Below are positions 1 through 64,000 of a stretch of DNA of 64,000 nt, one piece after another. Each line of letters starts with the position of its first letter. The stretch's first letter is position 1. The stretch spans positions 5,183 through 69,182 of the forward strand of contig CAZOOM010000001.1 in assembly GCA_964581425.1 (NCBI GenBank). Direction: 5' to 3'. The notes beneath the pieces were generated by a model. That model worked only from the letters and a program-made list of their open reading frames with translations. It searched no databases and was not told where the DNA came from. The DNA is from an uncultured bacterium (GTDB lineage: Bacteria; Omnitrophota; Omnitrophia; Omnitrophales; Aquincolibacteriaceae). The position numbers were made by a program, and so were the translations under genes.

Positions 1-663
1 AAAGCGTTCGATCAGGAAGGGGGATTTCCATGCCAGTAGCATGGAGAAAGAGGCGCCTGAGTCCAATCTCACGCCGGAGCTTTTTATTCAGAGGAAAATT
101 GCCATAAATTTCGTCCCCACATATGGGATAACCTCGATAGGCAGCTTGCACTCGGATCTGATGGGACTTTCCGGTAATTAAACGGATGCGTAAAAGACTT
201 AAGCGGTAAAATGGGAAGTAACGCTCCACCTCATAATCTAAAGTAGCATTGATAGGGCGGTGTGGAATGACCCGAGAACGGACCCGCGATTGATTGCGAT
301 CTACCATAAGATGATCTCTCCAAGTGGCTGACTTAGGACGGACTTGAGATATGGCCAGTGCTGAATAAATCTTTGTAATTTTACCTTCCTCAAAGAGCGT
401 GAGCAGTGTTTGAGTCATTTTTTGATCTCTACAGGCAACAAGAATTCCTGAGGTGTCCTGATCCAATCGGTGAATGAGCCAAATAGGTCCTTCTGGGGAT
501 GCAAAGCAGCGTTTTTCGAAGTCGTATTTTCCTTCAAAGGCACAGCGTGTATTCGTTTGCGTTTGATGGCGATGAATGTTAGGGTGAGAGAGAACGCCTT
601 CGGGCTTGGAAACAATCAGAAAGGGGCCGGAATCCAAAAGGATAGGGCAACGCGTGAGCGTCA
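1..663 (-). CDS. RluA-family pseudouridine synthase. The N-terminal part lies in the window and the C-terminus runs past position 1. It is not listed in the ORF track because it is cut by the edge.
   Basis: Minus-strand frame translates MTLTRCPILLDSGPFLIVSKPEGVLSHPN...PIWLIHRLDQDTSGILVACRDQKMTQTLLTLFEEGKITKIYSALA...GKSHQIRVQAAYRGYPICGDEIYG...LHATGMEIPLPDRT. It carries the HRLDxDTSG catalytic motif and the GxxHQIRVH motif of the RluA/RluD family. The track ORFs 415..615(-) and 470..706(+) are wrong-frame shadows. The first in-frame ATG is at about 661-663. The ORF stays open back to about 754, so the true start may be a non-ATG codon further upstream. Confidence 0.6.
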
Positions 664-702
664 TAGGAATTTCCAAAACAATGGGGGCATGAATTCCAAA
701 AT

Positions 703-1467
703 TTAGAGCGACAAAAAGAGTCGAGTCGTTACTACGAGTTCCAGGTATTTCATGTCAAAAGGTTTCATGACATAAGCGTAAGCGCCGAGATCAGCAGCTT
801 TTTTAGCAATGGCCTCGTCCTGGAGTCCTGTGGCCATCACAATACCAATCTGAGGATTGATCTCCTTCATTTTCTTGAGGGTCAAGAGACCGTCCATTCC
901 CGGCATGGTGACATCTAATAAAACCATAGAAGGGTTCTCTGACTTGAGTTTTTCAAGAGCCTCTTCTCCGCTTTGAGCCATAATGGTTTCAAAGCCCTTG
1001 CTTTCAAAATAAAATTTAAGAAGCTGACGGATTTGTGCATCATCGTCAACAATTAACAGGCGTGGGGTGCCGGTATCAGCGCCTTCTTCCTTAGCTTGAC
1101 GTGGATCCACAAACGTTGCAACTCTTGAAATTTTTTGAAAAAGTTCAGGCAGCGGTGTGGAATAAGGCAGGATTTCAAGCGCACCGCTTTCCATAATATC
1201 TTTTTCAATTTCAGGGGTAATTTTATGAGCTAAAACAACTACCGGTACTTTTTCTCCAGCTGCTCGTGGCAGCGATCGAAGAAGTTTTGTGGGTGCTTCA
1301 GGAAATTTCCCAAGACCAAGAAGGATCACATCAGGTTTTTCCGTTTTAAGTAAATTGAATATCTCGTCTGGCTTTGTAATCGTAGTGACTTTCCAGCCTT
1401 TGCTTTGAAAAAAATCATAACACTGCTGCCTTTTTTCCATTTCCGGATCTAAAACAAAAATTTTCAT
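703..1467 (-). CDS. Response regulator with two receiver (REC) domains. The N-terminal REC is degenerate and the C-terminal REC is canonical.
   Basis: Second half has LLIVDDDAQIRQLL, the phospho-acceptor context LLDVTMPGMDG and a conserved Lys in YVMKPF. The first half, MKIFVLDPEMEKRQ...VILLGLGKFPE, lacks the acidic pocket. There is no output domain. Confidence 0.8.
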   Translation of the reverse strand: MKIFVLDPEMEKRQQCYDFFQSKGWKVTTITKPDEIFNLLKTEKPDVILLGLGKFPEAPTKLLRSLPRAAGEKVPVVVLAHKITPEIEKDIMESGALEILPYSTPLPELFQKISRVATFVDPRQAKEEGADTGTPRLLIVDDDAQIRQLLKFYFESKGFETIMAQSGEEALEKLKSENPSMVLLDVTMPGMDGLLTLKKMKEINPQIGIVMATGLQDEAIAKKAADLGAYAYVMKPFDMKYLELVVTTRLFLSL

Positions 1468-1480
1468 AAAAAATCCGATG

Positions 1481-1882
1481 TTAATCAGCGGCCATGGCGC
1501 CTAGGGTTTTAAGGAGAATTTCAAAATCAACTGGCTTGGTAATGTAATCAAAGGCACCCAGTGAGACAAGCTTACGCGCTTTTTCTTCATCATGCAGTCC
1601 GGTCACCATAATGATGTTAATGGAAGGGTCAAAATTTTTGAGTTGTTTCAGAACGTCTTCGCCAGAAATATCTTGGAGTCCGATATCGAGTAGAATGGTC
1701 AGAATGCGTGTACGTTGGATAGAAGTAAGTCTCTCAACCGCCTGAATGCATTGTTTCCCAGAAGGGCAAGTGACAACTTGATAGCCATCCATCTCGAGGC
1801 GCATTTTCATCAGATTCAGAATGGGTACTTCATCATCTACCACTAAGATGATTTTTTTTTCCATCGAGGGACCAGAATTCAT
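1481..1882 (-). CDS. Single-domain CheY-like response regulator.
   Basis: KKIILVVDDEVPILNLMK, LLDIGLQDISG (phospho-Asp) and DYITKP. No effector domain. It is tandem with the two-REC regulator and divergent from the hybrid kinase operon. Confidence 0.8.
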   Translation of the reverse strand: MNSGPSMEKKIILVVDDEVPILNLMKMRLEMDGYQVVTCPSGKQCIQAVERLTSIQRTRILTILLDIGLQDISGEDVLKQLKNFDPSINIIMVTGLHDEEKARKLVSLGAFDYITKPVDFEILLKTLGAMAAD

Positions 1883-2061
1883 AGAAAAATTATAGCAGTC
1901 CTTAGCAGCTTAAGCATCAAAATTTTTAATTTATGATATTACTGAGGTTTGGATGGGATAGGATGGGGCATCATTGATAAAAAAGTTGAGGTTATGGCCT
2001 GTTTAAGTCGATATTAAAACTAGTCTATAGGATTAATTTTAACAGGAATCAGGGGACTCTT

Positions 2062-5000
2062 TTGCACTACAAGCTCAGTAGCATCAAACTTCTTTGCTGG
2101 TTTCGATCTCTCCTTTTTTTCTTAATGTTGATGAATTCTTTTGCGTGGGGACAGGTATTTGCTGCCCAAAGTTCAGAAGTTAAATATTATAAAATAGGTA
2201 TCCTTGCTAACAGAGGCAAAGAAGAGTGTTTAAGCCGATGGAAAAGCACGGTAGACGTCCTGAATCAAAAAATCCCCGGAATGCACTTTGCCATCGTTCC
2301 GTTAGGTTTTGATGAAGTGGATAATGCGGTAGAAGGGAAGCAAGTCGATTTTGCTCTTACCAATGCTTTTTATCTTCCCAAATTTGAAAAATTTCACAAG
2401 GTTCAATCTTTAGTAACCCTTTCTACAACAGGCCCTGGCCCATTCGAGGGTATGTTAGGCGGTGTCATCTTCACTCGTGCCAACCGCCAGGACATTAACG
2501 AAATTCACGATTTGAAGGGGAAAAGTTTTGCAGCAACAGATTTTCAATCTGTGGGATGGATCGCTTCTTTAAGAGAACTTAGGCTTGCTGGGCTTCACGA
2601 GGGCCATGATTTGAAGGCCCTCGTTAAACTTGGAGAAAATAACCGTGTGGTTGAAGCCGTTCAAAAAGGTGAGGTGGATGCGGCCACGATTCGGACAGGA
2701 ATATTTGAACAGCTTGTCCAAGAAGGCAAGATTCGTATTGAGGATTTCAAGATTTTGCATCCACGAGAAAACCTTCCGTTTATTTGTTCCACACGCCTTT
2801 ATCCTGAATGGGTATGGATGCGTCTTGAACATGTTCCCATGTCAGAAGGAAATGAGCTGGCGAGAGTTTTGCTTTCTATTCCCAAAGAAAGCGAGGCAGC
2901 TCGCACTGGAAAATATCAGAGTTGGATGTTACCTCTTAATTCTGAATCCATTCACGATTGTTTAAAAGAGCTGCGTATTTCTCCATACGAAAGTTTTGGG
3001 ATCATCCAATTTCAAGAAGTTTTTCAAGCTTACTGGCCTTGGATGCTTGTCTTTGTCCTTGTGGTAACGGTTCTTATTATTATTTTATTTATTCTTTCCT
3101 TTGCCGGACGGGATGTTGAAGCGGCCCTGCAGCGTGAACGATCACCCTTTGCAATTTGGATCATTTTCTTTGTAATTGCAGGAGGTATTATTGCAAGCGT
3201 CAGATGGTACTATGTCGATCAGAAAAATTCAATTCGTGAAAATCACTTTGCGCTTCTTAATGCTTTATCTAATAACAGTCAACAACAGATTACGGAATGG
3301 TTTCACGAAATGAATACTCATTTAACTTCGATTACCCAAGATCCCATGGTTCGGAAGGCAACGCGTGATCTTGTGACGAGCTCATCGAAACTTGCAATGG
3401 ATCAAAATTTACCAGACTATTTTAAGGAATTTAACCGTCGTGAAAATTTTGATAATGCATCAGTGTTGGATATCCACGGTAAACTTCTTTGGACACTTGA
3501 TTTGAAGAAGTTTAATTTCATTCAATTGGCAGATTCCACCTCCGTACAAAGCCTGTTACAAAAGCAAAGCATAACGATTGTAGGCCCCGATGTATCGAAG
3601 CTGGCTCAAGGCGCTTTTATTGATGTTGCCATGCCTCTTTTAGATTCAGCTCTCCCGAATGTTCCGTATGGAATTTTAGTTTTGACAAATAATCTTGAAA
3701 AAAAGATTTATCCGCTACTTCGTGAGTGGCCTATGCCCACACATTCCGGCGAAATGATGCTAGCGAGGAGAGAGGGGGACAAAGTTGTTTTTATAAGTCC
3801 TTTAAGGTTTTCTAAAAGAGGAGAGGCTGTGAGGACTCTTTCAATGAATGAAACCAATCATCCTGCGGTGATGGCGGCTCGTGGCATGGAAGGAAACGTT
3901 GAAGGGGTTGACTATCGCAATGTGAAAGTACTTGCAGTGATCAAAAAAATATCAGAAACACCATGGTATTTAATCGCAAAAATGGATGAGAACGAAGTGT
4001 ATGAAGGATTGCAGGGTCGGCACGGTCTCATGATTGGCATGACCACAGGTTCGATTTTGCTTGTAGCTGCATTTCTCGCGCTTTTTATGAATCTGCGTGA
4101 TAAGCGTTTTTACAAAAAACTTTATCAGATGGAAAAAGACCTGAGCCGGAGAGATATTCAATTTTATTCTTTTGCGGAATCAAGTTTAGATCTTATTTAC
4201 CGGTTAAATCGTCAGAGGGTTGTGATCTATATTTCTCCGGCAATTCGAAAGATGCTGGGTTATAACGAAAGCCAAATCTTAAATAGGCGATTTTCAGATC
4301 TTGTTCATAGGGATTATGTTCTTACTATTGAGCGTGCTTATGAGGAGATTCTTAAAGGCAAACCAATCCGCAATTTAGAGATTAAAATCCTTAAAAAGAA
4401 CGGGGAATTCATTGAGGGGGAAGTCAATGCCAGCCCTATTTTTGAAGAAGATCAGGTGGTCCAAATTCAAGGTGTGATCCGAGATATTTCTGAGCGAAAA
4501 CATAGGGAAGAGGAGCTGAGGCAAAGCGAAGAAAAGTTCAAACTGCTAGCGGAGGGTCTTCAGGATGTTGTCATGCGTATTTCCGTGGGAGGGAAAATCG
4601 AATATTGCAGCCCTGCGGTCAAGGAATTTGGAGGGTATGATTCCCAAGAAGAAAAGGGAGAGTTTATTGGGAAATATTTTGCAAATCCTTTAGAGCTCGT
4701 TAAAACACTCAATTTAATGAAAGAGCTGACTATCAGCCGAAAACCTTCTACTATTTCGTTTTTTTATCGTTCTAAAAACACGCCTCCCTTTATGGTTGAA
4801 GTGTCTGGAAGACCCCTCATTAAAAACAATCAAGTGGTTTCATTTATGTGTGTGATGCGGGACATCAGTCAAAGGGTAAAAGCTGAAATGGAAATGAGAA
4901 AACGAGAAGCTACACTGAACACCATTACATCTGCTGCACAAGATGCGATTGTCATGATGGATGATCAGGGCTTGATCACTTTTTGGAATCCGGCGGCTGA

Positions 5001-6792
5001 AAAAATATTTGAGTGGACTCGTAGCGAGGCCCTTGGAAAAAATCTGCACCGCCTAATAGTGCCTGAACGTTATTGGAAGGACCATGAAAAGGCATTCCCG
5101 CAATTTCAGAATTCAGGAGAAGGAGCTGCTGTTGGAAAAAGACTAGAGTTATTCGGGAAGCGCAAGAGTGGGAATGAAATTACAGTGGAGCTATCGCTAT
5201 CTGCAATTCAAATTGAGGGGCATTGGAATGCGGTTGGCATTATGAGAGACATTACCGAACGTAAAATAGTTGAAGAAAAAATGCGATGGCAGCACACGGC
5301 TCTCGAATCCGCCGCCAATGGGATTGTGATTCTAAACGTTCATGGGCAAATCTTGTGGGTCAATCCGGCATTTCAAGCTTTGACAGGATATTCTTCCGAA
5401 GAAGCGATTGGGAAAAATCCTAGAATATTAAAATCCGGGAAACATGACGCCTCATTTTACAAGGATTTGTGGGACACCATTTTAGCTGGAAAAGTTTGGT
5501 GTGGAGAAATCATCAACAAACGAAAAGACGGCAGCTTTTATACGGAAGAAATGACGATCACGCCGGTTAAAACTGACACCGGGATCAGTCACTTTATTGC
5601 AATTAAGCAGGACATTACTTCTCGAAAACAATACGAAGAAAAAGTCCGCCGCTCGCAGCGAATGGAAAGCGTTGGCATGATGGCCGGAGGCGTGGCTCAT
5701 GATTTCAATAATATTTTGACTGTCATTGGCGGTTATCTCGATCTTGTCATGATGAACGAAGCTACGGTCAAAAAACACACACTAGAGCTTACAGAGATTA
5801 AAGAGGCTGTTCAACGTGCCAGTCAGCTTGTAAAACGATTATTAGTATTTAGTCGAAAAGAAGTGTCGGCGCCTAAGGTTTTTGAAATAAATGTTTTGAT
5901 TCAAGATCTTGAAAAAATGCTAACGCGGTTGATGGGAGAGCATATTGAACTTTCATTAAAGCTGAAACCAGGAATAGGCAATATCAAAGCCGATCCAAGT
6001 CAGGTTGAGCAAGTGATAGTCAATCTGGTAGTCAATGCCAGGGATGCCATGCCTAATGGAGGTAAAATTCTCATTGAAGCGAGTGACGTCATTTTAGATG
6101 AGGATTATTCTGAACATTATGTCAATATTCCGGCAGGCCATTATGTCTTGATCGCAATTCAAGATAATGGAACAGGAATGAGCGACGAGGTTAAGGAGCA
6201 CCTCTTTGAGCCGTTTTTTACAACAAAACCCAAGGGAAAAGGTACGGGGCTCGGATTAAGCATGTGTTTTGGAATTATGAGACAGAGCCATGGGCATATC
6301 AGTGTATACAGTGAGGTTGGGCATGGTACAGTCATCAAACTGTATTTCCCCAAAGTCCTTGAAACAGGCGAAGCTTTAATTTGTCAAAAAACAGATGATG
6401 TTTTTCCGTGTGGAAATGAAACTATTCTTGTTGTGGAGGACGAAGGTTCTTTGAGGAAATTAGCTGTGACCATTTTGTCTCAGCAAGGTTATGTTCTTCA
6501 TGAAGCCGAGAATGGGCTTAAAGCCTTGAGCTATATCGAGAGTCATCCAGAAATTAAGTGGGATCTGATTGTGACGGATGTGATCATGCCTCAAATGAAT
6601 GGAAGAGATTTAGCCGCAGAGCTTTGGAAGCGATATCCTAAACTTAAAATACTATTTATGTCAGGATATACTGATGACGCCATGGTTCGTGGCGGGATTC
6701 GTTCAGGAGCTATTCATTTTCTCCAGAAGCCTTTCACCCGCAGAAGTTTTTCTTTTAAGATCCGCGAGGTTCTTGATTCCAATAAATCATAA
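2062..6792 (+). CDS. Hybrid sensor histidine kinase. It has a signal peptide, a periplasmic PhnD/ABC-type phosphonate-binding-like domain, a TM segment, multiple PAS domains, HisKA, HATPase_c and a C-terminal REC.
   Basis: TTG start at 2062 (an alternative ATG is at about 2125). The N-terminus is hydrophobic. The periplasmic domain (IGILANRGKEE...TNAFYLPKFE...) resembles COG3221 solute-binding proteins. A TM helix (WMLVFVLVVTVLIIILFIL) follows, then about four PAS repeats. H-box AHDFNNILTVIGGY has its His near 5698. The G-boxes are DNGTGM and GTGLGL. REC is ILVVEDEGSLR...LIVTDVIMPQMNG with its Asp near 6576. Confidence 0.85.
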   Translation: MHYKLSSIKLLCWFRSLLFFLMLMNSFAWGQVFAAQSSEVKYYKIGILANRGKEECLSRWKSTVDVLNQKIPGMHFAIVPLGFDEVDNAVEGKQVDFALTNAFYLPKFEKFHKVQSLVTLSTTGPGPFEGMLGGVIFTRANRQDINEIHDLKGKSFAATDFQSVGWIASLRELRLAGLHEGHDLKALVKLGENNRVVEAVQKGEVDAATIRTGIFEQLVQEGKIRIEDFKILHPRENLPFICSTRLYPEWVWMRLEHVPMSEGNELARVLLSIPKESEAARTGKYQSWMLPLNSESIHDCLKELRISPYESFGIIQFQEVFQAYWPWMLVFVLVVTVLIIILFILSFAGRDVEAALQRERSPFAIWIIFFVIAGGIIASVRWYYVDQKNSIRENHFALLNALSNNSQQQITEWFHEMNTHLTSITQDPMVRKATRDLVTSSSKLAMDQNLPDYFKEFNRRENFDNASVLDIHGKLLWTLDLKKFNFIQLADSTSVQSLLQKQSITIVGPDVSKLAQGAFIDVAMPLLDSALPNVPYGILVLTNNLEKKIYPLLREWPMPTHSGEMMLARREGDKVVFISPLRFSKRGEAVRTLSMNETNHPAVMAARGMEGNVEGVDYRNVKVLAVIKKISETPWYLIAKMDENEVYEGLQGRHGLMIGMTTGSILLVAAFLALFMNLRDKRFYKKLYQMEKDLSRRDIQFYSFAESSLDLIYRLNRQRVVIYISPAIRKMLGYNESQILNRRFSDLVHRDYVLTIERAYEEILKGKPIRNLEIKILKKNGEFIEGEVNASPIFEEDQVVQIQGVIRDISERKHREEELRQSEEKFKLLAEGLQDVVMRISVGGKIEYCSPAVKEFGGYDSQEEKGEFIGKYFANPLELVKTLNLMKELTISRKPSTISFFYRSKNTPPFMVEVSGRPLIKNNQVVSFMCVMRDISQRVKAEMEMRKREATLNTITSAAQDAIVMMDDQGLITFWNPAAEKIFEWTRSEALGKNLHRLIVPERYWKDHEKAFPQFQNSGEGAAVGKRLELFGKRKSGNEITVELSLSAIQIEGHWNAVGIMRDITERKIVEEKMRWQHTALESAANGIVILNVHGQILWVNPAFQALTGYSSEEAIGKNPRILKSGKHDASFYKDLWDTILAGKVWCGEIINKRKDGSFYTEEMTITPVKTDTGISHFIAIKQDITSRKQYEEKVRRSQRMESVGMMAGGVAHDFNNILTVIGGYLDLVMMNEATVKKHTLELTEIKEAVQRASQLVKRLLVFSRKEVSAPKVFEINVLIQDLEKMLTRLMGEHIELSLKLKPGIGNIKADPSQVEQVIVNLVVNARDAMPNGGKILIEASDVILDEDYSEHYVNIPAGHYVLIAIQDNGTGMSDEVKEHLFEPFFTTKPKGKGTGLGLSMCFGIMRQSHGHISVYSEVGHGTVIKLYFPKVLETGEALICQKTDDVFPCGNETILVVEDEGSLRKLAVTILSQQGYVLHEAENGLKALSYIESHPEIKWDLIVTDVIMPQMNGRDLAAELWKRYPKLKILFMSGYTDDAMVRGGIRSGAIHFLQKPFTRRSFSFKIREVLDSNKS

Positions 6793-6820
6793 TCATTTTT
6801 GATGAAAGAGAATTGCCGCT

Positions 6821-8434
6821 ATGACTAGCCATTCAACTGATGTTCGAAGAGTATGGATGGTTTTTTGTTTTTTAATGATCTCTCCCACGGTTTATTCTGA
6901 AGTTGAATTGCTGGGAAGCAAAGGTAAAGTCATTAAAACCCAAGAAGACACTATTTCAATCACCCACAGCGGATATATGCGTCAAGATGTGATTATGATG
7001 AATAATCTCATCGATTTGGATTCTCAGCAAAAAAAAGATTCTATGGCCTATTGGGGAGGAGAATATTATTTTGACTTTGATGCCAAGTACAAAGAGTGGG
7101 TGGAGATTTACTCTAAATTTCAGCGCACAGGTCCTGCTTATGAAGATATGCTTTTGCTCGGGAGAAGGGATGTCAGTACGATTTATGGCCAAACCGATCG
7201 TTATCATGGAAAGCAATTTCTTCCTGAAGTCACGGAACTTTATCTGGATGCGAAAATTCCTTTGCGCGAGTATGCACTACGGTCAAAGACAGGGCTTTTT
7301 ACGCACTCTCTCGGACATGGGTTTGCAGGCGCTGGATATTTTCAGAATTATGGGCTTTCTTTGTATCATCCTGGAGAAATGGCGTCCTGGACTTTTTACT
7401 ATAACCGTCCTGATTGGAATAATCGAAAAATTTTAGGGCCTGTGATCGAGCAGGAAAAGCGCTTAGGACGCGGTTATCAAAAAACGGTAGCTGATTATTT
7501 TTCTTTAGATGCGATTTATTCTTGGGGGAACTTATCCTCAAGTGAGTCTGAAGCTGAATTTTCAGGGTCGTTTCAGCCTTATGTCACTTTGCTTTCTGAT
7601 CGAACGGGTATCGGGAATCGCAGTAGCCTTTTTGCTGTCCAGACGGAACAAGATCTATTAGGCACCTTAGGGGTAGATCTTAGAACAAAATGGAAACGTC
7701 TTTCATTGGATTTTGAAATGGCAAGAAATTTTGGGCAGGCCAAAACCAAAGGTTTTGCCGCGGATGGGGATGGGCTATTAGGAAGCCAGAATATTTCTCA
7801 TAAGGGATACATGATGTATTCTGAAATGAAGCTGGATCTTCATGAGTGGTGGATCACGCCTCGAACAAGTCTGATGCTTGCATCAGGAAATAAATTAGGT
7901 GGATCTGAAAATGGTTTGATTCAAGGGTCCGCGAATCGTGCTTTCAGTAATTACTCTCCGTTAAATACAAATCTATGGGATTCGATTTACCAGCCTAGGG
8001 AAAATGGCCCTTTAGCTGCTATGGGAACTGGATGGGGAGCAAATAGTGGTATTTTACGGCCAGGAACTTTTGGGGATCCCTATATTCTTGAAAATCTGAT
8101 TGTCCCGAATTGGGGGATTGATATCACGCCCTTTAAAAAATGGACATTTTCTTTGGATTGGTGGTATTTGGCTGCTATGCAGCATGGTGTTGGCACATGG
8201 GAGGGCGAGTCGGTTAAGCTTTCAAAAGATCTTGGAAATGAGTGGGATTTGAATGTGACCTACAAGATGACAGATTATATTGAGTGCAGCGTCAGTGCGG
8301 GATATTTTATGCCAGGGAAATATTATCGTGCTTATCGTGATGATGCGGGTTCGTCTTTCAGTCCATTTGTGACGGGATTAGGAGATACCAATAGTGCATT
8401 TTATGGAGAGATGACGTTTACGATTAAATACTGA
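6821..8434 (+). CDS. Secreted protein, probably an outer-membrane beta-barrel (porin-like).
   Basis: Signal peptide MTSHSTDVRRVWMVFCFLMISPTVYSEVE. Strands of alternating hydrophobic and aromatic residues run throughout, and there are many Gly and Tyr. The C-terminus ends in an aromatic residue (FTIKY), typical of BAM-targeted barrels. It lies between two kinase genes, 27 nt and 13 nt away. The functional family is not resolved. OprO/P-like or alginate-export-like are both possible. Confidence 0.5.
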   Translation: MTSHSTDVRRVWMVFCFLMISPTVYSEVELLGSKGKVIKTQEDTISITHSGYMRQDVIMMNNLIDLDSQQKKDSMAYWGGEYYFDFDAKYKEWVEIYSKFQRTGPAYEDMLLLGRRDVSTIYGQTDRYHGKQFLPEVTELYLDAKIPLREYALRSKTGLFTHSLGHGFAGAGYFQNYGLSLYHPGEMASWTFYYNRPDWNNRKILGPVIEQEKRLGRGYQKTVADYFSLDAIYSWGNLSSSESEAEFSGSFQPYVTLLSDRTGIGNRSSLFAVQTEQDLLGTLGVDLRTKWKRLSLDFEMARNFGQAKTKGFAADGDGLLGSQNISHKGYMMYSEMKLDLHEWWITPRTSLMLASGNKLGGSENGLIQGSANRAFSNYSPLNTNLWDSIYQPRENGPLAAMGTGWGANSGILRPGTFGDPYILENLIVPNWGIDITPFKKWTFSLDWWYLAAMQHGVGTWEGESVKLSKDLGNEWDLNVTYKMTDYIECSVSAGYFMPGKYYRAYRDDAGSSFSPFVTGLGDTNSAFYGEMTFTIKY

Positions 8435-8449
8435 TTTGAGAGGGAAGCT

Positions 8450-10600
8450 ATGAAGGTCTATAAAAAAGTAGGGCTTGTTTTTTTTGCTATCGCAGTTATT
8501 TTGATGATTTCTGTGTCTTGGATGGGGTATATGGTTCAGAAACAGGCGAAAAGAGTTTTTTGTGAACGCAGTACAGAAATCGAAAAGTTATTTAAAAATA
8601 TTGTCAAGATGGAGGGTGAAAAACACCGGATATTTGTTTATGACTACACCTATTGGGATGAGATGATTGCATTTGTCAAAACACCAGATCCTGTTTGGGG
8701 TATTCAAAACATTGATGAAGGCATAAAAACTTACGAAGTTGACATCGCATGGGTGTGTCGGACAGACGGATCTATAGTCTATTCAAAATCAAAATCCAAT
8801 TTTAAATCTCTGCCTCTAAAAGCAGCTGAGAACGTAGCTGCGTTCGACAAGAGCCGCTTAACACATTTTTTTGTGGTAGATACCAGAGGCGTGATTGAAA
8901 TACAAGGGGCGACTATTCATCCCACCAATGACCCGGAAAGAAAAACTCCGCCTCAAGGTCTTTTTTTTGCGGGTAGGCTATGGGATCAAGCTCTGCTTCA
9001 GAACTTATCGGAGTTAACGGCGTCGGATGTTCGACTAGTTGTTGGAGAAGAAATCTTTGAGCGCGCGAAGAAGCCTGTTTCTTTGCCATCAACTATTAAT
9101 TTTTCTATGCCCCTTTCAGACATCAACGGAGCGCCTGTGGCGAGGCTCGATTTCATACGAAAATCCCCAATTTTGGAGCAAATTCATCAAGAATCAAAAA
9201 ATCAATTTTATATGTTGATTCTTGTTTTAACTCTTCTCTGGGTTCTAGTACTTTATTTACTTTATTGTTGGATTAATCGGCCGTTGCTTGCGATTTCCAA
9301 CGCTCTTCGTGATGAAAATCCATCGCGGCTATCTGAGTATCAAAAGAAAACGAACGAATTTGGTGAGATCAGTAGATTAATTCAGAAGTTCTTTCTGCAG
9401 AAGGAAGAATTGGTTCGTGAAATCTCTGAAAGAAAAAGATTTCAAGCTTCGATGGTGGAGTCTCAAAAACTTGAGGCTCTTGGAAAAATGGCTGGGGCCA
9501 TTGCTCATGACTTCAATAATCAGTTGACCACGATTCGTGGGTTTTGTGAGCTTTTGATGACGGAGATAGATCCTAAGACTTCAATGGGTGGATACGTGAA
9601 AGAAATTCAGGCAGCATCGGAACGTTCTACTGCTTTTACTAGCCAACTTTTGAGTTTTAGCAGTAAACATATTGTCATCAAGCAAGTGATGAATCTTAAT
9701 CAATTAATATCGGGGCTTATCACTATGCTTAATGTGACCATTGGAGAGAAATATCATCTTGAAGTGCAGTTGTCTCCGGATTTATATGAATGTGAAGTTG
9801 CTCAAGCACAAATTGAACAAGCGATTATTAATATTACTATGAACGCAAAAGACGCCATGCCAAATGGTGGAGAAATCAACATCACTACCAAGAATGTAAG
9901 CGTGAGTCAGGAGATGTCCGAATGTTCACAATTCCATGAAATTCATCCTGGCGATTACGCGGTGATTGAAATTTCAGATAACGGAATCGGACTGAGCGAA
10001 GAAGTTAAAAAACATCTTTTCGAGCCTTTTTTTACTACGAAAGAAATTGGAAAAGGAGCAGGTTTGGGTTTGGCGTCGGCTTTTACCAACGTTCGGCAGC
10101 ATGATGGGTTAATACAGGTTGAAAGCCAGCTTGGACAGGGAGCTACTTTTAGGATTTATTTACCCAAAAAGAATATGAGTGTAGCTATAGAAGTACCCAC
10201 GAAGCCTTTGGTTGAAACACTCGGAGGAAAGGAAACAATTTTATTGGCAGAAGATGAAGAGTCAGTTCGTAAAGTGATTGAAACTATGTTGGCATCAAAA
10301 GGTTACCGAGTATTTTCAGCTCACTGTGGCAAGCAAGCTCTTGATATTGCACAGAGTTCAACGGAAACGATTCACATTCTTTTGACGGATATGGTTATGA
10401 GTGATATGAAGGGCGTTGAACTAGGACAGAAAATTAAATCCATTCAGCCTCAAATCAAAGTACTTTATATGTCAGGATACGCTAGTTTAGATGAAGAGGA
10501 TCAAGCGAGGCGGGAGATGCCCAATTTTCTACAAAAGCCATTTAGTCAGCAGGTGCTCATGGCGAAAATTCGTGAAACTTTAAAACTTCATTCTTCGTAG
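8450..10600 (+). CDS. Hybrid sensor histidine kinase with an N-terminal TM, a periplasmic sensor domain, a second TM, HisKA, HATPase_c and REC.
   Basis: TM1 is VGLVFFAIAVILMISVSWMGYMV and TM2 is MLILVLTLLWVLVLYLLYCWI. The periplasmic domain between them is about 250 aa. H-box AHDFNNQLTTIRGF has its His near 9505. The ATP lid is DNGIGLSEEV...GKGAGLGL. REC is ILLAEDEESVR...LLTDMVMSDMKG. Confidence 0.85.
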   Translation: MKVYKKVGLVFFAIAVILMISVSWMGYMVQKQAKRVFCERSTEIEKLFKNIVKMEGEKHRIFVYDYTYWDEMIAFVKTPDPVWGIQNIDEGIKTYEVDIAWVCRTDGSIVYSKSKSNFKSLPLKAAENVAAFDKSRLTHFFVVDTRGVIEIQGATIHPTNDPERKTPPQGLFFAGRLWDQALLQNLSELTASDVRLVVGEEIFERAKKPVSLPSTINFSMPLSDINGAPVARLDFIRKSPILEQIHQESKNQFYMLILVLTLLWVLVLYLLYCWINRPLLAISNALRDENPSRLSEYQKKTNEFGEISRLIQKFFLQKEELVREISERKRFQASMVESQKLEALGKMAGAIAHDFNNQLTTIRGFCELLMTEIDPKTSMGGYVKEIQAASERSTAFTSQLLSFSSKHIVIKQVMNLNQLISGLITMLNVTIGEKYHLEVQLSPDLYECEVAQAQIEQAIINITMNAKDAMPNGGEINITTKNVSVSQEMSECSQFHEIHPGDYAVIEISDNGIGLSEEVKKHLFEPFFTTKEIGKGAGLGLASAFTNVRQHDGLIQVESQLGQGATFRIYLPKKNMSVAIEVPTKPLVETLGGKETILLAEDEESVRKVIETMLASKGYRVFSAHCGKQALDIAQSSTETIHILLTDMVMSDMKGVELGQKIKSIQPQIKVLYMSGYASLDEEDQARREMPNFLQKPFSQQVLMAKIRETLKLHSS

Positions 10601-10632
10601 TAAGCCAGGATTTTAAAGTAGAGAAGCGTTGA

Positions 10633-11718
10633 TTACTTTAGGATAATCTTAGCTGGAGGAAATCCGTTAAAGTTGGGGACAGCGCTTGCGCAGGAATAAG
10701 CCCCGATATTTTTCACGTAGACCACATCATTCATATAAAGTTCAGGAATTTCAGCGTCTGTAGCCAGAGTATCAAAAGAATCACACGTGGGTCCTGCCAG
10801 ACAACTTAAAAATTTCTGCCCTCGTCTTAGGGTTTTAAATTCGTATTTGCAGTGATCGAAAACCAGCCCTGAAAAATCCTGATAAACTCCGTCATTGATG
10901 TAGTAATAGTTTTTGTTATTACGGAAGGTACGGCCGACGACCTGAGTGACTAAGAGTCCTGCTGGTCCGGAGAAAAAACGTCCGGGTTCTGCAATAAAAT
11001 GGACTTTTTTGTCAAATTTGAGATGGCGGATATGTTTGCGAATCTCTGCAGCCATACGCTCAAAATTGATTCCGATTTCTCCGTCAAAATGGGGGATAGG
11101 GAATCCTCCGCCGATATCTACAATGCGTAGCAAAATCCCATTTTCCTTTGCCTCTTTAAAAATTCCAGATGTGATTTCAAGGGCCTGAAGATAAATCTCA
11201 ACATTTTTAGATTGAGAACCCACATGAAAACTAACGCCCACAGGGTGCAGACCAAGTTGCTTGGCTTTCTTCAGCATCAGAAAGGCGACTTCAGGGTCGG
11301 CACCAAATTTAAGGGAAAGATTGACCTGGCTTTTATCATTTTCAACTTTAAGACGGACAATGACATGAGCCCCGGGATAATGTTCCGCGATTTTATAAAG
11401 CTCGGGCTCGTTATCAAAAGTCATGAGTTTCACGCGCATGCGCTTTGCGGCCACAATGTCATCCACAGATTTGATGGTATTGGCAAAAATGATTTGATTC
11501 GGCTTGGCGCCGAGACGAAGCACTTGCCGCATTTCCCCAGCGCTTGCCACATCAAAACATGAGCCTAGTTTTAAAAAGGTCTGGATAATTTTAGGGTGAG
11601 GGTTTGATTTGATGGCGTAATAAGGAGTAACGTTTGGAAGCGCTTTTTGAAAGCGGCGAAACTGTTTTTCTAAAATCCCTTTACGAATGACCATAAAAGG
11701 GGTCTTGTGTTTTTTCAT
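10633..11718 (-). CDS. PLP-dependent group IV decarboxylase of the ornithine/arginine/lysine decarboxylase family. It is most likely an ornithine decarboxylase supplying putrescine.
   Basis: PLP-Lys motif YYAIKSNPHPKI. Gly-rich motif RIVDIGGGFP. Also FHVGSQ. The track ORF extends to 11862 and would overlap the hss stop at 11762 by 100 nt. Starts at 11718 (MKKHKTPFMV) or 11808 are more plausible. Confidence 0.8.
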   Translation of the reverse strand: MKKHKTPFMVIRKGILEKQFRRFQKALPNVTPYYAIKSNPHPKIIQTFLKLGSCFDVASAGEMRQVLRLGAKPNQIIFANTIKSVDDIVAAKRMRVKLMTFDNEPELYKIAEHYPGAHVIVRLKVENDKSQVNLSLKFGADPEVAFLMLKKAKQLGLHPVGVSFHVGSQSKNVEIYLQALEITSGIFKEAKENGILLRIVDIGGGFPIPHFDGEIGINFERMAAEIRKHIRHLKFDKKVHFIAEPGRFFSGPAGLLVTQVVGRTFRNNKNYYYINDGVYQDFSGLVFDHCKYEFKTLRRGQKFLSCLAGPTCDSFDTLATDAEIPELYMNDVVYVKNIGAYSCASAVPNFNGFPPAKIILK

Positions 11719-11761
11719 TAAAGTCCGGATGAGATTCTCTATTCCGGAGGGGTCAGCAGAC

Positions 11762-13273
11762 TTAGACTTTAACAGTTTCGGGGTGCTGAGAAGGCCGTTT
11801 GAGGGCATGGGCTCGCATTCTTTCCCGGTGATCGACGAGGAAAGTCGTAAACTGCCAGACATCTTCGTCTACAGGCCGGGGAATGTCGTACTTGGTGAAT
11901 TTAGTGTTAAGACTTTTTAGAGGAGTCCAATCAACGGCTTCGGAAATAAAGGGCTTGATGTAAGGCATAGCTGCCTTGATCACAAAATCATGATCCAAAT
12001 CATCTGGAACACAAACACCACTGCGAGGATTTTGGAGCATCCAAAGTGTGGCACCCAAAACACCTGCAGCCACCTGCATGGTCGTTGCTTGTTGATGAGG
12101 GATCAATTTGCGAGCCGAATGAATATCAAGAGTGCTGCCACACCACCAAGAATTGAAATCATGACCCATTAAGAGGACGCCAAGTTCATCGCGTCCATCG
12201 ATAATTTCATCAGACATGATACGCTGTCTGTCTTGCATGACAAACTGCCGCATTTCAAGTTCGTGCAAAGAGTTAATAGCTGAATCCGAAGGGCAGTAAG
12301 CGTAATGGACAGTAGGGCGGTAAATGGCTTTGTCATTTTCCCAAACTGTTAATTTATCGGAAATGCTGAAGGCTTCTCCGTGGCGGATGACCATACCCGT
12401 GATTTCTCCGCAAGGCACCCAGGACCTTACCCAGGTTTTCATTCCAATGGAGCTTAAGCAGATTTGATTCTTAGGCCCTTCTTTGTGAAAAACAGCGCTT
12501 TCAGGAATATATTTTTCGTGCGTTCCCCACCCAAGTTCTGCCGGAGCCACTCCTTCTTCATAAAAACCTTCAATGCTCCAGGTGTTTACAAACTCATTTA
12601 ACTCTTTGGGCTGTTTAGTGATTTGTGTATCGCGTTCGCTGATGTGAATAACTTTGACTCCGCTGATCATGGCTAAATGAGCAAAATCCAGATCTTTGAG
12701 AGCTCGCTCTAGATCTTTGCGCCTTGGATCACGTGTTTTTTCTTTGAGGATCTTTTCCGCGATTTGGATCAGTGCATATTTGGTAAAGTGAGACACTAAA
12801 CCAGGATTGGCCCCGTGATCCACGACCGCAGTAGTGCCTTCATTATCGCCCCATTTCTCAATCATGCGGCGAAGCTCCATCTGACGAGTATAAAGCGTAT
12901 ATTTTGTAGGATCATTCCTCTGGCTATCCTTATAAGGATCCCATTCCTCAACCGAGGTATTCATGTAGAGGACTTTGTTTTTGCGACACCAGTCAAGGAT
13001 AGCCCGGCATTCAATATTCCAGGCTAAATCAATGATCATGTCACCCGGTCCGGCATATTTACTCAGCAGCTGCTTGTAATTCTCTGGGGTGATGCGGTCT
13101 CGGACATAGTGGACGCCTTTTCTGATGGCATCTTGAACTCGCTTACGATTATCAACAAAATCCAGAATGGTGATTTTACTGGCAGGCATCTCGAGGTGTT
13201 TGAGAAGCATTGGGATGGCGCACTGGGCAACAGATCCGCAGCCGATCACTAACAGTCTTCCATTAAATTTCAT
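11762..13273 (-). CDS. hss: Homospermidine synthase (NAD-dependent).
   Basis: The N-terminal Rossmann segment LLVIGCGSVAQC is present. Strong matches to bacterial HSS blocks NTWSIEGF, PAELGWGTHE, HYAYCP, DGRDELGVLL and TDWTPL. The gene is about 500 aa. Confidence 0.85.
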   Translation of the reverse strand: MKFNGRLLVIGCGSVAQCAIPMLLKHLEMPASKITILDFVDNRKRVQDAIRKGVHYVRDRITPENYKQLLSKYAGPGDMIIDLAWNIECRAILDWCRKNKVLYMNTSVEEWDPYKDSQRNDPTKYTLYTRQMELRRMIEKWGDNEGTTAVVDHGANPGLVSHFTKYALIQIAEKILKEKTRDPRRKDLERALKDLDFAHLAMISGVKVIHISERDTQITKQPKELNEFVNTWSIEGFYEEGVAPAELGWGTHEKYIPESAVFHKEGPKNQICLSSIGMKTWVRSWVPCGEITGMVIRHGEAFSISDKLTVWENDKAIYRPTVHYAYCPSDSAINSLHELEMRQFVMQDRQRIMSDEIIDGRDELGVLLMGHDFNSWWCGSTLDIHSARKLIPHQQATTMQVAAGVLGATLWMLQNPRSGVCVPDDLDHDFVIKAAMPYIKPFISEAVDWTPLKSLNTKFTKYDIPRPVDEDVWQFTTFLVDHRERMRAHALKRPSQHPETVKV

Positions 13274-13591
13274 GATCGCTAAAGGGCCTTTCGATAAAAA
13301 AAATTAAAATGATTTTTTTGCAAACAGGAAAATTCTATCACAATTCTTTACAAGGTCAACGAAGAAGCGCGATTTTTAGCCATATTTTTGCATTTGATAA
13401 ATCATCAAACCGAAAAAAATCAAAAAATGTGACCAATGTTAGTTTTTCTTTCGATTTTATGCCGCGAATTCAAAAAATCGATTTTTGAAACAACGAAATT
13501 TTTTTTAAAACTAAATTTCGAATGAGATGATGAAAAAATACAAAAGATGAAACGAGCTCATTTGGAAATGAAGAACAAACGAAAAGGCCAG

Positions 13592-14338
13592 TTAGCTTTT
13601 TGGGAGATTGACGCCGATAAAATTGCGAGCTTTTTTGATTTGCTCAGAAGTCAGCGTGTGTTGGAGGCCGGGAACAAGATCTAATTCTACAGGGATGCCA
13701 ATTTTTTTGCAGGTTTCTACAAATTCATTCGCTTTTTCTGAGCGCCCAGTATCATCTGTTCCAATCGAGATAAAAAAGGAAATCGGCATATAGATTTGTG
13801 GCTCATCGTAGTATTCAGCCCCGATGGCTGCTACTGAGCGCACCAGGCCGGGACGCCATAAAGCAAAACGAATGGCAAATTGTGCACCGGAGGAATAACC
13901 AACCAGGGAAAGTCTGTCAGTTTTAATGGCATGTTTTTTTGATATTTGATTCAGAATTTCAAGCAAAGCAGTTCCTGACCAGCTGGAAGGAAATTGGTAG
14001 CTTGTTTGATTGTCCCAATCCTTTTCATTATGCTCAAAACGTAGACTTAATACTGTTACATTATTTTTCGCAGCAAAAAGTAGCCAGTCTGGAGACACGC
14101 GGTCTTGTCCTGATGAAGTCAGTGCATTAACGACAATGACTACGGATTGCGGGGACGCTGAAAAAGAAGGAAGTCTGAAGTACTGGTATTTAACCGTCTC
14201 ACTTTTACCGTCATGCTCAACTTGAATTTTACCCTTGCTAACACCTAAAAATTGAATTGCGGTAATAAGGGCAAAAATAATAATGAGAAAAAGTAAAAAA
14301 AATTCTAAGGAGAGATTTTTATAAGCTCGAGTATTCAT
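13592..14338 (-). CDS. Membrane-anchored or secreted alpha/beta-hydrolase (esterase/lipase-like).
   Basis: N-terminal hydrophobic anchor FFLLFLIIIFALITAIQFL. Nucleophile elbow GYSSG (GxSxG). A His and Asp are positioned downstream. Confidence 0.6.
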   Translation of the reverse strand: MNTRAYKNLSLEFFLLFLIIIFALITAIQFLGVSKGKIQVEHDGKSETVKYQYFRLPSFSASPQSVVIVVNALTSSGQDRVSPDWLLFAAKNNVTVLSLRFEHNEKDWDNQTSYQFPSSWSGTALLEILNQISKKHAIKTDRLSLVGYSSGAQFAIRFALWRPGLVRSVAAIGAEYYDEPQIYMPISFFISIGTDDTGRSEKANEFVETCKKIGIPVELDLVPGLQHTLTSEQIKKARNFIGVNLPKS

Positions 14339-14373
14339 AGGAAAGTGTCTAGCATTCTAAGGGAGTTTAAACA

Positions 14374-14432
14374 AAAAGGCGAGGTCCGTTTGCATCCCGA
14401 TATTGGTTTGCTAGGGTTTCCTCGCCTTTTGG
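14374..14432 (-). terminator. Candidate intrinsic terminator downstream of gpmA.
   Basis: On the minus strand, AAAAGGCGAGG...CCTCGCC is followed by TTTTTGTTT. The loop is long, so the structure is uncertain. There is also a separate 8-bp palindrome GAGCTCGA/TCGAGCTC at about 14442-14463. Confidence 0.35.
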
Positions 14433-14547
14433 GTATGAGCTCGAATTGTCTCGAGCTCTAACTTTTTCAAGAGAAAGAACATAACTTCGTCTAATAAAAA
14501 AATAACCCAAGATCGAAAAGTTGTCAAGATGCATTCTGGAGATAATC

Positions 14548-15297
14548 TCAACCCTTTGATTTACCTTGGCTTGCAACTGCATTCATAGCGGCTTCAACTT
14601 TGCTTTGATCTCCCAAATAATAGTGACGAATGGGTTTAAGGCGCTCATCGAGTTCGTAAACTAAGGGAATTCCCGTGGGAATATTGAGATTGACGATATC
14701 GATTTCAGAAATATTGTCTAAATATTTGACGAGTGCTCTTAAGCTGTTGCCATGAGCGGCAATCACGACGCGTTTGCCCGAACGAATCGCTGGAACTATA
14801 GCTTGATTCCAACAAGACATGACGCGCGCGACAGTATCTTTCAAACATTCGGTTAATGGAATTTCTGTTTTTGATAAGGTCTGGTATCGTGGATCTTTAG
14901 CCGGATTTCTGGGATCGGAAATCTCGAGAGCAGGAGGCGGGATATCGTAGCTTCTCCGCCAGATTTTTACTTGGCCTTCCCCAAATTTGGTAGCCATTTC
15001 CGATTTATTAAGTCCTTGGAGAGATCCGTAGTGCCTTTCATTGAGGCGCCAGTCTTTGATCACCGGAATCCACAAAAGATCCATGGGATCTAGAGCAAGC
15101 CAAAGCGTGCGAATGGCGCGCTTCAAAAGCGATGTAAAGGCAATATCAAAAACATAACCATCTTTTTTTAGAAGTTGTCCAGCTTCTGTGGCTTCAGCAA
15201 TGCCTTTTTCAGAAAGATCCACATCGGTCCATCCCGTGAATCGATTTTCTTTGTTCCATTGACTTTCACCGTGACGCAGCAAAACAAGCTTGAACAT
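14548..15297 (-). CDS. gpmA: 2,3-bisphosphoglycerate-dependent phosphoglycerate mutase.
   Basis: [32 protein letters not shown] gives the catalytic His in RHGxxxWN. The gene is 249 aa. Confidence 0.9.
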
Positions 15298-15394
15298 AAA
15301 TCCTCCAACTCATGATGGTATAAAAACAATTACGAGTGCGATAGTTTACACGTGAAGCTGCAAGACGAAAATAGAAAAATGATGGGATGCTGTT

Positions 15395-16675
15395 TTAGGT
15401 CCGATGTAGCTCAGCTAGCAAATCATCTTCGGTTGGTAGTGACTTGGCAGCATCTGGAGCTTCCATTTTGGAAGTGGAAACTGGCTCAGGGGAAGGCGGC
15501 GGATCTTTAGGAAGGAGGGTGAAGTTTTTGGCTTCAAGAAAGCCTTTGGAATAGCCTCCGATTCTTTCTTGTAAAAAGACAAAATTAATTTCCCGGATAT
15601 CTGCCTTTTTTGAAAAATTCAAAGGAAAATCAAAAACTGCCCAATCTTTTTCAATGCGCTTTACTGAAAAGGCTCTCAAAACACCACTGGCTGATTTTAG
15701 CTCAATTCTGAAATTTTCAGGAAAACCGCGTTCATGTGGATTGCGTCTGGCCATGAATCGCAGAGTCTTAAATTGCGACATATCCAGGTCACGCGTTTTC
15801 ATATAAAGGCCTGAGAAGGAACCTACAGGGAATACGTCGTACTCCATTTCCAAATAAACTTCACCGCTTAAGGGGTCTAACTTGAATTCTCGATTGGCAT
15901 AGCCGATTTTGGGAGTGTAAAAAGTCCCGTGATCAAAAACATAATCAAACAGATTTCCAGCTTTTTTTGATAAATCCAGCTGAGCTGCTTCCGAAGCTGC
16001 AGATTTAGGAATCAGTTCGTAGGCTTCACTAATTTGACGCCAGTCGCTCTGGGAAATTTTTTCAGCAAAGGGTTTTGATGGAGACGACTGAATGACCACC
16101 TTTTCCATGGATCGGATAGTGCCGTAAAATTTGCCGCGAAGATCCGTTAAGCTGGCAGTTCCTTTTAACATCCCCAGAAAGCCTTCATTCATCCCTGTTT
16201 GAGTGGCTGCAAGCGTCATATTGTTTCGACTCACGGTTTTAACAGAGCCCACAATAATCTCCAGGGGATGAGGGGAAATAGAGTCTTCGGAGGCTGCAAA
16301 GAGCGTACCCTTGCGCAGTTCTGTGCGAAAAGCAGGTTCTGCATTTTTTGCTTTTTGAGCTTTTGGGAAATAAAGCTCAGATTCAGGTTTTAAACGCATA
16401 CGGCTGACATCAGGAATTTGGAAATCAACCTCGCCGTCTTTCCCTGTTTTTAAGATATCGCCTGGGTTAAAAGCATAACCTCGTGTGCCTTTGATCCAAA
16501 TGTTTTGCGAAGCAGAAAAAATTTGGGCGTCTCCAAAAACATTTTCAAGCAAATAACCCGGAAGAGATTCTGACGAGGTGTTCGAGTTTTGATTCAGATA
16601 AAAGACAGCGGCTAAAATTCCGAAAGAAATGATAAGCGCTGGAATGGAAATCGGAGATTTTGACTTGAGTTTCAT
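15395..16675 (-). CDS. Secreted or membrane-anchored protein with an N-terminal FecR-like domain and a C-terminal domain I do not recognise.
   Basis: Signal anchor MKLKSKSPISIPALIISFGILAAVFYL. The stretch IWIKGTRGYAFNPGDILKTGKDGEVDFQIPDVSRMRLKPESELYF fits the FecR/PF04773 pattern. The C-terminal tail is proline-rich. Confidence 0.5.
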   Translation of the reverse strand: MKLKSKSPISIPALIISFGILAAVFYLNQNSNTSSESLPGYLLENVFGDAQIFSASQNIWIKGTRGYAFNPGDILKTGKDGEVDFQIPDVSRMRLKPESELYFPKAQKAKNAEPAFRTELRKGTLFAASEDSISPHPLEIIVGSVKTVSRNNMTLAATQTGMNEGFLGMLKGTASLTDLRGKFYGTIRSMEKVVIQSSPSKPFAEKISQSDWRQISEAYELIPKSAASEAAQLDLSKKAGNLFDYVFDHGTFYTPKIGYANREFKLDPLSGEVYLEMEYDVFPVGSFSGLYMKTRDLDMSQFKTLRFMARRNPHERGFPENFRIELKSASGVLRAFSVKRIEKDWAVFDFPLNFSKKADIREINFVFLQERIGGYSKGFLEAKNFTLLPKDPPPSPEPVSTSKMEAPDAAKSLPTEDDLLAELHRT

Positions 16676-16842
16676 GCGCAGATTTTATCACAGCTTGAAA
16701 ATCATGCCCAATAGAAACCTGCTGGACATAAGGGTGATGGATTTTGACAACTTTTGATAAGATTTGCTCAATATTCGAGCGTTTTAATCGATAATCATAA
16801 CCAGCGGCTGGGTTTCCAGTAGTACAGCATAGGAGTCGTTTT

Positions 16843-17463
16843 ATGGATTTTGTGATTTTGTCGTTTGCTTCGATTTTGGTGATTGTTGATCCTGTGAGTT
16901 TGATACCGACCTTTCTTGCGATGACTCCCCGAAACACCGTTCCTGAGAGAATCCGGCTCGCTGGTTTGGCTTCGCTATTTACATTCATGATCTTGCTCAT
17001 AACAGCGATTGCTGGAGAAAGAATTTTCAAGATTTTCGGAATTACGCTTTCCGCTTTTGAAATTGCCGGAGGAGTTATTCTTTTGTTGATTGCACTCGAT
17101 ATGCTTCGAGGACATCAAACAGAGGTGCGGGCGAGTCAGGAGGAACAAGAGGAGGGAACGGAAAAAGATAATATCGCAGTCACCCCGCTTGCTATGCCGA
17201 TGCTGGCGGGCCCTGGAGCTATGACCACCGTCATTCTTCTTGCAAGCCGTGCCGAAACGTGGACGAATAAGGCTATTTTAGTAGGAAATATATTTATAAT
17301 TTCGATGCTGACTTTCGGGATTCTTTACTTTGCTGCGATTCGCTCATCACATATCAGTGTCATCGCACTTAAAATCACAAGCCGATTCATGGGGCTTATT
17401 TTATCTTCGATCGCAATTCAATTTATTTTAAATGGGATTCGAACAGCACGCCTCTTCGCTTGA
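16843..17463 (+). CDS. MarC-family (UPF0056) integral membrane protein.
   Basis: MDFVILSFASILVIVDPVSLIPTFLAMT and the six-TM layout are typical of MarC/SnatA. Confidence 0.8.
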   Translation: MDFVILSFASILVIVDPVSLIPTFLAMTPRNTVPERIRLAGLASLFTFMILLITAIAGERIFKIFGITLSAFEIAGGVILLLIALDMLRGHQTEVRASQEEQEEGTEKDNIAVTPLAMPMLAGPGAMTTVILLASRAETWTNKAILVGNIFIISMLTFGILYFAAIRSSHISVIALKITSRFMGLILSSIAIQFILNGIRTARLFA

Positions 17464-17482
17464 TTCTGCTAAGATGCTTAGT

Positions 17483-17932
17483 TCAAATGTAGTACATCGA
17501 GGAATGATTTTTGCTGGATTTTTCCAAAAGATCAGCAAGGCTCGTTAGATTAAGAATTTTGGTCACAGAATCTCCAATTTCCTTCATGATCATGCGCACC
17601 GCGCAGCTTTGAAGATCTCGGCAGTCATCGCATCGCACTTGCTTCTTGGGATGCAAACAGGGAAGTGTATCCACCATGGATTCCTGAAACGGAATGATTT
17701 CGCCAAGGAGGATGTCTTGAGGCCTTCTGGCGAGAAGATAGCCTCCTCCTTTACCTTTTTTACTGGCAAGAAGGCCCTTGTTCTTGAGCTCAAGCAAAAT
17801 CAATTCCAGGAATTTTTTTGGAATCTGATTATTCTTGGCCAGATCAGAAATCAAGATAGGCTGTGAAGAACGAGATTTTTCAGCCAAATACAGCATGGCC
17901 TCAAGAGCGTACTTTACTTTTTTAGACAGCAT
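17483..17932 (-). CDS. Rrf2-family transcriptional regulator (IscR/NsrR-like) with a putative Fe-S-ligating Cys cluster.
   Basis: wHTH core MLSKKVKYALEAMLYLAEKS...ISDLAKNNQIPKKFLELILLELKNKGLL...GGGYLLARRP. Cys residues at CLHPKKQVRCDDCRDLQSC. The start is re-chosen at the internal Met to avoid overlap with Dps. Confidence 0.8.
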   Translation of the reverse strand: MLSKKVKYALEAMLYLAEKSRSSQPILISDLAKNNQIPKKFLELILLELKNKGLLASKKGKGGGYLLARRPQDILLGEIIPFQESMVDTLPCLHPKKQVRCDDCRDLQSCAVRMIMKEIGDSVTKILNLTSLADLLEKSSKNHSSMYYI

Positions 17933-17946
17933 TGCCGGCCTTTGAT

Positions 17947-18423
17947 TTAGACTTCGAGATGGGCGCGAAGCATCCACGCCATTTTTTCATGCTGTTCCAT
18001 GAGTCCGGTTAAGAAATCACTCGTGCCCATGTCATGGTGTTTTTCTCCGGTCACGGCAAGGTCTTGACGCAGTTGACGCACAAGAGTTTCATGATCTTCA
18101 AGGAGGTCATCAATCATCGCAGTTGCTTTTGGAGAGCTTCCCACTGACTCACTCAAACGTGTGGCTTTCAAATATTCCGAAAGTGATCCAGCAGCTTTGC
18201 CTCCTAAAGCAACGACTCGCTCGGCCACTTCATCAATGATTTTCTCAAGCTCGTCATATTGAGCTTCGAAAAATTTATGAAGCTCGCTAAAGTTCGGACC
18301 TTTCACGTTCCAATGATAGTTGCGGGTTTTTACATAAAGCAGGGTTTCATCTGCAAGGAGCGCATTTAATAGGACGGTGATGGTTTTGAGATCTTTTTCA
18401 TTAATTCCTAGATTGTGTTTCAT
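17947..18423 (-). CDS. dps: Dps-family DNA-binding ferritin-like protein.
   Basis: NALLADETLLYVKTRNYHWNVKGPNFSELHKFFEAQYDELEKIIDEVAERVVALGG shows the Dps ferroxidase-site His and Asp/Glu pattern. It is about 159 aa from the Met at 18423. There is a good RBS, GAAAGGAA, upstream. The track ORF extends further, to 18618. Confidence 0.85.
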   Translation of the reverse strand: MKHNLGINEKDLKTITVLLNALLADETLLYVKTRNYHWNVKGPNFSELHKFFEAQYDELEKIIDEVAERVVALGGKAAGSLSEYLKATRLSESVGSSPKATAMIDDLLEDHETLVRQLRQDLAVTGEKHHDMGTSDFLTGLMEQHEKMAWMLRAHLEV

Positions 18424-18633
18424 AAGATTCCTTTCTTCAATGTGGAGTAAGGTTAGTATTGTATGTCTTTTTTTAAGAATGCCAAGTCCTGAGAATTCTG
18501 CGAAAAGGGGGTGTGACAGGATCTGATATTTTCGATTATAATGATTCAAAGACGAAAAAAACAGCTTCAAGTTTTGTGGCTCTAAAGTGTAATTCATTTT
18601 ATCCCCATAAGATAGCATGATTGAGGTGAAAGC

Positions 18634-19812
18634 TTGACCGAACTATTAAAAAATACGGATGCGCCATCTTCTTCTAAACCCCAGATGATTTGGGTCAATA
18701 TCATCTTTTTTCTAACGATCACCCTAGTGGCGCTGATTGGGACACCAATTTATTTATGGAAATACTCTTGGCCGCCTGCGATGACTGTATGGCTAACTTT
18801 GTTTTATTTGGTAGCCACGGGCATGAGTATTACGGCTGGGTATCACCGGTTATTTGCTCACGTGACTTACAAGGCGCATCCAATTCTTGAGTTTTTCTAT
18901 TTATTTTTCGGAGCTGCTGCTTTTGAGCAATCGGTTCTCGAGTGGTCAGCCCAGCACCGGGATCATCATCTTTATGTGGATACGGACCAGGATCCTTACA
19001 GCATCAAAAAAGGTTTTTTTTATGCTCACATGGGCTGGATCCTTTTTTGGAAGCATGAAGTTCCGTTTGGCCATGCCAAAGATCTTCAGAAAAATCCCAT
19101 GGTCATGCATCAGTACAAGCATTATCACTTTTGGTGTATTGGAAGCGGAATCATTCTTCCAACCTTGCTCGGTGCTCTTTATGGAGATGCGTTAGGCGCT
19201 TTTATTTTTGTGGTTTGTCTTCGCCTTGTGATTGTTCATCACGCAACTTTTTGCATCAATTCAGTCTGTCACATGTTTGGCCGCGCAACTTATGATCCCG
19301 AAGCTACGGCAAGAGATCATTGGCTGGTGGCGTTAATTACCAACGGGGAAGGGTACCATAATTTTCATCATCGTTTTGCTGCCGATTATCGCAACGGCGT
19401 TCGTTGGTATCACTGGGATCCTTCCAAATGGCTGATTTTATTTTTGAGTTTTTTGGGCCTCACAAAGGACTTAAAAACAACCTCGCAATTTCGAATTATA
19501 GAAGCCAAGCTCAAAGCGGATGCATGGCGTGTTCGCAATTGGTTAGACAAACAGCCGGAACCCTTGCGTTTTAAAAAATTGGCTGCGGAGCTGGAAACGC
19601 ATTTTACGATGCTATGCCAGCATCTTTCGGATTGGGAAGCCAGTGCGCGTACTCATCGAAGAATTGTTGCGGATGAAGCCCAGAAAAAATCAGCTGAAAT
19701 TTGCGTGCAAGCGAAAGCTCAGTTGAAAGAGGCGAGTGATCGGTTTTACAGCACCTTAAATCAATGGAAATCGATGATGGGTTCGCAGCCTGGTCTTGCC
19801 TCAGTGATCTAG
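18634..19812 (+). CDS. Membrane fatty-acid desaturase of the acyl-CoA/acyl-lipid delta-9 (DesC/SCD) family.
   Basis: Three His boxes: HRLFAH, HRDHHLY and HNFHHRF. It is N-terminally hydrophobic. TTG start with GAGGTGA RBS. Confidence 0.85.
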   Translation: MTELLKNTDAPSSSKPQMIWVNIIFFLTITLVALIGTPIYLWKYSWPPAMTVWLTLFYLVATGMSITAGYHRLFAHVTYKAHPILEFFYLFFGAAAFEQSVLEWSAQHRDHHLYVDTDQDPYSIKKGFFYAHMGWILFWKHEVPFGHAKDLQKNPMVMHQYKHYHFWCIGSGIILPTLLGALYGDALGAFIFVVCLRLVIVHHATFCINSVCHMFGRATYDPEATARDHWLVALITNGEGYHNFHHRFAADYRNGVRWYHWDPSKWLILFLSFLGLTKDLKTTSQFRIIEAKLKADAWRVRNWLDKQPEPLRFKKLAAELETHFTMLCQHLSDWEASARTHRRIVADEAQKKSAEICVQAKAQLKEASDRFYSTLNQWKSMMGSQPGLASVI

Positions 19813-19844
19813 CGTTCCACGGATGATCAAATCTTAGGATGTCA

Positions 19845-19877
19845 TAAAAAAGGCCCCTTATCTAGGGGCCTTTTTTT
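19845..19877. terminator. Bidirectional rho-independent terminator between convergent genes.
   Basis: AAAAAA then AGGCCCCT, a TATCT loop, AGGGGCCT, then TTTTTTT. The stem is 8 bp with an A-tract on one side and a T-tract on the other. It serves the desaturase (+) and the giant ORF (-). Confidence 0.65.
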
Positions 19878-19899
19878 GTCACAAGAGTTTCAGAATTAA

Positions 19900-22800
19900 T
19901 TACTCATGTGCTCCAACCAGCTTTCTGGAAGGGGTTGATGGCTTCTCTGTTTTGACAGATGCAGCTTCAGGAACTTTCTTAAGCGGACTTTTTGAAATAT
20001 CACGTTTCACTTTTGTGATCTTTAAATTTCCGCGAGGTTTATCCAAGTCACTCGGAAGGACGAGCTGATTTCGGATTAACGTTGCGCCTGCAACCCCTTC
20101 AAAAGCCTGTCGCAGCATCCAGCCAGCGGCGCCGGTGTAACCATTCCAAATCATGCGGCCAAGTTCAAATGTAGTAAGAAAGTCAGCCGGCTGTTTGTTC
20201 GGTTGTCCGCCGTAAATTTCAATTTCCTGAGGTGTGACGTGAGCAATCGGAGAAACTTTTTGCCAGAGCCGATAAGCGGTTGCTCGGTACTCTTCAGCTT
20301 TTGCGTGATCCTTGCGCGCTTCAAATTCTTCAGCGAGTAATCTTGCGGCACGCACGAGCCACTGAACACCGTGACAGTACATTCCATTTTCACGGACACC
20401 TTCAGGATATTTGCTGCTCCGTCCGAGATAGGGTTTGCTGTCTTCGCGAAGCGCGGGCCATCCGAGAAGGATACAACTGCCGCGTTCGAGAACTTGAAGT
20501 GCGGTATTGAACACCGTAACCGCGCGTTCGAAATTCATGCCGGCCATGACAGCCCATGCCGCGGTCAAGGCATCGATTTCCCAAATGCCGCTGTCTTTGA
20601 CACCGATTTCCGTACCATCATCATGAAAGGCACGAAGATAGCGGTCGCCACGCCAAGTGGTTTCCAGACACTCTTTAAGTGCTTCCAGTTTTTGAACATA
20701 AAATGCTTTTTTCTGTGCGCCTTCTTTACGTTCAATAATAGGAACCATTTCTTTTAGGATGTAATAGAGGAAAAATCCGAGCCACACACTTTCACCGTGA
20801 CCTTCGCCTCCGATTTCATCGAGTCCGTCATTCCAGTCTCCGGTCCCCATTAACGGAAGACCGTGTTTGCCGGTGCGTTTTTTGATCACAAGATCAATCG
20901 AACGCATGCAATGTTTGTAAAGCGTATCACCGCGCGTGGTCCGATGATAAAGATGCCCCCAGCCGCCTTTATTTTTCGGAAGCTGAGCAAACGGAAACTC
21001 CGACATGACGTAAGATGCCATCTCATCCAGAATCGTGTCATCACCCGTCATGCGAATATATTCCACAGCAGCCCAAGCGAGCCAGAGCGGATTATCCGAA
21101 GCGTGTGAGCGGCAAGAAAATGCCGTGCGTCCGTCCACGAGCGTGAAGAACCAGTGAAACACATCGCCTTCTAAGAACTGCTGAGAGGCATGCAGAAGGA
21201 TTTGCTTCCGTGCCAATGCTGGATCCATCCAAATCAGATTGATCGTGTCCTGCAACTGATCGCGGAAACCGTAAGCGCCGCTGGTTTGATAAAAACCTTT
21301 GCGTGCCCAGATGCGTTCGGCGAGTGCCTGATATTTGAGCCAGTTTTGATAGCGGTCAAACTCAGGTTGATTGGTTTCCACTTTGGCGGATTCCATAAGC
21401 GCGAGCCACCACTGGCGCGTGCTCTCAAGACTCTTTTTCGCATTTTCCAGATTTTTATATTTTTGAACAATGCGGGCAGCATCTTTTTCAGAATCCGTTT
21501 GACCAAGTACCACAGCCAATGTGAATTCCTGATGCGACGGAATTTCAACCGAACCAAGGAAAGCAGCAATTTGTCCGGGATCCTTCGATTCTTTTTCATC
21601 CGGATGTCCCATTTCAACTAAGTAAGGGTGCGAGGGTCCGCGTCCGTCTCCAAAAAATCGTCCGCGTTTAGTTTCGACGAGTTCCGGATTCACAGACATT
21701 GAGGCAAAGGCCCAGCCATTTCTAAAAATATTTCTCGGGTTTGAGAAATAAAGTGCGTTCAAAGCCTTGTCATGTTTCGTGACAAGCGGGCCTGAACGTT
21801 CCGGCTGAAAGGAAAGAACCATCTGAAAATAAGGAGCCACACGAAGCCTGCGTGTTTGGTTTCCTGTATTTTTGATGCGCAAAAGGTAAATGCCAGTAGG
21901 TTCATCAGTAGGAACAAAAACCGTAAGCTCTGTGGACAAGGTTCCTTTAGACATGCGGAACACTGCTGTCCCGTCCACGCTGAAATCACAATCATGTTTG
22001 GCACTCACATCATTAATGGGGTGATACGTGGGAGAAAACCATTCCTTCTGATCTTGGTCATAAAGATAAATGGCCTCAGTAGGAATTTCTTTCGTGACCG
22101 TATCCGGCCAATCTGGCGTGAGACGATTTTGCTGTGAGTTTCCGTTACACGAAGTGTGAAGTCCGCGATTCGTGACCATGACTGAATGCGTGGGGTTTGA
22201 CATCCCGTGGTCAAAAGGCCGAGGAGTAAACGGAGTCAGCACGCGCATGGTATTGCCTTTATCCAGAAACTCAAAATAAGGTTGCGGAGTTTTGGGATAA
22301 ACTTCTCCGTGTCCGATTAAGAGGCTGCGTTTTTTGCCAGCCGCTGGCACGGATTTAGGAGCCAGAGGTTTTAAGAATTTTTGGATCAAATCAAGGGCAA
22401 TGCCTTTGTTTTTGGAGTAACCTATGACGAGTTTCATGCTCACAGATGCTTGAGCGCCTACCGGGGCATTGACCATCAAGCTTCCAATAGGGTCAAAGGT
22501 TGGGCAAGCGGGCGTGTCCTTTGCAGGCAGAAAATCCAAAGTCTCAAGCGCTCGAGGAGTCCAGACACTTTTCCCACGTCCGATGAAATCAACTCGGCCT
22601 GTGAGGAATCCTTCCGGAGCGAGATCCGAGGCCATGAATCCCATGGACTTCGTGCTCTTTTGCCAAGAAATAATGGCATTCGCTCCGCTCACATATTCCA
22701 TTTCAGGATAAAGACGAGCGTACTGAGTATGGAATCGGTCGTGCATCCAACCGTTTAAAACCCACTCAAGATACGAAACGACTTTGAGCTGCCGCGGTTT

Positions 22801-25800
22801 TTCTGTCAAATTCTCTACCGTGATATTCCAAAGCTCAACAGGGCTGTCCTGATCAGGCAGTCGGATTTCGATCGTGGATTTGACACCGTTGTGAGTTTGG
22901 GTGAGCTTTAAACTGTCTTCAACTTTTTCAACGCTCGCATTAGGAAAATATTCACGAGGACAGTTTCCCATTATAGGCCAGGATACAATTTTCCCTTTGG
23001 CCGCATCAGTCGTGTCGACGATGAAGAGAATGCGTCCCGTGGGATCCATAAAATCGTAGGATCGGCGGCTGATGTCGCACTCTTTTCCTGTGAGTTCACT
23101 GTAAACTTCTGCATTGGCTTTTGCGGTCACTTTATACTCCCGATTTGAGAGTTCGAAGGACGCAAGGGCCTTTTTGGCTGCGCGCTCGCGTGAAGCACGA
23201 ATCAAAAATGCGAAAAAGGAGCAAACCAAAATCGCTCCTGCCATTAGGAAAAACATTTGTCCTGCAGAGAGCGATTGAAGAAAAGCGAGCAGCCCTTTTC
23301 CTCGGTTTGCATTTTGCATGGCTTCCGAAGCACTCCAAACATATTCCCATTCAGCGCCGCGCGGGATGTAAAAAGGAATCAGAAGAGGCGCCCAAGTGGT
23401 AAAGCGTTTGACCCCTTCAGGGATGTAGCGCTGAGCCGCGGCAGGTCCAATAAATCGTGACAGTTTTTCGTCCAATCGATCCATGCCGATGAAGCTCAAA
23501 TTCACAAGCGTGGCCACGCGAAGTCCCATGTGGTCCATCCAAATCAGGATGCGGAGAAAATCAAAAGCCATCATCCAAAGGAAAACCTGAAGACTCCAGT
23601 TGTGGAAATCTGTCGGAGAAGAGGTTGTGTTATGCCAGATGGCAAACAGGGTGCGGATGGCTCCGTCCTGGTTGTACCAAGTCGGCTCGGGCATGACGCG
23701 TAAAAAGGTGGCAATAATCGGTGACATCCAAAGTCCCCAACGAAGGACGTAAATCAAGTTTTCGATTAACGAAGCAAATCCCGCTTTGGAAAAGAAAAAT
23801 TTGATTGGAGTCGTATCTTTTTCAAAAATGGATTGAAGAAAAACTTTGTTGATGGCAAAGAGCCAGGCTGCGATCGACCAGTTGATGACTCCGGCAAGAG
23901 ATTCGAGGAAAATCAATTTGACTCCGCCTGAGTAATGACCCAGATCAATGCGTCCCCATTTGTTTAAGAGGGGAATGGTGTTGTAGGCGATCGGATCAAA
24001 TCCTGAGCTTGTGTAGAGCTTGAATTTTTCTACAATCACAGGCACTTGAGCGGCATCAAGGTAAAACGCGACTGCACTTCCTACGAAAATCCCAAAAATG
24101 GAATCAGTGAAATAAAGTTTCCAAGTTTGAATTTTCCCTTGATGGCGAAGGCCGTAAAAAATATCCCGAAGAAGACTGACGCCTCCGGAGGCCAGAAGTC
24201 CCATCATCAAACCGAAAACAATTCGGTCCGGCATGGCTTTGGTGAACATTCCTTGAGAAAACATCACGGCAAATCCGTAGCCTGCGATCGCTCCGCGCAA
24301 ATACAACCAGCCATTTTGATAGCTGTAAGCTGTGCGTTCAAAAAAAGGAAGGCTGCCGTCAAAGGTTTCGATAATGGTTTTCAGGAATGGGAAAATCAAA
24401 GCACCGGCCAAAATCCCAATAAAGATGGGCGAGCTTGTCATGGCGCTGTGGACAAACGATAATTTGAGTGTGATTTGAAGCGCGTAAAGAATGGCCATCA
24501 AAATCGAGCTATAGGCAAATCCTTTGCGGGCACCGGTATCGATATTTTTGAAAATATTTTCTGGAGTTGGGGCCGCATTTTTTCCAGCGTCCAAGAAAAT
24601 ACCAGTTAAAAGATAAACTTCCCCCCAAAGACCTGCGAAAGAAAGACCGGTCGCGATGACTGCGATCACAGCTTGCAACAGAATCGGCAGGGAAGCCACG
24701 CCAGCTGATGATGCGAGTCCAGCAATCATCGGAGCTGCGGTGGCACCCAGAGAAACCCCAAGCAAAATCCAGTGGGCTTTTGCGGTTTTGAGGATTCTTC
24801 CTTTGGTCAGCATTCCAAAACTGTTCGTAACGATCTCATTAAAAAGAAAAAGTACAAGAGCGCGGCCCAGAAACTCCGCCATGGCAGGCCATGCCTTGGT
24901 AAGAGTCAGAGTAAGGCCCAATCCGAGTTTTTGAAGCAGGATGGGGTTTTCGAGCAAGAGCAGCCATCCAAAAAGGAATGGGGTCAGGACAATCATAAAA
25001 GCAGGTGTCTTTTTGAGATGTTTTCCGGAAGAGCACATGCTATTAGCATTAAAAATTTGATAAATCAAAAAGGCGATGCACGCGGTCAGCTTGTTGATTT
25101 GGAAAAGCTCGCTCCATCCTGCAGGCGCTTGTAAAAGATCAAGCCGGCTTGAAGCTACTGCCAGCATTCCGGTGAGAAAAATATTTTGGAACACTTCACC
25201 GCGACTGAGATGTTTTCCCGTCAAACGGATTTTTAGAAGTTCAGCAATTAATCCTCCTGCTAAAGCGACCGCAAGAAAGGTCCAACTGAAACCAACATCT
25301 AAAATACCAGAAGTGCCGAGTGAGTAAATCCGAATCGCAAGTGCGAGAATAAAAATCGTCATGGTTCCGGTAAAAAAATCTCTGCCCGAAAAGCCTTTGG
25401 GAGATTCTTTGGGCTTTTCCGGGGTCGCGGATTTGCTGGATTTAAGAACTAAGCCAGCGAACCACGAGAAAATAAGAGCGGTCAGGAGCACAAGTCCTAA
25501 TTTAAGAAATGTGGCATGACGCTCCACAAAAGTAGTTTGATTAAAATCAAAATCAAAGAAAAAAGAACCCATTACAGGCTTGATCTCTTCGGGCTTAGCA
25601 TTCATGGGCGGAACAATCATGGGGCTTACAACAAAAACAAATTCACGAAGTTCGCCAATCTTATTCCATCGGATAAATTCGCGCAGAGAATTCCACCCTG
25701 TTTTGAGCTGCAAAATGGGAATGATTTGGGTATCCAGGCTTCCCTTGACTTCAATTTTAACGGCTGCTTGGCGGGCATTTTGGTTTTCAGGAATTTTGAC

Positions 25801-27219
25801 ACCGACTCTGACAGCATCTGCGTTTGCTGGCTTGAGTCCTTCCGGAAATGTTTTGGACCACACACCTACCACGGTTCCCTGAGGAAGATTGTAGTCAAAT
25901 TTCCAAACATCTTTTTCGAGCGTTTCATCGTAAGCCACGGCAACATTGCCTGAAGAATTACCGATATTAAAAACGCCTTTTTCTCCAGCATCAAAAAGGG
26001 TATAGGCCGGAAGCGGTCCAGAGTTTTTCACTTCAGTGGATTTGCGTTTTACAAATTCGAGTGAAAAATCAAGAGTTCCTTTGGCTTCACTACCGGTGGT
26101 TTCAGGATTTAAAATTAAACTCACTTCTTTCAAGGCTGCAATCGAAGACCAATCAATGGATTGCTGAATCGAGTTCCATCCGGATTTAAGCTGGAGGGGG
26201 ATGGTTTGAGTTCCCTGGCTGCCTTTGATTTCAAGCTGAGTGGAAATGGATTTTGCCTGAGCGTCGTCCAAAAGACGAATTCCAAGCTTCACCGTATTGA
26301 TGACTTCACCGGTTAATGTTTCAGGATAGTCTTTGGTCCAAAGTTTGACAGATCCCTTTTGAGGAAGGACATAATCAAGTTCAATGACGTCTTTTCCCAT
26401 GGCTTCATCAAAAGTAGAAGTCACAGTGCCCTTGGAAGCTTCTCCAGCATCAGCGCCATTTTCTTTGGCATCAAGATGCGAGTAGGAAGTTTTCACTTGA
26501 GCAGGTTGCGCGGCAGGCATTTCAATGTTCGGAGTTTCAATCTTGGGGGCAATTTTTTCTACAACTTCGGTTGCCTCTTTGGTAGCCGCAGGAATGACAT
26601 CGGCAACTTTGGCTTTTACGGTTTTGACGATTGGTGCGCGAAAAGAAAGATCCGAGGTGAAATCTAAAGTCCCTTTGACAGTTTCTGTGGCGCTTTTCGG
26701 ACTGATGATAAAAACAATTTGATCCAAATTTCCAATCGTTGACCAATCAATCGAAGCCTGGGCATTGGACCATCCTGATCTCACAGAAACCGGTACCGAC
26801 TGTGTATTGACAGTACCTCGGATTTCCATAGCAATCGAGATTTGAGCCGCTTGGCTTGCTTCAAGGGTTTTGATTCCAGCTTTGAGAAGGTTTACACTTT
26901 CAGGTGTGACTGCAGCGGGAAAGTTTTTTGTCCAAACGACCAAAGATGAGTTCGGGGCCAATGTGTAATCCAGTTCGAGCACATCTTTGCGCGCAGACTC
27001 ATCATAAGTTGAAGTTAGAGTCCCCTTGGCCTCTCCCTTGATCACAACGCCATTTTCTTTGGCATCGAGAAGGGAATAGGTGGCGGTTTCAGCTGCTTGC
27101 AACATTCCAAGATGTGGAATGGCAAAGAGTCCGGCAGTCAAGATAACGGCTGCCAGCATGAGCGCGGAAAAGCGCTGATGAGATGCGATCGCTTGTTTAA
27201 GACGGGTCCATGACTTCAT
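19900..27219 (-). CDS. Giant multidomain membrane protein of about 2440 aa. It has a signal/TM, three tandem ~150-aa extracytoplasmic repeats, a polytopic membrane domain of about 850 aa, and a GH94 glycoside phosphorylase module made of two N-terminal beta-sandwich-like regions plus an (alpha/alpha)6 catalytic domain. It resembles a cyclic-beta-1,2-glucan-synthase C-terminal region.
   Basis: GH94 hallmarks are present: GAYGFRDQLQD and the catalytic GDWND (about 20826-20840 on the minus strand), plus YCHGVQWL. The three repeats each carry ...LDAKENG...KGT.TST.DE...KDV.ELDY.L......WTK..P........K.GI.......A.......EI.G...TQ..P...KSGWN.....IDWS.I. The membrane region (about 22950-25500) has at least 16 predicted helices. 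The likely start is ATG 27219 with an AAGGAA RBS. The track ORF begins at 27270. The C-terminus is a Lys/Pro-rich tail. Confidence 0.85.
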   Translation of the reverse strand: MKSWTRLKQAIASHQRFSALMLAAVILTAGLFAIPHLGMLQAAETATYSLLDAKENGVVIKGEAKGTLTSTYDESARKDVLELDYTLAPNSSLVVWTKNFPAAVTPESVNLLKAGIKTLEASQAAQISIAMEIRGTVNTQSVPVSVRSGWSNAQASIDWSTIGNLDQIVFIISPKSATETVKGTLDFTSDLSFRAPIVKTVKAKVADVIPAATKEATEVVEKIAPKIETPNIEMPAAQPAQVKTSYSHLDAKENGADAGEASKGTVTSTFDEAMGKDVIELDYVLPQKGSVKLWTKDYPETLTGEVINTVKLGIRLLDDAQAKSISTQLEIKGSQGTQTIPLQLKSGWNSIQQSIDWSSIAALKEVSLILNPETTGSEAKGTLDFSLEFVKRKSTEVKNSGPLPAYTLFDAGEKGVFNIGNSSGNVAVAYDETLEKDVWKFDYNLPQGTVVGVWSKTFPEGLKPANADAVRVGVKIPENQNARQAAVKIEVKGSLDTQIIPILQLKTGWNSLREFIRWNKIGELREFVFVVSPMIVPPMNAKPEEIKPVMGSFFFDFDFNQTTFVERHATFLKLGLVLLTALIFSWFAGLVLKSSKSATPEKPKESPKGFSGRDFFTGTMTIFILALAIRIYSLGTSGILDVGFSWTFLAVALAGGLIAELLKIRLTGKHLSRGEVFQNIFLTGMLAVASSRLDLLQAPAGWSELFQINKLTACIAFLIYQIFNANSMCSSGKHLKKTPAFMIVLTPFLFGWLLLLENPILLQKLGLGLTLTLTKAWPAMAEFLGRALVLFLFNEIVTNSFGMLTKGRILKTAKAHWILLGVSLGATAAPMIAGLASSAGVASLPILLQAVIAVIATGLSFAGLWGEVYLLTGIFLDAGKNAAPTPENIFKNIDTGARKGFAYSSILMAILYALQITLKLSFVHSAMTSSPIFIGILAGALIFPFLKTIIETFDGSLPFFERTAYSYQNGWLYLRGAIAGYGFAVMFSQGMFTKAMPDRIVFGLMMGLLASGGVSLLRDIFYGLRHQGKIQTWKLYFTDSIFGIFVGSAVAFYLDAAQVPVIVEKFKLYTSSGFDPIAYNTIPLLNKWGRIDLGHYSGGVKLIFLESLAGVINWSIAAWLFAINKVFLQSIFEKDTTPIKFFFSKAGFASLIENLIYVLRWGLWMSPIIATFLRVMPEPTWYNQDGAIRTLFAIWHNTTSSPTDFHNWSLQVFLWMMAFDFLRILIWMDHMGLRVATLVNLSFIGMDRLDEKLSRFIGPAAAQRYIPEGVKRFTTWAPLLIPFYIPRGAEWEYVWSASEAMQNANRGKGLLAFLQSLSAGQMFFLMAGAILVCSFFAFLIRASRERAAKKALASFELSNREYKVTAKANAEVYSELTGKECDISRRSYDFMDPTGRILFIVDTTDAAKGKIVSWPIMGNCPREYFPNASVEKVEDSLKLTQTHNGVKSTIEIRLPDQDSPVELWNITVENLTEKPRQLKVVSYLEWVLNGWMHDRFHTQYARLYPEMEYVSGANAIISWQKSTKSMGFMASDLAPEGFLTGRVDFIGRGKSVWTPRALETLDFLPAKDTPACPTFDPIGSLMVNAPVGAQASVSMKLVIGYSKNKGIALDLIQKFLKPLAPKSVPAAGKKRSLLIGHGEVYPKTPQPYFEFLDKGNTMRVLTPFTPRPFDHGMSNPTHSVMVTNRGLHTSCNGNSQQNRLTPDWPDTVTKEIPTEAIYLYDQDQKEWFSPTYHPINDVSAKHDCDFSVDGTAVFRMSKGTLSTELTVFVPTDEPTGIYLLRIKNTGNQTRRLRVAPYFQMVLSFQPERSGPLVTKHDKALNALYFSNPRNIFRNGWAFASMSVNPELVETKRGRFFGDGRGPSHPYLVEMGHPDEKESKDPGQIAAFLGSVEIPSHQEFTLAVVLGQTDSEKDAARIVQKYKNLENAKKSLESTRQWWLALMESAKVETNQPEFDRYQNWLKYQALAERIWARKGFYQTSGAYGFRDQLQDTINLIWMDPALARKQILLHASQQFLEGDVFHWFFTLVDGRTAFSCRSHASDNPLWLAWAAVEYIRMTGDDTILDEMASYVMSEFPFAQLPKNKGGWGHLYHRTTRGDTLYKHCMRSIDLVIKKRTGKHGLPLMGTGDWNDGLDEIGGEGHGESVWLGFFLYYILKEMVPIIERKEGAQKKAFYVQKLEALKECLETTWRGDRYLRAFHDDGTEIGVKDSGIWEIDALTAAWAVMAGMNFERAVTVFNTALQVLERGSCILLGWPALREDSKPYLGRSSKYPEGVRENGMYCHGVQWLVRAARLLAEEFEARKDHAKAEEYRATAYRLWQKVSPIAHVTPQEIEIYGGQPNKQPADFLTTFELGRMIWNGYTGAAGWMLRQAFEGVAGATLIRNQLVLPSDLDKPRGNLKITKVKRDISKSPLKKVPEAASVKTEKPSTPSRKLVGAHE
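25545..27087 (-). repeat. Three tandem ~150-aa protein-domain repeats inside the giant ORF. This is the extracytoplasmic N-terminal region. A carbohydrate-binding-module role is possible.
   Basis: Protein residues about 62-215, 262-410 and 425-575 align with each other at roughly 30-40% identity. DNA identity is low, so this is an old duplication. Confidence 0.6.
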
Positions 27220-27957
27220 AGGATGGTTCCTTTTCTTCAGTGGTTTTTTAAAACTTAGCAAACAAATCAAAAAAATGATTTCAAGTCATCATGATTTTAG
27301 GAAGGTCGCAATTTGTTTTTGAAATACGCATTCGATTGCTCAAAACTTTTTGCGAGACTATTTTATTTCTTTATTAAGAGCCCGAGTTAACCAAGAACAC
27401 GAATCCCTTAATTATTTTTTTTCGATTGAACACTCGCAGATTGCCTTGGAAATTTCAGGAAGTGGATCGCTTGGGAGAGCGTTCTAACCTGATGCTTGCC
27501 AAAGGCCTAAGCAGAGTTCCCATCCTAAAAGGCCAGATGAACTTTCCTATTATATCCATGACAGGCGGATAGGTAAAAATTTTTCTTGATCTTTTTCAAC
27601 CTAATAAAAGGTCGCTCCCCATTGGGGTCTCATTCCTTATGAAAGAAGATAAAGACTTCATGAAATTGATCAAGAATGCAAACAAATGGGCTTGGATGGT
27701 CACAATCAGAATACAACTGACTAGCGGGTACCCCTTAGGTCCCTTATGGATTAGGAGCCTGATCGGTGAAGAATCTCCTTTTGGTAATCATCCCTCTCTT
27801 TTGAGGTCAGCTGATCCGGGAAAAGCCCAATTTCGATATCGTAAGAATCTCCTTTGAGGCCTGTACTCATGGGTACGGAGCCTTGTCTGAGCAAACGGTC
27901 TGCGTAGAGTTCCTTTTTAAAGAATCCCGAGTGAGTAATAAAAGGATGAGGCGAGTA

Positions 27958-28389
27958 TCATGAAAAATGCTCAACTTGAATCATGTAAGCACCATTTTCA
28001 AGTTGAGGAAGTTTTGCAGAAAAATAGCCCTCAAAATCTACCGGAGCTTCCACTTGCTGCAGATGACCTGAAAAAACAACTTTACCTGAGGGTAGTCCTT
28101 TTAAGTGAAGAAGATCTATGACTTGTCCCGAGACATGCCACTCAGCAACCTTACCTTGAGGAGAGGGAGGTTTTTTCCATTGATATCCAGGCTCACCTGT
28201 AATCGGCTCTGGAGGTTTAATTTTTTCAAGACGCTGGGGCTTTGTATTTTCAATGACTTGTATTTGATCATTTCCATCTTTATCTTCCCAGCGACCGACT
28301 TCTGTACCATTTTCTTTGACAATATAAGTGGTTGCCAAAAAAAGGGGAGAAAAAAGCAAAAGGAGCAACAAAAAACGAATGTGATCCAT
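27958..28389 (-). CDS. Small secreted hypothetical protein.
   Basis: Signal peptide MDHIRFLLLLLLFSPLFLATT. It is 143 aa and has no domain I recognise. It lies upstream of the giant GH94 gene on the same strand. Confidence 0.5.
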   Translation of the reverse strand: MDHIRFLLLLLLFSPLFLATTYIVKENGTEVGRWEDKDGNDQIQVIENTKPQRLEKIKPPEPITGEPGYQWKKPPSPQGKVAEWHVSGQVIDLLHLKGLPSGKVVFSGHLQQVEAPVDFEGYFSAKLPQLENGAYMIQVEHFS

Positions 28390-28531
28390 GGATCGTTTTT
28401 TTTCTAATCAAGCGTGTGTCAATTTAGTTGTAGATATTACGACAAACAGGAAGCACTGACTAAGAGAAAATACCGAATGGTTTTTTGAAAAAAGGGGACT
28501 CTGAACAAGCCGTCCCCTTAAACGACAAGGT

Positions 28532-28906
28532 CTAGTCGCGATCGCGTCCGCGGCTAGAAAAGGATTTCTTGCGGTGTCCGCCGCCAAATCCGCCTCGGTG
28601 TTCGCGTCCAGGACGATCAAAGTGTCGTCCGCCGCCTCCACCACCATGACCAAATCCCCGATCACGCGGCCCTGAATCACGTCGGCCTTCATCAGGACGG
28701 CGATTGGGATCAAAGGGGCGAAAAGGCTTGGGAAAACGTCTTTCACCGCCGCGATGATCACGGTTATAAGAAGGGCGATCGCCTGATTGATGCATCAAGT
28801 TATCAAGCTTCTTTTCAATAAAAACCAACTGCTGCTGCATTTTCTTGAGAAGAGAGAGGACATCCGTTTCTTCTGCAGGTGCATTTTGTTCAAAATCATC
28901 GTTCAT
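28532..28906 (-). CDS. Arg/Gly-rich (RGG-like) disordered protein with an N-terminal coiled-coil segment. It may bind nucleic acid.
   Basis: N-terminus MNDDFEQNAPAEETDVLSLLKKMQQQLVFIEKKLDNL. Tail RGGERRFPKPFRPFDPNRRP...RGFGHGGGGGGRHFDRPGREHRGGFGGGHRKK. The overlapping ORF 28408..28761 in another frame is a GC-repeat shadow. Confidence 0.55.
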   Translation of the reverse strand: MNDDFEQNAPAEETDVLSLLKKMQQQLVFIEKKLDNLMHQSGDRPSYNRDHRGGERRFPKPFRPFDPNRRPDEGRRDSGPRDRGFGHGGGGGGRHFDRPGREHRGGFGGGHRKKSFSSRGRDRD

Positions 28907-29256
28907 AGTGAAACTCCTTATTTTGTTAAGATCCGTGCATCAAATGTGAAACACAAGAATGAAAACGGATGAAGAGCGATTTCAAATTTAAGCTAGTAGA
29001 TTAAGGGACAGCGCGCACCAACCAACCATCTTTTTTGGGGCGTGAAGAAATCTTCTTGAGGGAAGATTTAATATTGAGTTAGGAAATCAACTCAGAAATT
29101 ATCCTATTACTCGCGCTTTAAACAAGCGTCCCTAATTCGTCGCGAGCCTGTAGTATAAGGACTTTCTTCAAAAAGGAAAGGAATTCTTTGAGTTGGGGTT
29201 TTCGGGTTCATGAGGATCGTTCATTGATTAAAATTGGAAATAAATAGATTGTTTGC

Positions 29257-31356
29257 TTGATTGCCTTTACATACCTCTTTAAAATAGAGTGTCTTATGCA
29301 ACAAATGCTGACATTTGCGCGAAGACGCTCCCTTTTACTCCTTCTGTGTGTTTTTTTCGTTTGGCGGATGTGTTTTTTGCTGACTTCTCAACCCTTTCAT
29401 CTCTTTATTTTCCCTCATGAAGAGCTCTATCGCGGTGCCATTGCCAGAGACCTTGTAGAAGGGCTTCGCATGCCCTTTTTTCAATATCGTGCAGACGATT
29501 ATTCAGGGGGGTCGTTGGCAATCGGATTTCTCGTCTCTTTGTTTTTTCGAGGTTTAGGCTCAAGTCTATTAATCCTTAAACTGGTTCCTTTGTTTTTCTC
29601 CATGGGTGGGCTCGTTTTTTGGTATCTCCTGCTTAGCCGTTATCAGAGCGCTAAAACAGCCGTCTATTTTTCTTTGATCTATATTTTTGCTCCACTTGCC
29701 TTTGTACGCTATAGCGTCCTTCCCTTAGGAGATCACACAGAAACCATTTTTTTTACAGGATGCAGTCTTTTTTTGTTTCTTGAAATTGTGACAGAAAGAA
29801 ATAAATCCTGGGTTTATCCTGTTCTTTTGGGATTGGTTTCAGGACTAGCTTTATGGATTGCCTACATTTATTTCCTAACCATTCTGACTTTAGTTTTATT
29901 TGGTTGGGTTTATTATCGAAGAGCGCTTTTGTCACGTAAATTTCTTCTGGTTTGGGGTTCATTTTTTATCGGATTTTCTCCTTGGCTGATGGTGAATTTC
30001 TCAAACCACTTTTCGGGCTTTCGTATCCAAGAAGAGGATATTTGGAACTGTTTTCAGTGGTCTCATTTTGTCAGCCGTATATTTGACTTTAAAACCTTTG
30101 CTGTGACGCGATTCCTGACTTCTTTCGAGATTTATCATGTAATGGAAAAAATCCCTCAGTATAAAGTGATCCTATTTTACATCATCCTCTTTCTGGCGCC
30201 GGTTACAATGGGAAGCTTTTATTTTTTAAGAAAGAATCAGAAGGTGAGCCTGTTTCGCAAATGGCGTAAGCCGAATTTGGTTGTTTTGTCTTCAATTTAT
30301 TTTTTTATTTTTTGCTTTATCACTCAATGGACAAGTTTTATCAATCTCAGATATTACATTCCCACTCATCCGTTTATTTATTTTGTCGTGGCATATTTCG
30401 TGCGTTGGATTCAAAAAGAGCATCCGCGTGTACCCCTTCTTTTTTTTAGTGTCTTGATAAGCTCCGCTCTGTATTTTCAAGGCGCTCTTTTTTCTTGGAA
30501 AGATTTCGGATACGCGCTTCGAACGCCGGGTTATTCCTACCTGAATCTTGTGGACGTTCCAGTTTGCAGTGACGCATTGAAATGTTTGGAGGTTTACCAG
30601 AATTTTCAGAATCAACTTTCGATAGAAGAAAAAGGGGAGTTCCTCCGTATTGTTTCTGACAGAATGGCGCATCAGATCTCAGAGATGGAATGGAAACAAG
30701 AACTTATTTCTGTGGAAAATAAAATCCCTAAGTTTGCGGTTCCCTCTTTGTATCTGCGTTTAGGACATCGGTTTGGAACTGCGGAGAGTTGGAATTTAGA
30801 TAAAGGGCTTGCTGAATTTGATGATTTGAAAATTCTCAATCCTCAAAAATATGAGATCCTGTTTCGAGGATTTTTAGATGGATATTCTCAGCAAGAAATG
30901 AATGAGAAGGACTTGGCCTTCTTGGAGCTTGTTCCTTCGGGGTTGCCACCTGCTTTGATCCCTGATTATTTTCGAATGCGCGGCATTCAATGGGCTCGAC
31001 TCATCGAAAAACAATCCGGTCATTTCCGGGATTTTAGAAAACAGCTTCGAATTACTTCGCAGAATATGAATCAGAAAACGCAGCCTTTTTTTCTTCAGGG
31101 GGTTGGAGTGACCTTGTATGAGAAGTGGCTCTGGAAGCATTTGAGTCTTCGAAAGATAAAAAAACTTCCCTTAAATTTAGAGTATCCTGTGCTCCAAGGA
31201 ATGGGGATGGGAGCTGTCTTGCGTCCGACACCGCTTGGCTGGGCGCTTGCCGATGCTGTTGCAGAAGAGGTAAGAGGAGAGCGTAAAAGATTTGTCTATG
31301 AAGGAAAAAGTTTGGCCGAAAAATCTGTGGCTTTAATGCTGCAACCTATTTCATAA
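29257..31356 (+). CDS. GT-C fold membrane glycosyltransferase (ArnT/PMT, GT83/GT39-like) with a C-terminal soluble domain of about 270 aa.
   Basis: First extracytoplasmic loop carries HEELYRGAIARDLV. This matches the (D/E)E..Y..I.R..L motif of ArnT/PMT (DETRYAEISREML in ArnT). About 11 TM helices follow. The C-terminal 270 aa are hydrophilic. Confidence 0.6.
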   Translation: MIAFTYLFKIECLMQQMLTFARRRSLLLLLCVFFVWRMCFLLTSQPFHLFIFPHEELYRGAIARDLVEGLRMPFFQYRADDYSGGSLAIGFLVSLFFRGLGSSLLILKLVPLFFSMGGLVFWYLLLSRYQSAKTAVYFSLIYIFAPLAFVRYSVLPLGDHTETIFFTGCSLFLFLEIVTERNKSWVYPVLLGLVSGLALWIAYIYFLTILTLVLFGWVYYRRALLSRKFLLVWGSFFIGFSPWLMVNFSNHFSGFRIQEEDIWNCFQWSHFVSRIFDFKTFAVTRFLTSFEIYHVMEKIPQYKVILFYIILFLAPVTMGSFYFLRKNQKVSLFRKWRKPNLVVLSSIYFFIFCFITQWTSFINLRYYIPTHPFIYFVVAYFVRWIQKEHPRVPLLFFSVLISSALYFQGALFSWKDFGYALRTPGYSYLNLVDVPVCSDALKCLEVYQNFQNQLSIEEKGEFLRIVSDRMAHQISEMEWKQELISVENKIPKFAVPSLYLRLGHRFGTAESWNLDKGLAEFDDLKILNPQKYEILFRGFLDGYSQQEMNEKDLAFLELVPSGLPPALIPDYFRMRGIQWARLIEKQSGHFRDFRKQLRITSQNMNQKTQPFFLQGVGVTLYEKWLWKHLSLRKIKKLPLNLEYPVLQGMGMGAVLRPTPLGWALADAVAEEVRGERKRFVYEGKSLAEKSVALMLQPIS

Positions 31357-31386
31357 GCCAGACAAGACACATCATGATCGGGGGGT

Positions 31387-32220
31387 GTGATGAGATTGAT
31401 TAAAAAATGCTTTGTTTATTTTCTTTATAATCCAGTGTTGCTTTTCCAAAAACTGATTGCCCGCATCTGCGTGCTTCTTCCCTGGATTCCTTCTAAGATT
31501 TCCATCCCGGGCATCTATTTTCAGCCTACCATAACCACCTTGCCCCGAAGTATGGAATGGGGCATGTACGAACCCACCACCAAGAGTGTTTTTAAACGGA
31601 TATTGAAATCTGGAGATAGCGTGATCGATGTGGGTGCAAATGTCGGATATTTTTCTGCCGTGGCGCTTAGCATCGTGGGCCATCAAGGGCAAGTGCATAG
31701 CTTTGAACCCGTTCCTGAGTATTTTTCTGAGCTTAAACTTTTACAGTCAAGAAATCCCAAGTCACCTTTGTTCATTCATCAAGTTGCTTTAGGGGATGAA
31801 GAGTGCAAGAAAAACATGGCAGTAGGATCTGCTGAGAATATTGGTTGGAACACTTTGGTGACGGAGCTCATGCAAAAAGATCATCTTCGAAGTTTGATCG
31901 AGGTTCCTGTCATACGATTGGACCGCTATTTACTGGAAAATAAACTTCAGCCTAAGCTGATCAAAATTGATGCTGAAGGATATGAGTTTCCGATTTTGCG
32001 GGGGCTTGGCCATTTTTTTGAAAAGACGGATTGCCGTCCTGCTATTTATTGTGAGGCTTCTGATGTTGTGGCGCAAACGCTTCATTATTCTTTACATGAC
32101 TTGGTTGATTTTATGAAGTTGTTTGGGTATCAGGCCTGCTGTCCGGTAAGTTTCAAAAAGCTTGAAAATTTAAAGAATCTGATACAAGACGAACACGTTC
32201 TTTTCTTGCCGCATAGATAA
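31387..32220 (+). CDS. FkbM-family SAM-dependent methyltransferase.
   Basis: VIDVGANVGYFS is the FkbM signature DVGANxG. Also FEPVP and a Rossmann-like fold pattern. Confidence 0.75.
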   Translation: MMRLIKKCFVYFLYNPVLLFQKLIARICVLLPWIPSKISIPGIYFQPTITTLPRSMEWGMYEPTTKSVFKRILKSGDSVIDVGANVGYFSAVALSIVGHQGQVHSFEPVPEYFSELKLLQSRNPKSPLFIHQVALGDEECKKNMAVGSAENIGWNTLVTELMQKDHLRSLIEVPVIRLDRYLLENKLQPKLIKIDAEGYEFPILRGLGHFFEKTDCRPAIYCEASDVVAQTLHYSLHDLVDFMKLFGYQACCPVSFKKLENLKNLIQDEHVLFLPHR

Positions 32221-32273
32221 GTTCATTTCATCATTTTTGACCAATCAAAACATCATGCGCTTTGAGCCTGATT

Positions 32274-33350
32274 TTAAGTGATCTGTCTTAGATACGGAAT
32301 CTTTTGGATCAAATAAATCAGAGCAAAGGAGCATAGATAAATCGAAGATGCCGTGAGAGGAATCATCCATAGAGGATGATCCAGATTCGCTTTGAGCACA
32401 ACTCCCCACCTTCCTTTTGCAAAGGCCTCCAGAATCATGGGATGGATCAAATAAATGCCAAGGCTGGCTTTTGAGAAAATGAGCACAAGATTTCGTAGAA
32501 ACGAAGGGAGCGTTTTTTCGAGCCTCGAGCCGAATCGCTTTACCAGAATAAAAAAAGAAGCGGAATAAAAAACAACATTTGGCGCCAAGTTATCGTAAAA
32601 AAGATCCTTAAAAGACCCAACTCGGAGAAAGGTAAAATAAAGCCCCCAAAAACAAACCAGCCAACTTAGGATCATCAGGAAAAAAGCATGGCGCGCCTTT
32701 GGATCTGTATTTTCATGGCGGAGAAGATGCCCGAGTACAAAATATCCAATAAGTCCTTGAATGCCGGCAACTGGGAGATTGAGGTGCAGCGGGAAATGGA
32801 AGAAGAGAAGGCTGTACTTTTCTAAAAATGGAACCAGAGAAGTAAAACAAAACCAGAGCATGAGAAAATAAATTAAGTAGGAACGAGGGGCATGGGCCAC
32901 TAAGATTCTAAAAATGGGAGTCATGAGATAAAGACCTGTCAAACTGTAAATAAACCACAGATGGTAGTGGATCTTTCCCTCAAAAATTCTTTGGAGGATT
33001 TCCTTTCCTCCAAGGTTGGGTTCCAAAAGCAGTTTCTTCCAAACCACATAAAGGATGGTCCAGGCAAGGAATGGAATAAATACGCGATCGAAACGTTTTT
33101 GAAAAAAAACACGGATCCCTTCTTTACGGCCAAGAAGGAGTGATCCGCTGACCATGATAAATGTTGCTACGCAACCTCGCGTGAAAGCATCATAAAAATT
33201 GGCAATCCACCACCAACTGTCAGGCACAGCGCCTTTTTCAGTAATGACGTCTGCGGTTACGTGCACCATGATCACACCCAGAGCGGCAGTGATGCGAAGC
33301 AAGTGAATCCAGAAAATGTTATCGTGCTTGGCTGGTTGAGTTTGATCCAT
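32274..33350 (-). CDS. Acyltransferase family 3 (OafA/NolL-like) integral membrane O-acyltransferase.
   Basis: N-terminus IFWIHLLRITAALGVIMVHV fits the R-x10-H motif region. It has about 10 TM helices and is 358 aa. Confidence 0.75.
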   Translation of the reverse strand: MDQTQPAKHDNIFWIHLLRITAALGVIMVHVTADVITEKGAVPDSWWWIANFYDAFTRGCVATFIMVSGSLLLGRKEGIRVFFQKRFDRVFIPFLAWTILYVVWKKLLLEPNLGGKEILQRIFEGKIHYHLWFIYSLTGLYLMTPIFRILVAHAPRSYLIYFLMLWFCFTSLVPFLEKYSLLFFHFPLHLNLPVAGIQGLIGYFVLGHLLRHENTDPKARHAFFLMILSWLVCFWGLYFTFLRVGSFKDLFYDNLAPNVVFYSASFFILVKRFGSRLEKTLPSFLRNLVLIFSKASLGIYLIHPMILEAFAKGRWGVVLKANLDHPLWMIPLTASSIYLCSFALIYLIQKIPYLRQIT

Positions 33351-33355
33351 GAAAA

Positions 33356-34198
33356 TTAAGAAGCCTCAATATTATTTAAAAAAACATCGACTGCTTTTGA
33401 AGCGTTAGACGGGTTGAGATGAAATCCGCCATGATTGCCTGATGCGTCTTCAATGAAAAGAGATTCTTTGCCTCCAAGTTCCTGGATTCTTTGTGAGGTT
33501 CGACGCATTCCAGGACATCCATCCCGGTCTGGGTTTGGATCATTACCTCCGCAATAATAAATCCAACGAGTTCCAGCTAAAGGCTGCTTCGAATTTTGCA
33601 CTAGCTCGCGATTAGGAGGGTAGTTTTCATTAAATCCTCCGGAATTGGCGATGATGGTTCCAAAATAGTTATTCCCGGACTGGCGATCCACACCGGCCAG
33701 GGCATAAACATTGGCTGATCCACGACTGAAACCATGAAGGAGAACTTTTCCGGGTTGAGCTCCGATTTTTCTTAAAATGGATTCAATGACCGGGTACATT
33801 TGAAGCGGGGTGTAGTAGTCTTCGATTCTTTCACCGCCGCCGAACCACCATTGAATGGCTAAAATTCCAAATCCTCGCTTCTGCGCCTCCGGATACCAGA
33901 CCGAGAATCCATCGAAAGCCCATCCGGCATGACCGTGAAGCGTGACAATGATGGGAGGTAATTTTTTTGGATCTTCGGAAGGTGGAATCCAAAGCACAGA
34001 AAAGCTTTTGCCATCTTGCGAGGGGATAATTTCGGCGCCTTTGGCTAAGGCTGAATCATAACGTTCGCGCTTTTGGGATTGAGCCATAGCCAAAAGTTCT
34101 TCAGTATTGGCTGAGACCGAATTTGGCCAACTGATCACGATAAAAAAAAGAACGCCTAATCCTTGAAGCATGTTCAGAGAGGAAGAGCGTGGTTTCAT
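33356..34198 (-). CDS. Secreted alpha/beta-hydrolase of the esterase / PHB-depolymerase-like family.
   Basis: Signal peptide MKPRSSSLNMLQGLGVLFFIVISWPNSVSA. GFSRGS gives the nucleophile elbow. It lies 5 nt downstream of the acyltransferase on the same strand. Confidence 0.65.
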   Translation of the reverse strand: MKPRSSSLNMLQGLGVLFFIVISWPNSVSANTEELLAMAQSQKRERYDSALAKGAEIIPSQDGKSFSVLWIPPSEDPKKLPPIIVTLHGHAGWAFDGFSVWYPEAQKRGFGILAIQWWFGGGERIEDYYTPLQMYPVIESILRKIGAQPGKVLLHGFSRGSANVYALAGVDRQSGNNYFGTIIANSGGFNENYPPNRELVQNSKQPLAGTRWIYYCGGNDPNPDRDGCPGMRRTSQRIQELGGKESLFIEDASGNHGGFHLNPSNASKAVDVFLNNIEAS

Positions 34199-34369
34199 AG
34201 TGCCTTTTTAGATTCAGGTTTGGAAGACCCATGGTCAAATACGTGAGACATGCTATCGGATCCTGGGTTCGCGATCAAATAAAAAAGGGAGGATTTTAGA
34301 TCCCTAAAGAGTTACAATTTTCAGCCCGAGCAGTTTGATTTCATTAACCTCATTTTTTAGGGAGCGGTC

Positions 34370-36493
34370 ATGAGTCAATGTCCATCATCCAATCAAAAGA
34401 TAACAATTGAAGTGGAAAAAGAATTAGAAGAATATTCAGGTTGGATTCGCAAATTTCGAGCCGGAGAGATCGGGGATATTAAAATGCAGAAGATCCGTCT
34501 TCAGCTTGGGACCTATGCCCAGCGCCAGGACGGAGTTCAGATGCAACGCATCAAAATTCCAGGCGGCGTTCTTTCATCGGCTCAACTTTTGCAGCTTGCG
34601 CGTGCTGCAGAAAAGTACGGAAGCGGATTTATCCATTTCACAACACGTCAGGATGCTCAAATCTACTACATCAAGCTTGAAGATTGCCCCGCGCTTCTTC
34701 GGGATTTGATGTCGGTTGGCATCACGACACGCGAAGCTTGCGGAAATACGGTAAGAAATATTACTGCGTGCTACCGTTCCGGCATTGCTGCGGATGAAGT
34801 TTTTGACGTGACGCCTTATAACGAAGCGCTCTTTCGTTTTCTTCTCAGAAATAAATACAATCAAGTCATGGGACGCAAATTCAAAATTGCTTTTGAGGGA
34901 TGCGTTCAAGATCACTCAGGCATGCGCTTTCATGATATTGGCTGGAAAGCGGTGATTCAAAATGGAAAGCGCGGATTCCGGGTTTATCTTGGAGGCGGAC
35001 TTGGAGCCGTTCCGATTTTAGGAGAACTGTACACGGAATTTTTGCCTGAGGAAAAAATGCTGGAATTAGCAGCAGCGCTGGTACGGCTCTTTGATCGTTA
35101 CGGAGAACGTAAAAACCGGATGCAGGCGCGCATGAAATTTTTGATCAAGAAACTCGGATGGGAGGATTTTAAATCCAAACTGGATCAAGAACGTAAAGCA
35201 ATCAAGCTTCCTGCTTCAGCTAATGATTTTCTAGGGACGGTTCTCCAACAGAGAACCGTCGCTGACAGACCATTTCAAGCGGTTTCATCATCGATTGAAA
35301 AAAATATGGATTTTGTGCGTTGGACAGAAAGTCATTTGGTTGCTCATCGAGTTTCTGGTTTTCATGGCGTGATTGTCCGGCTCAAATTGGGAGATCTGAC
35401 CACGCCGCAAGCTGAAGCGCTAGCGAAGGTTGCAGATGATTTTTCGCAGGGAGAACTGCGCGTGACCATGGACCAAAATTTATTTCTTCCCTGGGTGCCT
35501 CAGAAGGCACTATTTGCGCTTTATCAAGCCCTTTCCAAAATCAATCTTGCGGATTCTGGAGGAGAAACTTTGGAAGATACAACGACTTGTCCTGGTGCAG
35601 ACACCTGCCGTCTTGGGATTACTTCTGCAAAAGGTCTTGGATCAAGCATCAGCGCTTCCTTTCGAGCGCAATTAGAAAGTCATCGCGCATTGACTAAAGA
35701 TCTGCGCGTTAAAATATCAGGATGTCCCAATGGCTGTGCGCAGCATGCGGTCGCTAGTATTGGATTTCAAGGAGCGGCGCTGAGTCAGGAAGGGAAAACC
35801 GTTCCTGCTCACGAAGTTTATGTCGGCGGTGACATTTGCTTGGATCAGACGCGTGTAGGTGAACGCGTGGGAAAATTTCCGGCACGAAACGGCCCTCAAA
35901 TCGTGGAAACATTAGTGGCGCTTTTTGCTAAGGAGAAAAATAAAGACGAATCTTTTGCCGCTTGTATGGTTCGTCTTGGAAAAGATCGAATCAAAAATGT
36001 GCTAGAACCACTTGCGAAAGTCCCTTCTTTTCAGGACGATCCAAGTTTTTATCAGGATTGGGGACACGACAACGAGAAATTTGCCATCCGTGCCGGCATC
36101 AAAGGAGAGTGCGCAGGTTCTCCGATTCAAGAAAAGGTTCCCACCTTTCACGAGGCTCGCGAGAAGTTTTCGCAAGCTGCTGCTTTGTTGGCACACGAAG
36201 AATGGGAGAATGCTCATATTCAAATTTATGAAGCCATAGCTGCAAGCGCACGCGTTCCTCTCTATGCTTTGATGGTAGATCCGTTTACGTCTGAACAAGT
36301 GATATGGGAATTTGAAAATATTTTTGTCCGAAGCGGAAAGACCTCTGCTGAGTGGGATCAATTTTCTGAAAAAGTAGAAGCCGAAAAAATCAAACCTGCG
36401 TCTGAAAAATCCGCACAAGTATTTTTAGAGTGGGCTAAAAAATTTCATTCTGTTTGCGAGCAGCTTGCAGAAAAACCTGCGCCAGCAGCGTAG
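34370..36493 (+). CDS. Ferredoxin-type sulfite/nitrite reductase hemoprotein (siroheme-[4Fe-4S], NirA/Sir family) with a C-terminal extension of about 150 aa.
   Basis: Siroheme/FeS Cys clusters TTCPGADTCRLG (C-x5-C) and SGCPNGCAQH (C-x3-C). The N-terminal half is duplicated with a degenerate site, ACGNTVRNITAC. Confidence 0.8.
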   Translation: MSQCPSSNQKITIEVEKELEEYSGWIRKFRAGEIGDIKMQKIRLQLGTYAQRQDGVQMQRIKIPGGVLSSAQLLQLARAAEKYGSGFIHFTTRQDAQIYYIKLEDCPALLRDLMSVGITTREACGNTVRNITACYRSGIAADEVFDVTPYNEALFRFLLRNKYNQVMGRKFKIAFEGCVQDHSGMRFHDIGWKAVIQNGKRGFRVYLGGGLGAVPILGELYTEFLPEEKMLELAAALVRLFDRYGERKNRMQARMKFLIKKLGWEDFKSKLDQERKAIKLPASANDFLGTVLQQRTVADRPFQAVSSSIEKNMDFVRWTESHLVAHRVSGFHGVIVRLKLGDLTTPQAEALAKVADDFSQGELRVTMDQNLFLPWVPQKALFALYQALSKINLADSGGETLEDTTTCPGADTCRLGITSAKGLGSSISASFRAQLESHRALTKDLRVKISGCPNGCAQHAVASIGFQGAALSQEGKTVPAHEVYVGGDICLDQTRVGERVGKFPARNGPQIVETLVALFAKEKNKDESFAACMVRLGKDRIKNVLEPLAKVPSFQDDPSFYQDWGHDNEKFAIRAGIKGECAGSPIQEKVPTFHEAREKFSQAAALLAHEEWENAHIQIYEAIAASARVPLYALMVDPFTSEQVIWEFENIFVRSGKTSAEWDQFSEKVEAEKIKPASEKSAQVFLEWAKKFHSVCEQLAEKPAPAA

Positions 36494-36497
36494 TTGA

Positions 36498-37712
36498 TTA
36501 TCGGCGGGGACGGTGACGGCGCTGGAAGCGGCGTCCGCCAAAAGAAGCAACCACAAAGGGTTTGGAATCAATAAAGCTTTCGATTGGCATTTCAGGGTGC
36601 TCAGAGATGGGTAACGCCGTTCGCATCAAACGCTCAATGGCTTTGACTTCGCGGCCTTGTTCCGGAGTTGCAAAAGAAATTGCGTGACCGGTGTCTCCGA
36701 TACGTCCGGTTCTTCCGATTCGGTGAATGTAGTTTTCTGAGTCGTCCGGTAGATCAAAATTTAAAACGAGTTCGATTCCCTTCACATCAATTCCGCGTGC
36801 CGCAATGTCTGTGGCCACAAGAATTCGGTATTTCCCAGATTTGAAACCTTCAAGGGCCTCACGGCGCTGGGCCAGGGAACGATCGGCATGAATTTCTGCC
36901 GCACTGTGATTCATTTCCCGGATGGAACGGGCAATTTTTCGGGCGCCGATTTTGGTACGGGTAAAAACGAGAATGGTGCCGTGATAGTGTTTCAGCATTT
37001 TTTCAAGAAGCTGGCGTTTGGCTTCCTTTTTCACGATAAAAACTTCCTGCGTGATTTTTTCAGCAACCGTACCTGACTTTGCAATTTCAACATGAACAGG
37101 AAGCTTCATTTCATGAGAGGCAATTCTCATGATTTGCTCCGGCATCGTAGCTGAGAAAAGAAGCGTCTGACGTTCGCGGGGAAGTTCTCGAAGAATGTGC
37201 TGAATTTCGCGGGCAAATCCAAGATCCAGCATTCGGTCCGCTTCGTCCATGACAAGAATTTGAATATCTCGAAGTGAAATGGTTCGCTGTTCCATGTGAT
37301 CGATCAAGCGGCCCGGTGTTGCAATAATAATGCGTGGGTGACGGCGAAGTTCCTGGATCTGGTTGTGCATGGAGGCGCCGCCAATCAATACTGCAAATTT
37401 AGTCCAGGGGTCAATTTTATAAAGACTTTGATGCACTTGAAGTGCGAGTTCACGGGTTGGTACCAAGATCAGACCTAGGCCCTTGAGTTGTGTCAGGCGC
37501 TGGATCATCGGGATCCCAAAAGCCATGGTCTTTCCGGTCCCGGTTTGAGCAATGCCGATGACATCCTGACCCTCCACAGCAATAGGAATGGCTTTTTGTT
37601 GGATCGGAGTCGGAGAGGTAAACTTCAACTTTTGAAGGGTTTCAAGAATATTGGGAGCAATGCCAAGCCCATAAAAAGTAGGATTTGACGGCTGCACTAA
37701 AGGTACATTCAT
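36498..37712 (-). CDS. DEAD-box ATP-dependent RNA helicase with an Arg-rich C-terminal tail.
   Basis: Q-motif region, AQTGTGKT (Walker A), PTRELA, DEAD, SAT, ILVATDIAARGID and HRIGRTGR. The tail ends GGRRFQRRHRPRR. Confidence 0.9.
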   Translation of the reverse strand: MNVPLVQPSNPTFYGLGIAPNILETLQKLKFTSPTPIQQKAIPIAVEGQDVIGIAQTGTGKTMAFGIPMIQRLTQLKGLGLILVPTRELALQVHQSLYKIDPWTKFAVLIGGASMHNQIQELRRHPRIIIATPGRLIDHMEQRTISLRDIQILVMDEADRMLDLGFAREIQHILRELPRERQTLLFSATMPEQIMRIASHEMKLPVHVEIAKSGTVAEKITQEVFIVKKEAKRQLLEKMLKHYHGTILVFTRTKIGARKIARSIREMNHSAAEIHADRSLAQRREALEGFKSGKYRILVATDIAARGIDVKGIELVLNFDLPDDSENYIHRIGRTGRIGDTGHAISFATPEQGREVKAIERLMRTALPISEHPEMPIESFIDSKPFVVASFGGRRFQRRHRPRR

Positions 37713-37788
37713 GGCCGGAGTATAGGGCCAATCTCAGTAAATAGGAAGATAAAAAAAGAAAGGACCTTAGGCTTGCAGTTCAAAAATA

Positions 37789-38163
37789 TTATTTTTTTGG
37801 ATCATGTGGATGAGTGAGGTGAGTGATTTCTTCTTCAAATTTAACCACGCCAACCTTCCACAATTTGCCTAAAAACGGCCCAAAAAGAAAACCCAGCGCG
37901 GCCAGCATCGCACCTGCAGAAATAAAAGCAAGCAAGGATGTGAAAAGTTTCCCTAAAGGAGTAGCAGGAGAAACTGAAGGCGCAGGACCCTGACCCGTGG
38001 CAATCATGCTGGTAAAATAAAAAGAATCAATGAAACTGAAACCTTCAATCACGTGTATGCCAATGGTTCCAAGGAGAAGAACAGAACAAACGAGCAAAAA
38101 ACAGTACAGCCCTCGATGAGCTGCTGAATGATAGTTATGTTTTTTGACAGGTTGATTTTCCAT
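37789..38163 (-). CDS. Small 2-TM pore-loop cation-channel-like protein (KcsA-like fold) with a non-canonical selectivity filter.
   Basis: TM1 is LYCFLLVCSVLLLGTIGIHV. The pore helix and filter read SFIDSFYFTSMIATGQGPAPSVSPATPLGKLF. This aligns to the KcsA LWWSVETATTVGYGDLYPVTLWGR region, but TGQG replaces TVGYG. TM2 is LLAFISAGAMLAALGFLF. It is 124 aa. Confidence 0.5.
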   Translation of the reverse strand: MENQPVKKHNYHSAAHRGLYCFLLVCSVLLLGTIGIHVIEGFSFIDSFYFTSMIATGQGPAPSVSPATPLGKLFTSLLAFISAGAMLAALGFLFGPFLGKLWKVGVVKFEEEITHLTHPHDPKK

Positions 38164-38280
38164 GCGGCCTCCCTTAAAGATTGGATCGAATAAGCTATCA
38201 CTATGCGTGCTTCAGCTGAGGCTGTCAAGGTCCGAGGGAGTGATGTGGCAGGTATTCTGAATTTTAGATATACTCAAATC

Positions 38281-38871
38281 ATGAATGCCATGCCTAAAAG
38301 TCGCCTTGAAGCCTTTAGTGACGGAGTCCTTGCCATCATTATCACCATCATGGTGCTTGAACTTAAAGTGCCTCATGGAAACTCTCTGATGGACCTCAAG
38401 CCTCTTTTCCCGATTTTTCTGAGTTATGCATTGAGTTTTGTTTACGTTGGAATTTACTGGAACAATCACCACCATCTTTTTCATGCCGCCAAGCAGATCA
38501 ATGCAAAAATCATGTGGGCCAATCTGCATCTTTTATTTTGGCTTTCTCTGATCCCTTTTGTAACAGGATGGTTTGGAGCAAATCATGGTGGTGTTTGGCC
38601 CACAGCATTTTACGGGCTGGTGTTACTCATGGCAGGATTTGCCTATCTTTTGCTCCAACAACTGATCGTGGCAACTCAGGGAGAAAATTCTGCTTTAGCC
38701 TCAGCCATTGGGAAGGATTGGAAGGGAAAAATTTCTTTAATGAGTTATGTGATAGCGATCGGAGTTGCTTTTTATCAACCCCGGATTTCTGCGGCACTTT
38801 TTGTTGCTGTGGCCCTGATGTGGCTCATTCCTGATGAGCGCCTTGAACGTTCTCTTGCTTCTGAAAAATAA
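38281..38871 (+). CDS. DUF1211 / TMEM175-family potassium channel homolog.
   Basis: Signature RLEAFSDGVLAIIITIMVLEL is the RxxxFSD motif of TMEM175 TM1. Six predicted TM helices. Start taken at ATG 38281. The track ORF begins at 38203. Confidence 0.7.
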   Translation: MNAMPKSRLEAFSDGVLAIIITIMVLELKVPHGNSLMDLKPLFPIFLSYALSFVYVGIYWNNHHHLFHAAKQINAKIMWANLHLLFWLSLIPFVTGWFGANHGGVWPTAFYGLVLLMAGFAYLLLQQLIVATQGENSALASAIGKDWKGKISLMSYVIAIGVAFYQPRISAALFVAVALMWLIPDERLERSLASEK

Positions 38872-39869
38872 TGACAAACCCAATCTTTCATGTTTTGAAT
38901 CGAATCGTTTTTAGTGTGCTTGTATGTCTTAGCGTTTATTTTTGTGTGGTATTAGTTCGCGATCCTGAAGCGAATTTGTTCCCGGGTTTTCATCTTGATG
39001 TGTTGATGCAGCGTTCTTACCTTTTAGGCAGCCGTGAAATCAAAATGATTTTTCAGGGAAAACAGCGTTCTTTTTTGATCCATCATGTTCACGCGGAAAG
39101 AAATAAAAAACCGCATCCATTGGTTTTAGTGCTGCACGCTTCGGATTCGAATGCGTATGAAATCGAAGAATTTTTAGGCATGAATCACGAAATTTCACGC
39201 AGAAAATGGATGGTGGCTTATCCTAACGGCACAGGAGATGAGAAAAGAAAAATATTTAATTGGAATGCGGGGAATTGTTGCGGGGCTGCGTTTCAAAATC
39301 AAATAGATGATGTGGGTTTTCTTCATGCTGTGATTGCAAAAATAAAGACCAAGTATCCGGTCGATCCTGCACGCATTTATGTTACGGGTTTTTCCAATGG
39401 CGGGATGATGGCTTATCGAGCGGCGTGTGGATTATCAGATGAAATTGCAGCGGTAGCACCCGTTGCTGGAGCATTGGATGATCCTGATTGTCGTCCCGCG
39501 CGTCCTATTTCGGTGATCGCTTTTCACGGAGAATGGGACCGGACGATTCTTTATCATGGAGGCGTGAGTCCGATTGATCTTGAAAAAAGTTATGATCAGT
39601 CCGTGGATTTTGCCATGAAATTTTGGTCCAAACAAAACGGATGCTTAACAACTCCTCAAGAGATTCATCGCGGCTCGCTCACGCGCGTTCTTTATTCCGG
39701 ATGCCGTGAAGGCACCGAGGTTATGTTGTGGAGTTTTGCGCGAGGGGGACATGATTGGCCGGGTTTAAAATCAGGACTTACGTTTGATCGACTTCCGTCT
39801 GACTCGGAAAATTTATCAGCCACCAAAGAAATTCTAAATTTCTTCGAAAAACATCCGCGCCAATCTTGA
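38871..39869 (+). CDS. Membrane-anchored alpha/beta-hydrolase of the PHB-depolymerase / LpqC-like esterase family.
   Basis: N-terminal anchor IVFSVLVCLSVYFCVVLV. GFSNGG gives the nucleophile elbow. A His lies near the C-terminus in GGHDWPG. Confidence 0.65.
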   Translation: MTNPIFHVLNRIVFSVLVCLSVYFCVVLVRDPEANLFPGFHLDVLMQRSYLLGSREIKMIFQGKQRSFLIHHVHAERNKKPHPLVLVLHASDSNAYEIEEFLGMNHEISRRKWMVAYPNGTGDEKRKIFNWNAGNCCGAAFQNQIDDVGFLHAVIAKIKTKYPVDPARIYVTGFSNGGMMAYRAACGLSDEIAAVAPVAGALDDPDCRPARPISVIAFHGEWDRTILYHGGVSPIDLEKSYDQSVDFAMKFWSKQNGCLTTPQEIHRGSLTRVLYSGCREGTEVMLWSFARGGHDWPGLKSGLTFDRLPSDSENLSATKEILNFFEKHPRQS

Positions 39870-39874
39870 TTTTT

Positions 39875-41239
39875 TTATTTCTTTGCTTCGAACTTGGCAG
39901 GCAAGCGATCTAAAATTTCCTGAATAAGCACTTCACCTTGGCGGGCATAATCAATAGCTTCTCCAAGGATGCGTGCGGCTTCCTGCGGAGCATGAAAACC
40001 CATGGAATTTTCAGCATTAACAAAGTCAGCCCGCCACTGGGCTTTGCGTTGGAGTTCATAAATAGCAGTTAAATCCTCTTCTTTAACTCCCTGCTTTTTA
40101 GCTTCTGCAATTTTAGAGATGAGGGATACGAGTGCGTCTTCGGCCCTGTTTAAGAGTTTCTCATTGCGGTCCTGGATTATGTCCACACGTTCCTGCATCT
40201 CTTTTTCTGTGAAGTGATGACACTGCAAGCAGGCGCGCGAAATATTTAGAAGAGGGCTTCGGATGTAGTGGTCTGTTACTTTGGTGGCGCCTTCACGAAC
40301 ATAGGGCATGTGACAATCAGCACAGGCCACCCCACTTTTAGCGTGAACCCCCTGGCTCCACATTTCAAATTCGGGATGCTGAGCTTTCAAAACTTCAGCG
40401 CCTGTGATTTCGTGTTTCCAATCGTAAAAACGATGGCCGTCCTTAAATTTGTATTGATTATAAAAAGCCTCGATCTCTTCGACCTTCAGGCCATTGTTCC
40501 AGGGATAGAACAAAGTGGTTTTCGAACCACAGTAATACTCCACATGACACTGGGCGCAGACAAACGTGCGCATTTCTTGACGTGTTGCGGAAAGATTGGG
40601 GTCATAATTCTTAATGCCTTCAAGCTCTTTGAGGACTTTGATTCCGCGGAGGAATGCCGGACGAGTGACGCGCAGTTCCATGGTTTTCGGATCATGACAA
40701 TCAATACAAGCCACCGGATGCTTCGCAAGCTGCCAGGCCTCTTGGATCGGCATGTTGGAAACTTTCTCAAAGCCGGCTTGAATATCTCCATCGCCTGCTT
40801 TTTCATAAATATTTTTGAGACCTCCTGCGTGACACTGAATGCAGGAACCAATTTGCTTAAATTTTTTCGTGCGTTGGGTTTCTTGTTGATCGAGTAAGGA
40901 ATAATAGTGGCCGCGGCGGGGATTGTAATCAACGCTAAAAGCATATCCTGCAAAAATGGTTTTCAGCCGCGGATCTTTTTCTAGCTTGGAAATCCCTTCG
41001 CTTCCACCGTAACGCGTATGAGTTTTGAGCGACGTTTTTTTGTATCCATCTAGCTCACGGGGATAATTTCTTCCCCAAATCTCAGGATCAATGGTTTCCT
41101 CCGTGAGTTCTGTCACTTCAACGTTCCGAACCTTGGCTTCTTCTTTGCGTTCACGGATATTTAAAAGAAGGGCCACAAGTGAAGCGGTAGCGATTGCGGT
41201 CAGGCTAATGATGAGCAAGTAGGGAAGTAATTTTTTCAT
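39875..41239 (-). CDS. nrfA: Pentaheme cytochrome c nitrite reductase (ammonia-forming) catalytic subunit.
   Basis: Five CxxCH motifs: CIQCH, CIDCH, CAQCH, CADCH and CLQCH. Also an N-terminal signal anchor, FYPWNNG, and VACADCHMPY. All hemes are CxxCH, with no CxxCK. This is the Campylobacter/delta-type NrfA pattern. Confidence 0.85.
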   Translation of the reverse strand: MKKLLPYLLIISLTAIATASLVALLLNIRERKEEAKVRNVEVTELTEETIDPEIWGRNYPRELDGYKKTSLKTHTRYGGSEGISKLEKDPRLKTIFAGYAFSVDYNPRRGHYYSLLDQQETQRTKKFKQIGSCIQCHAGGLKNIYEKAGDGDIQAGFEKVSNMPIQEAWQLAKHPVACIDCHDPKTMELRVTRPAFLRGIKVLKELEGIKNYDPNLSATRQEMRTFVCAQCHVEYYCGSKTTLFYPWNNGLKVEEIEAFYNQYKFKDGHRFYDWKHEITGAEVLKAQHPEFEMWSQGVHAKSGVACADCHMPYVREGATKVTDHYIRSPLLNISRACLQCHHFTEKEMQERVDIIQDRNEKLLNRAEDALVSLISKIAEAKKQGVKEEDLTAIYELQRKAQWRADFVNAENSMGFHAPQEAARILGEAIDYARQGEVLIQEILDRLPAKFEAKK

Positions 41240-41279
41240 GATGAAAATCCTTTTTTAACGTTAGGGGAAAGAGTCATCG

Positions 41280-41750
41280 TTAATCCAAGTTCATGTGGCC
41301 CGCTGAACGGTGGCACTGCGTACACCGGGCCGTATGCTGCTCGACATCGTGATGCGCTGCAATGTCACTGACCAAAGTCGAGTGACAATCAATGCAGTTG
41401 TGTTGCAATGCTTCCAAATTATGTTTCGTGATTCGAATGGGTTCCGGAAAGTTTTGAAGTGTAAAAGCTTTTGAGTGATTAAAACCATTTCGTCCTTTTG
41501 CGAAATATTTTTCAAGAAACGGATGCGGAACGTGGCAGTCGTTGCAGGTGGCGGCATGATGATGGCTTGAACGAACCCAGGAATCATAATACTCCGTCAT
41601 AACGTGACAGTTCATGCAAGATTTTGGGTCATTGCCTAAATAAGAATAGCCTTTAGCATAAATAAAAAGAAAACCTCCGAGGCCAAACAAGATCCCGGAA
41701 CAAATTGCTACCAGTAGGAAAAGCCATTGCCGCGGAGAAAGTTTTATCAT
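41280..41750 (-). CDS. nrfH: Tetraheme cytochrome c quinol dehydrogenase, NapC/NirT family.
   Basis: N-terminal TM and four CxxCH motifs: CMNCH, CNDCH, CIDCH and CTQCH. It is immediately upstream of nrfA on the same strand. Confidence 0.85.
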   Translation of the reverse strand: MIKLSPRQWLFLLVAICSGILFGLGGFLFIYAKGYSYLGNDPKSCMNCHVMTEYYDSWVRSSHHHAATCNDCHVPHPFLEKYFAKGRNGFNHSKAFTLQNFPEPIRITKHNLEALQHNCIDCHSTLVSDIAAHHDVEQHTARCTQCHRSAGHMNLD

Positions 41751-41927
41751 CGCTAATTTTCAAAACCAGAGAACCTTAATGAGGTTGAGCTTTAGTAAAG
41801 CATGGGAAGAAAATGAAAAACACAAATGATTTTAACATGGTGTTTTGAACCCGACAATTAAAAGCATTCCAGGGATGAAAAAAGATGGTTCACTATGACG
41901 GACATTATGAGCTAGAATTCTGGACTT

Positions 41928-43184
41928 ATGGAACACCAGGAAAACAAACCTCATTTCACGGATGCGCTTAAGATTGCCAATGTTCGATATTTTATCGGTG
42001 CTGTCGCATTTTTTACTTTGGCGAGCCGGGCCCTTCTCGTTATTATTGGTTTTCAAGTTTATCACATCACCAAAAGTGCGCTTGCCCTTGGCTGGTTGGG
42101 TTTAGTCGAGGCCATTCCTGCCCTTTCGCTCGTTCTTTTTGGCGGTTATGCAGCGGATCATTTCAATCGCCACAAAATTCTTTTGATCACCCGAGCGGTT
42201 TCGTTTTTTTGTGCTCTCATGCTCGCGTTTCTTTCGTGGCAAAGCCATCACACATCGGTGATCGGACTTTATCTTGTGATTTTTTTGGCTGGAATTGCGC
42301 GGGGATTTGCGGATCCGGCCAGTACGGCTTTTGAATCTCAAATTATTCCTAAGCACTTGAGTGTCAGCGGCGCATCCTGGATCAGCAGCACATGGATCAG
42401 CTGTTCCGTCATGGGTCCTGCCATTATCGGATTTGTTTTTGCAAGCTGGGGAGCGGCAGGTTCCTATTTGCTGATTGCGGGAGGATTTATTTTGTCATGG
42501 ATTTGTACGGCTGCGCTGCGCCCTGCTACACAGATCAAACAAGCATCCCCAGAGCCCATGTTAAAGAGCATTGGTATGGGTTGGAATTATGTTTTTTCGC
42601 ATCAACCTTTTTGGGCTGCTCTGACTCTTGATTTATTTGCCGTGCTTTTTGGAGGCGCCATGATTCTTCTTCCGATTTTCGCGAACGATATTTTGCACGT
42701 GGGTGCACAGGGGCTCGGACTTTTATACGCGGCGCCGTATGTCGGCGCTTTGATGATGACGTTGATTGCGACGCGTCACCCTCCCATGGAACGTGCTGGA
42801 CGCAATCTGCTTTGGGCAGTTATGGGTTTTGGAGTCAGTATGATTTTGTTCGCTTTTTCAAAAAACTTTTTCTTTTCTTTGTTTCTTTTATTCATGAGCG
42901 GAGTTTTTGATGGGGTCAGCGTGGTTATCCGCAGATCCATGATTCGTTTACTTTCTCCCGAACCTCTTCGAGGAAGAATAGCTGCTGCCAGCTGGATTTT
43001 TATTTGCAGTTCCAACGAACTTGGGGCTTTTGAGAGCGGATTAGTTGCGGCCTGGATTGGGACTATTCCTTGCGTGGCATTCGGCGGATTCGTGACTTTG
43101 CTGGTCGTTGCCTGGATCGCTAAATTTGCTCCGGAGCTTCGCAATCTTCGTTTTGATCCCCGTACTTTAGATCAAAAATTGTAG
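41928..43184 (+). CDS. MFS transporter.
   Basis: Twelve predicted TM helices. MFS motif A-like GGYAADHFNRHKILLI. It is 418 aa. Confidence 0.75.
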   Translation: MEHQENKPHFTDALKIANVRYFIGAVAFFTLASRALLVIIGFQVYHITKSALALGWLGLVEAIPALSLVLFGGYAADHFNRHKILLITRAVSFFCALMLAFLSWQSHHTSVIGLYLVIFLAGIARGFADPASTAFESQIIPKHLSVSGASWISSTWISCSVMGPAIIGFVFASWGAAGSYLLIAGGFILSWICTAALRPATQIKQASPEPMLKSIGMGWNYVFSHQPFWAALTLDLFAVLFGGAMILLPIFANDILHVGAQGLGLLYAAPYVGALMMTLIATRHPPMERAGRNLLWAVMGFGVSMILFAFSKNFFFSLFLLFMSGVFDGVSVVIRRSMIRLLSPEPLRGRIAAASWIFICSSNELGAFESGLVAAWIGTIPCVAFGGFVTLLVVAWIAKFAPELRNLRFDPRTLDQKL

Positions 43185-43193
43185 AAATTAATT

Positions 43194-43625
43194 CTATTTC
43201 CAGCTTAAAAGAAGCATTCCTCCCGTAATCAAAAAAACACCGCTCCACTGATGCCATCCTAGGTTTTCTTTTAAAAGGAAAATCGAGAGCAAGGCAGTGA
43301 ATACCAAGCTGAGCTTATCCAAAGAGATCACGCCAGTGGCGGGACCTAGCTGAAGGGCGCGAAAATAAAAAACCCATGAAAGGCCTGTCGCGATCCCCGA
43401 AAGAAATAAACACAAGAAATCTTTTTTGTGGAGTAAAAAGGGAGACGTCCATTCGTTGCGAACCGAAATGAGTGCGATCAAAAAAAAGCTAATAACGATA
43501 GTCCTGATGAGTGTTGCCATGTTGGAAGGAATGTGAGCGACGCCAAACTTTGAGAAGATGACGACCCAAGCTGCAAAAAATGCAGAGGTGATAGCGCAGG
43601 TTTGCCAGGAATTCATGAGTCTCAT
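43194..43625 (-). CDS. Small EamA/DMT-superfamily membrane protein (4-5 TM).
   Basis: Hydrophobic helices and an EamA-like GGMLLLSW C-terminal motif. It is 143 aa. Confidence 0.5.
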   Translation of the reverse strand: MRLMNSWQTCAITSAFFAAWVVIFSKFGVAHIPSNMATLIRTIVISFFLIALISVRNEWTSPFLLHKKDFLCLFLSGIATGLSWVFYFRALQLGPATGVISLDKLSLVFTALLSIFLLKENLGWHQWSGVFLITGGMLLLSWK

Positions 43626-43641
43626 TTATTTTTAATAAGGA

Positions 43642-44415
43642 TTAAGATTTTCCAAAAAGAAAAAAGACGATCGCAGCTAAAATCCGGTAGATGCCGAATG
43701 CGATAAAGTTGTGTTTTTGGATAAAGTTCAGGAAAAATTTGATGGCGAGAAGCGCCACAACCAATGAGGCGATAAATCCCACAAGCAGTAGGAGGAACTG
43801 ATCCTGTGTAAAAGAATGGCCGCTTTTTGCGAGATCCAAAACTGTTGCGGCCAGCATGGTGGGAACGGCCAGTAAAAAAGAAAACTCCACAATGGTTTTT
43901 CTCTTGAGTCCAAGAGAGAGGCCTCCCAAAATTGTGGCTGCTGAGCGCGAGACTCCAGGGATAATGGCGATGGATTGAAAAACTCCAATCAGAGCGGCCT
44001 GCTTAAAAGATATCGCCTGAACTTCATTGACAGCTGATTCTTTTTCTTTGAACAAGACTTCAAATACGATTAAAAAAATTCCGCCAAGAAAAAGAGAGGC
44101 GATCACAACATTGGGATTTCCGAGCAGGTAATGCTTTGCGATTTTATGAAAAACCGCACCGATCACCGCAGTGGGGATGAATGCTACGATGAGTCGAGCC
44201 AGGGTCTTTCGATCAATTAAAAGCGATTTGAAATACAAAATCACAACCGAAAGAATTGCACCTAATTGAATAGCGATTTCGAAACTTTTCACAAACTCAG
44301 TTTGAGGGATTTTTAGGAGCTGTGCGGTTAAAATCAAATGACCTGTAGAAGAAATAGGAAGAAATTCTGAGATGCCTTCAACGATTCCAAAAATGAGCGC
44401 ATGAAAAATATTCAT
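43642..44415 (-). CDS. uppP: Undecaprenyl-diphosphate phosphatase.
   Basis: MNIFHALIFGIVEGISEFLPISSTGHLIL is the BacA/UppP signature. It is 257 aa with 8 TM helices. Confidence 0.9.
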   Translation of the reverse strand: MNIFHALIFGIVEGISEFLPISSTGHLILTAQLLKIPQTEFVKSFEIAIQLGAILSVVILYFKSLLIDRKTLARLIVAFIPTAVIGAVFHKIAKHYLLGNPNVVIASLFLGGIFLIVFEVLFKEKESAVNEVQAISFKQAALIGVFQSIAIIPGVSRSAATILGGLSLGLKRKTIVEFSFLLAVPTMLAATVLDLAKSGHSFTQDQFLLLLVGFIASLVVALLAIKFFLNFIQKHNFIAFGIYRILAAIVFFLFGKS

Positions 44416-44592
44416 AAACAGTCCTTTTAAGGTAGTGATTGGATCAGATTCTAGAGAAAGGATCGTTACTACGCAAGCGTCTGTCCTAAAAGGGTCATTT
44501 AAGGCTGTGCTTCTGATGTTAGCGGAATGACACCAAAATAAAACGCCTTTTCATTTTGAGATCTTTTGAGATAAGAATGCCGTTGGTCGAGC

Positions 44593-45108
44593 TTATTTGC
44601 TTTTCTGAAATCTCAGCTCAGCATCGCGGATACTTTTCAGTGCAAAGTCCAAGTTGTACCAGCCGTCCACCCCTGTCTTTTTTTCTTCTAAATCTTTATA
44701 AACTTTAAAGAAGTGCTCAATTTCCTTGAGCAGGTGAGGAGGCACATCTGAGAGTTTGTAAATGTGATTCCACATCGGATCCGTCACAGGGACACAAAGA
44801 ATTTTTTCATCTGGGCCCTTTTCATCCCACATTTTGAAAAGTCCGACTGGACGCGATTCAATCACGCAGCCTGGGAAAGTAGCTTCCCAAACCAGCACGA
44901 GTGCATCCAGAGGGTCTCCATCTTGAGCGAGTGTGTTTGGAACATAACCGTAATCACTTGGATAATGGACTGCAGAAAAAAGCATGCGGTCAAAAATGAT
45001 GGCTTTTTTTCGCGGATCATATTCGTATTTGTTGCGGCTTCCTTTAGGGATTTCAACCACCACAGAAATCGACTCATACATTTTTTTCTTTGTAGTTTTT
45101 TTTGCCAT
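44593..45108 (-). CDS. ppa: Inorganic pyrophosphatase (family I).
   Basis: EIPKGSRNKYEYD, DYGYVP and DGDPLDALVLV are the PPase active-site motifs. It is 171 aa. Confidence 0.9.
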   Translation of the reverse strand: MAKKTTKKKMYESISVVVEIPKGSRNKYEYDPRKKAIIFDRMLFSAVHYPSDYGYVPNTLAQDGDPLDALVLVWEATFPGCVIESRPVGLFKMWDEKGPDEKILCVPVTDPMWNHIYKLSDVPPHLLKEIEHFFKVYKDLEEKKTGVDGWYNLDFALKSIRDAELRFQKSK

Positions 45109-45221
45109 GATCAGGACTCCTCGTCAATTTATGAATGCGTTAGGAACTTCGGGGCCACAGATTACTGATCTCATTTCATTTCGTCAATTGAAAAGATCAA
45201 ATCTTGAAAATAGAACAAGCC

Positions 45222-46433
45222 TTAGAATGCGAGGTCGGGCCGGATGGCTAAAGGTTGATGCATCACGAGAAGGTCTTGTTGCATTTTTCTAAATAGGCGG
45301 GTTTTCCCAAGAAGGGGAACGAGGTAGGGCATCAGGATTGCGGCCCATCGGGAGTCATTGATTAAAAGATGGGAAAAATCTTTTTGCCGATGCTGAATGT
45401 GTCTGACCTCTTCTCCGCGTATGGCCTGCAATCGGTCTAAGGATTTTTTTGAAAAATCATTCCTTTCGAGGCACTTGAGCAAAAGATCCGCGGCTTGAAT
45501 CGCGCTGCCTACGGCTACAGAAACGCCAATAGCTCCGGCCGGTGAACAAGTGTGTGCGCTGTCACCCACCAGCAAGAGGCCGTCTTGAGCCCACTCTTTG
45601 ATGAGTTCAATTTTAGCTTGAAGGACATTAAAGGGAGAAAAATCTTTAAGTGTGTTTGCAAACTCATGAAAGAGGGGATGAGATTTTAAAAGAATTTGCT
45701 TTAAAGAATCAACGCCTTGATGCATGAATATTTTCATTTCATCTTTATGAACCACCAGTCCGCATTGAAGCGAGTTTGGGTACTTGGGAAGAATAAGGCA
45801 GTTACGGTGTAAGGAGAAATAAAAACGAACGCGGTCATCGTAGTTGGCGGGTTTCGGAATCGTAAACCAGACAAGATCAAACTGGTGATCTTCATCTTCA
45901 ATTTCAAAACGGGCCTTTTTTCGGATCATGGAAAATCTTCCGTCAGTTCCAACCGTCACTTTTGAAAAGATCTCAATCTTCTCTCCGTGTTTGACTGCGG
46001 TGATTCCCACGACACGATTCCCATCATGAATCAGATTTTCAGCGCGTGTTTCAAAAAGAATTTGAAAGGTTGGAAAGGTCTTGGCTTTATCGTGAAGTGC
46101 TCCAAGTAAGATGGGTTGCGGCATCCAAATCGCAAAAGGGGCCTCAGGGCAGATTTCCTTGAAATTGATGGCGAGAATGCGTTTCTCTTGATAAAAGCCT
46201 TCGAGTTCCGTGAGTTTCAAATGAGGATAGGTGGAGATGAAATCAAATAGATTGATTTGGCGGAACATCTGTGTGAATCTAGGCATGAGAACTTCGCCGC
46301 GATATTCGCGGTGAAAATCCTGATGATGCTCGAGCACGAGAACTCGAACGCCCATTTTAGCTAGCAGCAGCGCAAGGGTCATTCCCGCGGGACCAGCACC
46401 GGCAATGCAAACATCGGTTTCGATTTTTATCAT
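45222..46433 (-). CDS. FAD-dependent monooxygenase/oxidoreductase (UbiH/PHBH-like fold).
   Basis: The dinucleotide-binding motif DVCIAGAGPAGMTLALLL is present. GDSAHTCSPAGAIGVSVAVGSA matches the GD..H-type FAD motif. Confidence 0.7.
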   Translation of the reverse strand: MIKIETDVCIAGAGPAGMTLALLLAKMGVRVLVLEHHQDFHREYRGEVLMPRFTQMFRQINLFDFISTYPHLKLTELEGFYQEKRILAINFKEICPEAPFAIWMPQPILLGALHDKAKTFPTFQILFETRAENLIHDGNRVVGITAVKHGEKIEIFSKVTVGTDGRFSMIRKKARFEIEDEDHQFDLVWFTIPKPANYDDRVRFYFSLHRNCLILPKYPNSLQCGLVVHKDEMKIFMHQGVDSLKQILLKSHPLFHEFANTLKDFSPFNVLQAKIELIKEWAQDGLLLVGDSAHTCSPAGAIGVSVAVGSAIQAADLLLKCLERNDFSKKSLDRLQAIRGEEVRHIQHRQKDFSHLLINDSRWAAILMPYLVPLLGKTRLFRKMQQDLLVMHQPLAIRPDLAF

Positions 46434-46466
46434 ATTTTAAATCTCGACAGAGACATTGTATCTTAC

Positions 46467-46715
46467 CTAGTGTCCGGCATAGTTAAAAAGTTCACTCAAT
46501 AAATAAATCTTTTTTGATTGGCTGGCATTTATTGCTCGCAGGATTTTGTTTTGAGCATTCAAAGTGAGCTTTCGTCCTTTGCGTCCCTTGGCCACCATCT
46601 TGTGTGTGAGTTGATCTGTGGAATGTTTTACAAGATCAGAATTTTGCAGGCCTAGGTCCAGCAGAATGTTATCTAAAGGCTGAATGCCTTTTTCCATCGC
46701 ATCTGAATCCAGCAT
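46467..46715 (-). CDS. Small hypothetical protein (82 aa).
   Basis: Complete ORF with a basic patch, KGRKGRK. I do not recognise a domain. The coding status is uncertain. Confidence 0.35.
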   Translation of the reverse strand: MLDSDAMEKGIQPLDNILLDLGLQNSDLVKHSTDQLTHKMVAKGRKGRKLTLNAQNKILRAINASQSKKIYLLSELFNYAGH

Positions 46716-46913
46716 CTTTATACCTCAGAGTTATTTTTGAAAAAATCAGGATGGAGTCATGATAATAGATTTGGTTGGTAAAAGGAATGTTGAAAATGGA
46801 TCTTCGCTATGAAGAGGAAAGATTGCCCTTATTCAGGGCAATCCATGAAAGATTTCAAACTTAACAACTTTGAGGAGAGAAGAGTGAGCAGAGAAGCGCG
46901 ATCAAAAACAGAT

Positions 46914-47082
46914 TCTAACGGCCGCCGTCTTTGCGCTTCGAAAAACATTCTTTGCAATACACCGGACGATCGCCGCGCGGTTTAAAAGGAACTTCGCATT
47001 CTTTTTTACAATCAGAACAATTGGCTTTGTGCATTTCTCTTGGACCGCCAAAACTACTTCCACCACCTCGATCAAAACTCAT
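46914..47082 (-). CDS. Unannotated 55-aa Gly/Arg-rich zinc-ribbon protein. It is below the ORF-track size cutoff.
   Basis: Translation MSFDRGGGSSFGGPREMHKANCSDCKKECEVPFKPRGDRPVYCKECFSKRKDGGR. It has a CxxC-x17-CxxC zinc ribbon and a strong RBS, AAGGAGAGAGT, immediately upstream of the ATG. The ends are good to about 1 nt. Confidence 0.5.
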
Positions 47083-47115
47083 ACTCTCTCCTTGTTGTTA
47101 GATGCAATCTGGCCT

Positions 47116-47643
47116 TCAATTTTCGCCGACGTTTTCAAGTGCGGTCAAAACCAAAGGGTTAATCTTAGATACGCGACCCAAACTTTTTTGGATCAGCTGG
47201 GCTGTTTCCTTTAAAGTAATTTTGAGTGCTACTGCAAGTTCTCCAACCAGGCCGTTCACCAGTCGCGACATCCGCTGGCGGCTTCGCTGATCTTTGACTT
47301 CTTTTTGATCGTGGGAAAAGGAAAGAATTTCTTTAGCTACGCTGGCTGCCTCGTGATCCGTACCCTTAACAGGGTCGGTCGGGCTTCCCTCTTTGAGATA
47401 TTTTAAAATCTGATTGGCTTCTGCCATGGAAACTAGAGAGTGAAAGCCTGAAATTTCCATGCCCTCAGCAGGAATGACAAATCGCATTTTCATGTGATTA
47501 GCGGTGCTGGGTTCAAGGGCGTAGAAAAGAGTATCTTTGCCTGCTTCTTTTTGTTTGACCAGTTTCTTAACGCTGCAAAGGCCATGAGTGGCATGATAAA
47601 GTAAACTTCCTGGACCAATTTTAGCTTGAATCATTTTACTCAT
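47116..47643 (-). CDS. CarD/CdnL-family RNA-polymerase-binding transcription factor.
   Basis: N-terminal Tudor-like RNAP-interacting domain IQAKIGPGSLLYHATHGLCSVKKLVKQKEAGKDTLFYAL. It is 175 aa. Confidence 0.7.
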   Translation of the reverse strand: MSKMIQAKIGPGSLLYHATHGLCSVKKLVKQKEAGKDTLFYALEPSTANHMKMRFVIPAEGMEISGFHSLVSMAEANQILKYLKEGSPTDPVKGTDHEAASVAKEILSFSHDQKEVKDQRSRQRMSRLVNGLVGELAVALKITLKETAQLIQKSLGRVSKINPLVLTALENVGEN

Positions 47644-47696
47644 TTCTGCACCGTTAGATGTTTCCGGAACTTTGATATATCAGTGGTTGAAAACGT

Positions 47697-47866
47697 CAAT
47701 TTAACTGCGTTTCGGCTGGCGCATCGATTGACGGAGTTTCAGGACTTGTTTGATCAGGTGAGGAGGCTTGTTCTTTTCGAAGTAAGCGCCGATTCCTCTT
47801 ATCTTCCTGCTTTTTCTTTCGCATTTCTTCTTTTTTTCGTTTATCGCTTTTAAATCGGGGCTTCAT
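47697..47866 (-). CDS. Possible small basic protein (about 56 aa), unannotated.
   Basis: MKPRFKSDKRKKEEMRKKKQEDKRNRRLLRKEQASSPDQTSPETPSIDAPAETQLN. An AAAGGATGATT RBS-like sequence lies just upstream of the ATG. It is low-complexity, so it could be chance. Confidence 0.25.
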
Positions 47867-48027
47867 AATCATCCTTTGTTATGAACCTATCTTTGCGGTG
47901 AGCCGGAGAGAAAGGGTCAGGCGTGACAGAGTTAGCTTAACACGTTATCACTCAGGCCCCTACACATTAATTCCGGATTTATAATGAATTGAGGGAGAAG
48001 AGCCTCATTAAGGTTGATTGTGGAGTG

Positions 48028-48888
48028 CTAAGGTGTGCGCCTATGGCTATCCATTTCTAAATTTAACAAGCGCTTTTTGCGATCAGGATTCCACCTGTAA
48101 CCGCCAACACCGCCTGACTTTGGAACAATTCGGTGACAGGGGATGACGATCGCAATAGGATTGGTTGCGCAAGCACGTGCCACAGCCCTTGCAGCCGAAG
48201 GATTACCCAGGGCCTTTGCAGCTTCTGAGTAATGATAGGTTTTGCCAGACGGGATGGTGCGAAGCCAATCCCAAACTTTTTTTTGAAATGCAGTGGCTTG
48301 TATGTCATAAGGCAGAAGAGGCCATGGCCGATGACCTTTAAGGTAATCGACCAGCGCTTGGACCCAGCGCTGTAACGACACGCTCTTTGGTAAAAACTTC
48401 GCTCCTTGAAATTCTTTCTTAAGTTCACGCTCTAATTTTTTTTTCTTTTCACCCAGCCTAACACAACAAATTCCTTGATCCGTAGCCGCTACCAGTAAAT
48501 AGCCCAGCGGGGATTGCGTGATGACATAAAGAATGGTCGCGCCTTGGCCCTTATTTTGATAATGCTTGGGAGACATTCCCAAATAGCGGTGTGCGAATTC
48601 ATACAAGCGGCTGCTGGATCCAAAACCGGCGTCGTAAAGTGCTCGGCTTACGGAAGCACCTTTTTTTAGAAGAAGGCGCAGACGTTTAAAACGCACCGCA
48701 TCTGCGTAATTCTTAGGAGAGATTCCGAGAAATTTGGAAAATATTTTTTGGAAATAAGCAGCACTGAACTTGCAATGAGCAGCTACCTCTGAGAGACTGG
48801 GTATTTGGTCAGAGGTTTCAATGAATTCACAAGCAGAAACGAGTTTGTTTTGAAGAATATCCTTGGAGTTAAGAACCATGGCTTGCAT
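48028..48888 (-). CDS. Ada-like fusion of an AraC-type HTH domain and methylated-DNA-protein-cysteine S-methyltransferase (Ogt/MGMT).
   Basis: HTH_AraC segment AAYFQKIFSKFLGISPKNYADAVRFKRL. C-terminal MGMT active site IPCHRIV (PCHR) and the wing GGYRWN. Confidence 0.8.
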   Translation of the reverse strand: MQAMVLNSKDILQNKLVSACEFIETSDQIPSLSEVAAHCKFSAAYFQKIFSKFLGISPKNYADAVRFKRLRLLLKKGASVSRALYDAGFGSSSRLYEFAHRYLGMSPKHYQNKGQGATILYVITQSPLGYLLVAATDQGICCVRLGEKKKKLERELKKEFQGAKFLPKSVSLQRWVQALVDYLKGHRPWPLLPYDIQATAFQKKVWDWLRTIPSGKTYHYSEAAKALGNPSAARAVARACATNPIAIVIPCHRIVPKSGGVGGYRWNPDRKKRLLNLEMDSHRRTP

Positions 48889-48948
48889 TTTATCCCATTA
48901 GAAAACAAGATCTATCCGAATCTTGTCATGGATCAGAAAAAAGAAATC

Positions 48949-49851
48949 TTAGGCTTTGTTTTTTAAATTCGAAGGGAGTTTGATCGATTTGGCAAGTCCG
49001 AACCAAGACAGGAATTTAATCACTCCGTAAGTGATATCAATTTCCCACCATTTCAGCCCGTGCCTGGCGGAGTATTGAAACGCGTGGTGATTATTGTGCC
49101 ATCCTTCTCCGTAAGTCATGGCAGCAACCCACCATAAATTTCTGGAATTATCTTTGGTTGGATGACTCCGGTAGCCCCAGACATGAGCCGCTGAATTGAC
49201 AAACCACGTTGCGTGATAGGCCAGCACGGTGCGGACAAAAACACCCCAAACCACAAAAGGCCACCCGCCCCACAAATAAAGAGCAATGCTGAGAAAAAGG
49301 GTCCACCAAATATGAGTTTTTTCTAGAAACACGTGGCCTTTGTCTGCCGCCAAGTCGGGAGCGAATCGAGCTAATCCTTCCGGAGTGTTAATCCTCTCAT
49401 TGTGAAAAAAAATCCAGCCCATGTGTCCCCAGAAAAAACTTTTGAGAGGGGAATGAGGGTCACCTTCCTGGTCTGATTTTAAATGATGAAGACGATGGCC
49501 TGCGACCCAAGTGAGGGGGCCTGATTGGCATGCCAAGCAGGCCATCAAGGTAAAAAAATACTCAAGGGGTTTTGGAGTTTTAAAACTGCGGTGAGTCAGC
49601 AGCCGGTGATAACCAAGCGTGATTCCAAGACAGGCTGTTGCAAAATAGAGGACGACTCCAACCAGTAAAGCACTCCAGCTGAAACAAAAAAATCCAGCCA
49701 CAGCTGCCAAATGAATGGCCACGATAAAAGAAGCAACAGGCCAATCAACTTTTCGAGGTTTTGAGGAGGCGGGTTCTAAGGAGAGTTGGTCAACTTCTCC
49801 AGGGCCCATTGGGGCGGCGGTTTCCTCATTCATATCTGTCAGTGAATCCAA
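48949..49851 (-). CDS. Acyl-CoA delta-9-type membrane fatty-acid desaturase. This is the second copy in the window.
   Basis: His boxes HRLLTH, HRLHHLKSD and HNNHHAF. It has four TM helices and is 300 aa. Confidence 0.85.
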   Translation of the reverse strand: MDSLTDMNEETAAPMGPGEVDQLSLEPASSKPRKVDWPVASFIVAIHLAAVAGFFCFSWSALLVGVVLYFATACLGITLGYHRLLTHRSFKTPKPLEYFFTLMACLACQSGPLTWVAGHRLHHLKSDQEGDPHSPLKSFFWGHMGWIFFHNERINTPEGLARFAPDLAADKGHVFLEKTHIWWTLFLSIALYLWGGWPFVVWGVFVRTVLAYHATWFVNSAAHVWGYRSHPTKDNSRNLWWVAAMTYGEGWHNNHHAFQYSARHGLKWWEIDITYGVIKFLSWFGLAKSIKLPSNLKNKA

Positions 49852-50126
49852 GATGAAATGACCTTTAGTAATGCACTTAAGTGATTGAAATGACGTGTCA
49901 CATCATCCCATGAGAATTTGGAGGGGATAGGCTAACTTTAAACTGCCGGATTGGCAACCAAAAAAAGAAGAACTGCCAGATACTTTAAATTTTCTAATCG
50001 AGAGCATCCTCGTAAATTGACACTTTTCTAGAATGGCTGGCGTCTAAAGAGCAGAAGCTGCTCAGTGTCTATCTTCTTAAGAATACTCGCGCGGCTAGCA
50101 GTGACAGATCAGAAAAGGAGATTGTT

Positions 50127-50630
50127 ATGACAAAGAAAACCACAATGACAGGATTCGCAGCTCTTATTTTTACTTTAACCGTTGCTCTTGGGAGTGCTTA
50201 TGCCCAGGAATGTATGAAAGGATATGGACACGGCGGAGGACGCGGAATGTCCGGGCAATTTTTTAAGAAGGCTCATTGGATTATGAAAAACCAAAATACC
50301 TTGGGGCTTTCCGAGGAAAAAATAGCGGCAATCAAAAGTTTGATGCTGGATACAAAAAAAGAAGCTGTGAAACAAGAATCAGATATCAAGGTTCTGTCTT
50401 TGGATCTCAAAAACCAGCTTTCAAAAAATGTGATTGATGTTGCAGTAACGAATAACTTAATCGACCAAAAATACGAACTTGAAAAAGCCAAAGCAAAGAA
50501 TTCAATTAAGGCCTTGGCTAAACTAAAAACTCTGATGACTCAGGATGAGTGGAATAAATTGAGTTCTCTTAAAAAAGAATCGCACCAGCATCGTCAGCAC
50601 GGAGAGTTTCAGGATAAAGATCAGGATTAA
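50127..50630 (+). CDS. Periplasmic LTXXQ-motif protein (Spy/CpxP/ZraP-like chaperone family).
   Basis: Signal peptide MTKKTTMTGFAALIFTLTVALGSAYA. LTQDEWNKL is the LTXXQ motif. The protein is helical and Lys/Glu-rich, and 167 aa long. Confidence 0.6.
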   Translation: MTKKTTMTGFAALIFTLTVALGSAYAQECMKGYGHGGGRGMSGQFFKKAHWIMKNQNTLGLSEEKIAAIKSLMLDTKKEAVKQESDIKVLSLDLKNQLSKNVIDVAVTNNLIDQKYELEKAKAKNSIKALAKLKTLMTQDEWNKLSSLKKESHQHRQHGEFQDKDQD

Positions 50631-50672
50631 ATGCCAGATTTGAAAAACGACTCTAAACAACAGGAGAATTTT

Positions 50673-51266
50673 ATGTCAAAGAAATATCCAGCCCTACTTT
50701 TAGCGATCTTGATGATCTTTACTTTAGTTCAACCGCCTGCGGCGTTAGCCGATCGAGGTCATGGCCATGGTTATGGACATGGTTACGGTTATGGAGGAGG
50801 AAGAGGTCTCGCCATTGCCTCGCTTGCCGTTGGAAGTGCGGCGCTACTTTATAGTGCAGGACTTTTTTATCGATCAACACCCGCCGGTTATGTGGTGGTC
50901 CAGCCGGCGATGGCTCCTGCTGGCTACAGTGTTACGTATGTGAACGGGATGCCGTATTATTATCCTTATCCCGTAGTGGCGCCTACAACTTATGTGGCAG
51001 CAGCTCCTGTGGTACAAACGGTTCAGCCTGTGCAATATCAATATGCTCAGCCAGCACAGGTCCAAGCACCTGCCCCTGCGCCTGCTCAGGTGGCGGCACC
51101 AGCACCATCTTCAGAACCTTTTGAGATTCGTTTGCCTAATGGGAACGGAAGTTACACTTCGGTCACTTTAAGAAAAACCGCCAATGGATTTTTGGGTCCG
51201 CAAGGTGAGTTTTATGCGGATCATCCAAGTGAAGATGAACTTCGAAAACGCTACCTGAACGCCTAA
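50673..51266 (+). CDS. Secreted protein with a GHGYGHGYGYGGGRG repeat, a Pro/Ala/Val/Gln-rich linker and a conserved ~48-aa C-terminal domain I do not recognise.
   Basis: Signal peptide MSKKYPALLLAILMIFTLVQPPAALA. The C-terminal block is FEIRLPNGNGSYTSVTLRKTANGFLGPQGEFYADHPSEDELRKRYLNA. Start chosen at the Met at 50673. The track ORF begins at 50631. Confidence 0.6.
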   Translation: MSKKYPALLLAILMIFTLVQPPAALADRGHGHGYGHGYGYGGGRGLAIASLAVGSAALLYSAGLFYRSTPAGYVVVQPAMAPAGYSVTYVNGMPYYYPYPVVAPTTYVAAAPVVQTVQPVQYQYAQPAQVQAPAPAPAQVAAPAPSSEPFEIRLPNGNGSYTSVTLRKTANGFLGPQGEFYADHPSEDELRKRYLNA

Positions 51267-51296
51267 AACTAATTTCTAAGAGATGAGGAAAATTAA

Positions 51297-51716
51297 ATGA
51301 AAACAAAAATCATGGCCTTGATGATGATTCTCGTTCTAGGTTGGGTAGGGCAGGCATCTGCAGAATCTGCGATTGATATTCCTTACTTCACCAAAGAAAC
51401 CGTGAAGATTACAGAAAATATCATTCTGATGCCTTTTCGGTTGCTCCGGGATATTTTTGATCCGGAGCCGGTCAAACCTCTGGTTTTGGTTCCGCCTCCC
51501 GTGATGCAGGCAGCGCCTGTGGTCCAAGCAGCTGCACCTGCACCCGTGCCTCAGGCTGATCCGGATGTGGTTGAAGTTCAAATTGCAAAAGGCAACGGAA
51601 GTATGATCGTGGTTCCTCTTCGTAAAACAGAAAAGGGCTACATGGGTCCTCAAGGAGAATTTTACGCTCACTATCCATCCCAGGATGTTTTGAAGGAAAA
51701 GTATCTGAAGGATTAA
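51297..51716 (+). CDS. Secreted paralog of the preceding gene. It shares the same C-terminal domain.
   Basis: Signal peptide MKTKIMALMMILVLGWVGQASA. A Pro/Ala/Val-rich linker follows. The C-terminal block VEVQIAKGNGSMIVVPLRKTEKGYMGPQGEFYAHYPSQDVLKEKYLKD aligns to the upstream gene. Confidence 0.6.
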   Translation: MKTKIMALMMILVLGWVGQASAESAIDIPYFTKETVKITENIILMPFRLLRDIFDPEPVKPLVLVPPPVMQAAPVVQAAAPAPVPQADPDVVEVQIAKGNGSMIVVPLRKTEKGYMGPQGEFYAHYPSQDVLKEKYLKD

Positions 51717-51784
51717 TCAAGAAATAAAAAATGCCGGATGCTTTTAAAGCACCCGGCATTTTTGTTTTTAAGAAAAGATGTTTC

Positions 51785-52012
51785 TTAGAAACCTAATTTC
51801 TTTTTCATGGCCTCGCCTGTTTTGGCAGCGCAAGCAGCCGCGCGATCCGCGGTTCTGGCAGCAAGGACTTTGTCTTTCTCAACACCTTGTTTGCCGATGG
51901 TTGCAATCGAATCACCCAGCTTGGTGAGAGCATTTTCCTTGCAAGGATCTCCGCAGCCAGCGAGTGTCATAGAAAGTAATCCGAAAACTAAAAGCCATTG
52001 TAATTTCTTCAT
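51785..52012 (-). CDS. Small lipoprotein (75 aa).
   Basis: Signal peptide with the lipobox LLSMTLAGC. It is Cys-rich: CGDPC...CAAK. Confidence 0.45.
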   Translation of the reverse strand: MKKLQWLLVFGLLSMTLAGCGDPCKENALTKLGDSIATIGKQGVEKDKVLAARTADRAAACAAKTGEAMKKKLGF

Positions 52013-52103
52013 TTTAACCTCCGGGGGATCAACTTAGCTTATTCATGAAACGTTATGCGATAATTCTAAAGTCCCTTGAATGAGAAAACAATCATAAAAA
52101 ATC

Positions 52104-52484
52104 TTATTTTTGAACGCCCCACTTAACGGTTCCTCGGCACGCGATCAGGAGAAACACAAAACAATAAAGAACCGCAAGTTCACCTTTGTTGATGGCCGGG
52201 AAGAAATTGGATCCCAATTGGAACTTCCAGTGAAACTGGAAATAAGCAACGGCCATTTGCCCGCTTGAAAGAAAAGCGGCAAGCCGTGTTTGAAAGCCAA
52301 ACATCACTGCAAGTCCGCAAATAAGCTCGATAAGTCCTCCGATCCAAATTTGAGAGCCGACGGCTGGCGTATGATCGGTCAGCAGACCAAAGATTTTCTG
52401 AAATCCGTGGAATGAAAACATAAATCCCGTCATGATTCGCATCAGTGCATACGCATGATTTGAAAACTTGTCCAAAAATTTCAT
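52104..52484 (-). CDS. DoxX-family membrane protein.
   Basis: YALMRIMTGFMFSFHGFQKIFG fits the DoxX N-terminal pattern. It has four TM helices. Confidence 0.75.
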   Translation of the reverse strand: MKFLDKFSNHAYALMRIMTGFMFSFHGFQKIFGLLTDHTPAVGSQIWIGGLIELICGLAVMFGFQTRLAAFLSSGQMAVAYFQFHWKFQLGSNFFPAINKGELAVLYCFVFLLIACRGTVKWGVQK

Positions 52485-52623
52485 ACAACCTCCTCAAAGA
52501 TGACCCAGATAACAATGTTTAACCAAATGAAGTTTAAAAGAACTTGCAGATGAAGAAAAGAGAAATTCTGAGTGCTGGGTTTTCATCTTTCGAGACGGGC
52601 TTCTTTTCTGCTATATTGATTCA

Positions 52624-53376
52624 ATGAACCCATTACTGCGAACTCTTCCGCCGCTTTCTCTGCCTTCGGACTTTTCTGGTTTTAAGACCTTACTTCATTA
52701 CGATGCGATTGAATTTCATGGAGTCGTGTCTGACCATCTTTATCAGTATCAAGTGCGACAAGCTGAAAATGTACGCTCAATTTTTTTAGCCTCCATGGTT
52801 TTAAAAGAAGATGTGCTCGCCTGGCAGTCTTTTCGGGAAATGTTTGAAGGCATTCTCAAAATGGCGGCTTCTCAGATGCGTGGTTTTTATGGACTAGAAC
52901 TCATTTTTTTTGATTTAAACGAGGGGTTTTCCAGTTTTCATCTTGGAAATTTGACTCAGCTGCTTGTGAATCATTCCAAGAAACTCGAATCTGGAAATCA
53001 AATGCTTGTTCGTTACGCCTCTCTTTGGATGATTCTTTCCAAGAGGACTCACGGAGATTGGGGTAAGATTGATTTCAAGTCCCGCGTCGAAATCATCTCA
53101 AAGCCTGATCAGTTGCATTTATTTTTGAAAAAGTGTTTGAAGGATTCAGAGACTCAGCTTAAATCCTCAAGTCAGCCGCTTTTCGTGATTTCAGATTTGG
53201 GACAAATTCCTGTGTTTAAATTTGGCTCCGAAGATCAGACTGCGAAAATGGCACGATGGCTGGAGAGTTTTACGAAATCAAATACGCCTATTCCTGAGAT
53301 GATCATTGATCATCAAAAAAATTGGATTGAAATCGGTGCGCAATTTGGTTTTCGTAAGGAAGAAGATAAGTCTTAA
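52624..53376 (+). CDS. Hypothetical cytoplasmic protein (250 aa).
   Basis: Complete ORF with ordinary composition. I do not recognise a motif. Confidence 0.5.
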   Translation: MNPLLRTLPPLSLPSDFSGFKTLLHYDAIEFHGVVSDHLYQYQVRQAENVRSIFLASMVLKEDVLAWQSFREMFEGILKMAASQMRGFYGLELIFFDLNEGFSSFHLGNLTQLLVNHSKKLESGNQMLVRYASLWMILSKRTHGDWGKIDFKSRVEIISKPDQLHLFLKKCLKDSETQLKSSSQPLFVISDLGQIPVFKFGSEDQTAKMARWLESFTKSNTPIPEMIIDHQKNWIEIGAQFGFRKEEDKS

Positions 53377-53978
53377 GATTGTTTTTTCTTGAGAAAGTGG
53401 TCGCGCAGATAATAAAAAAGAAGAGCAACGGCGCCTCCTGACATATCGAGAGCCATATCCTCTTGAGCATCCCAGATGTCGCCCTGAGAGCCTAGAAAAG
53501 CTGATCCTGATGCGGAGTTACTGTTGACGGCATAAATCCATTCAATAATCTCATAACTTGCCGCGATGGCTGCAATGAAGCAAAACGCAGAAAAATAGGC
53601 ATAGGCCTTGGAACGCACCCATCCTTGCCGCAGGGAAAGTTCCACCCAGGCAAAGGCATAAAAGCCTACCGTGAAATGAGCCACTCGATCGTACATATTG
53701 CGCTCAAATCCGAACAGCTTACTGAACCATTCAAAGGGCACACGCTCAAAAGTGTAATGACCTCCTACGGTGTGGAGAAAAATCAAAACACTCATGAGCA
53801 AATACGCTGCGTTCGAAAAGCGAATATTTTTCACATAGAGAACGAAGAGTAAAAGTACAATCGCCACGATGGGAGTGTTTTCAGCAATCCAGACATCGCG
53901 CGAATAAGGGTGAATACCTAAGAAGGCAAAAAAAATCAGGTAGCTCAAAAATAAAATTTTAGGAATCGGATTTGCCAT
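53373..53978 (-). CDS. DUF2238/YjdF-like inner membrane protein.
   Basis: Multi-TM protein. LHTVGGHYTFERVPF fits the YjdF-family HYTY-like motif region. This call is tentative. Confidence 0.55.
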   Translation of the reverse strand: MANPIPKILFLSYLIFFAFLGIHPYSRDVWIAENTPIVAIVLLLFVLYVKNIRFSNAAYLLMSVLIFLHTVGGHYTFERVPFEWFSKLFGFERNMYDRVAHFTVGFYAFAWVELSLRQGWVRSKAYAYFSAFCFIAAIAASYEIIEWIYAVNSNSASGSAFLGSQGDIWDAQEDMALDMSGGAVALLFYYLRDHFLKKKQS

Positions 53979-54070
53979 GACGTTTGAATTTACGTCCTTT
54001 ATCTCTCGAATCCTTAGCCCACATTTCTCGGGCAGGCCCGCAAAATTTGAAACAATAGGACCTCTCTGTC

Positions 54071-54100
54071 AGGGACGGTTCTTTGCAAAGAACCGTCCCT
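54071..54100. promoter_or_regulatory. Perfect 30-bp palindrome. It is a candidate operator or hairpin.
   Basis: AGGGACGGTTCTTTGCAAAGAACCGTCCCT is its own reverse complement. It lies in the intergenic space between two minus-strand genes. It is not followed by a U-tract on either strand. Confidence 0.35.
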
Positions 54101-54175
54101 TAAGGAACTTAAATTTTACGCGCATCTTTTCTCGGAAGTAAAAATATTTTTTAAAAAATCGGGGATCGAAAAGAA

Positions 54176-54211
54176 TAAGGCGAAACCGTGTTCCCCCCGG
54201 TTCCGCCTTAT
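54176..54211 (-). terminator. Candidate intrinsic terminator for the small secreted-protein gene.
   Basis: On the minus strand, AAGGCGGAACCG, GGGGAACA, CGGTTTCGCCTT, then ATTCTTTTCGATCCCCGATTTTTT. The stem is 12 bp with one mismatch and a T-rich tail. Confidence 0.4.
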
Positions 54212-54253
54212 CCATGCATCCTTTGTCTCAACTCAAATTCCTTTCGCGGACTT

Positions 54254-54571
54254 CTATTTCCGATATTTTTTGAAGGTCAGAAAATCCCAAGAGCTGTTGA
54301 TGACTAGTTTCCCAGCTTTGATCGTTTCTGACAGGGCCTTATCCATCGGATCGAATAAAATCGGCCGAAGTTTTACGGCCGGTACTTTATCGAGCGATTT
54401 GTCGAGCCCCTTGTTCATCTCCCCATAAACTTTTCCCACATCGGCAACAGGCCGATAACTGCTGTCTTTTGTATGATCCATCACCGCATTATCCACAGTG
54501 GCCAGCAAGCACCATCCTGGAACAGCCCCCACAACCATAAGCACCACAAGCAGCGTCGCTATTTTTTTCAT
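54254..54571 (-). CDS. Small secreted hypothetical protein.
   Basis: Signal peptide MKKIATLLVVLMVVGAVPGWC. It is about 105 aa. The start was re-chosen at the internal Met. Confidence 0.4.
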   Translation of the reverse strand: MKKIATLLVVLMVVGAVPGWCLLATVDNAVMDHTKDSSYRPVADVGKVYGEMNKGLDKSLDKVPAVKLRPILFDPMDKALSETIKAGKLVINSSWDFLTFKKYRK

Positions 54572-54723
54572 CTGTTTTTTTCCTCCTTTCAAAGGAAATA
54601 TCACCTAATCAAAGTGTGCTCGATTTCCAGATTTTTACAATAGTACACAGTCTTGAAATAGATCATAACTTGTTAATAAACAACAAGTTATATAAAATTA
54701 AATAAACAGATAAGGGTGGATCT

Positions 54724-56184
54724 TTAAAGGAAAGAGTCTTGAGCTTGAGGATCTTTTGTAAGGCCTTCAAGTAAAGATCGGCCCTGGATTAAATTATAAC
54801 CAAGTTTGTAGCAATATAGACTTGCAGGTGTAAAAACGAGGGTTACATTCTTATAATGGAGTTCATTTTGAATTGTTTTGGAAGTTACCATCGCTCGAGA
54901 TAAGTTTTGTTCATGACAGAATTGGATCAGACTTTTTAATTCCTCGACATTGCTGAAATAACGGTCAGACCACTTGACTTCAATGGCCCAAGCGGCTTTC
55001 TGCTTAGGGCCTAACAAAACAATATCAACTTCTCCTTTCGCCCACCTAGCATAGTGCAAGAGTGAATCAGTATGGAACCAATGAGAAAAAACAGCTGTTT
55101 CAACGAGATGTCCCATGGCTTCGTCATTTTCGTTTGCAAGATTAAACAGCGCGGTTCTCATGGATGGGTTCGTTAAGTACACTTTGAAAAAATTTGCTCT
55201 TTTGAATCTTTTCGCGGTTCTGTCAATGCGATGAATTGTTTTGATCAAGAACGCTGCTTCAAGGTATTCAACATATCTTTTGATCGTATTTTTAGCGACA
55301 CCTGAGCCTTTGGATAACTCCTCAAGTGAAACTTCCTTGGCTGTATTATAGGCAAGGGTTGTGAATAAATAATTCAATTCTTGTATATCATGTACTCCAT
55401 ATAAACTAGGCAGATCCCTTAGCAATACTTTATCAATGATGTCACTTTTTACGAATTGTCCCGGATTTTTTTGAATCTCTAAAGATAGAGCTACTTCAGG
55501 ATATCCGCCAAAGTTTAAGTAATTAATGAAATCTTGGTTAAGCGTTTGAATATCATTCGTGGAGATTTTATCTACAAATCCGTTTTGCAATTGTTGGCTT
55601 TTAACAAGAGCCGTTTTTTTGAGTAAAACCATGTATTCATAAAAAGCTAAAGGGGGAAGCAAGAAATTTGAAAAGCGACCAGCCCCAGACTCAATACTTT
55701 TTAACCTTAAAGCTGCGGCAGCAGAGCCGGAAGCGATACAGCGAATATTTTTGTGTTGATCTACGAGTCGCTTAAGGTAAATTTCCCAATCTTTGAGATA
55801 TTGAATTTCATCAAAAAAGATGAAGCATTCTTCCTTTGCGTAATCAATGTTGGCAGCTTCTTGATAAGCTTGCAAAAAAGATTCTAAATCCATGCCGTTA
55901 TAAAGAGGATGGTCCACTGAGATATAGCAAATTTTCTTTGGCGGAACTCCACTGTCGATTAGTTTTTGTATCGCGTGGTGAACGAGGACTGTTTTCCCAA
56001 TACGGCGAGGACCCATGAGGACAATGGCTCGTTGAATATTTTTCTTAATGATACATGGATAGAAAATTTGCAGATAGGGTCTAGGAAGATATTTATGGTA
56101 AGTTTGAGAAATTTTCGACTCATTCCACCAAATATTCTCAGACTTAAGTCGTTCTGCTACTTGAGTTTTTGGAATTTTATCCAT
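54724..56184 (-). CDS. AAA+ ATPase with a C-terminal DUF4143 domain (COG1373 family).
   Basis: Walker A is LMGPRRIGKTVL. Walker B is CFIFFDEIQYL. The C-terminal region resembles a DUF4143 / restriction-endonuclease-like fold. The gene and its flanks are clearly more AT-rich than the neighbours. Confidence 0.8.
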   Translation of the reverse strand: MDKIPKTQVAERLKSENIWWNESKISQTYHKYLPRPYLQIFYPCIIKKNIQRAIVLMGPRRIGKTVLVHHAIQKLIDSGVPPKKICYISVDHPLYNGMDLESFLQAYQEAANIDYAKEECFIFFDEIQYLKDWEIYLKRLVDQHKNIRCIASGSAAAALRLKSIESGAGRFSNFLLPPLAFYEYMVLLKKTALVKSQQLQNGFVDKISTNDIQTLNQDFINYLNFGGYPEVALSLEIQKNPGQFVKSDIIDKVLLRDLPSLYGVHDIQELNYLFTTLAYNTAKEVSLEELSKGSGVAKNTIKRYVEYLEAAFLIKTIHRIDRTAKRFKRANFFKVYLTNPSMRTALFNLANENDEAMGHLVETAVFSHWFHTDSLLHYARWAKGEVDIVLLGPKQKAAWAIEVKWSDRYFSNVEELKSLIQFCHEQNLSRAMVTSKTIQNELHYKNVTLVFTPASLYCYKLGYNLIQGRSLLEGLTKDPQAQDSFL

Positions 56185-56326
56185 TTAAGATCACTTAAAT
56201 AATCTTATTTTATAGTTATTAATTTAAAGTCATTTTACTGATACTAGTATACATACAGTTATTCGCCTCGTCAATAGCCAAAAAACTAGGTTTAGGTTAG
56301 GATGCACCTTCACCCAAGGAATTTTT

Positions 56327-57217
56327 GTGGCTCAGACTTTAAAAGTGGATCGAAAAACAGCGCTTCTTGTTTTCTTATTTGAAAAGCTTGCTGATATGAA
56401 AAAGACGCGCGTGCGTCAGCTTCTCAAATTCGGATGCGTGGTGGTGAACCAGCAAGTGGTCACTCAATTTGATCATCCGCTGGAGCCTGGTGATGAAGTC
56501 CGGATAGAAGGTTCCAAAGCACGAGCAGCCACGCCTTCGTTACTTTTTCAGATCCAAATCCTTTTTGAAGATGGACAGCTGATTGCCATCAATAAACCCG
56601 CAGGACTTTTAAGCATTGCGACCGAGAAAGTTTAGCGCGAGACTGCTATTTTTGCAGTAAACGATTATTTAAATAAAAAAGCTGAAGCAGTGAAATACTC
56701 TTCAGGTCGTTATCAAAAGCGCGTTTTTATTGTGCATCGATTGGACCGCGATGTTTCCGGTGTCATGATTTTTGCAAAAAATGAAGAGGTTAAATTTAGA
56801 CTGCAGGAAAACTGGGATCAGTTTACTAAAGAATATTGCGCGGTGGTTGAAGGTGCTCCTCCTGAGTCCTCGGGAACTTGCGTGAGTTATCTTGCAGAAA
56901 ACTCCATCCTGCGTGTGGTGAGCGGACCTAGGCGTCCTGGAGCTAAAGAAGCCGTTACGCATTATGAAGTGATGAAAAAGGGAAGAGATTATTCACTGCT
57001 TGCCATTCGCTTAGGCACCGGAAGAAAACATCAAATCCGCGTTCAACTTGCGGATCTCGGTTGTCCGATTGCTGGGGACAAAGATTATGGAGCTCAGACC
57101 AATCCCATCAAACGTATTGCGCTTCACGCGCGCGAACTTCATTTGATTCATCCCATGACGGGTGAACCGCTTGATTTGATCTGCCCGATTCCCGAACCCT
57201 TCAAACGTCTTGTCTGA
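56327..57217 (+). pseudogene. RluA-family pseudouridine synthase with an S4-like N-terminal domain. It is interrupted by a single in-frame TAG at 56633-56635.
   Basis: Track ORFs 56327..56635 and 56690..57217 are in the same frame. The 54 nt between them contain no further stop. The merged translation ...INKPAGLLSIATEKV*RETAIFAVNDYLNKK...VHRLDRDVSGVMIFAKNEE...GRKHQIRVQLADLGCPIAGDKDYG is a complete RluA/RluD-type enzyme. TAG is used as a normal stop elsewhere in the window. Confidence 0.6.
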
Positions 57218-57235
57218 TTTTTATTTCATGCGGGA

Positions 57236-57595
57236 TTAGGCATCTCGGTGAACGGTATTTGGAGAAAAGGCGGGGAGACAAACCGCAATATATTCGCAGT
57301 CACTTGAAGGGGTACTGTACTGCACCCATTCGCCTTTAGGAATGATTACAGCCTGATTTTCTTTGACATCAAACTCTGCAGAGTTTGTTTTTACGTGAAG
57401 CGTTCCTTTTGAAACCAGTGTGTATTCATCAAATTCCGGAGTTTGTCCAGGCTCCACCCAGCCTTTGGGACTTTTCATGCGTGCCATGCTGAGATCGGAA
57501 GTCTTTGAATTGACTCGGCCAATGAACTCTTCAATCTGTTTGGGTTTGTTTCCTGCTGCTTGGATGATAGAAGCCTTTGCAATCAGTGTCGCCAT
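57236..57595 (-). CDS. Cupin-domain protein.
   Basis: It is 119 aa and its beta-strand pattern fits cupin_2, with GTLHVKTNSAEFDVKENQAVIIPKGEWVQY. Confidence 0.55.
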   Translation of the reverse strand: MATLIAKASIIQAAGNKPKQIEEFIGRVNSKTSDLSMARMKSPKGWVEPGQTPEFDEYTLVSKGTLHVKTNSAEFDVKENQAVIIPKGEWVQYSTPSSDCEYIAVCLPAFSPNTVHRDA

Positions 57596-57600
57596 TTTGA

Positions 57601-58005
57601 TTATTTCCCTCCCATTATTTTTTTGAGATTTTCTAGATCTTGTTTCACTAATTTTAAATCTTGGAAAAACTGGGCTTCAGTCATAGCTCTTCTTTGGAAG
57701 AGAGTGAATGTGATTTCACTCCCAGAAGCATTGGAGATAACGCGCATGGGGACATAGATTTTTTCTCCTGAGGCAGAGGTAATGAAGTGATCTAAAACTC
57801 CAAATTTATTTTTCTCACTCATTTTGATTTTGACTGGGCCTTGATCTGTTTGAAGAATCCACTTCCCATTTGCTTTGTGAATAGATTTCGCAAACGTTGT
57901 TGCCCATTTGGGAAGATTGAGAGGATTGGAAACAAACTTGTAAATCTCGCTGGCGCTGCAATTGATCCCAAGTGCCAGGGTGCTTGTTTTGAGTGGAGCG
58001 TTCAT
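57601..58005 (-). CDS. SRPBCC (START/Bet v1-like, polyketide-cyclase-2 type) small protein.
   Basis: It is 134 aa with the pattern EIYKFVSNPLNLPKWATTF. It lies 5 nt from the cupin gene on the same strand. Confidence 0.5.
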   Translation of the reverse strand: MNAPLKTSTLALGINCSASEIYKFVSNPLNLPKWATTFAKSIHKANGKWILQTDQGPVKIKMSEKNKFGVLDHFITSASGEKIYVPMRVISNASGSEITFTLFQRRAMTEAQFFQDLKLVKQDLENLKKIMGGK

Positions 58006-58259
58006 GGAGCTGAATTATACGACAGTTATGCTTAGGGTGATAAGATGCCTCTCTTCTTGCGTCTCCTGAGTGGGCGTCAAAGCGGATTTCCATTTTGAGC
58101 AAACATGATGTATTGTTTACATATCTCGTTAAAGCATTATGTTGTATGGATTTAAGTCATTGATAAAAAATGATTTTGAGAGCCTTTTAAAGCTGCTAGA
58201 TGTTAAGTGGCTTTTGGGGCCCGACGGCAGTTGAATGAATTCGAACAAAGGATTGCTTT

Positions 58260-59570
58260 GTGAAAATATTATTTTTTACCCGGGAATTTTTGGGGGCCAG
58301 CCTTTGCCTCCGATTAGTGGCTGAAGGCCATCAGGTGAAAGCTCATGTCACCGACCCGGAGTCATTTCATACGCTTGACGGATGGATCGAAAAATTTCCA
58401 AGTTTACCGGCGGGGCTTGATTGGGTAGGCCGCGATGGGTTGATTATTTTTGATGATATCGGGTTTGGAGTTTTACAGGATCAGCTGCGGCGCGAAGGAT
58501 TCTTTGTGGTGGGTGCCAGCGAGCAGAGCGAAAAGCTGGAAGAAAATCGAAGTTATGGGCAGCGGATTTTTTTAGAAAACGGTCTCAAAACCATCCCTAG
58601 TCATCTTTTTTCTTCGGCAGGAGAGGCCGCTCAATTTGTGGAAAAAAACGGCGGAGAGTGGGTTGTCAAGCGCAACGGACGAGATGAAAAAATGTCCGTT
58701 TACGTGGGAAAGCTTCCGGACGGTCGTGATGTTGCCAATCTTTTGAGGCATGATGTCCAAAACGGGAATGAGAGTGCATCTGGTTACATCTTACAAAAAA
58801 GAATTCGAGGGATTGAAATGGCCACCGGGCGATTTTTTAATGGCACGGATTGGGTCGGACCGGTTCAGCTGAATGTGGAACACAAAAAACTTTTTCCCGG
58901 TGACTTGGGTCCCATGACTGGCGAGATGGGCACGCTGGTTTGGCACACCGGCGAACAAAACCGGCTTTTCCAGGAAATTCTGGCGCCGCTTCAATCTTAT
59001 TTGAGAAAGAGCGGTTTCCGGGGTTATGCGGATATCAATTGCATGGTCAATGAAGAAGGGGCGTGGCCGCTCGAAGCTACGATCCGTTTCGGGTATCCTA
59101 CGGTTCAAGCGCAGATGGCTTTGCATGAATCCCCCTGGGGAGAGTTACTCAGTGCACTGGCTCGCGGGCAAAGTTATCCGTTGCATTTGAAATCCGGTTA
59201 CTCTGTGGTGGTCCTGGTGGCCTGTCCGCCGTTTCCATTCAGTGTGGTGAGCCGCGACAGTTTCACCACGCCGCGAGGATTGCACGTTCATTTTAAAACG
59301 CTACCGAGTGAGGAAGATTTCCGGCACATTCATTTTGAGGATGTGGACCGGCATCCAAACCAGATTGGCGGTGTGGATTACATTGTGGCCTACAACACCG
59401 GATTTGTTCTTCACGTAACGGGGCATGGCGATACGGTGGAAAAGGCGCGTCAGGCTGCTTATCAACGGATTTCAAACATTGTCATCCCCCGTATGTACTA
59501 CCGCACTGACATCGGAGAAAAATTTCTTCACGAAGATGAGGAAAAGCTCCGCTCCTGGGGATATTTATGA
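58260..59570 (+). CDS. PurD-like (phosphoribosylamine-glycine ligase fold) ATP-grasp ligase paralog.
   Basis: GTG start. Colinear similarity to PurD across the ATP-grasp region (VVKRNGRDEKMSVYVGKLPDG, MTGEMGTLVWHTG, YADINCMVNEEGAWPLEATIRFGYP) and across the C-terminal domain (VLHVTGHGDTVEKARQAAYQRI). It lacks the PurD N-terminal GGREHA motif. Confidence 0.7.
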   Translation: MKILFFTREFLGASLCLRLVAEGHQVKAHVTDPESFHTLDGWIEKFPSLPAGLDWVGRDGLIIFDDIGFGVLQDQLRREGFFVVGASEQSEKLEENRSYGQRIFLENGLKTIPSHLFSSAGEAAQFVEKNGGEWVVKRNGRDEKMSVYVGKLPDGRDVANLLRHDVQNGNESASGYILQKRIRGIEMATGRFFNGTDWVGPVQLNVEHKKLFPGDLGPMTGEMGTLVWHTGEQNRLFQEILAPLQSYLRKSGFRGYADINCMVNEEGAWPLEATIRFGYPTVQAQMALHESPWGELLSALARGQSYPLHLKSGYSVVVLVACPPFPFSVVSRDSFTTPRGLHVHFKTLPSEEDFRHIHFEDVDRHPNQIGGVDYIVAYNTGFVLHVTGHGDTVEKARQAAYQRISNIVIPRMYYRTDIGEKFLHEDEEKLRSWGYL

Positions 59571-60118
59571 AAGGGGCCATGCTTCGATTTGAGACAAATC
59601 CGCCGCTTACGGATTTTTTGGCGGTGGATTTGAAAAAACTGGAGGAAACGTGTTTTCCTGCTTCTTGGATCGAACCAGATGTTCACCATTTTTATGAGTC
59701 CGAGCTGAAAAAAAAGGGAACACTCAGCATTTTTGTTTTTGATTCAGATCGTGTTGTAGGGTTTGCGTTGGCATTGCCTCAGCCTGAGGCGATCCCTCAT
59801 CTTCTTGAGGCCGATTCTATTTTGCGTGAGGACCGCACCTTAATGTATTTGGAAACAATTCAGATCACTCCTTCACTGCGAGGAAAAGGGTACGGGAAAA
59901 AACTTCTGAGCATGATGACGGAGCTTTGTCGTGAGCGGGGATATTTAGGGCTGGCCATGCATGCCAGAGTCTCGAATGGTTTTAATGAAATTGCAAAACA
60001 GATTCCAGGAACGCGAGTTCAGTCGTCCCGTCTTGTGACCTCATGGCCTTTTGGCGGTCATGAGCCTTTCGAATATCTGGAGCTTTGGTTTGTAGATTCC
60101 AGGGGCGGTCTTGTATGA
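59567..60118 (+). CDS. GNAT-family N-acetyltransferase.
   Basis: MYLETIQITPSLRGKGYGKKLL matches the acetyl-CoA-binding motif Q/RxxGxG/A. Its start overlaps the ATP-grasp stop as ATGA. Confidence 0.75.
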   Translation: MKGAMLRFETNPPLTDFLAVDLKKLEETCFPASWIEPDVHHFYESELKKKGTLSIFVFDSDRVVGFALALPQPEAIPHLLEADSILREDRTLMYLETIQITPSLRGKGYGKKLLSMMTELCRERGYLGLAMHARVSNGFNEIAKQIPGTRVQSSRLVTSWPFGGHEPFEYLELWFVDSRGGLV

Positions 60119-60609
60119 TGCTCGTTCCTAAATTCCGCTACCTGATGATCGGGCATTTAGTGAATGCACTTCTCGATTATGGTGGTGATTATATTCTCTA
60201 TCCGGCTGTCATTTGGAAATTTGGACTTTGGAAGGGCGGGGCCATTATGTCCTGCATCTCCCTTACTCTTTGCTGGTGCATCTTAAAATTTTATGACTGG
60301 TCCAAAAAAGACTGGCTGGGAATCGAGGCTCTTAAGTCTCTGAAAACTTATGATGGGGACAGTCGAGCTGGGCGCATCCTGAGTTGGACTATGCGTCAAA
60401 GTGATCCGGTTGCCTGCATCCTTCTCTCAATTTCTCACGATCCGTTCATAACAACCGCCTACCTTCGCCGCGGCCATTTTGGGGGCATGGACAAACGGGA
60501 TTGGAAAATTTTTCTGCTCAGTTGGTTAATTTGCAATGTTTGGTGGTCGCTTTTATGCTTCGCCGGCGTGGAAACCCTTTCTGAACTCTGGCATTGGCTA
60601 TTTTCCTGA
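60115..60609 (+). CDS. Small integral membrane protein of unknown function.
   Basis: Four predicted helices, Trp/Cys-rich. Its start ATG overlaps the GNAT stop as ATGA. The track ORF begins at 60085. Confidence 0.5.
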   Translation: MMLVPKFRYLMIGHLVNALLDYGGDYILYPAVIWKFGLWKGGAIMSCISLTLCWCILKFYDWSKKDWLGIEALKSLKTYDGDSRAGRILSWTMRQSDPVACILLSISHDPFITTAYLRRGHFGGMDKRDWKIFLLSWLICNVWWSLLCFAGVETLSELWHWLFS

Positions 60610-60658
60610 CCGCCATAAATCGGATGGACGTTCCTCCTTCAGGAAATATAATGAACTC

Positions 60659-61588
60659 ATGACCGAAACTGATTTTTTTCCCCCCAACTGGTATGCGATT
60701 GCGGAATCGAGAGAAGTTGCTTCCCGTAAGCCTTTGTCGATGAAGCGCTTTGGTGTGGAGTTGGTGCTTTGGAGAGATCATTCAGGAAATCTTTCCATTA
60801 TGCGTGACTTGTGCCCTCATCGTTCTGTTAAATTAAGTCAGGGGACGATTCGCGGGGACGTATTGCAGTGCTGTTTTCACGGTTTTCAATTCTCTTCTCA
60901 AGGACGGTGTCGTTATGTTCCTGAAATCAAGCGTGATGCTCCAGGCCTTCAGGTTCAAACATTCCGAAACTGTGAAAAGTATGGATTCATCTGGATTTGG
61001 TGGCCGGAGAGCGAACCTGAAAAAAATCATGAGCCCGCTTGGTTTGATGAAATTAAGCCCGACATGGTTTGGACGTCTCTCCATCAAACTTGGAACAGTC
61101 ACGTGACACGTTGTATTGAAAACCAGTTGGATTACGCACATCTGCCTTTTTTACACCGAAAATCTATCGGGCGCCACTTTGATCCCTCGCGGGAAGTATT
61201 TTTTGAACTTACGAAAGACGGTATTCGATTTTTTTTCGAATCAGATCCAAACAAAGATAAGACCCTGCTGGCTTTCCGGATGCCGAATCTCTGGATCAAT
61301 AAAATCACGTCGAGGTATGTTTTGCTTGTGGCATTTGCACCGATCGATGAGACTCAGACCAAATTTTACGTGCGCACCTATCAGAATTTTTTGAAAGTGC
61401 CCGTGCTTGGGCCGCTTGTTACGGGATTCATGAATCAAGTGAACAAATTGATTTTGCGCGAAGATCGAAGTGCTGTGGAAACGCATCCTCGCGGCCTTTC
61501 AAGTTTGCAAGCTTCTTTTGAAAGACTCTTTCCAAGCGACAAAGGCATTCGGCATTTTCGGTCGCTTTGGTCAGGATCTGTTTCCTGA
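60659..61588 (+). CDS. Rieske [2Fe-2S] non-heme-iron oxygenase (PaO/Tic55/CMO-like).
   Basis: Rieske motif CPHR-x16-CCFHG at about 60812-60880. The mononuclear-iron motif is ENQLDYAHLPFLH (E-x3-D-x2-H-x4-H). Start ATG 60659 with an AGGAAA RBS. The track ORF begins at 60536. Confidence 0.8.
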   Translation: MTETDFFPPNWYAIAESREVASRKPLSMKRFGVELVLWRDHSGNLSIMRDLCPHRSVKLSQGTIRGDVLQCCFHGFQFSSQGRCRYVPEIKRDAPGLQVQTFRNCEKYGFIWIWWPESEPEKNHEPAWFDEIKPDMVWTSLHQTWNSHVTRCIENQLDYAHLPFLHRKSIGRHFDPSREVFFELTKDGIRFFFESDPNKDKTLLAFRMPNLWINKITSRYVLLVAFAPIDETQTKFYVRTYQNFLKVPVLGPLVTGFMNQVNKLILREDRSAVETHPRGLSSLQASFERLFPSDKGIRHFRSLWSGSVS

Positions 61589-61596
61589 ATGGGAAC

Positions 61597-62076
61597 TTAA
61601 GATCGCTCGCGCTTGATGCTTTGAATGACCTGGTCTAGGCTGTGAAGAAAGTTAGAGCGGTCTTCTTTTTGAAACGGACGAGGTCCGCCGCCGGAAACTT
61701 CTCCGGTATTTCGAAGTTCAGTCATGAGGTCCCGCATCGCAAGAAGGTGTCCGATATTTTCTTCGGTGAATACTTCACCGTTTGAGCTAATTCCTCGAGC
61801 GCCATTTTTCACAATTCGATAGGCGAGAGGAATATCCGCCGTGATGACGATATCATTTTTCGCCGCATGTTCTGCGATCCAGTCATCCACCGCATCCAGC
61901 TGTCGGCTTTCGACCACGATTTGCTTTGCACTTTCCGCGCCGCAGATGCGCATCGATGAATTGGATACGAAGGTCACGCTGAGTGCGTGCCGCTTTGCAA
62001 CTTTCAACACTTCTTGTTTGACTGGGCACGCATCCGCATCGACAAATATTTCCAACATCCTATTCTCCGAATCCAT
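61597..62076 (-). CDS. UPF0178/YaiI-family (DUF188) protein.
   Basis: MLEIFVDADACPVKQEVLKVAKRH matches the YaiI N-terminal signature. It is 159 aa. Confidence 0.75.
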   Translation of the reverse strand: MDSENRMLEIFVDADACPVKQEVLKVAKRHALSVTFVSNSSMRICGAESAKQIVVESRQLDAVDDWIAEHAAKNDIVITADIPLAYRIVKNGARGISSNGEVFTEENIGHLLAMRDLMTELRNTGEVSGGGPRPFQKEDRSNFLHSLDQVIQSIKRERS

Positions 62077-62244
62077 GGATTACCATGAATGGTTTCCTAA
62101 GCTCACTTGGGACTGTGACACGCGTCACGCGTAATTTCCCAAACTCCTGATACACTTTAACACAGTCTAGTCCCGCCACCCAACCGTGATGGACGCGGCA
62201 CTCGTCCATTTCCCTTTTTAATAACCGAATAACGCTAAGGATTT

Positions 62245-63984
62245 ATGACACCAACAATCTATGCTTCATGCGAGCGCGGTACTAAACCCCGCATTCTTTT
62301 TTCAAGCGTATTTGGTCCCTATGCCCAGGACGACGAGTTTGGCAGCCGGAAAATCAATCCCATGGAGCTTTACCATAATCAGGTGACGCGCACTCAAGGA
62401 GCTTTTTCGCTTCGGATGTTTCACCGCTCCTGGGGACTGATGATGATCCAGGCAAATATTCAGGCTCCATGTGCCATGCTGGATTTCCCGACACTTGAGC
62501 GATTTATCGAAGAAATTACTCAGAATCAATATGACATCATTGGTATCAGCGCCATCATGCCGAACATTGGTAAGGTCAAAGAGATGTGCCGTTTGATTCG
62601 TCTGCATCAACCCAAGGCGATCATCGTGGTGGGTGGGCACATTTCCAACATGACAGACATTCGTAACCGGGTGGATGCAGATCACATTGCGACGGGCGAT
62701 GGAGTTCACTGGTTCCGGCATTTTCTCGGCGAAGACGTGTCTCAGAAAGTGAATCATCCGCTCATCCTTTCGGGGATCAACACGCGCTCGATGGGGCTTG
62801 ATGTGCGGCGCAAAAAAGGGGAAGTGGCGGCGACGCTCATTCCTTCTGTGGGATGTCCAATGGGATGCAATTTCTGCGCGACGACCGCGATGTTCGGCGG
62901 CAAAGGAAAGTTCGTCAATTACTATGAAACGGGCGACGAGCTTTTTCACGTGATGTGCGAAATCGAACGCGATCTCGAGATCCGATCATTTTTTGTGATG
63001 GACGAAAATTTCTTGCTGCATCGCAAGCGTGCGCTTCGAGTTTTAGAACTCATGGAGCAGCATCAAAAATCGTGGTCGCTTTATGTCTTTAGTTCCGCGC
63101 GTGTGCTTCTTTCCTACACCATCGATCAACTGGTAGGCCTCGGAATTTCCTGGGTGTGGATGGGACTCGAAGGAAAACAAAGTCAGTACGCCAAACTTTC
63201 AGGAGTTGATACGTTTGATTTAGTGAAACAGTTTCATTCTCACGGCATTCGCATTTTGGGTTCCAGCATCATCGGTCTCGAAGAACACAAGCCAGAAATC
63301 ATGGATGAAGTGATTGATTACGCCGTCGCACACGATACTGATTTTCACCAATTCATGCTTTACACTCCGATTCCCGGAACTCCGCTTCATGCCGAGCACG
63401 CAGCGGGCGGAACGCTTCTTGCTCAGGAAGAATTTGATGAGGCGGACATTCACGGGCAGCTCAAATTTAATTACAAACATCCTCACATCCAAAATGGAGA
63501 AGAAGGCGAATATTTAATTCGGGCCTTTGACCGGGATTATGAAAAAAATGGGCCGAGCGTTCTAAGAATTGCACGCACCACTTTGGAAGGCTGGAAGCGT
63601 TACAAAAATCATCCAAACAAACGCATCCAGGCGCGCTTTGCTTACGAAGCGAAAGAATTATGGGTGAAGTACGCGGGCTCACTTTGGGCGGCTCAGAAGT
63701 GGTTTCAGGATAATCCCCAGCTGCTCCAAAAAATCCAGGGCGTTTTAAAAGATATTCAAAATGAATTTGGGCTTAAATCCAAACTGGCTGCACCCATTGC
63801 CGGACGCATTGTTCTTTCAAAGATTAGAAAAGAAGCAAAATTTCTTGAGGATGGAAATACCTACGAACCGCCCACCTTCTATGAACTCAATCCTGCGATG
63901 ATGGCGCTTCGAAAAGACAAGCGTGTTGACTTCAAACCGGCCCGCTGGGCCATTCCCTTAGAAAAAGGGGCTGTCTGCAAATAG
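62245..63984 (+). CDS. B12-binding domain radical SAM protein (class B-like).
   Basis: N-terminal cobalamin-binding Rossmann segment DIIGISAIMPN...AIIVVGGH. Radical SAM cluster motif GCPMGCNFC (C-x3-C-x2-C) at about 62854-62877. It is 579 aa with a C-terminal helical domain. Confidence 0.85.
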   Translation: MTPTIYASCERGTKPRILFSSVFGPYAQDDEFGSRKINPMELYHNQVTRTQGAFSLRMFHRSWGLMMIQANIQAPCAMLDFPTLERFIEEITQNQYDIIGISAIMPNIGKVKEMCRLIRLHQPKAIIVVGGHISNMTDIRNRVDADHIATGDGVHWFRHFLGEDVSQKVNHPLILSGINTRSMGLDVRRKKGEVAATLIPSVGCPMGCNFCATTAMFGGKGKFVNYYETGDELFHVMCEIERDLEIRSFFVMDENFLLHRKRALRVLELMEQHQKSWSLYVFSSARVLLSYTIDQLVGLGISWVWMGLEGKQSQYAKLSGVDTFDLVKQFHSHGIRILGSSIIGLEEHKPEIMDEVIDYAVAHDTDFHQFMLYTPIPGTPLHAEHAAGGTLLAQEEFDEADIHGQLKFNYKHPHIQNGEEGEYLIRAFDRDYEKNGPSVLRIARTTLEGWKRYKNHPNKRIQARFAYEAKELWVKYAGSLWAAQKWFQDNPQLLQKIQGVLKDIQNEFGLKSKLAAPIAGRIVLSKIRKEAKFLEDGNTYEPPTFYELNPAMMALRKDKRVDFKPARWAIPLEKGAVCK

Positions 63985-64000
63985 GCAGACAGCTGAAGAA

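Follow-up and report, generated by a model that had tools for sequence, protein, structure and literature searches.

An AlgE-like channel gene followed directly by a gene for a CHASE4 sensor kinase forms a conserved unit in the Omnitrophota. It is present in the window, the stretch of 64,000 nucleotides from an uncultured member of this phylum analysed here, as part of a real multi-sensor signalling operon. The reading we favor, with a probability of about 0.5, is that of a branched two-component/phosphorelay locus with the channel and the CHASE4 kinase at its core, the channel admitting the cue perceived by CHASE4. The first-pass annotation had described the barrel as lying between a PhnD-like kinase and a second hybrid kinase; of these two, the conserved partner of the barrel is the downstream CHASE4 kinase, and L001, the locus of the closest relative, is the only other one in which the PhnD-like kinase (HK1) occurs with the barrel. 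We found no description of a barrel-CHASE4 or CHASE4-porin pairing in the literature, in which papers on Omnitrophota kinases and alginate export were covered at the level of title and abstract.

Organization of the locus

All five ORFs of the first-pass annotation are present (Table 1), with intergenic gaps of 28 nt between HK1 and the barrel gene and 15 nt between the barrel gene and HK2 in place of the 27 and 13 nt given there. Its view of the three forward-strand genes as one probable operon agrees with these short gaps, neither of which contains a terminator-like site, and the spacing suggests that HK1, the barrel gene and HK2 are co-transcribed. Terminator-like sites show no enrichment over the whole region (15, against 10.1 ± 3.3 in shuffled sequences). 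HK1 appears from the sequence to start at a TTG codon, with an AGGGGA Shine-Dalgarno element 7-8 nt before it. Promoters presumably lie in the divergent intergenic region; a consensus scan detected no sigma-70-like site inside it, and neither this region nor the whole window has an Rfam match. Other neighbors in the window are a pseudouridine synthase and polyamine genes. Among the latter, the adjoining decarboxylase and saccharopine-dehydrogenase-like genes had prompted the idea of polyamine sensing, which was dropped because, among loci with annotated neighbors, this adjacency recurs only in L001.

Table 1. Features of the signalling locus in the window
Feature	Positions	Strand	Size or residues; basis
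Two-REC response regulator, no output domain	703-1467	-	254 aa; Pfam Response_reg, two stretches
Single-domain CheY-like response regulator	1481-1882	-	133 aa; Pfam Response_reg, 82 bits
Divergent intergenic region between regulator genes and kinase operon	1883-2061	.	179 nt
HK1 hybrid histidine kinase	2062-6792	+	1576 aa; Pfam, NCBIfam, hydropathy
HK1 periplasmic domain 1, type-II binding-protein fold of the PhnD/SsuA/TtrS kind	2194-2898	+	aa 45-279; PF12974
HK1 periplasmic domain 2, Cache-like (tentative)	3256-3978	+	aa 399-639; weak dCache_1
Secreted outer-membrane β-barrel, AlgE-like (predicted)	6821-8434	+	537 aa; Alginate_exp match, fold model
HK2 CHASE4 hybrid histidine kinase	8450-10600	+	716 aa; PF05228, hydropathy, H-box
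CHASE4 periplasmic sensor domain of HK2	8540-9205	+	alignment A3, with conserved motifs

The barrel and the CHASE4 kinase

The first-pass annotation took the middle gene for an outer-membrane β-barrel and itself raised the objection that the product might be something else. This objection falls away because the gene does specify a β-barrel: the protein matches Alginate_exp (PF13372) by a small margin and over aa 252-508 only (27.3 bits, the cut-off being 25.2; E 2e-6), most of its homologues have a precomputed match to the same family, and a confident structural model finds AlgE as its top match, followed by MOMP, Occ/OprD, ChiP and LamB, which are 18-strand channels with substrate specificity. 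On the strength of this model the fold of the barrel is AlgE-like and belongs to the 18-strand class; its identity to AlgE is about 12%, Occ, ChiP, LamB and MOMP score nearly as high, and a search of the PDB with the barrel profile matched no solved structure at the sequence level. Distinctive features are a long conserved non-β insert of 71 residues (aa 355-425) and a C-terminal β-signal, FTIKY. The model contains no plug, periplasmic domain or N-terminal signalling extension, residues 22-39 being a low-confidence linker. AlgE of Pseudomonas aeruginosa, also of PF13372, is an alginate export porin with an electropositive pore occluded by the loops L2 and T8. The window barrel shares its 18-strand fold, but AlgE sits with alginate or polysaccharide synthesis genes whereas the window barrel is paired with a sensor kinase, and there are no alg8, alg44, algK or algX-type genes among the annotated neighbors in the window or in related loci.

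The third gene had been read as a hybrid kinase with a periplasmic domain of its own, and this domain proves to be a CHASE4 domain (59.2 bits against a cut-off of 26.2, aa 57-196) followed by HisKA, HATPase_c and REC. Hydropathy places transmembrane helices at residues 8-30 and 255-277, with the periplasmic CHASE4 region (31-252) between them. Alignment A3 reveals two conserved motifs in this domain, DYTYWDE and HPTxDxERxTPPQGYFFAGRLW; a PDB sequence search with it returned nothing useful. The H-box of HK2 is AHDFNN (H353), its REC keeps D57, T/S87 and K109, and the transmitters of HK2 and HK1 share 39% identity. The P. aeruginosa CHASE4 proteins PA0847/PA14_53310 and PA2072/PA14_37690, which have the same domain family between two transmembrane helices but are c-di-GMP enzymes rather than hybrid kinases, have haem and copper as their reported ligands, and CHASE4 therefore binds small periplasmic ligands (PMC13277305). 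That paper does not mention operon or genomic context, and the words "outer membrane" occur in it only in the reference list (a paper on OprC).

Conservation of the barrel-CHASE4 pair

Relatives of the barrel were recovered by a contig profile search with alignment A1, a single barrel sequence having found none, and all 36 of the 36 genomic relatives belong to Omnitrophota or related MAGs. The CHASE4-linked barrels form clades of their own in the barrel tree, within which a CHASE4 gene lies directly downstream in 16 of the 19 assessable loci, at a distance of 15-126 nt; linked-clade barrels without such a neighbor occur in L003, L010 and L014. Every CHASE4 ORF in these barrel loci sits directly downstream of the barrel, and the pair is still found where barrel identity has fallen to 32%, while the genes upstream of it vary (gyrase, TPR, ShlB, AsmA, PKD, GT4 and OmpA-LysM proteins). 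The link between the barrel and periplasmic sensing, first proposed from the window, thus finds support in conserved synteny with the CHASE4 gene.

Searching through CHASE4 instead, we found an AlgE-like barrel upstream in 14 of 71 assessable metagenomic loci. About 80% of the related CHASE4 loci are without an AlgE-like barrel and about two thirds are without an upstream barrel of either of the two families described here, so the CHASE4 sensor is not generally in need of one. In loci where no barrel was detected, upstream proteins of ~540 aa were considered as divergent barrels and rejected, Pfam identifying them as CstA, GroEL, Cache sensors, TPR proteins and FtsH. Many barrel paralogues in Omnitrophota adjoin no sensor. 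Linked and unlinked clades have all insertions in common and differ at about 10 conserved positions; the idea of a clade-specific insertion serving as a docking element in the CHASE4-linked barrels was accordingly abandoned.

The second family consists of small secreted barrels, which lie 2-8 nt upstream of the CHASE4 gene in 10 of the 71 assessable loci. They have a signal peptide, a C-terminal GxEF and a weak TorF/Gcw_chp match that stays below the cut-offs (19-23 bits against 24 for Pfam PF09694, 15.8 against 47 for NCBIfam TIGR02001). Several of their homologues carry PF09694, one goes by the NCBI name "TorF family putative porin", and one comes from Thermodesulfobacteriota. When contigs were collected through the small barrel itself, a CHASE4 kinase followed it after 1-3 nt in two of three independent ones, and the contigs with this pair range in GC content from 38 to 65%. 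Homology between the two barrel families was rejected (hhalign probability 12%). The presence of two non-homologous families beside the same type of sensor points to permeation as a generic function of the barrel and favors a dedicated entry channel for the CHASE4 ligand over a specific docking partner. Our literature search found no paper on Gcw_chp.

HK1 and the receiver-only regulators

Pfam upholds the first-pass reading of HK1 as a hybrid kinase with a PhnD-like periplasmic domain (Phosphonate-bd, 109 bits), but settles the PAS domains at four, where four to five had been counted, and a second periplasmic domain had been missed. The protein comprises, in order, a signal/transmembrane segment, the PhnD/TtrS-like domain, a transmembrane helix, a loop, a further helix, the Cache-like domain, another helix, four PAS domains, HisKA, HATPase and REC. 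According to hydropathy, the second periplasmic region (aa about 386-655) is bounded by two additional transmembrane helices (363-383 and 656-678). Its dCache_1 match, at 27.9 bits, is under the 45-bit cut-off, and identity to the L001 orthologue, 47% for HK1 overall, is only 29% in this domain. The H-box is again AHDFNN (H1213) and the REC keeps D57, T/S87 and K109; HK1 and HK2 are thus both hybrid kinases with an H-box histidine, HATPase_c and a fused REC bearing the phospho-acceptor aspartate.

HK1 matches NF040750 (TtrS) with 187.9 bits, over aa 41-346 only and short of the equivalog cut-off of 750, and the TtrS-type arrangement of a PF12974 domain followed by HisKA and HATPase is present. 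Among the best 120 of 446 homologues of domain 1, which are sensors with HK, GGDEF or HD-GYP outputs and span about 45% of the 700-aa HK1 query, none covers domain 2; a PDB sequence search with the PhnD-like domain gave nothing useful. Fusion of this domain to signalling outputs is common to TtrS/ThsS-type kinases, HK1 and hundreds of homologues. However, TtrS is accompanied by the LuxR-type TtrR and the ttrBCA reductase genes, none of which adjoin HK1 with its receiver-only, pseudouridine synthase and polyamine neighbors, and HK1 differs from the TtrS/ThsS type in its additional periplasmic domain. The tandem of binding-protein and Cache-like domains represents an uncommon double-sensor design.

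The two regulators upstream were described in the first-pass annotation as lacking output domains, and Pfam indeed finds nothing but REC-REC in one and a single REC in the other. Alignment to CheY shows the N-terminal REC of the two-REC protein to have D57 replaced by G, D13 by P, T87 by A and K109 by Y; this domain is a pseudo-receiver without a phospho-acceptor aspartate. Its C-terminal REC is canonical (D, D, D, T and K kept), as are the catalytic and phospho-acceptor residues of the single-REC regulator. The two-REC protein is 49% identical to its L001 orthologue, and the single-REC protein has orthologues in L001 (49%) and L003 (48%). Both are co-directional and in the same cluster in L001, the only locus in which HK1 and both regulators recur together, and full-length two-REC homologues are found near barrel-CHASE4 pairs in L113, L090, L106 and L007; these positions speak for the earlier suggestion that they are plausible partners of the kinases. 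No Hpt gene was detected in the window, as first noted: its six-frame translation (64 kb) contains no Hpt-like motif, and neither an Hpt domain nor a ChpT-like transferase was found in the proteins scanned with HMMs.

Functional considerations

We propose that the barrel is a specialised paralogue of the common porin family of the phylum which, being made together with the sensor, would let the CHASE4 cue cross the outer membrane into the periplasm. Adjacency and fold are what lead us to infer this entry route. HK1 would add two periplasmic inputs, one through its TtrS/PhnD-like domain, probably for an anionic solute, and one through its Cache-like domain. Both kinases would autophosphorylate on the histidine of AHDFNN and transfer the phosphate to their own REC, from which the signal could pass to the single-REC and REC-REC proteins, directly or via a phosphotransferase encoded elsewhere; the ligand and the phosphotransfer partners named here are accordingly putative.

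A channel that admits a molecule for a periplasmic sensor is known from ChiP/ChiS-CBP in Vibrio and from SusC/D with hybrid two-component systems in Bacteroides. The barrel-CHASE4 pair would follow the same logic with different barrel families and sensors; those channels mainly feed catabolism, whereas no catabolic genes accompany the pair. A porin coupled genetically to a periplasmic sensor is a known theme, to which the AlgE-like/CHASE4 pairing adds. The likeness to FecA/TonB-type signalling drawn in the first-pass annotation finds no support, as the barrel has none of the plug, N-terminal signalling extension or clade-specific insertion. FecA-FecR-FecI resembles the present locus in the genetic coupling of an outer-membrane barrel to an inner-membrane transducer, but its 22-strand barrel with TonB box, TonB-dependent plug and N-terminal signalling domain, its anti-sigma factor and its ECF sigma factor have no counterpart there; the one FecR-like match in the window scores below threshold and lies at a distance of 5 kb.

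TorS/TorT/TorR, the TMAO-sensing system of Shewanella, offers a parallel of another kind: its barrel gene, torF, is likewise tied to a two-component system for a periplasmic solute, but the window barrel is of a different, larger family and its sensor is CHASE4, not TorS/TorT. The torF promoter of Shewanella oneidensis is described as TorR- and TMAO-dependent (PMC9948233). As with TorR/torF, or EnvZ/OmpR and its porins, the barrel might be an output, a porin in an autoregulated operon with no part in signal delivery; we think this rather unlikely. The weak TorF-likeness of the small barrels and the many sensor-unlinked paralogues would fit, yet the barrel invariably precedes the sensor, close to it and in the same orientation, with no separately regulated promoter, and the window regulators have no DNA-binding output. 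This reading overlaps the entry model, since a porin that is induced can let in its inducer as well. Export of a polymer in the manner of AlgE, with the kinases regulating or monitoring secretion, has AlgE as the top structural match and the name of the Pfam family in its favor, but appears very improbable: neither the window nor any related locus examined has a glycosyltransferase, copolymerase or AlgK/AlgX-like gene adjoining the barrel, and import channels resemble the barrel nearly as well as AlgE does.

It is also conceivable, though unlikely, that the barrel is a physical co-sensor, which contacts CHASE4 and relays an event at the outer membrane or cell surface (contact with a surface or with prey, envelope stress, ligand occupancy), much as FecA-FecR or RcsF-OMP-IgaA signalling does. 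Close conserved gene pairs often encode interacting proteins, and here the two genes are 15-126 nt apart with AlgE-like barrels and 1-8 nt apart with TorF-like ones; conservation within the locus is moreover highest in the barrel (65%, with the other proteins at 44-49%), and an ability to sense surfaces would suit the lifestyle of the many Omnitrophota inferred to be ultra-small and host-dependent (PMC10066038). Against this stand the bare architecture of the barrel, its lack of an insertion that would set it apart from paralogues unlinked to CHASE4, the difficulty of fitting two non-homologous barrel families to one specific interface, and the need for an inner-membrane-anchored domain of about 220 aa to span the periplasm. 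That CHASE4 is a barrel-coupled domain, to whose kinase a porin-like barrel, AlgE-like in Omnitrophota and TorF-like in other lineages, reports ligand passage or surface contact directly, seems to us quite unlikely; if true, it would constitute a previously unrecognised kind of outer-to-inner-membrane signalling device. Finally, the adjacency might be due to chance or phylogenetic inertia without functional meaning, given that a single phylum supplies all AlgE-like examples and that close relatives have inherited their synteny from a common ancestor. This looks unlikely, and is the least credible of these readings, since the pair is kept down to 32-38% barrel identity while all other neighbors change, and a second, unrelated family of barrels adjoins CHASE4 in the same way on contigs of widely differing GC content.

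Implications

The reading of the barrel as an entry channel for the CHASE4 cue would give one paralogue within the main β-barrel family of Omnitrophota a role of its own; according to PMC10066038, this phylum has no isolated members. Haem and copper are the only CHASE4 ligands that we found reported, both for Pseudomonas proteins (PMC13277305), although the domain is widespread and periplasmic. As the selectivity of the channel should mirror the ligand of the sensor, the pair provides a concrete way into CHASE4, and its further prediction is that perception of the signal requires a dedicated porin. With TorF-like barrels paired to CHASE4 kinases in other lineages, this could be testable in a more tractable organism.

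Organization of the signalling locus

All five ORFs of the first-pass annotation were located in the window sequence (see table): the hybrid kinases HK1 and HK2 and the barrel gene on the + strand, and two receiver-only regulators on the opposite strand. The + strand gaps HK1/barrel and barrel/HK2 measure 28 and 15 nt, and a consensus scan detected no terminator-like hairpin in either, such sites being not enriched over shuffled sequences across the region. An Rfam scan of the window likewise returned no match.

Coordinates of the genes and loci discussed
Feature	Sequence	Position	Strand	Remarks
REC-REC protein	window	703-1467	-	254 aa
Single-REC protein	window	1481-1882	-	133 aa
HK1	window	2062-6792	+	1576 aa; TTG start, AGGGGA ahead
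Barrel	window	6821-8434	+	537 aa
HK2	window	8450-10600	+	716 aa
Decarboxylase and saccharopine-dehydrogenase-like genes	window	10633-13273	-	
FecR-like protein	window	15395-16675	-	426 aa
GH94 ORF	window	19900-27270	-	2456 aa
ORF without Pfam match at E 1e-4	window	29257-31356	+	699 aa
NIR_SIR gene	window	34370-36493	+	nitrite/sulfite reductase
NrfA-type gene	window	39875-41239	-	cytochrome c552
Cluster matching window 703-10600	L001	3014-13850		closest relative
Linked-clade barrel cluster without CHASE4	L003	2553-11587		
Small barrel + CHASE4 kinase	L125	5001-7421		
Small barrel + CHASE4 kinase	L127	5001-8343		
Small barrel upstream of CHASE4	L045, L047, L048, L051, L061, L074, L099, L110, L115, L119			
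Barrels with PF03692 gene downstream	L026, L028, L030, L033, L034, L037, L038, L039, L041, L042, L044			

HK1 carries a Phosphonate-bd domain (Pfam, aa 45-279, 109 bits), followed by four PAS domains, HisKA, HATPase_c and REC; the NCBIfam TtrS sensor model aligns to aa 41-346, with a score far under its cut-off. When the first 700 residues were used as query, all of the best 120 of 446 homologues combined PF12974 with a kinase, GGDEF or HD-GYP output, with only ~45% of the query covered; the PhnD-like sensor is therefore a common, known design. Hydropathy places a signal/TM segment first, with TM helices after it at 325-349, 363-383 and 656-678, and because the last two flank aa ~386-655, this stretch is predicted to form a second periplasmic domain, for which there is only a sub-threshold dCache_1 match (27.9 bits vs 45). 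Such a predicted tandem second domain is unusual.

HK2 has the order TM, CHASE4 (59 bits), TM, HisKA, HATPase, REC, and shares with HK1 the AHDFNN H-box and 39% identity in the transmitter. All catalytic residues are kept in the single-REC protein. In the REC-REC protein they are likewise intact in the C-terminal REC, the N-terminal one being a pseudo-receiver (D57->G, D13->P, T87->A, K109->Y). Membership of the REC-REC protein in the pathway is supported by the recurrence of full-length homologues near other barrel-CHASE4 pairs. As the first-pass annotation had stated, the window appears to lack an Hpt gene, the motif being absent from every reading frame of the 64 kb.

Other genes in the window

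Convergent on the end of HK2 are an ornithine/DAP-type decarboxylase gene, the start of which is probably further in as the longest-ORF calls overlap by ~100 nt, and a saccharopine-dehydrogenase-like gene; the two probably make up a polyamine pair of the carboxy(nor)spermidine type. A protein with a sub-threshold FecR-domain match (23.6 bits vs 24) is encoded some 5 kb away from the signalling locus, and no link between them was seen. The C-terminal third of the GH94 ORF contains the supersandwich and catalytic domains (aa 1683-2395) and is similar to cyclic β-1,2-glucan synthases or glycan phosphorylases; the ORF's N-terminal ~1680 aa have no Pfam match at E 1e-4. The predicted NIR_SIR and NrfA-type genes indicate a capacity for nitrite or sulfite reduction in the source organism.

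The middle gene encodes an AlgE-like barrel

The first-pass annotation had proposed a β-barrel for the middle gene, while allowing for a product of another kind. Its Pfam match to Alginate_exp is barely over the cut-off (27.3 vs 25.2). An AlphaFold2 model built from 62 homologues is nearly all β (pLDDT 89, pTM 0.85), with a signal helix at the N-terminus and an FTIKY β-signal at the C-terminus, and the top Foldseek match of this model is AlgE (E ~1e-14). Taken together, these three lines of evidence uphold the barrel and speak against a non-barrel product. Residues 355-425 form a 71-residue non-β insert that holds many of the invariant residues of the family; the predicted model has no periplasmic extension.

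Conservation of the barrel-CHASE4 pair

Omnitrophota MAGs supply nearly all homologues of the barrel; the complete Ca. Velamenicoccus archaeovorus genome is also represented, its barrel-CHASE4 pair being at L017 5962-9712. The closest related locus, L001, shares with the window a pseudouridine synthase on one flank and, on the other, the decarboxylase and saccharopine-dehydrogenase-like genes, again adjacent. The barrel is the most conserved protein between the two (65% identity vs 44-49% for the others). The cluster enclosed by these flanking genes is the same in both, apart from two differences. In L001 the two regulator genes point the same way as the kinase genes, whereas the pair is inverted in the window, and an additional PF04392 substrate-binding protein gene, with no homologue in the window, precedes HK1 and overlaps its start.

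At more distant loci HK1 is gone, but the CHASE4 gene is still found directly downstream of the barrel. CHASE4 occurs in 15 of 40 genes downstream of barrels, and a profile search placed every CHASE4 ORF of the barrel loci in the gene right after the barrel. By contrast, the genes upstream are mutually unrelated (gyrase, peptidase, TPR, ShlB-type, AsmA, PKD, GT4, OmpA-LysM and another kinase). In the barrel tree the CHASE4-linked clades stand apart from one large unlinked clade, and the pairing holds at 16 of the 19 assessable linked-clade loci, the exceptions being L003, L010 and L014. The L003 barrel is overlapped by a PAS-GGDEF gene, in a cluster that also encodes a CHASE-PAS protein, a 1142-aa protein without assigned function and two single-REC proteins; it thus keeps a signalling context even without CHASE4. 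The unlinked paralogues have a different conserved neighbourhood, with a gene for a CxxCxxCC protein (PF03692, ~168 aa) at a constant ~330 nt downstream of 11 barrels.

The association is also recovered from the sensor side. A metagenome scan with a CHASE4 alignment yielded 80 loci, 71 with sufficient upstream sequence; an AlgE-like barrel lies directly upstream of CHASE4 in 14 of these, and in a further 10 the upstream gene, 2-8 nt away, encodes a 230-260-aa protein with a signal peptide, an alternating β-pattern and a C-terminal GxEF. These small proteins, from contigs of 38-65% GC and read as a second family of outer-membrane barrels (TorF/Gcw_chp-like), weakly match PF09694/TIGR02001 ("TorF family putative porin"), and their homologues include Thermodesulfobacteriota proteins labelled TorF-family porins by NCBI. 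Two of three independent contigs found via the small barrel have a CHASE4 kinase as the next gene, 1-3 nt away. Homology between the AlgE-like and small barrel families was not detectable (hhalign probability 12%).

Functional and evolutionary implications

In the conserved module, the gene of an outer-membrane barrel precedes that of a CHASE4 sensor. That porins can be coupled to two-component systems sensing in the periplasm is in itself a known theme, seen in ChiP/ChiS and in SusC/D with hybrid two-component systems. TorF with TorS/T/R is a further example, torF expression being described as TorR-dependent in PMC9948233. The only CHASE4 ligands that we found reported are haem and copper, for Pseudomonas enzymes, in a paper that has "outer membrane" only in its reference list (PMC13277305). 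A full-text literature search recovered no paper connecting CHASE4 with porins or outer-membrane barrels, a search on "Gcw_chp" found no paper, and titles and abstracts on "alginate export family" or Omnitrophota do not contain the pairing.

The association of barrel and CHASE4 is solid, and its mechanism is what we infer. The simplest reading is that the barrel supplies permeation, as a dedicated route letting the CHASE4 ligand into the periplasm. This reading is favored by the presence, in the same position, of two barrel families that lack detectable homology, by the lack of any insertion or domain found in the linked AlgE-like barrels beyond their unlinked paralogues, and by the lack of a periplasmic extension. 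The barrel might instead be coupled physically and directly to the CHASE4 sensor, or be tied to the pathway by regulation alone, as one of its outputs. To the barrel-CHASE4 core, the lineage of the window has added a TtrS-like double-sensor kinase together with receiver-only proteins.

Follow-up and report, generated by a model that had tools for sequence, protein, structure and literature searches.

The question raised by this locus is whether a giant protein that joins a large membrane domain to a GH94 phosphorylase makes a cyclic glucan or does something else with a glucan. Public pipelines name the family "cyclic beta-1,2-glucan synthetase" or "GH36-type glycosyl hydrolase", and an earlier note on this DNA had likewise arrived at a cyclic-glucan synthase, albeit in an arrangement that it could assign to no described family. 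Our own answer, with a probability of roughly 40%, is that the gene product would be a membrane-integrated beta-1,2-glucan phosphorylase with a previously undescribed architecture.

The gene lies on the reverse strand of the window (i.e., the whole 64 kb stretch of DNA that was analyzed). The open reading frame reported there, 19900..27270 (-) with 2456 aa, is correct as counted from TTG; this TTG at 27270 is a mechanical ORF start, and the probable start codon, judging from an AAAGGAA Shine-Dalgarno-like site 8-14 nt upstream, is the ATG at 27219, which gives 2439 aa. Residues are numbered with the Met of this ATG as residue 1. The three-part arrangement suggested before (repeats, membrane domain, GH94) is borne out, the parts being a putative signal peptide, three ~155-aa tandem repeats, a helical membrane domain and a 1085-aa GH94 module, as follows:

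19900..27219 (-), whole gene, 2439 codons plus the stop at 19900-19902
27094..27219 (-), putative signal peptide, residues 1-42
26605..27081 (-), repeat 1, residues 47-205, predicted CBM-like beta-sandwich (43% identity to repeat 2, E 2e-49; repeat-HMM match)
26020..26481 (-), repeat 2, residues 247-400, predicted CBM-like beta-sandwich, the unit used for the structure model
25525..26004 (-), repeat 3, residues 406-565 (35-38% identity to repeats 1 and 2)
23185..25524 (-), polytopic all-helical membrane domain, residues 566-1345 (~780 aa), 17-19 hydrophobic helices
23335..24402 (-), most conserved core of the membrane domain, residues 940-1295
22420..23151 (-), GP1-equivalent accessory subdomain, residues 1357-1600, aligning to residues 1543-1787 of Cgs chain 8rf9
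20035..22239 (-), GH94 supersandwich and (alpha/alpha)6 catalytic domain (equivalent to GP2-GP3 of Cgs), residues 1661-2395
21259-21261 (-), Asp of the FRDQ motif, residue 1987
20827-20841 (-), GDWND motif, residues 2127-2131
19903..20034 (-), C-terminal tail, residues 2396-2439, Lys/Pro/Ser-rich and poorly conserved

The N-terminus had been taken for a signal anchor. The hydrophobic stretch is indeed present, with its hydropathy peak at residues 18-36, but it looks like a cleavable signal peptide rather than an anchor, i.e., a basic n-region, the hydrophobic core FSALMLAAVILTAGLFAI and then …GMLQA with a putative cleavage before AE, and the N-terminal part of the protein would thus be exported. 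An exact look-up of the protein returned no identical record, and Rfam gave 0 matches across the whole window.

That the fusion is an artefact, either of a chimeric assembly or of read-through between separate genes, has a probability close to nil. Split or truncated genes do occur in some relatives (L029, L048, L066, L074 and L080), but these look like frameshifts in metagenome-assembled genomes, with the two halves adjacent and in order. Complete ORFs of the same architecture occur in 57 of the 61 related loci (independent assemblies from several phyla), and the same uninterrupted order recurs in hundreds of protein clusters; this conservation in complete ORFs had already refuted the artefact and rules out an assembly chimera or a pseudogene. 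The architecture is found in at least 223 species genomes of the Omnitrophota, Planctomycetota and Elusimicrobiota. Family members carry anything from 0 to 5 repeats, but always the same pair of membrane domain and GH94, which places the core function in the membrane-GH94 pair.

The C-terminal module is a GH94 enzyme of a particular kind. In Pfam there are two matches to the GH94 supersandwich domain (E 1.4e-66) and a match to the catalytic domain of GH94 (E 4.8e-64), with 225 bits for PF06165 (cut-off 23) and 217 bits for PF17167 (cut-off 27), both over the Pfam gathering scores; the first supersandwich stretch lies in the GP1-equivalent subdomain, which begins ~15 residues past the last transmembrane helix. 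Since this GP1 subdomain precedes the Pfam matches, the GH94-related part measures ~1085 aa from residue ~1357; a C-terminal GH94 had been correctly recognized before, its extent of 1000 aa not. Residues 1357-1599 align to Cgs 1543-1787 and residues 1665-2393 to Cgs 2050-2762, and a GH94 profile scores 485 bits (E 4e-144) against the GP part of Cgs vs. 189 bits against cellobiose phosphorylases, in agreement with the earlier view that the nearest relative of the module is the phosphorylase half of Cgs/NdvB. The His of GMYCHGVQW and the Thr of YTGAAGW align with YTHAATW and YTGSAGW of Cgs, and we take these His and Thr to be the phosphate-site residues of cellobiose phosphorylase. The motifs by which the module had first been recognized, GAYGFRDQLQD (residues 1981-1991, with FRDQ at 1985-1988) and GDWND, supply conserved Asp residues equivalent to D2393 and D2528, whose mutation inactivates the GP domain of Cgs (PMC10901819), and both are invariant in 13 diverse family members. 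The claim that the module is complete and catalytically intact is thus upheld by the Pfam matches and the retained Asp residues; the module would cleave with phosphate and set free alpha-glucose-1-phosphate, its specificity would be for beta-1,2 linkages and its direction phosphorolytic (catabolic).

Kinship to Cgs does not make the protein a Cgs. That it is an ordinary cyclic glucan synthase is suggested by the name "cyclic beta-1,2-glucan synthetase" that JGI gives to relatives and by Cgs being the best solved-structure match, but domain tests have already refuted this and we give it almost no credence. The likeness is limited to Cgs residues ~1543-2781 (the GP half), and GT84, the GH189 cyclase (DUF3131 plus PF10091) and the Rossmann-like insert, on which the label of cyclic-glucan synthase would depend, are all absent, as is any GT2 domain. 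The cyclase families DUF3131 and PF10091 were not found in the protein by models that readily detect secreted neighbors in related loci. In Cgs a Rossmann-like insert of 166 aa separates GP1 from GP2 (PMC10901819), and here it is replaced by a linker of ~60 residues (1600-1660) between the aligned GP1 and GP2 blocks. A profile of the membrane domain, in turn, gave no Cgs match at E<=10. Because family members are without two of the three catalytic modules of Cgs, inferring cyclic glucans for Omnitrophota, Planctomycetota and Elusimicrobiota on the basis of annotation is unsound.

The three repeats that had been described upstream of the membrane domain as beta-sandwich or carbohydrate-binding modules are real by pairwise BLASTP (mutually 35-43% identical, E 1e-33 to 2e-49), and the third continues straight into the first transmembrane helix. 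In the structure model of repeat 2 (pLDDT 92) the fold is the beta-sandwich (jelly-roll) of type-B CBMs, most similar to CBMs that include CBM11 and the N-domain of a beta-1,2-glucan enzyme; as modeled, then, the repeats would be CBM11-like beta-sandwiches. At the sequence level, each repeat is without a match to Pfam CBM_11 or to any other Pfam (E<=10) or NCBIfam family, single-sequence and profile searches of the repeats against the PDB gave 0 matches, hhalign against the CBM11-like proteins of related loci gave a probability of 1% (not significant), and the repeat profile, when used in a word-index search of proteins, recovered a single fragment. The likeness to CBM11 (1V0A) is one of fold and not of sequence-level membership, and, with no significant sequence kinship to any CBM family, it is from the fold alone that we infer ligand binding.

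The region between the repeats and GH94 had been described as hydrophobic helices with no GT-A domain, and both observations stand. Residues ~566-1345 show 17-19 hydrophobic peaks, and secondary structure assigned by DSSP to the AF2 model is all-helical apart from two strands of 5-6 residues; the model itself is moderate (pLDDT 68, and <50 in parts of the conserved core). No GT-A, GT2 or GT84 match appeared at any threshold tried, nor any glycosyltransferase Pfam family in the whole protein at E<=1 or in residues 560-1359 at E<=10. The membrane region is likewise without a match in Pfam (E<=10) and NCBIfam, without a PDB match by single sequence or profile, and without sequence or fold similarity to the GT2 channel, GT-C, MOP/Wzx, ABC and MFS families; no relative of the domain turned up either by sequence or by fold. 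Eight segments of the domain, aligned against each other with hhalign, revealed no internal duplication or inverted repeat, the only likeness being a "GKHL" turn motif (probability <=18%). The GT-C-like polymerase that had been considered for this domain is not supported, there being no fold or motif match, and the first periplasmic loop lacks a conserved acidic motif.

Conservation tells more. Across 74 species, 155 of the 780 positions of the membrane domain are >=97% conserved, and 124 of these 155 fall in the core (residues 940-1295), which carries the motifs ETFDGS, RD, YLDxxQ, KWGRIDLG, VLRWGLWMSPII, TWYNQDGAIR, DHMGLRVATLVNLSF and KRFxTWxPLLIPFYxPRG. Invariant residues are concentrated among Trp (13 of 22), Arg (13 of 28) and Asp (8 of 19), vs. 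20% overall, and the conserved Trp, Arg and Asp lie at both faces of the domain as well as within helices. YVLRWGLW (residues 1157-1164), previously noted as a weak motif in a loop, belongs to a predicted transmembrane helix, and the seven residues that follow its Tyr (VLRWGLW) are >=97% conserved in the same 74 species. The domain is found only with GH94 in every complete ORF examined. It is thus a functional domain and more than an anchor; a simple membrane anchor was rejected for a domain this large and this conserved. Lys/Arg-rich segments come after the first and after the last helix, and GH94 would lie on the cytoplasmic side, a topology that hinges on the parity of a helix count predicted at 17-19.

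Genomic context adds information on the substrate. In the window itself the gene stands alone, with no GH144/GH189, ABC or other carbohydrate genes in the 64 kb. A FecR and CBM11-like protein is encoded 3.2 kb from the gene. Among 70 related loci, SGL-clan genes lie <=4 ORFs away in 15, ABC permeases in 12 and both in 10, and the next gene on the same strand encodes an SGL-clan protein in nine. The upstream neighbor in relatives matches GH144-type beta-1,2-glucanases, and the downstream neighbor (that of L013, the sole one searched against solved structures) has its best matches in the GH189 cyclization domain of Cgs/TiCGS. Both the GH144-like and the GH189-like neighbors carry signal peptides, and the glucanases beside the genes of relatives bear CBM11-type modules of their own. 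The same loci hold a CUT1-type solute-binding protein, ABC permeases, a ROK kinase, and an OmpR-type regulator with a PAS kinase; FecR-domain proteins and a two-component system adjoin the gene in related loci, and one locus has an extra soluble GH94. Genes that would supply sugar nucleotides or glucose-1-phosphate are absent from the conserved loci. The operon evidence probably comes from a single clade and may therefore reflect a single evolutionary event. Where the context is informative, that is, the neighbors of relatives form a set for uptake and degradation (GH144-like glucanase, ABC import, ROK kinase, two-component system), which speaks against the synthase reading.

In cells, phosphate is in great excess over glucose-1-phosphate, and glycoside phosphorylases therefore work in the degradative direction in vivo. 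Phosphorolysis is also the reaction of the GP domain in Cgs (PMC10901819). We favor, again at roughly 40%, a catabolic machine that would combine periplasmic capture, inward threading through the membrane domain and phosphorolysis by GH94, the conduit role being above all an inference. The looser proposal of the earlier note, a membrane machine for binding, translocating or processing a beta-glucan and equipped with a phosphorylase in the cytoplasm, would still be the best reading. The signal peptide would bring the three CBM11-like repeats into the periplasm, where they may capture linear beta-1,2-glucan; in relatives, such chains would be produced or linearized by the secreted GH144-like and GH189-like enzymes. 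The ~780-aa domain of 17-19 helices would then be the conduit, entered by the chain non-reducing end first, and GH94, tethered to the last helix through ~15 residues and facing the cytoplasm, would cleave glucose units singly with phosphate to give glucose-1-phosphate, a release that, as we propose, would make inward movement effectively irreversible. Loci with an oligosaccharide ABC importer have no obvious need for a second route, and the adjacent secreted homologue of the Cgs cyclase equally fits biosynthesis; both observations count against import.

That the membrane domain forms a new type of conduit for polysaccharides, paired with a phosphorylase rather than with an ATPase or glycosyltransferase, stands, for the inward and the reverse direction taken together, only a little short of an even chance. 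In the inward version, cytoplasmic phosphorolysis would pull beta-1,2-glucan in with each glucose-1-phosphate formed, i.e., an ATP-free, energy-conserving import; the reverse version would be a synthase and exporter with no need for a nucleotide sugar.

The main rival to the catabolic machine is, accordingly, a GT-independent synthase/exporter of periplasmic beta-1,2-glucan. Either GH94 would polymerize from glucose-1-phosphate by reverse phosphorolysis, or the membrane domain would be a new glycosyltransferase with GH94 trimming its product as in Cgs. On leaving through the membrane domain, the chain would be gripped by the periplasmic repeats, as cellulose is by BcsB, and in relatives the secreted GH189-like and GH144-like enzymes would cyclize or trim it, in parallel to OpgH with OpgG/D or to a Cgs split across the membrane. 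Consistent with such a synthase are the specifically Cgs-type GH94 module, the nine loci with an SGL-clan gene next on the same strand (the neighbor in L013 resembling the Cgs/TiCGS cyclization domain), the signal peptides of these SGL-clan proteins, from which linear beta-1,2-glucan would be expected in the periplasm, and the succession of cytoplasmic catalysis, membrane domain and periplasmic beta-sandwich, which mirrors BcsA-BcsB. GH94 beta-1,2-oligoglucan phosphorylases also form long beta-1,2-glucans from glucose-1-phosphate in vitro (reviewed in PMC11842490). The automatic name points the same way but rests on the GH94 part only. Elongation by phosphorylases is thermodynamically disfavored at the phosphate to glucose-1-phosphate ratios of cells, and this counts against a synthase. 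Against a synthase also stand the membrane domain, which has no GT-A, GT-B or GT-C signature or fold match, and the conserved loci, with their import and catabolic genes (CUT1-type binding protein and permeases, ROK kinase, extra soluble GH94) and without supply genes for sugar nucleotides or glucose-1-phosphate. On balance, we judge synthesis quite unlikely.

A membrane-tethered oligoglucan phosphorylase in which the membrane domain has a task other than glucan conduction is rather unlikely as well. The domain might sense glucan in the periplasm and gate GH94, dock to an ABC importer for the degradation of imported oligosaccharides at the membrane, or serve an unrelated enzymatic or transport task (lipid, ion). 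The ABC importer of the same loci could feed a cytoplasmic GH94, the adjacent FecR proteins and two-component system, together with the FecR and CBM11-like protein of the window, hint at signaling, and a pore in the membrane domain is itself only a hypothesis. However, 155 conserved positions, charges within helices and 13 invariant Trp by far exceed what an anchor or a docking platform needs, and none of the complete ORFs examined has the domain without GH94.

Many bacteria make beta-1,2-glucan, and the family, together with the one-clade operon, points to this polymer as substrate or product in little-known and mostly uncultured phyla. If the conduit proposed here is real, whichever its direction, a glycoside phosphorylase would for the first time be described as coupled to the passage of a glycan across a membrane, and the fusion makes the membrane domain a concrete candidate for a new kind of polysaccharide transport across membranes. 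Secreted homologues of the Cgs cyclization domain (GH189) form a large group of unknown function (PMC11842490), and their presence among the neighbors is of enzymological interest. The suspicion that the arrangement belongs to no described family proved justified: neither Pfam nor NCBIfam has a model of it, a solved relative is lacking, and the open-access literature searched neither mentions it nor describes a GH94 fused to such a membrane domain.

Among known systems, Cgs is homologous to the C-terminal 1085 aa (subdomains GP1, GP2 and GP3), and both are giant inner-membrane proteins, with a GH94 that is cytoplasmic in Cgs and would be so in the window protein. The N-terminal domain, GT84, GH189 cyclase and Rossmann-like insert of Cgs are missing here; instead, the window protein has a putative signal peptide, three CBM-like repeats and an unrelated ~780-aa domain of 17-19 helices, and the cyclase, which lies inside Cgs, is a separate secreted protein in relatives of the gene. 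SOGP of Lachnoclostridium phytofermentans (5H3Z) shares a GH94 with an extra N-terminal subdomain, and SOGP clusters likewise combine a GH144-type glucanase, a binding protein and ABC permeases, as found beside the gene in one clade of relatives, though not in the window (PMC11842490). Its sequence similarity is marginal (E 4e-5), however, and SOGP is a soluble cytoplasmic protein of ~1100 aa, whereas GH94 stands behind the 17-19-helix domain in all complete members of the present family. OpgH with OpgG/OpgD likewise pairs a membrane protein with adjacently encoded periplasmic enzymes active on beta-1,2-glucan, but OpgH is a GT2 and OpgG/D are GH186, neither of which was detected here, the neighbors of relatives being GH144-like and GH189-like. 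BcsA-BcsB, finally, joins catalysis at the non-reducing end, in the cytoplasm, to a membrane-spanning part and to carbohydrate-binding beta-sandwich modules in the periplasm, a layout that the window protein resembles by architectural analogy only, the two not being homologous. BcsA works with a GT2 domain from UDP-glucose and its product is exported, whereas the window protein has a phosphorylase, an unrelated membrane fold and a likely inward direction.

The family gene is an uninterrupted ORF on the minus strand (19900..27270) that would encode 2456 aa if counted from a TTG codon. An ATG at 27219 has AAAGGAA 5' of it at the right spacing, and the protein read from this ATG opens with a typical signal peptide; hence, we place the start at 27219, which gives a protein of 2439 aa, and number its residues with this Met as 1. 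The G+C content of the gene (0.45-0.49, window 20001-26000) is higher than that of the 10 kb on each side (0.41-0.43), which could reflect protein composition or horizontal origin.

Pfam assigned two stretches of the family protein to the GH94 supersandwich domain and one to the GH94 catalytic domain, far above the gathering scores, and cellobiose phosphorylases matched the protein at ~1e-41. In an alignment with the synthase of cyclic beta-1,2-glucan (Cgs; domain names and boundaries from PMC10901819), residues 1357-1599 correspond to Cgs 1543-1787, i.e., the GP1 subdomain of its phosphorylase (GP), and residues 1665-2393 to Cgs 2050-2762 (GP2-GP3), with a linker of only ~60 residues between the two blocks and the 166-aa Rossmann-like insert of Cgs absent. 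The Asp pair mutated for the inactive Cgs phosphorylase aligns to FRDQ (D1987) and GDWND (2127-2131) of the family protein, and both Asp are invariant across 13 diverse relatives. The family profile scored 485 bits with Cgs vs. 189 bits with cellobiose phosphorylases, and reached only E 4e-5 with the soluble 1,2-beta-oligoglucan phosphorylase 5H3Z. Based on the Pfam matches, the alignment to Cgs GP, the conserved Asp pair and the profile scores, the C-terminal module, which the earlier note had correctly assigned to GH94, is by sequence an intact Cgs-type GH94 phosphorylase of ~1085 aa.

The same note had said that the protein looks like a cyclic-glucan synthase without a recognisable GT-A domain upstream of GH94. 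The absence of such a domain held up: Pfam matched neither a glycosyltransferase nor the Cgs cyclization domain (DUF3131 + PF10091) in the whole protein at E<=1 or in residues 560-1359 at E<=10, and NCBIfam gave no match to the protein. The synthase label did not, since glycosyltransferase and cyclization domain are both absent, and an ordinary Cgs is thus excluded. Relatives are named 'cyclic beta-1,2-glucan synthetase' by JGI and 'GH36-type glycosyl hydrolase domain-containing protein' by NCBI.

N-terminal of the membrane domain, as had been read from the sequence, lie three tandem repeats (residues 47-205, 247-400 and 406-565) with a mutual identity of 35-43% and pairwise E of 1e-33 to 2e-49. 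No sequence model recognises them; the AlphaFold2 (AF2) model of one repeat unit, built on 15 repeats, is an 11-strand beta-sandwich (pLDDT 92.4), and the repeats are CBM-like by this predicted fold only. The membrane domain itself (residues ~566-1345) contains 17-19 hydrophobic helices, and its AF2 model is all-helical, one short hairpin excepted, with a moderate mean pLDDT of 68 (the first 500 residues good, parts of the remainder poor). Neither Pfam nor PDB sequence or profile searches returned a relative of this domain, Foldseek gave a best E of only 0.33 (TM <= 0.18), a search for internal duplication found none, and the architecture is not described in the open-access papers searched; the initial impression of an arrangement without a described family was therefore supported. 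Lys/Arg-rich segments come after both the first and the last membrane helix; taken with the signal peptide, they are compatible with repeats on the outside and GH94 on the inside, the parity of helices in the C-terminal third being ambiguous.

Across 74 species, 155 of the 780 membrane-domain positions are conserved at >= 97%, and 124 of these 155 fall within residues 940-1295. ETFDGS, KWGRIDLG, VLRWGLWMSPII, TWYNQDGAIR, DHMGLRVATLVNLSF and KRFxTWxPLLIPFYxPRG form the conserved motifs, and the invariant residues show a strong excess of Trp (13/22), Arg (13/28) and Asp (8/19). W1088, W1114, W1119, W1161, W1164, W1181, R1160, D1185, D1229 and R1234 are among these invariant residues. Such an excess marks an active site or a path for the substrate rather than an anchor. 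The domain might also sense, dock or have an unrelated role, which we consider unlikely beside this composition.

A profile of the membrane domain matched 552 clusters at E<=1e-3 among 1.84 billion representatives, and the best 150 of the 552 each appear to be a family member or a fragment of one. Relatives are encoded in at least 223 species-representative genomes, mostly of Omnitrophota but also of Planctomycetota, Elusimicrobiota, Auribacterota, FCPU426 and one Chlamydiota MAG; a form without repeats occurs in a Beijerinckiaceae MAG. The order of 0-5 repeats, membrane domain, GP1 and GP2-3 recurs in 57 of the 61 complete ORFs of related loci, which excludes an assembly artefact and means that membrane domain and GH94 are the constant core and the repeats accessory; the exceptions look like frameshifts. 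In L066, a locus on the complete Omnitrophota chromosome CP070780.1, two ORFs (9216-9956 and 9971-15448) share the family gene between them: a separate 246-aa ORF holds the signal peptide plus one repeat just upstream of the remaining gene, which points to a frameshift or to a true two-gene form; this locus also encodes an additional soluble GH94 (790 aa, 2888-5260). The repeat-less Beijerinckiaceae gene (L081/L082) has an 8-nt overlap with a downstream gene (15516-17114) for an amine-oxidase or phytoene-desaturase-like flavoprotein, a pairing absent from other loci.

Among 70 related loci, 15 have an SGL-clan gene (>= 600 aa) at most four ORFs from the family gene, 12 have ABC permeases and 10 have both. 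The recurrent operon order, all on the same strand, is:

1, solute-binding protein
2, OmpR-type regulator
3, PAS kinase
4, small CBM11-like protein
5, secreted protein, ~765 aa
6, FecR/TPR protein
7, family gene
8, secreted protein, ~688 aa
9, two ABC permeases
10, CBM11-like protein
11, ROK kinase

One locus with this order carries an extra soluble GH94. The upstream secreted protein best matches GH144-type beta-1,2-glucanases (8xul, 2e-66; CpSGL, 2e-40), and for the downstream one the top matches are T. italicus CGS in its GH189 cyclization domain (8wy1, 5e-41) and Cgs in its cyclase region (3e-39). The ~688-aa proteins directly downstream in L013, L016, L020, L053, L066, L077 and similar loci (e.g., L013:15584-17647) are secreted or lipoprotein-type and combine a CBM11-like module with the domain nearest to 8wy1 and the Cgs cyclase region; periplasmic stand-alone Cgs-cyclase homologues have no function assigned in the literature. 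In six Planctomycetota loci (L068, L072, L074, L076, L078 and L080), a secreted protein of ~700-1180 aa recurs as the first to third gene downstream; its shared part has no Pfam domain, and a SASA carbohydrate-esterase domain is present in one member.

With GH94 fused to the membrane domain inside and a secreted GH189-like neighbour, the operon loci appear to place homologues of two Cgs catalytic modules, out of three, in separate compartments, phosphorylase inside and cyclase-like enzyme outside. Such operon evidence is probably limited to one clade; the window has none of it, and here the family gene is solitary among genes for a fatty-acid desaturase, ferritin, an Rrf2 regulator, MarC, histidine kinases and others, with no glucanase or sugar transporter gene within the 64 kb. 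Other features of the window are:

2062-10600, plus strand, three genes in a row, two hybrid kinases flanking a porin gene; the first encodes a 1576-aa hybrid histidine kinase (phosphonate-binding-type periplasmic domain, dCache, several PAS, receiver)
6821-8434, plus strand, second of the three, alginate-export-type outer-membrane porin
8450-10600, plus strand, third of the three, CHASE4 hybrid kinase
15395-16675, minus strand, membrane-anchored FecR-domain protein, 426 aa (FecR Pfam E 7e-5)
27958-28389, minus strand, 143-aa protein with signal peptide, upstream of the family gene
28532-28906, minus strand, 124-aa basic Arg/Gly-rich protein, upstream of the family gene
29257-31356, plus strand, 699-aa protein divergent from the family gene, many hydrophobic helices in the N-terminal ~400 aa and a soluble C-terminal part

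Between the family gene and the FecR-domain gene, 3.2 kb downstream, are four unrelated genes, and the C-terminal domain of the FecR-domain protein (residues 234-384) shares homology with the small secreted CBM11-like proteins of the relatives' operons (hhalign probability 91%, E 1e-6). Since those operons have a FecR/TPR protein directly upstream of the family gene, it may be a remnant partner. Upstream, the ~2 kb next to the family gene (27271-29256) hold short ORFs only and no Rfam match; the 699-aa protein beyond them has no Pfam match at E<=0.1 and by eye resembles a lipid-linked-sugar glycosyltransferase (GT-C type).

The Cgs-type GH94 and the operon neighbours together suggest a tie of the family to beta-1,2-glucan. 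Glycoside phosphorylases work in the degradative direction at cellular phosphate to glucose-1-phosphate ratios. The Cgs GP domain is itself phosphorolytic (PMC10901819). For these reasons, and because genes for uptake and utilisation occur in the conserved loci (binding protein, permeases, ROK kinase, sensor-regulator pair), we favor the catabolic direction. That is, the periplasmic CBM-like repeats would catch linear beta-1,2-glucan, the membrane domain would pass it inward with the non-reducing end leading, and GH94, tethered ~15 residues after the last helix, would liberate glucose-1-phosphate. We hold this import mechanism as a whole only tentatively; the conduit role is purely what we infer for a domain whose model is moderate. 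The main rival is a synthase and exporter needing no nucleotide sugar, the product of which the secreted GH189-like enzyme would then cyclise; such a system would be like a Cgs divided between the two sides of the membrane, or like OpgH with OpgG, and is unlikely given the uptake genes and the phosphorolytic GP domain.

In conclusion, the family is real, widespread and mis-annotated, and joins a known catalytic module to an undescribed membrane architecture; we give a probability of roughly 45% to its being a new phosphorylase-coupled glycan translocation system. Compared with Cgs, the family protein lacks the glycosyltransferase, the cyclization domain and the Rossmann-like insert, whereas the phosphorylase half, GP1 plus GP2-GP3, is common to both.

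Follow-up and report, generated by a model that had tools for sequence, protein, structure and literature searches.

The window, by which we mean the whole 64,000-nucleotide stretch of DNA analysed here, carries on its minus strand a single giant gene (27219..19900; ATG at 27219, stop at 19900-19902) encoding a protein of 2439 amino acids that starts with MKSWTRL. From the N-terminus onwards the protein consists of a signal peptide or signal anchor, three tandem repeats of ~145 amino acids (R1, R2 and R3), a large polytopic membrane domain and a GH94 phosphorylase region; the features are collected in Table 1. The ORFs upstream of the giant gene (699 aa, 29257-31356, plus strand, and 143 aa, 27958-28389, minus strand) have no Pfam match, and neither has a counterpart in any of 80 related loci. 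A sensor-kinase cluster lies further away on the plus strand (2062-10600), with a 1576-aa hybrid sensor kinase that combines a phosphonate-binding-like periplasmic domain, dCache, multiple PAS domains, HisKA/HATPase and a receiver; after it come a 537-aa protein weakly matching Alginate_exp (outer-membrane porin) and a CHASE4 hybrid histidine kinase. Nothing that we found connects this cluster with the giant protein.

Table 1. Features of the giant gene and its module array in the window, with the exemplar of the one-module operon from a related locus.
Feature	Residues (aa)	Position	Strand	Basis
Signal peptide or signal anchor, MKSWTRLKQAIASHQRFSALMLAAVILTAGLFAIPHLGMLQA/A	1-43	27091..27219	-	Sequence; hydrophobic 17-35, 4 K/R upstream; putative cleavage site
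Repeat R1, distal-type CBM11-like beta-jelly-roll module (modelled)	48-196	26632..27078	-	
R1-R2 linker, 49 residues, low-complexity, Pro/Ala/Lys/Glu/Val-rich, IVKTVKAKVADVIPAATKEATEVVEKIAPKIETPNIEMPAAQPAQVKTS	197-245	26485..26631	-	Outside the repeat profile; presumably flexible
Repeat R2, distal-type module	246-394	26038..26484	-	
Short R2-R3 linker	395-405	26005..26037	-	
Repeat R3, membrane-proximal type; G.FN.G and GvWTK kept; 10-aa insertion before the last strand	406-564	25528..26004	-	
First TM helix, 9 residues past R3, then a K/R-rich, putatively cytoplasmic loop	574-592	25444..25500	-	Hydropathy, loop-charge count
Polytopic all-alpha membrane domain; invariant motifs FPxxKTIIETFDGS, RWGLWMSP, TWYNQDG, DHMGLRVATLVNLSF, VKRFTTWAPLLIPFYIP	566-1350	23170..25524	-	
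GH94 phosphorylase region, predicted cytoplasmic	supersandwich 1666-1906; catalytic barrel 1937-2378	19903..23169	-	Pfam, PDB sequence match
Catalytic-Asp motif GDWNDG	2127-2132	20824-20841	-	Aligned to Cgs GGDWNDG
Exemplar of the one-module operon, related locus L036		449-19871		

A preliminary description of the window had placed three tandem repeats at 25545-27087, and our analysis bears them out with a computed span of 25528-27078 (aa 48-564, minus strand). Pairwise BLASTP of the protein sequences gives 43% identity for R1 and R2 (E 4e-49), 35% for R1 and R3 (E 2e-33) and 38% for R2 and R3 (E 6e-33), with protein identity among the three spanning about 34-45%, and Smith-Waterman scores between the pairs are 242-358 as compared with a mean of ~30 for shuffled sequences (z = 42-53). 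The conserved scaffold that had been picked out by eye (LDAKENG, KGT.TSTYDE, KDV.ELDY, WTK.FP, EI.G, TQ..P, KSGWN and IDWS.I) is indeed present and largely coincides with the family consensus. Once codon-aligned, the DNA of the repeats is 50-55% identical, and third codon positions 38-41%; given this low identity and the divergence of third positions, the duplication must be old, which supports the original proposal of an ancient duplication of one domain whose copies have been kept. Chance or compositional similarity and an assembly artefact are ruled out by E values of ~1e-33 to 1e-49 and z > 40 between the repeats, by their diverged third codon positions and by the recurrence of the three-unit architecture, with position-specific orthologues, in independent genomes.

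The sequence of the module belongs to none of the curated families that we searched. R1-R3 returned zero Pfam matches even at E<=10, the CBM11 family PF03425 included, no match to PF08547 (CIA30/NDUFAF1) and nothing in NCBIfam. With 69 diverse units of the family as queries, Pfam yielded scattered noise only, with no CBM model matched and PF03425 absent at E<=1; among PDB sequences nothing relevant matched the N-terminal region, and a profile of the 69 sequences retrieved no CBM. A word-indexed homologue search produced 2 fragments only; an exhaustive search with a profile, run against 1.84 billion representative proteins, brought the family to light with 155 matches, 37 of them below 1e-30. 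Two long, repetitive proteins among the 155 were judged spurious. Every other match long enough to judge has the same layout, in which a signal peptide is followed by one to four modules, a large membrane block and GH94; among these matches, the module is confined to the N-terminus, behind the signal peptide, of one giant-protein family. Conservation in proximal and distal units alike extends to approximately 35 positions, with many polar or aromatic residues among them; conserved residues of the module include Y38, W49, K51, E85, K87, Q93, W103 and W112 (R1 numbering). Nearly all named proteins of the giant family carry a hypothetical annotation. Searches of the literature gave no paper on either the module or the family, and none of the papers searched describes a tandem array at the predicted periplasmic N-terminus of a polytopic membrane protein that ends in GH94.

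An AlphaFold2 model of R1, built on a six-unit alignment, is of high confidence (mean pLDDT 92.5, pTM 0.85) and all-beta, with about ten strands. The preliminary description could not place the fold and suggested that it might be a new CBM-like module. The CBM-like character is supported: a Foldseek search with the single repeat, of the kind suggested at the time, ranked CBM11 first (6r3m, 6r31 and 1v0a; E 8e-7 to 4e-6, TM ~0.6), and the model superposes on CBM11, CBM44, CBM30, CBM4, CBM22 and CBM27, its nearest structural neighbours being overwhelmingly CBMs. The periplasmic CBM of EmbC (3pty) is a weak match (E 9e-4), and BcsB is absent from the top structural matches of the R1 model. Judged by this model, the fold is the classic beta-jelly-roll of type-B CBMs, superposable on that of CtCBM11, and not a new one. 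The preliminary description held that a match to a well-known CBM family would refute its idea of a new module; such a match exists at the level of fold, but not at that of sequence, where neither Pfam nor NCBIfam has a family for the repeats, and the sequence family could thus become a new CBM family. As in a CAZy CBM, we are dealing with a discrete non-catalytic fold within a carbohydrate-active enzyme, here in the form of autonomous 145-aa domains separated by linkers in a GH94 host.

To survey relatives, one genome per species was scanned with invariant motifs of the membrane block, and the loci that we compared were thus chosen by their membrane domain and not by their repeats. The motif is present in at least 569 species genomes, mainly of Omnitrophota, Elusimicrobiota and Planctomycetes; the best 80 of these are mostly Candidatus Omnitrophota, joined by Elusimicrobiota, Planctomycetia, Auribacterota, FCPU426 and Desulfobulbales, and the window protein is ~60% identical to the best of the 80. 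An exact-sequence search with the window protein matched no record; judged by its orthologues, the window most likely stems from an Omnitrophota-like organism. Module number varies widely among the 67 loci with a complete N-terminus: 23 have one module, 21 two and 14 three, with none in six, four in two (L031 and L056) and five in a single Elusimicrobiota MAG (L060, 5624-13783). Loci with zero modules include L070 and the Desulfobulbales loci L076 and L080 (Desulfopila sp. IMCC35006). One of the apparent zeros is the Omnitrophota bin17 chromosome (CP070780, L038), where the giant ORF has no module but a separate 246-aa ORF (7587-8324) that ends at its start carries one; the gene may truly be split, or a frameshift or an error in sequencing may have separated the two. 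The module is, in this family, an accessory that has undergone lineage-specific expansion, and its absence from L070, L076 and L080 argues that it is dispensable for the core function.

Units resemble each other by position. Within one profile alignment, R3 shares 50-59% identity with units that are last or single in other species, as compared with 34-36% with R1 and R2, and R1 and R2 are nearest to the first- and second-position modules, respectively, of three-module orthologues. Proximal units have kept G.FN.G and GvWTK, which distal ones have lost; F12 and N13 are proximal-specific. Since R3 and R1/R2 each resemble units in the same position elsewhere, R3 is orthologous to the membrane-proximal copy of other species, this copy is the ancestral one, and the triplication is older than the divergence of these species.

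At the N-terminus of the protein, basic residues precede a hydrophobic segment and what is plausibly a signal-peptidase site (MLQA/AE); at the far end of the membrane domain, RASRERAAKK links the last TM helix (aa 1322-1340) to the GH94 region. Under the positive-inside rule, the signal peptide or anchor together with the K/R-rich stretches after the first and the last TM helix would place the repeats outside the cytoplasm and the phosphorylase inside, with a predicted periplasmic repeat region of 520 aa and a helical membrane block of ~780 aa. The membrane block has no fold match and no recognisable channel or transporter relative, and residues 553-1439 (22900-25560) match no PDB sequence, that of Cgs included. 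The GH94 region, in contrast, is readily recognised: PF06165 (1.4e-66) and PF17167 (4.8e-64) are the sole Pfam domains of the whole protein, and the nearest PDB sequence to the C-terminus is the GH94 domain of Cgs (8rf0/8rf9, E 3e-106). Its GDWNDG aligns to the GGDWNDG of Cgs, which holds the catalytic D2528 (PMC11842490), and the GH94 catalytic motif is intact. Pfam and NCBIfam detect no glycosyltransferase family in the whole protein, and the stretch between the TM block and GH94, examined for a GH189 (alpha/alpha6) cyclase/transglycosylase, gave no PF10091-type or other Pfam match; the alignment with Cgs, too, is confined to the GH94 part. The base composition also differs along the gene, with 48-49% G+C over the GH94-coding part (bins in 20001-24000) as compared with ~42-44% in the surroundings and 43.5-45.4% in the two repeat-coding bins.

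Gene neighbourhood sets two groups of relatives apart. The three-repeat clade of the window has no conserved neighbours except for synteny with the closest relative (L003); none of the GH144, ABC and ROK partners described below occurs within the window, and no glucan-related neighbours are conserved in this clade. A clade with one module shares an operon (L012, L015, L026, L036, L045, L047, L054, L073 and L038). Ahead of the giant gene it encodes, in order, a response regulator, a histidine kinase, a small protein that matches CBM_11 (PF03425, 30.9 bits), a PF10091/GH144-like protein and a TPR protein; past the giant gene come another GH144-like gene, whose N-domain weakly matches CBM_11, and the genes for a pair of sugar ABC permeases, an uncharacterised protein of 258-269 aa and a ROK protein. 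This operon looks like a beta-1,2-glucan locus, and it is these GH144-like and CBM_11 partners, along with the Cgs-like GH94, that point to beta-1,2-glucan metabolism.

The same operons connect the repeats to recognised families. Using hhalign, we aligned the repeat family to the N-domain of the downstream GH144-like proteins (probability 83%, E 9e-6, 117 columns) and, weakly, to the small CBM_11 protein (probability 36%, E 4e-4), with no relation to the 269-aa operon protein (probability 0.2%). This ties the repeats, remotely and transitively through the GH144-like N-domains, to the CBM11 superfamily. A possible free-standing copy lies in the window itself: a 426-aa FecR-like protein (15395-16675, minus strand; weak Pfam FecR at aa 74-150), encoded ~3 kb downstream of the giant gene, has a C-terminus (~aa 267-383) with a weak near-full-length match to the repeat-family profile (local E 0.002). 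Its orthologues beside the giant gene in L003 (15921-17189) and L035 (16285-17601) match the profile at E 1e-5 to 1e-6, and this C-terminal region may be a distant copy of the module in a sensor-type protein.

We propose that each repeat is a non-catalytic CBM-like beta-jelly-roll that faces the periplasm and represents a very divergent, uncatalogued branch of the CBM11/CBM30/CBM44/CIA30 fold class. R3, as the ancestral copy, would be fixed beside the first membrane helix on the periplasmic face of the 780-aa membrane domain, and R1 and R2 would be later, diverged copies on linkers that let the array reach further and increase its avidity. The ligand of the array would be a soluble chain of beta-glucan, most likely beta-1,2-glucan or sophoro-oligosaccharides, kept at the periplasmic mouth of the membrane domain, through which the array would be connected to the cytoplasmic GH94; in the direction that we prefer, the substrate is captured, handed inward and phosphorolysed to glucose-1-phosphate. 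The bound glycan may be a substrate rather than a product, since the protein has no glycosyltransferase domain and the operon of the related clade brings together GH144-like beta-1,2-glucanases, sugar ABC permeases and a ROK protein, that is, degradative and uptake genes; these same two points lead us to favour capture. The proposal builds directly on the repeats, their modelled fold, their restriction to one architecture, copy-number variation, positional orthology and the intact GH94 motif; beyond these, it presumes that the modules are periplasmic and bind glycan, that they are specific for the beta-1,2 linkage, and that the glycan passes the membrane domain in a given direction. As a whole, this sequence of periplasmic capture, inward hand-over and phosphorolysis is our leading explanation, held tentatively and at somewhat under an even chance. 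Several points count against it: the module has no sequence membership in any CBM family that we searched, the window's three-repeat clade has no conserved glucan-related neighbours, the operon clade already has ABC importers and would not obviously need a second import route, the membrane domain resembles no recognisable channel or transporter, and some members of the family (L080 from Desulfopila sp., L076 and L070) lack the module.

The main rival keeps the glucan and reverses the traffic. It holds that the modules guide or retain a product exported by a coupled synthase, with either GH94 polymerising Glc-1-P or the membrane domain acting as an unrecognised synthase, and it is the reading given in the preliminary description, where it was suggested that the modules could be specific for the glucan product, a specificity that we find doubtful. 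The GH94 most similar to that of the window protein is that of the biosynthetic Cgs, periplasmic CBMs have a precedent on membrane polysaccharide synthases (EmbC, 3pty, Foldseek E 9e-4, and BcsB), the gene stands alone in the window's clade, as expected of an all-in-one machine, and the membrane domain is large, highly conserved and has no assigned function. Set against this is the lack of any detected glycosyltransferase domain in the whole protein, and we consider an export-coupled synthase unlikely, if a serious competitor. Slightly less likely still, in our judgement, is that the modules do not bind glucan at all and serve instead as spacers, in oligomerisation, as envelope tethers to peptidoglycan, the outer membrane or protein partners, or as CIA30-type chaperones for the membrane domain: the structural neighbours of the R1 model speak for CBMs, the host is a carbohydrate-active enzyme, tandem arrays of variable copy number with Pro/Ala-rich linkers are typical CBM behaviour, and a remote profile link leads to the CBM_11-like domains that are carried by GH144-like enzymes encoded beside the giant gene in the operon clade.

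The array could also act as a periplasmic glycan sensor, in which binding, relayed via the membrane domain, switches GH94 and so serves periplasmic-glucan homeostasis with no polymer crossing the membrane. Such a role would sit well with a membrane domain that shows no transporter-like fold, with the ABC importer already encoded in operon-clade loci and with the finding that the compact TM region of Cgs is not an export channel (PMC10901819). However, 780 residues rich in invariant motifs far exceed the needs of a signalling relay. We also know of no precedent for an allosterically gated GH94, and the sensor appears to us improbable.

Returning to glycan hand-over, a broader version covers both directions: the repeats would be the glycan-handling arm of an unrecognised single-polypeptide machine whose novel-fold membrane domain threads beta-1,2-glucan between the periplasm and the fused GH94, in either import-coupled phosphorolysis or glycosyltransferase-independent synthesis and export, with the module founding the first beta-1,2-glucan CBM family. 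Taken with all its parts, this bolder claim is possible though rather doubtful. To our knowledge beta-1,2-glucan has no dedicated CBM, and if the modules bind it, they would constitute a new CBM family and a useful probe for this polymer; if they are spacers only, the result is a routine domain annotation. The giant family itself is widespread (at least 569 species genomes) and has apparently never been studied. In a single chain it combines a predicted periplasmic array that would bind glycans, a large membrane domain for which no structural relative was found, and a predicted cytoplasmic phosphorylase. Such a layout hints that Omnitrophota, Elusimicrobiota and Planctomycetes have a new means by which a polysaccharide is moved, or its presence sensed, across the inner membrane. 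The host protein, and especially its membrane domain, is more novel than the module.

Comparison with known systems places the module and its host in different company. With CBM11 (Lic26A-Cel5E of Clostridium thermocellum; 1v0a, 6r3m, 6r31; PF03425) the module shares its modelled fold, but it is only 13-15% identical and matches neither PF03425 nor any other Pfam CBM model. CBM11 binds beta-1,4 and mixed-linkage (beta-1,3-1,4) glucans in a concave-face cleft lined by aromatics and resides on a secreted glycanase, whereas the module resides on the predicted periplasmic N-terminus of a polytopic membrane protein. In GH144-type beta-1,2-glucanases such as BDI_3064 of Parabacteroides distasonis (5z06), the N-terminal beta-sandwich is a single copy on a soluble hydrolase, and we know of no binding function shown for these domains. 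The carbohydrate-binding domains of BcsB, which handle cellulose, and the C-terminal CBM of EmbC, which handles arabinan, are jelly-roll glycan-binding domains at the periplasmic face of a membrane polysaccharide machine; the analogy is functional, as they have no sequence relationship to the module and their systems have GT2 or GT-C domains, none of which is detectable here. Cgs has six TM helices and soluble domains that are all cytoplasmic, among them the NTD, GT84 and cyclase domains (PMC10901819). In the window protein we detected none of the three; it has no GT84 (GT2-like) domain below the membrane and, instead of six TM helices with everything else in the cytoplasm, has a signal peptide, a predicted periplasmic region and the large membrane block; judged by sequence, then, it is not a Cgs. 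The two agree in being giant proteins of the inner membrane that end, over their C-terminal half, in a GH94 phosphorylase with the catalytic Asp motif conserved, and to this the window-protein family adds two elements that Cgs is without, a membrane domain of ~780 aa and one to five CBM-like modules of predicted periplasmic location.

Follow-up and report, generated by a model that had tools for sequence, protein, structure and literature searches.

A very divergent GT-C glycosyltransferase and three glycan-tailoring enzymes in two convergent gene pairs

The window, a 64-kb stretch of bacterial DNA, contains four genes of glycan-modifying families within 5 kb. They form two convergent pairs. 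The forward strand carries a gene for a divergent GT-C glycosyltransferase of the PMT_2/ArnT-like type (29296..31356), followed by a gene for an FkbM-family SAM-dependent methyltransferase (31390..32220). The GT-C frame is open from a TTG codon at 29257, which would give 699 aa; in the database copy of the protein (P0001), translation begins with the ATG at 29296 and yields 686 aa. The FkbM gene has an alternative GTG start at 31387. Its ATG at 31390 lies 33 nt after the GT-C stop codon and is preceded by a GGGGGG Shine-Dalgarno sequence. A search for a terminator-like site between these two genes gave none, and they are probably co-transcribed. The reverse strand carries a gene for a secreted cap-less alpha/beta serine hydrolase, an esterase (33356..34198), and one for a stand-alone AT3 membrane O-acyltransferase of 358 aa (32274..33350). 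The esterase stop codon is only 5 nt from the AT3 start, so the esterase is the first gene of this operon. All four reading frames are found where the original prediction had placed them, and its gene identities are right, as judged by family matches, motifs and homology. None of them is a chance reading frame, since each has homologues or strong family matches.

The first gene of the forward pair encodes a genuine GT-C glycosyltransferase of the PMT_2/ArnT-like type, although a very divergent one. Its membrane domain (residues 1–399, 29296..30492, forward strand) is delimited by hydropathy, charge pattern and conservation. Ten hydrophobic segments stand out in a hydropathy scan. Across 20 relatives, the distribution of charges agrees with 11 TM helices and, according to the positive-inside rule, with an N terminus inside and a C terminus outside, which bears out the approximate number of helices first proposed. 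The first periplasmic loop (EL1) contains E42-E43-L-Y-R-G..I-A-R-D-L and Y64-R-A-D-D-Y. The pair E42-E43 comes directly after TM1, and the protein has thus the acidic first extracytoplasmic loop of the GT-C superfamily. The motif previously read in this loop, (D/E)E..Y..I.R..L, is present, but not in this literal form: The sequence is H41-E-E-L-Y-R-G-A-I-A-R-D-L. An hhalign comparison with E. coli ArnT (E=2.9e-4) places this sequence on P-D-E-T-R-Y-A-E-I-S-R-E-M, with EELYRG on PDETRY and a one-residue insertion. Other conserved residues on the periplasmic side are K95, G145-D-H147 and R352-Y353. Each of the residues E43, Y45, R65, K95, H147 and Y353 is retained by at least 90% of the 20 aligned relatives.

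A direct match to the models of known families, proposed as a check of the GT-C identification, is not obtained: The protein has no match in Pfam (E<=10) or NCBIfam (E<=1), including PF13231 (PMT_2), PF02366 (PMT) and the ArnT models. The identification is rescued by the hhalign comparison with ArnT and by the relatives, 17 of the 20 matching PMT_2 (best E=1.9e-10), a link which for the window protein is transitive only. The predicted fold is confident and has the polytopic core, of 7–13 TM helices, of the GT-C(A) enzymes; it superposes on active GT-Cs over 350–380 residues. The family has about 500 representatives at E<=1e-30, and no relatives were found in viral contigs. The window contains a single copy, whose nearest relative is 34% identical.

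The C-terminal domain (residues 400–686, 30493..31356, forward strand) is specific to this family. The extra hydrophilic domain of 270 aa described originally is indeed present, with 287 aa. It is all-alpha, with about 14 helices, and the predicted structure has a solenoid or HEAT-like look. There is no Pfam model for it, and no TPR, HEAT or MIR signature is detected; the only resemblance is a weak similarity to HEAT/ARM and Rpn2. The positive-inside rule and the analogy with other GT-C enzymes predict a periplasmic location.

The FkbM protein matches PF05050 (E=1e-21, 78.3 bits, cut-off 22.7) and TIGR01444 (E=1.2e-24, 87.3 bits, cut-off 37.7), with SAM motif I, VIDVGANVG, at residue 78. It shares both models with the RfbT-type sugar O-methyltransferases of Vibrio cholerae, but no specific orthology is seen: The match to RfbT is weak (E=7.5e-6), just under the gathering score.

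The AT3 protein belongs to the PF01757 family (E=4e-34, 118.5 bits, cut-off 31). It has R19-X10-H30, FIMVSG at 64 and R86-F-D-R89, and at least seven hydrophobic segments appear in a crude scan. PMC9558356 reviews the AT3 mechanism and defines the motifs; a typical member has R/K-X10-H in TM1, an RXXR motif within its first cytoplasmic loop and about 10 TM helices. The stand-alone enzymes Oac, WbaK, ExoZ/ExoH and OpgC/MdoC share PF01757, R-X10-H in TM1, FxxxSG and RXXR with this protein of 358 aa. A difference is that the AT3 gene of the window comes after one for an alpha/beta-hydrolase, and that the protein has no fused SGNH domain. No NCBIfam model matches it, and we have rejected an orthology with OpgC/MdoC: The identity with E. 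coli OpgC is 24% over 106 aa (pairwise E=0.037).

The esterase has an N-terminal signal-like segment ending in VSA-N and a GFSRG motif at 156–160. The only Pfam match is a sub-threshold one to Abhydrolase_6. The alpha/beta-hydrolase fold, the GxSxG nucleophile elbow and the conserved Ser, Asp and His residues are all found. Judging by its sequence, it is a Sec-exported serine esterase of the alpha/beta type without a cap. Its family is unannotated and comprises several hundred proteins.

The original prediction would lead us to expect that the four genes are conserved together, which is not the case. Homologues of the window FkbM, AT3 and esterase are found in none of 16 loci containing GT-C relatives, and homologues of the window AT3, methyltransferase and GT-C in none of 71 loci containing esterase relatives; the esterase–AT3 pair is conserved in none of these 71. 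The relatives compared are distant, with identities of no more than 34% (GT-C) and 56% (esterase), and include no close relative of the source genome, so this result is informative but not conclusive, and a functional cassette restricted to the lineage is compatible with it. GT-C relatives are found in polysaccharide clusters, with GT2, GT4 and GT9 glycosyltransferases, ABC-2 exporters, sugar-nucleotide enzymes and methyltransferases, the last often close by but of families other than FkbM. They also form tandem arrays of two to five paralogues, adjoining a PqqD/TPR/radical-SAM/ScmC cassette. Radical-SAM genes lie by GT-C relatives in five loci (L013, L014, L100, L101 and L010), which include the four closest relatives for which DNA was available. 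The first four of these loci contain a PqqD-TPR-PqqD-rSAM-rSAM cassette, with a ScmC-rSAM extension in all but L013, and a conserved ORF of 64–67 aa with a Ser/Thr/Asn/Cys-rich tail is found in all but L013 of the five. Both the cassette and the peptide ORF are absent from the window. In L014 and L100, the beginning of the GT-C gene overlaps with a gene for a GDSL/SGNH hydrolase. In three lineages independent of each other (L036/L022, L093 and L094/L095), PMT_2-type GT-C genes lie next to esterase relatives, a hint of a possible link between the two operons.

On balance, we favor the reading of this region as two convergent two-gene operons for envelope-glycan tailoring enzymes, lying side by side in this lineage and not shown to be one conserved machine. 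The neighborhood looks lineage-specific, not like a new conserved system.

We have compared the GT-C protein with several known systems. ArnT (GT83), which transfers 4-amino-4-deoxy-L-arabinose to lipid A, is 13% identical, and its C-terminal periplasmic domain is unlike the all-helical domain of about 285 aa found here. A lipid A role of the ArnT type, considered originally, finds no support: No ArnT-specific model matches, and the 64 kb lack arnABCDEF-like genes, a polyprenyl-phosphate GT2 and a flippase. In fact, no gene for a GT2 enzyme, and thus none for a polyprenyl-phosphate sugar synthase (GtrB/ArnC-like), nor any for a GtrA, SMR, MATE or ArnE/F-like protein is found in the window. The Pfam scan covered 47 ORFs: those with 150 aa or more, apart from a few that overlap larger genes, and four shorter ones near the locus. 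The genes for donor synthesis and the flippase may lie elsewhere in the genome. The three-component systems (GtrA/GtrB/Gtr*; GT136) are similar in that a GT-C enzyme is predicted to modify an exported glycan with a lipid-linked monosaccharide, but here no linked synthase or flippase is present in the 64 kb, and the accessory domain is helical, not a CBM. Accessory domains which bind the acceptor outside the cytoplasm are known from other systems: The GT136 protein ORF12 of a pentofuranose system, for instance, has a CBM (Kelly et al. 2024, PMC11127046). The similarity to the mycobacterial arabinofuranosyltransferases EmbA/B/C and AftA/B/D is limited to the fold: The accessory domains differ, the GT-C gene is present only once in the window, and an exporter is missing there.

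Following the GT-C paradigm, the enzyme would take a monosaccharide from a polyprenyl-phosphate-sugar at the outer leaflet of the inner membrane and transfer it to an already exported acceptor. The acidic EL1 loop (E42/E43 and YRADDY), together with K95, H147 and R352/Y353, would be used in this reaction, and the helical-repeat periplasmic domain may hold the acceptor. This acceptor would most likely be a glycan chain, although an exported protein or peptide rich in Ser/Thr is possible as well. The originally proposed order, glycosylation and then methylation, fits poorly with the topology: GT-C enzymes work on the periplasmic side of the membrane, but an FkbM enzyme, which depends on SAM, must act in the cytoplasm. 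Because of this requirement, FkbM would O-methylate the sugar before export, either on the lipid-linked donor or on the terminus of a nascent glycan, as in the case of RfbT, and not after the GT-C step. AT3 would use cytoplasmic acyl-CoA to acylate a hydroxyl on an extracytoplasmic sugar, and the exported esterase may remove or trim ester groups in the periplasm.

The four enzymes might instead work one after another on a single envelope glycan, for example the LPS core or lipid A, an O-antigen, or a glycan O-linked to protein: GT-C would add a sugar, methylation and acylation would follow, and the esterase would remodel the acyl group. We consider such a single cassette rather unlikely. The short distance between four genes of glycan-modifying families speaks for it, as do the esterase relatives next to PMT_2 GT-C genes, the methyltransferases near GT-C relatives and the two overlapping GDSL/SGNH hydrolase genes. 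Nevertheless, the partners are missing from all 16 GT-C and all 71 esterase loci, the genes are split over two convergent transcription units, methylation by a SAM enzyme after periplasmic transfer is implausible, and the window contains no donor machinery of the arn or Gtr type. A more specific target would be the periplasmic beta-glucan of a giant Cgs-like protein of 2456 aa, whose gene (19900..27270, reverse strand) we mention only as context, without including it in the locus. This gene is divergent from the GT-C gene and 2 kb upstream of it, with two small ORFs in between, a separation which weakens the case. The protein contains PF06165 and PF17167, about 15–18 hydrophobic segments at 593–1357 and a cytoplasmic GH94 module, which is closest to cyclic beta-1,2-glucan synthase (PDB 8rf9, Cgs; E=7e-106 over residues 1681–2409). 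Only residues 1373–1615 of its N-terminal 1680 aa match Cgs, and the GT84 part of Cgs, its glycosyltransferase, has no match in the giant protein. On this view AT3 would acylate (succinylate) the glucan in the manner of OpgC/Cgm, the substituent would be taken off again by the esterase, and GT-C would add a branch. We know of no GT-C enzyme that acts on periplasmic glucans. Stand-alone AT3s (MdoC/OpgC and a Brucella homologue) do succinylate periplasmic glucans (PMC9558356), but the similarity of the window AT3 to OpgC is only at the superfamily level and no NCBIfam model supports it. This assignment is improbable.

Another proposal concerns the acceptor: The GT-C protein could be a protein or peptide O-glycosyltransferase, similar to PMT, TMTC and TMEM260, whose C-terminal domain recognizes an exported Ser/Thr-rich polypeptide and not a polysaccharide. 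TMTC1-4 and TMEM260 are built in this way, from a GT-C core and an alpha-solenoid at the C terminus, and the radical-SAM genes and small ORFs of the relatives point in the same direction. On the other hand, PMT1/2/4 (GT39), TMTC1-4 and TMEM260 differ from this bacterial protein, whose domain has no detectable TPR, HEAT or MIR signature. The window contains neither cassette nor peptide, the same relatives sit among classical polysaccharide genes with ABC-2 exporters, and their tandem arrays resemble the Emb/Aft GT-Cs which build polymers. We regard this proposal as rather unlikely. The GT-C-like protein might also lack catalytic activity, being either a relic or, for example, a transporter or scaffold. 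In favor of this are its failure to match all curated HMMs and its presence as a single, very divergent copy. The reading frame is intact, though, the family has conserved the acidic EL1 residues and further positions which face the periplasm, and the predicted fold superposes on active enzymes, which makes a relic highly improbable. Two neighboring operons for envelope-glycan tailoring enzymes remain the reading we favor.

The catalogue of envelope-glycan genes gains a very divergent but recognizable GT-C and three ordinary tailoring enzymes. The value of the locus is mostly as a pointer to an uncharacterized GT-C family, whose periplasmic helical domain has no family assignment, to an unannotated family of secreted esterases, and to the role of partners of AT3-only enzymes. 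PMC9558356 leaves it open whether AT3-only acyltransferases depend on a partner in the periplasm. The closely spaced esterase–AT3 pair could have been an example of such a partnership, but the pairing is not conserved. A more speculative idea, which we regard as quite unlikely, is that of an undescribed GT-C family whose periplasmic alpha-solenoid recognizes an exported Ser/Thr-rich peptide or protein. Its closest relatives would be wired to a SynChlorMet-type PqqD/TPR/radical-SAM/ScmC cassette and a precursor-like peptide, the window copy would be a "solo" O-glycosyltransferase, and the esterase family would be a recurrent GT-C partner. If true, a peptide acceptor would mean a new kind of glycosylated ribosomal peptide, or bacterial protein O-glycosylation with lipid-linked donors. 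The tandem arrays of this GT-C family next to radical-SAM/PqqD cassettes occur in soil and groundwater bacteria.

The four genes at 29257-34198 form two convergent pairs, with a stop-to-stop distance of 53 nt, and all of them were found where the original prediction had placed them. Each is of a known kind, one of them being very divergent. On the + strand, the GT-C glycosyltransferase candidate extends from 29257 (TTG) or 29296 (ATG, as in its database copy, P0001) to 31356, with 686 aa from the ATG. The FkbM methyltransferase gene starts 33 nt past its stop, with a GGGGGG Shine-Dalgarno sequence ahead of the start. Its product matches PF05050 (78 bits) and TIGR01444 (87 bits) and contains a VIDVGANVG motif. 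On the - strand, an esterase gene (33356-34198), coding for a hydrolase with a signal peptide, is upstream of the AT3 acyltransferase gene (32274-33350), which follows after 5 nt. The AT3 protein (PF01757, 118 bits) contains R19-X10-H30, FIMVSG and R86-F-D-R89: such R-X10-H, FIMVSG-type and RXXR motifs are those described for the AT3 family (PMC9558356). Promoter and terminator scans gave signals no higher than the shuffled expectation, and no Rfam RNA family was found within the window.

The GT-C protein has no match in Pfam at E=10, either whole or as separate halves, and none in NCBIfam at E=1. Its family sequence profile, compared with PDB sequences, gave only noise-level matches to Rpn2 and RhoGAP. 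A word-indexed protein search detected only three relatives, with 25-30% identity, whose contigs contain additional unannotated paralogues. A profile built from these sequences led to about 20 further ones, the majority with PF13231 PMT_2. HMMER, run exhaustively over 1.84 billion cluster representatives, yielded 2,866 matches with E<=1e-3, 506 of them with E<=1e-30; many came via the C-terminal domain, and identity to the window protein is at most 34% for any relative in this set. The family profile was aligned by hhalign with E. coli ArnT over 302 columns (E=2.9e-4), which places P-H-E-E-L-Y-R-G-A-I-A-R-D-L on the ArnT loop P-D-E-T-R-Y-A-E-I-S-R-E-M. The ArnT/PMT-type loop motif originally proposed is thus essentially right, except for a one-residue insertion relative to ArnT. 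Lack of a direct HMM match had been named beforehand as one of the outcomes that would refute the proposal: the window protein has no match to a curated HMM, and the assignment is supported by the ArnT alignment and by PMT_2 matches in 17 of the 20 relatives rescanned (best E=1.9e-10).

AlphaFold2, given the 20-sequence alignment, produced a confident model (pLDDT 81, pTM 0.81). At least 90% of the aligned sequences share residues E43, Y45, R65, K95, H147 and Y353, and we therefore expect the window protein to be an active enzyme. Hydropathy and the distribution of K+R in 20 sequences fit a topology of 11 TM helices and a cytoplasmic N terminus. Basic loops are found at 208-216, 312-327 and 374-380 and uncharged ones at 141-147 and 189-190; EL1 and EL4 are acidic. 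Given this topology, residues 400-686 are predicted to be periplasmic.

The window contains a single GT-C copy, with no paralogues. In relatives, the usual arrangement is a tandem array of two to five paralogues with 25-36% mutual identity: such arrays are found in L005:39-9271, L101:1989-12049, L002, L001, L004, L007 and L009, and most of their members were missed by the first word-indexed search. The relatives come from Nitrospirae, Acidobacteria and "ANGP1" soil MAGs, and from metagenome contigs, one of these contigs being labelled groundwater. A phage origin or seroconversion role was rejected, since no relative is found among viral contigs. The neighbours of the GT-C relatives are glycosyltransferases (GT2, GT4 and GT9) and other polysaccharide genes (ABC-2 exporters, epimerases, dehydratases, NeuB, class-I methyltransferases, polysaccharide deacetylases and NTP_transf_5). 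Two members of the closest group carry a GDSL/SGNH "lipase" gene that overlaps the GT-C start (L014:1169-2215 and L100:8938-10008), which suggests translational coupling. These genes echo the hydrolase near GT-C in the window, but their fold differs from that of the window esterase.

Among relatives with DNA available, the four closest have their GT-C genes immediately upstream of a PqqD-TPR-PqqD-radical SAM-radical SAM cassette (L013:12160-16447, L014:4341-10618, L100:12027-18378 and L101:14050-20591). In the last three, a small ORF, ScmC and a third radical SAM gene come next in the cassette. Only a ScmC-radical SAM pair is found in L002:1-1174, adjoining one of the GT-C paralogues there. 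We take this PqqD/TPR/radical SAM/ScmC arrangement to be the TIGRFAM "SynChlorMet" cassette. The small ORF (64-67 aa) lies inside the cassette at L014:8440-8643, L100:16194-16355 and L101:18380-18574, and it is also found at L010:454-657, a locus with radical SAM genes among its neighbours. It is conserved, with ..YESPKL(Y/F)RVVLNHDQAILSGCST.. ahead of a Ser/Thr/Asn/Cys-rich tail. It resembles a precursor peptide, and its product is a possible glycosylation substrate. The window lacks the cassette and has no counterpart of the peptide (tblastn E>0.3). This uncharacterised GT-C family and its association with radical SAM genes are a more interesting lead than the window genes themselves, although they lie outside the window.

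The esterase belongs to a family with at least 346 homologues, with identities up to about 55%, none of which has a Pfam domain on record; the few which have been named in their sources are called "hypothetical protein". H-G-F-S158-R-G, D220, D251 and H256 are invariant. Of 80 metagenomic loci retrieved for this family, 71 yielded the esterase ORF. No homologue of the window AT3, methyltransferase or GT-C is found among the neighbours in these 71 loci. As AT3 homologues are found in 0 of 71, we reject, as a general rule, the idea (suggested by analogy with PatB/SGNH) that the esterase is an obligate periplasmic partner of AT3. In two long contigs, the gene downstream of the esterase relative codes for a secreted lipoprotein.

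In the 16 loci with GT-C relatives, tblastn with every window protein matched only GT-C. The four-gene unit is therefore not conserved, and the same holds for the esterase-AT3 pair: partner homologues are missing at the 16 GT-C loci and the 71 esterase loci, all of which are distant comparators. The original prediction of a single cassette was correct as to the gene families; co-conservation of the four genes failed, and neither the cassette nor an LPS or lipid A target is supported. There is nevertheless a weak counter-signal. PMT_2-type GT-C genes adjoin esterase relatives in three independent lineages: L036:3271-5121 and L022:4793-5464, L093:58-795, and L094:4735-5679 and L095:4735-8510. 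Polytopic proteins of 690-720 aa without Pfam match adjoin them in two more (L049:842-2902 and L074:398-2470, and L061:863-3019). An association between esterase and GT-C may thus be recurrent across lineages. The 690-aa polytopic neighbours in L074 and L095 are not members of the window GT-C family: no match is found by hhalign.

The window also has a PHB-depolymerase-like esterase gene (38871-39869, +), 4.7 kb away from the four genes, whose homologues are found beside, or fused to, esterase relatives at three metagenomic loci (L036:1958-3304, L039:5645-6943 and L022:2948-4777). The two window esterases are not paralogues, as they have no significant similarity. Two metagenomic contigs with esterase relatives (L071:6245-7521 and L090:2317-3543) have, in addition, strong homologues of the window genes 18634-19812, 47116-47643 and 45222-46433, none of which adjoins the esterase in the window. 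They may correspond to related organisms with rearranged gene order, in which the esterase has no adjoining AT3.

In our reading, the region comprises a convergent pair of operons for enzymes that tailor glycans. GT-C would move a sugar from a lipid-phosphate donor, according to the paradigm summarised in PMC11127046, to an acceptor that has been exported and is bound by the helical domain of the enzyme. Pfam scans of the window ORFs detected no polyprenyl-phosphate sugar synthase or flippase. FkbM must act on the cytoplasmic side, because it needs SAM, and could methylate the donor sugar or the terminus of the nascent glycan; the order first suggested, glycosylation and then methylation, would be reversed. 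AT3 would take the acyl group from acyl-CoA across the membrane, as described for this family (PMC9558356), and the periplasmic role of the esterase would be to remove esters or edit them. We favour a glycan chain as the GT-C acceptor, because the relatives have a polysaccharide context and paralogue arrays. A protein or peptide acceptor is a serious alternative, in line with the solenoid domain of GT-C and the radical-SAM/peptide cassette beside its relatives.

A neighbouring gene codes for a giant GH94 protein (19900-27270, -, 2456 aa). Starting at the N terminus, a single TM helix is followed by three periplasmic repeats (about 180 aa each), a stretch with some 15-18 hydrophobic segments (residues 593-1357) and a cytoplasmic, Cgs-like GH94 module. 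A link with the four genes is possible but weak. The GH94 module is nearest to that of cyclic beta-1,2-glucan synthase (8rf9, E=7e-106), but the rest of the protein does not match the GT84 glycosyltransferase part of the synthase, and AT3 is not OpgC-like, so it was rejected as an OpgC orthologue. As NCBIfam gave no match either, the architecture is unusual for a GH94 enzyme. The 2-kb gap between this gene and GT-C contains two ORFs, 28532-28906 (-) and 27958-28389 (-), without Pfam or NCBIfam matches. One (124 aa) carries an Arg/Gly-rich tail (..GFGHGGGGGGRHFDRPGREHRGGFGGGHRKK..), and the second (143 aa) a signal peptide. On the other side, the four genes are flanked by a gene for a 707-aa NirA/sulfite-reductase-like protein (34370-36493, +), with an NrfA/NrfH-type cytochrome c nitrite reductase pair (39875-41750, -) a few kb beyond. 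These genes suggest an anaerobic or microaerobic nitrite-reducing organism.
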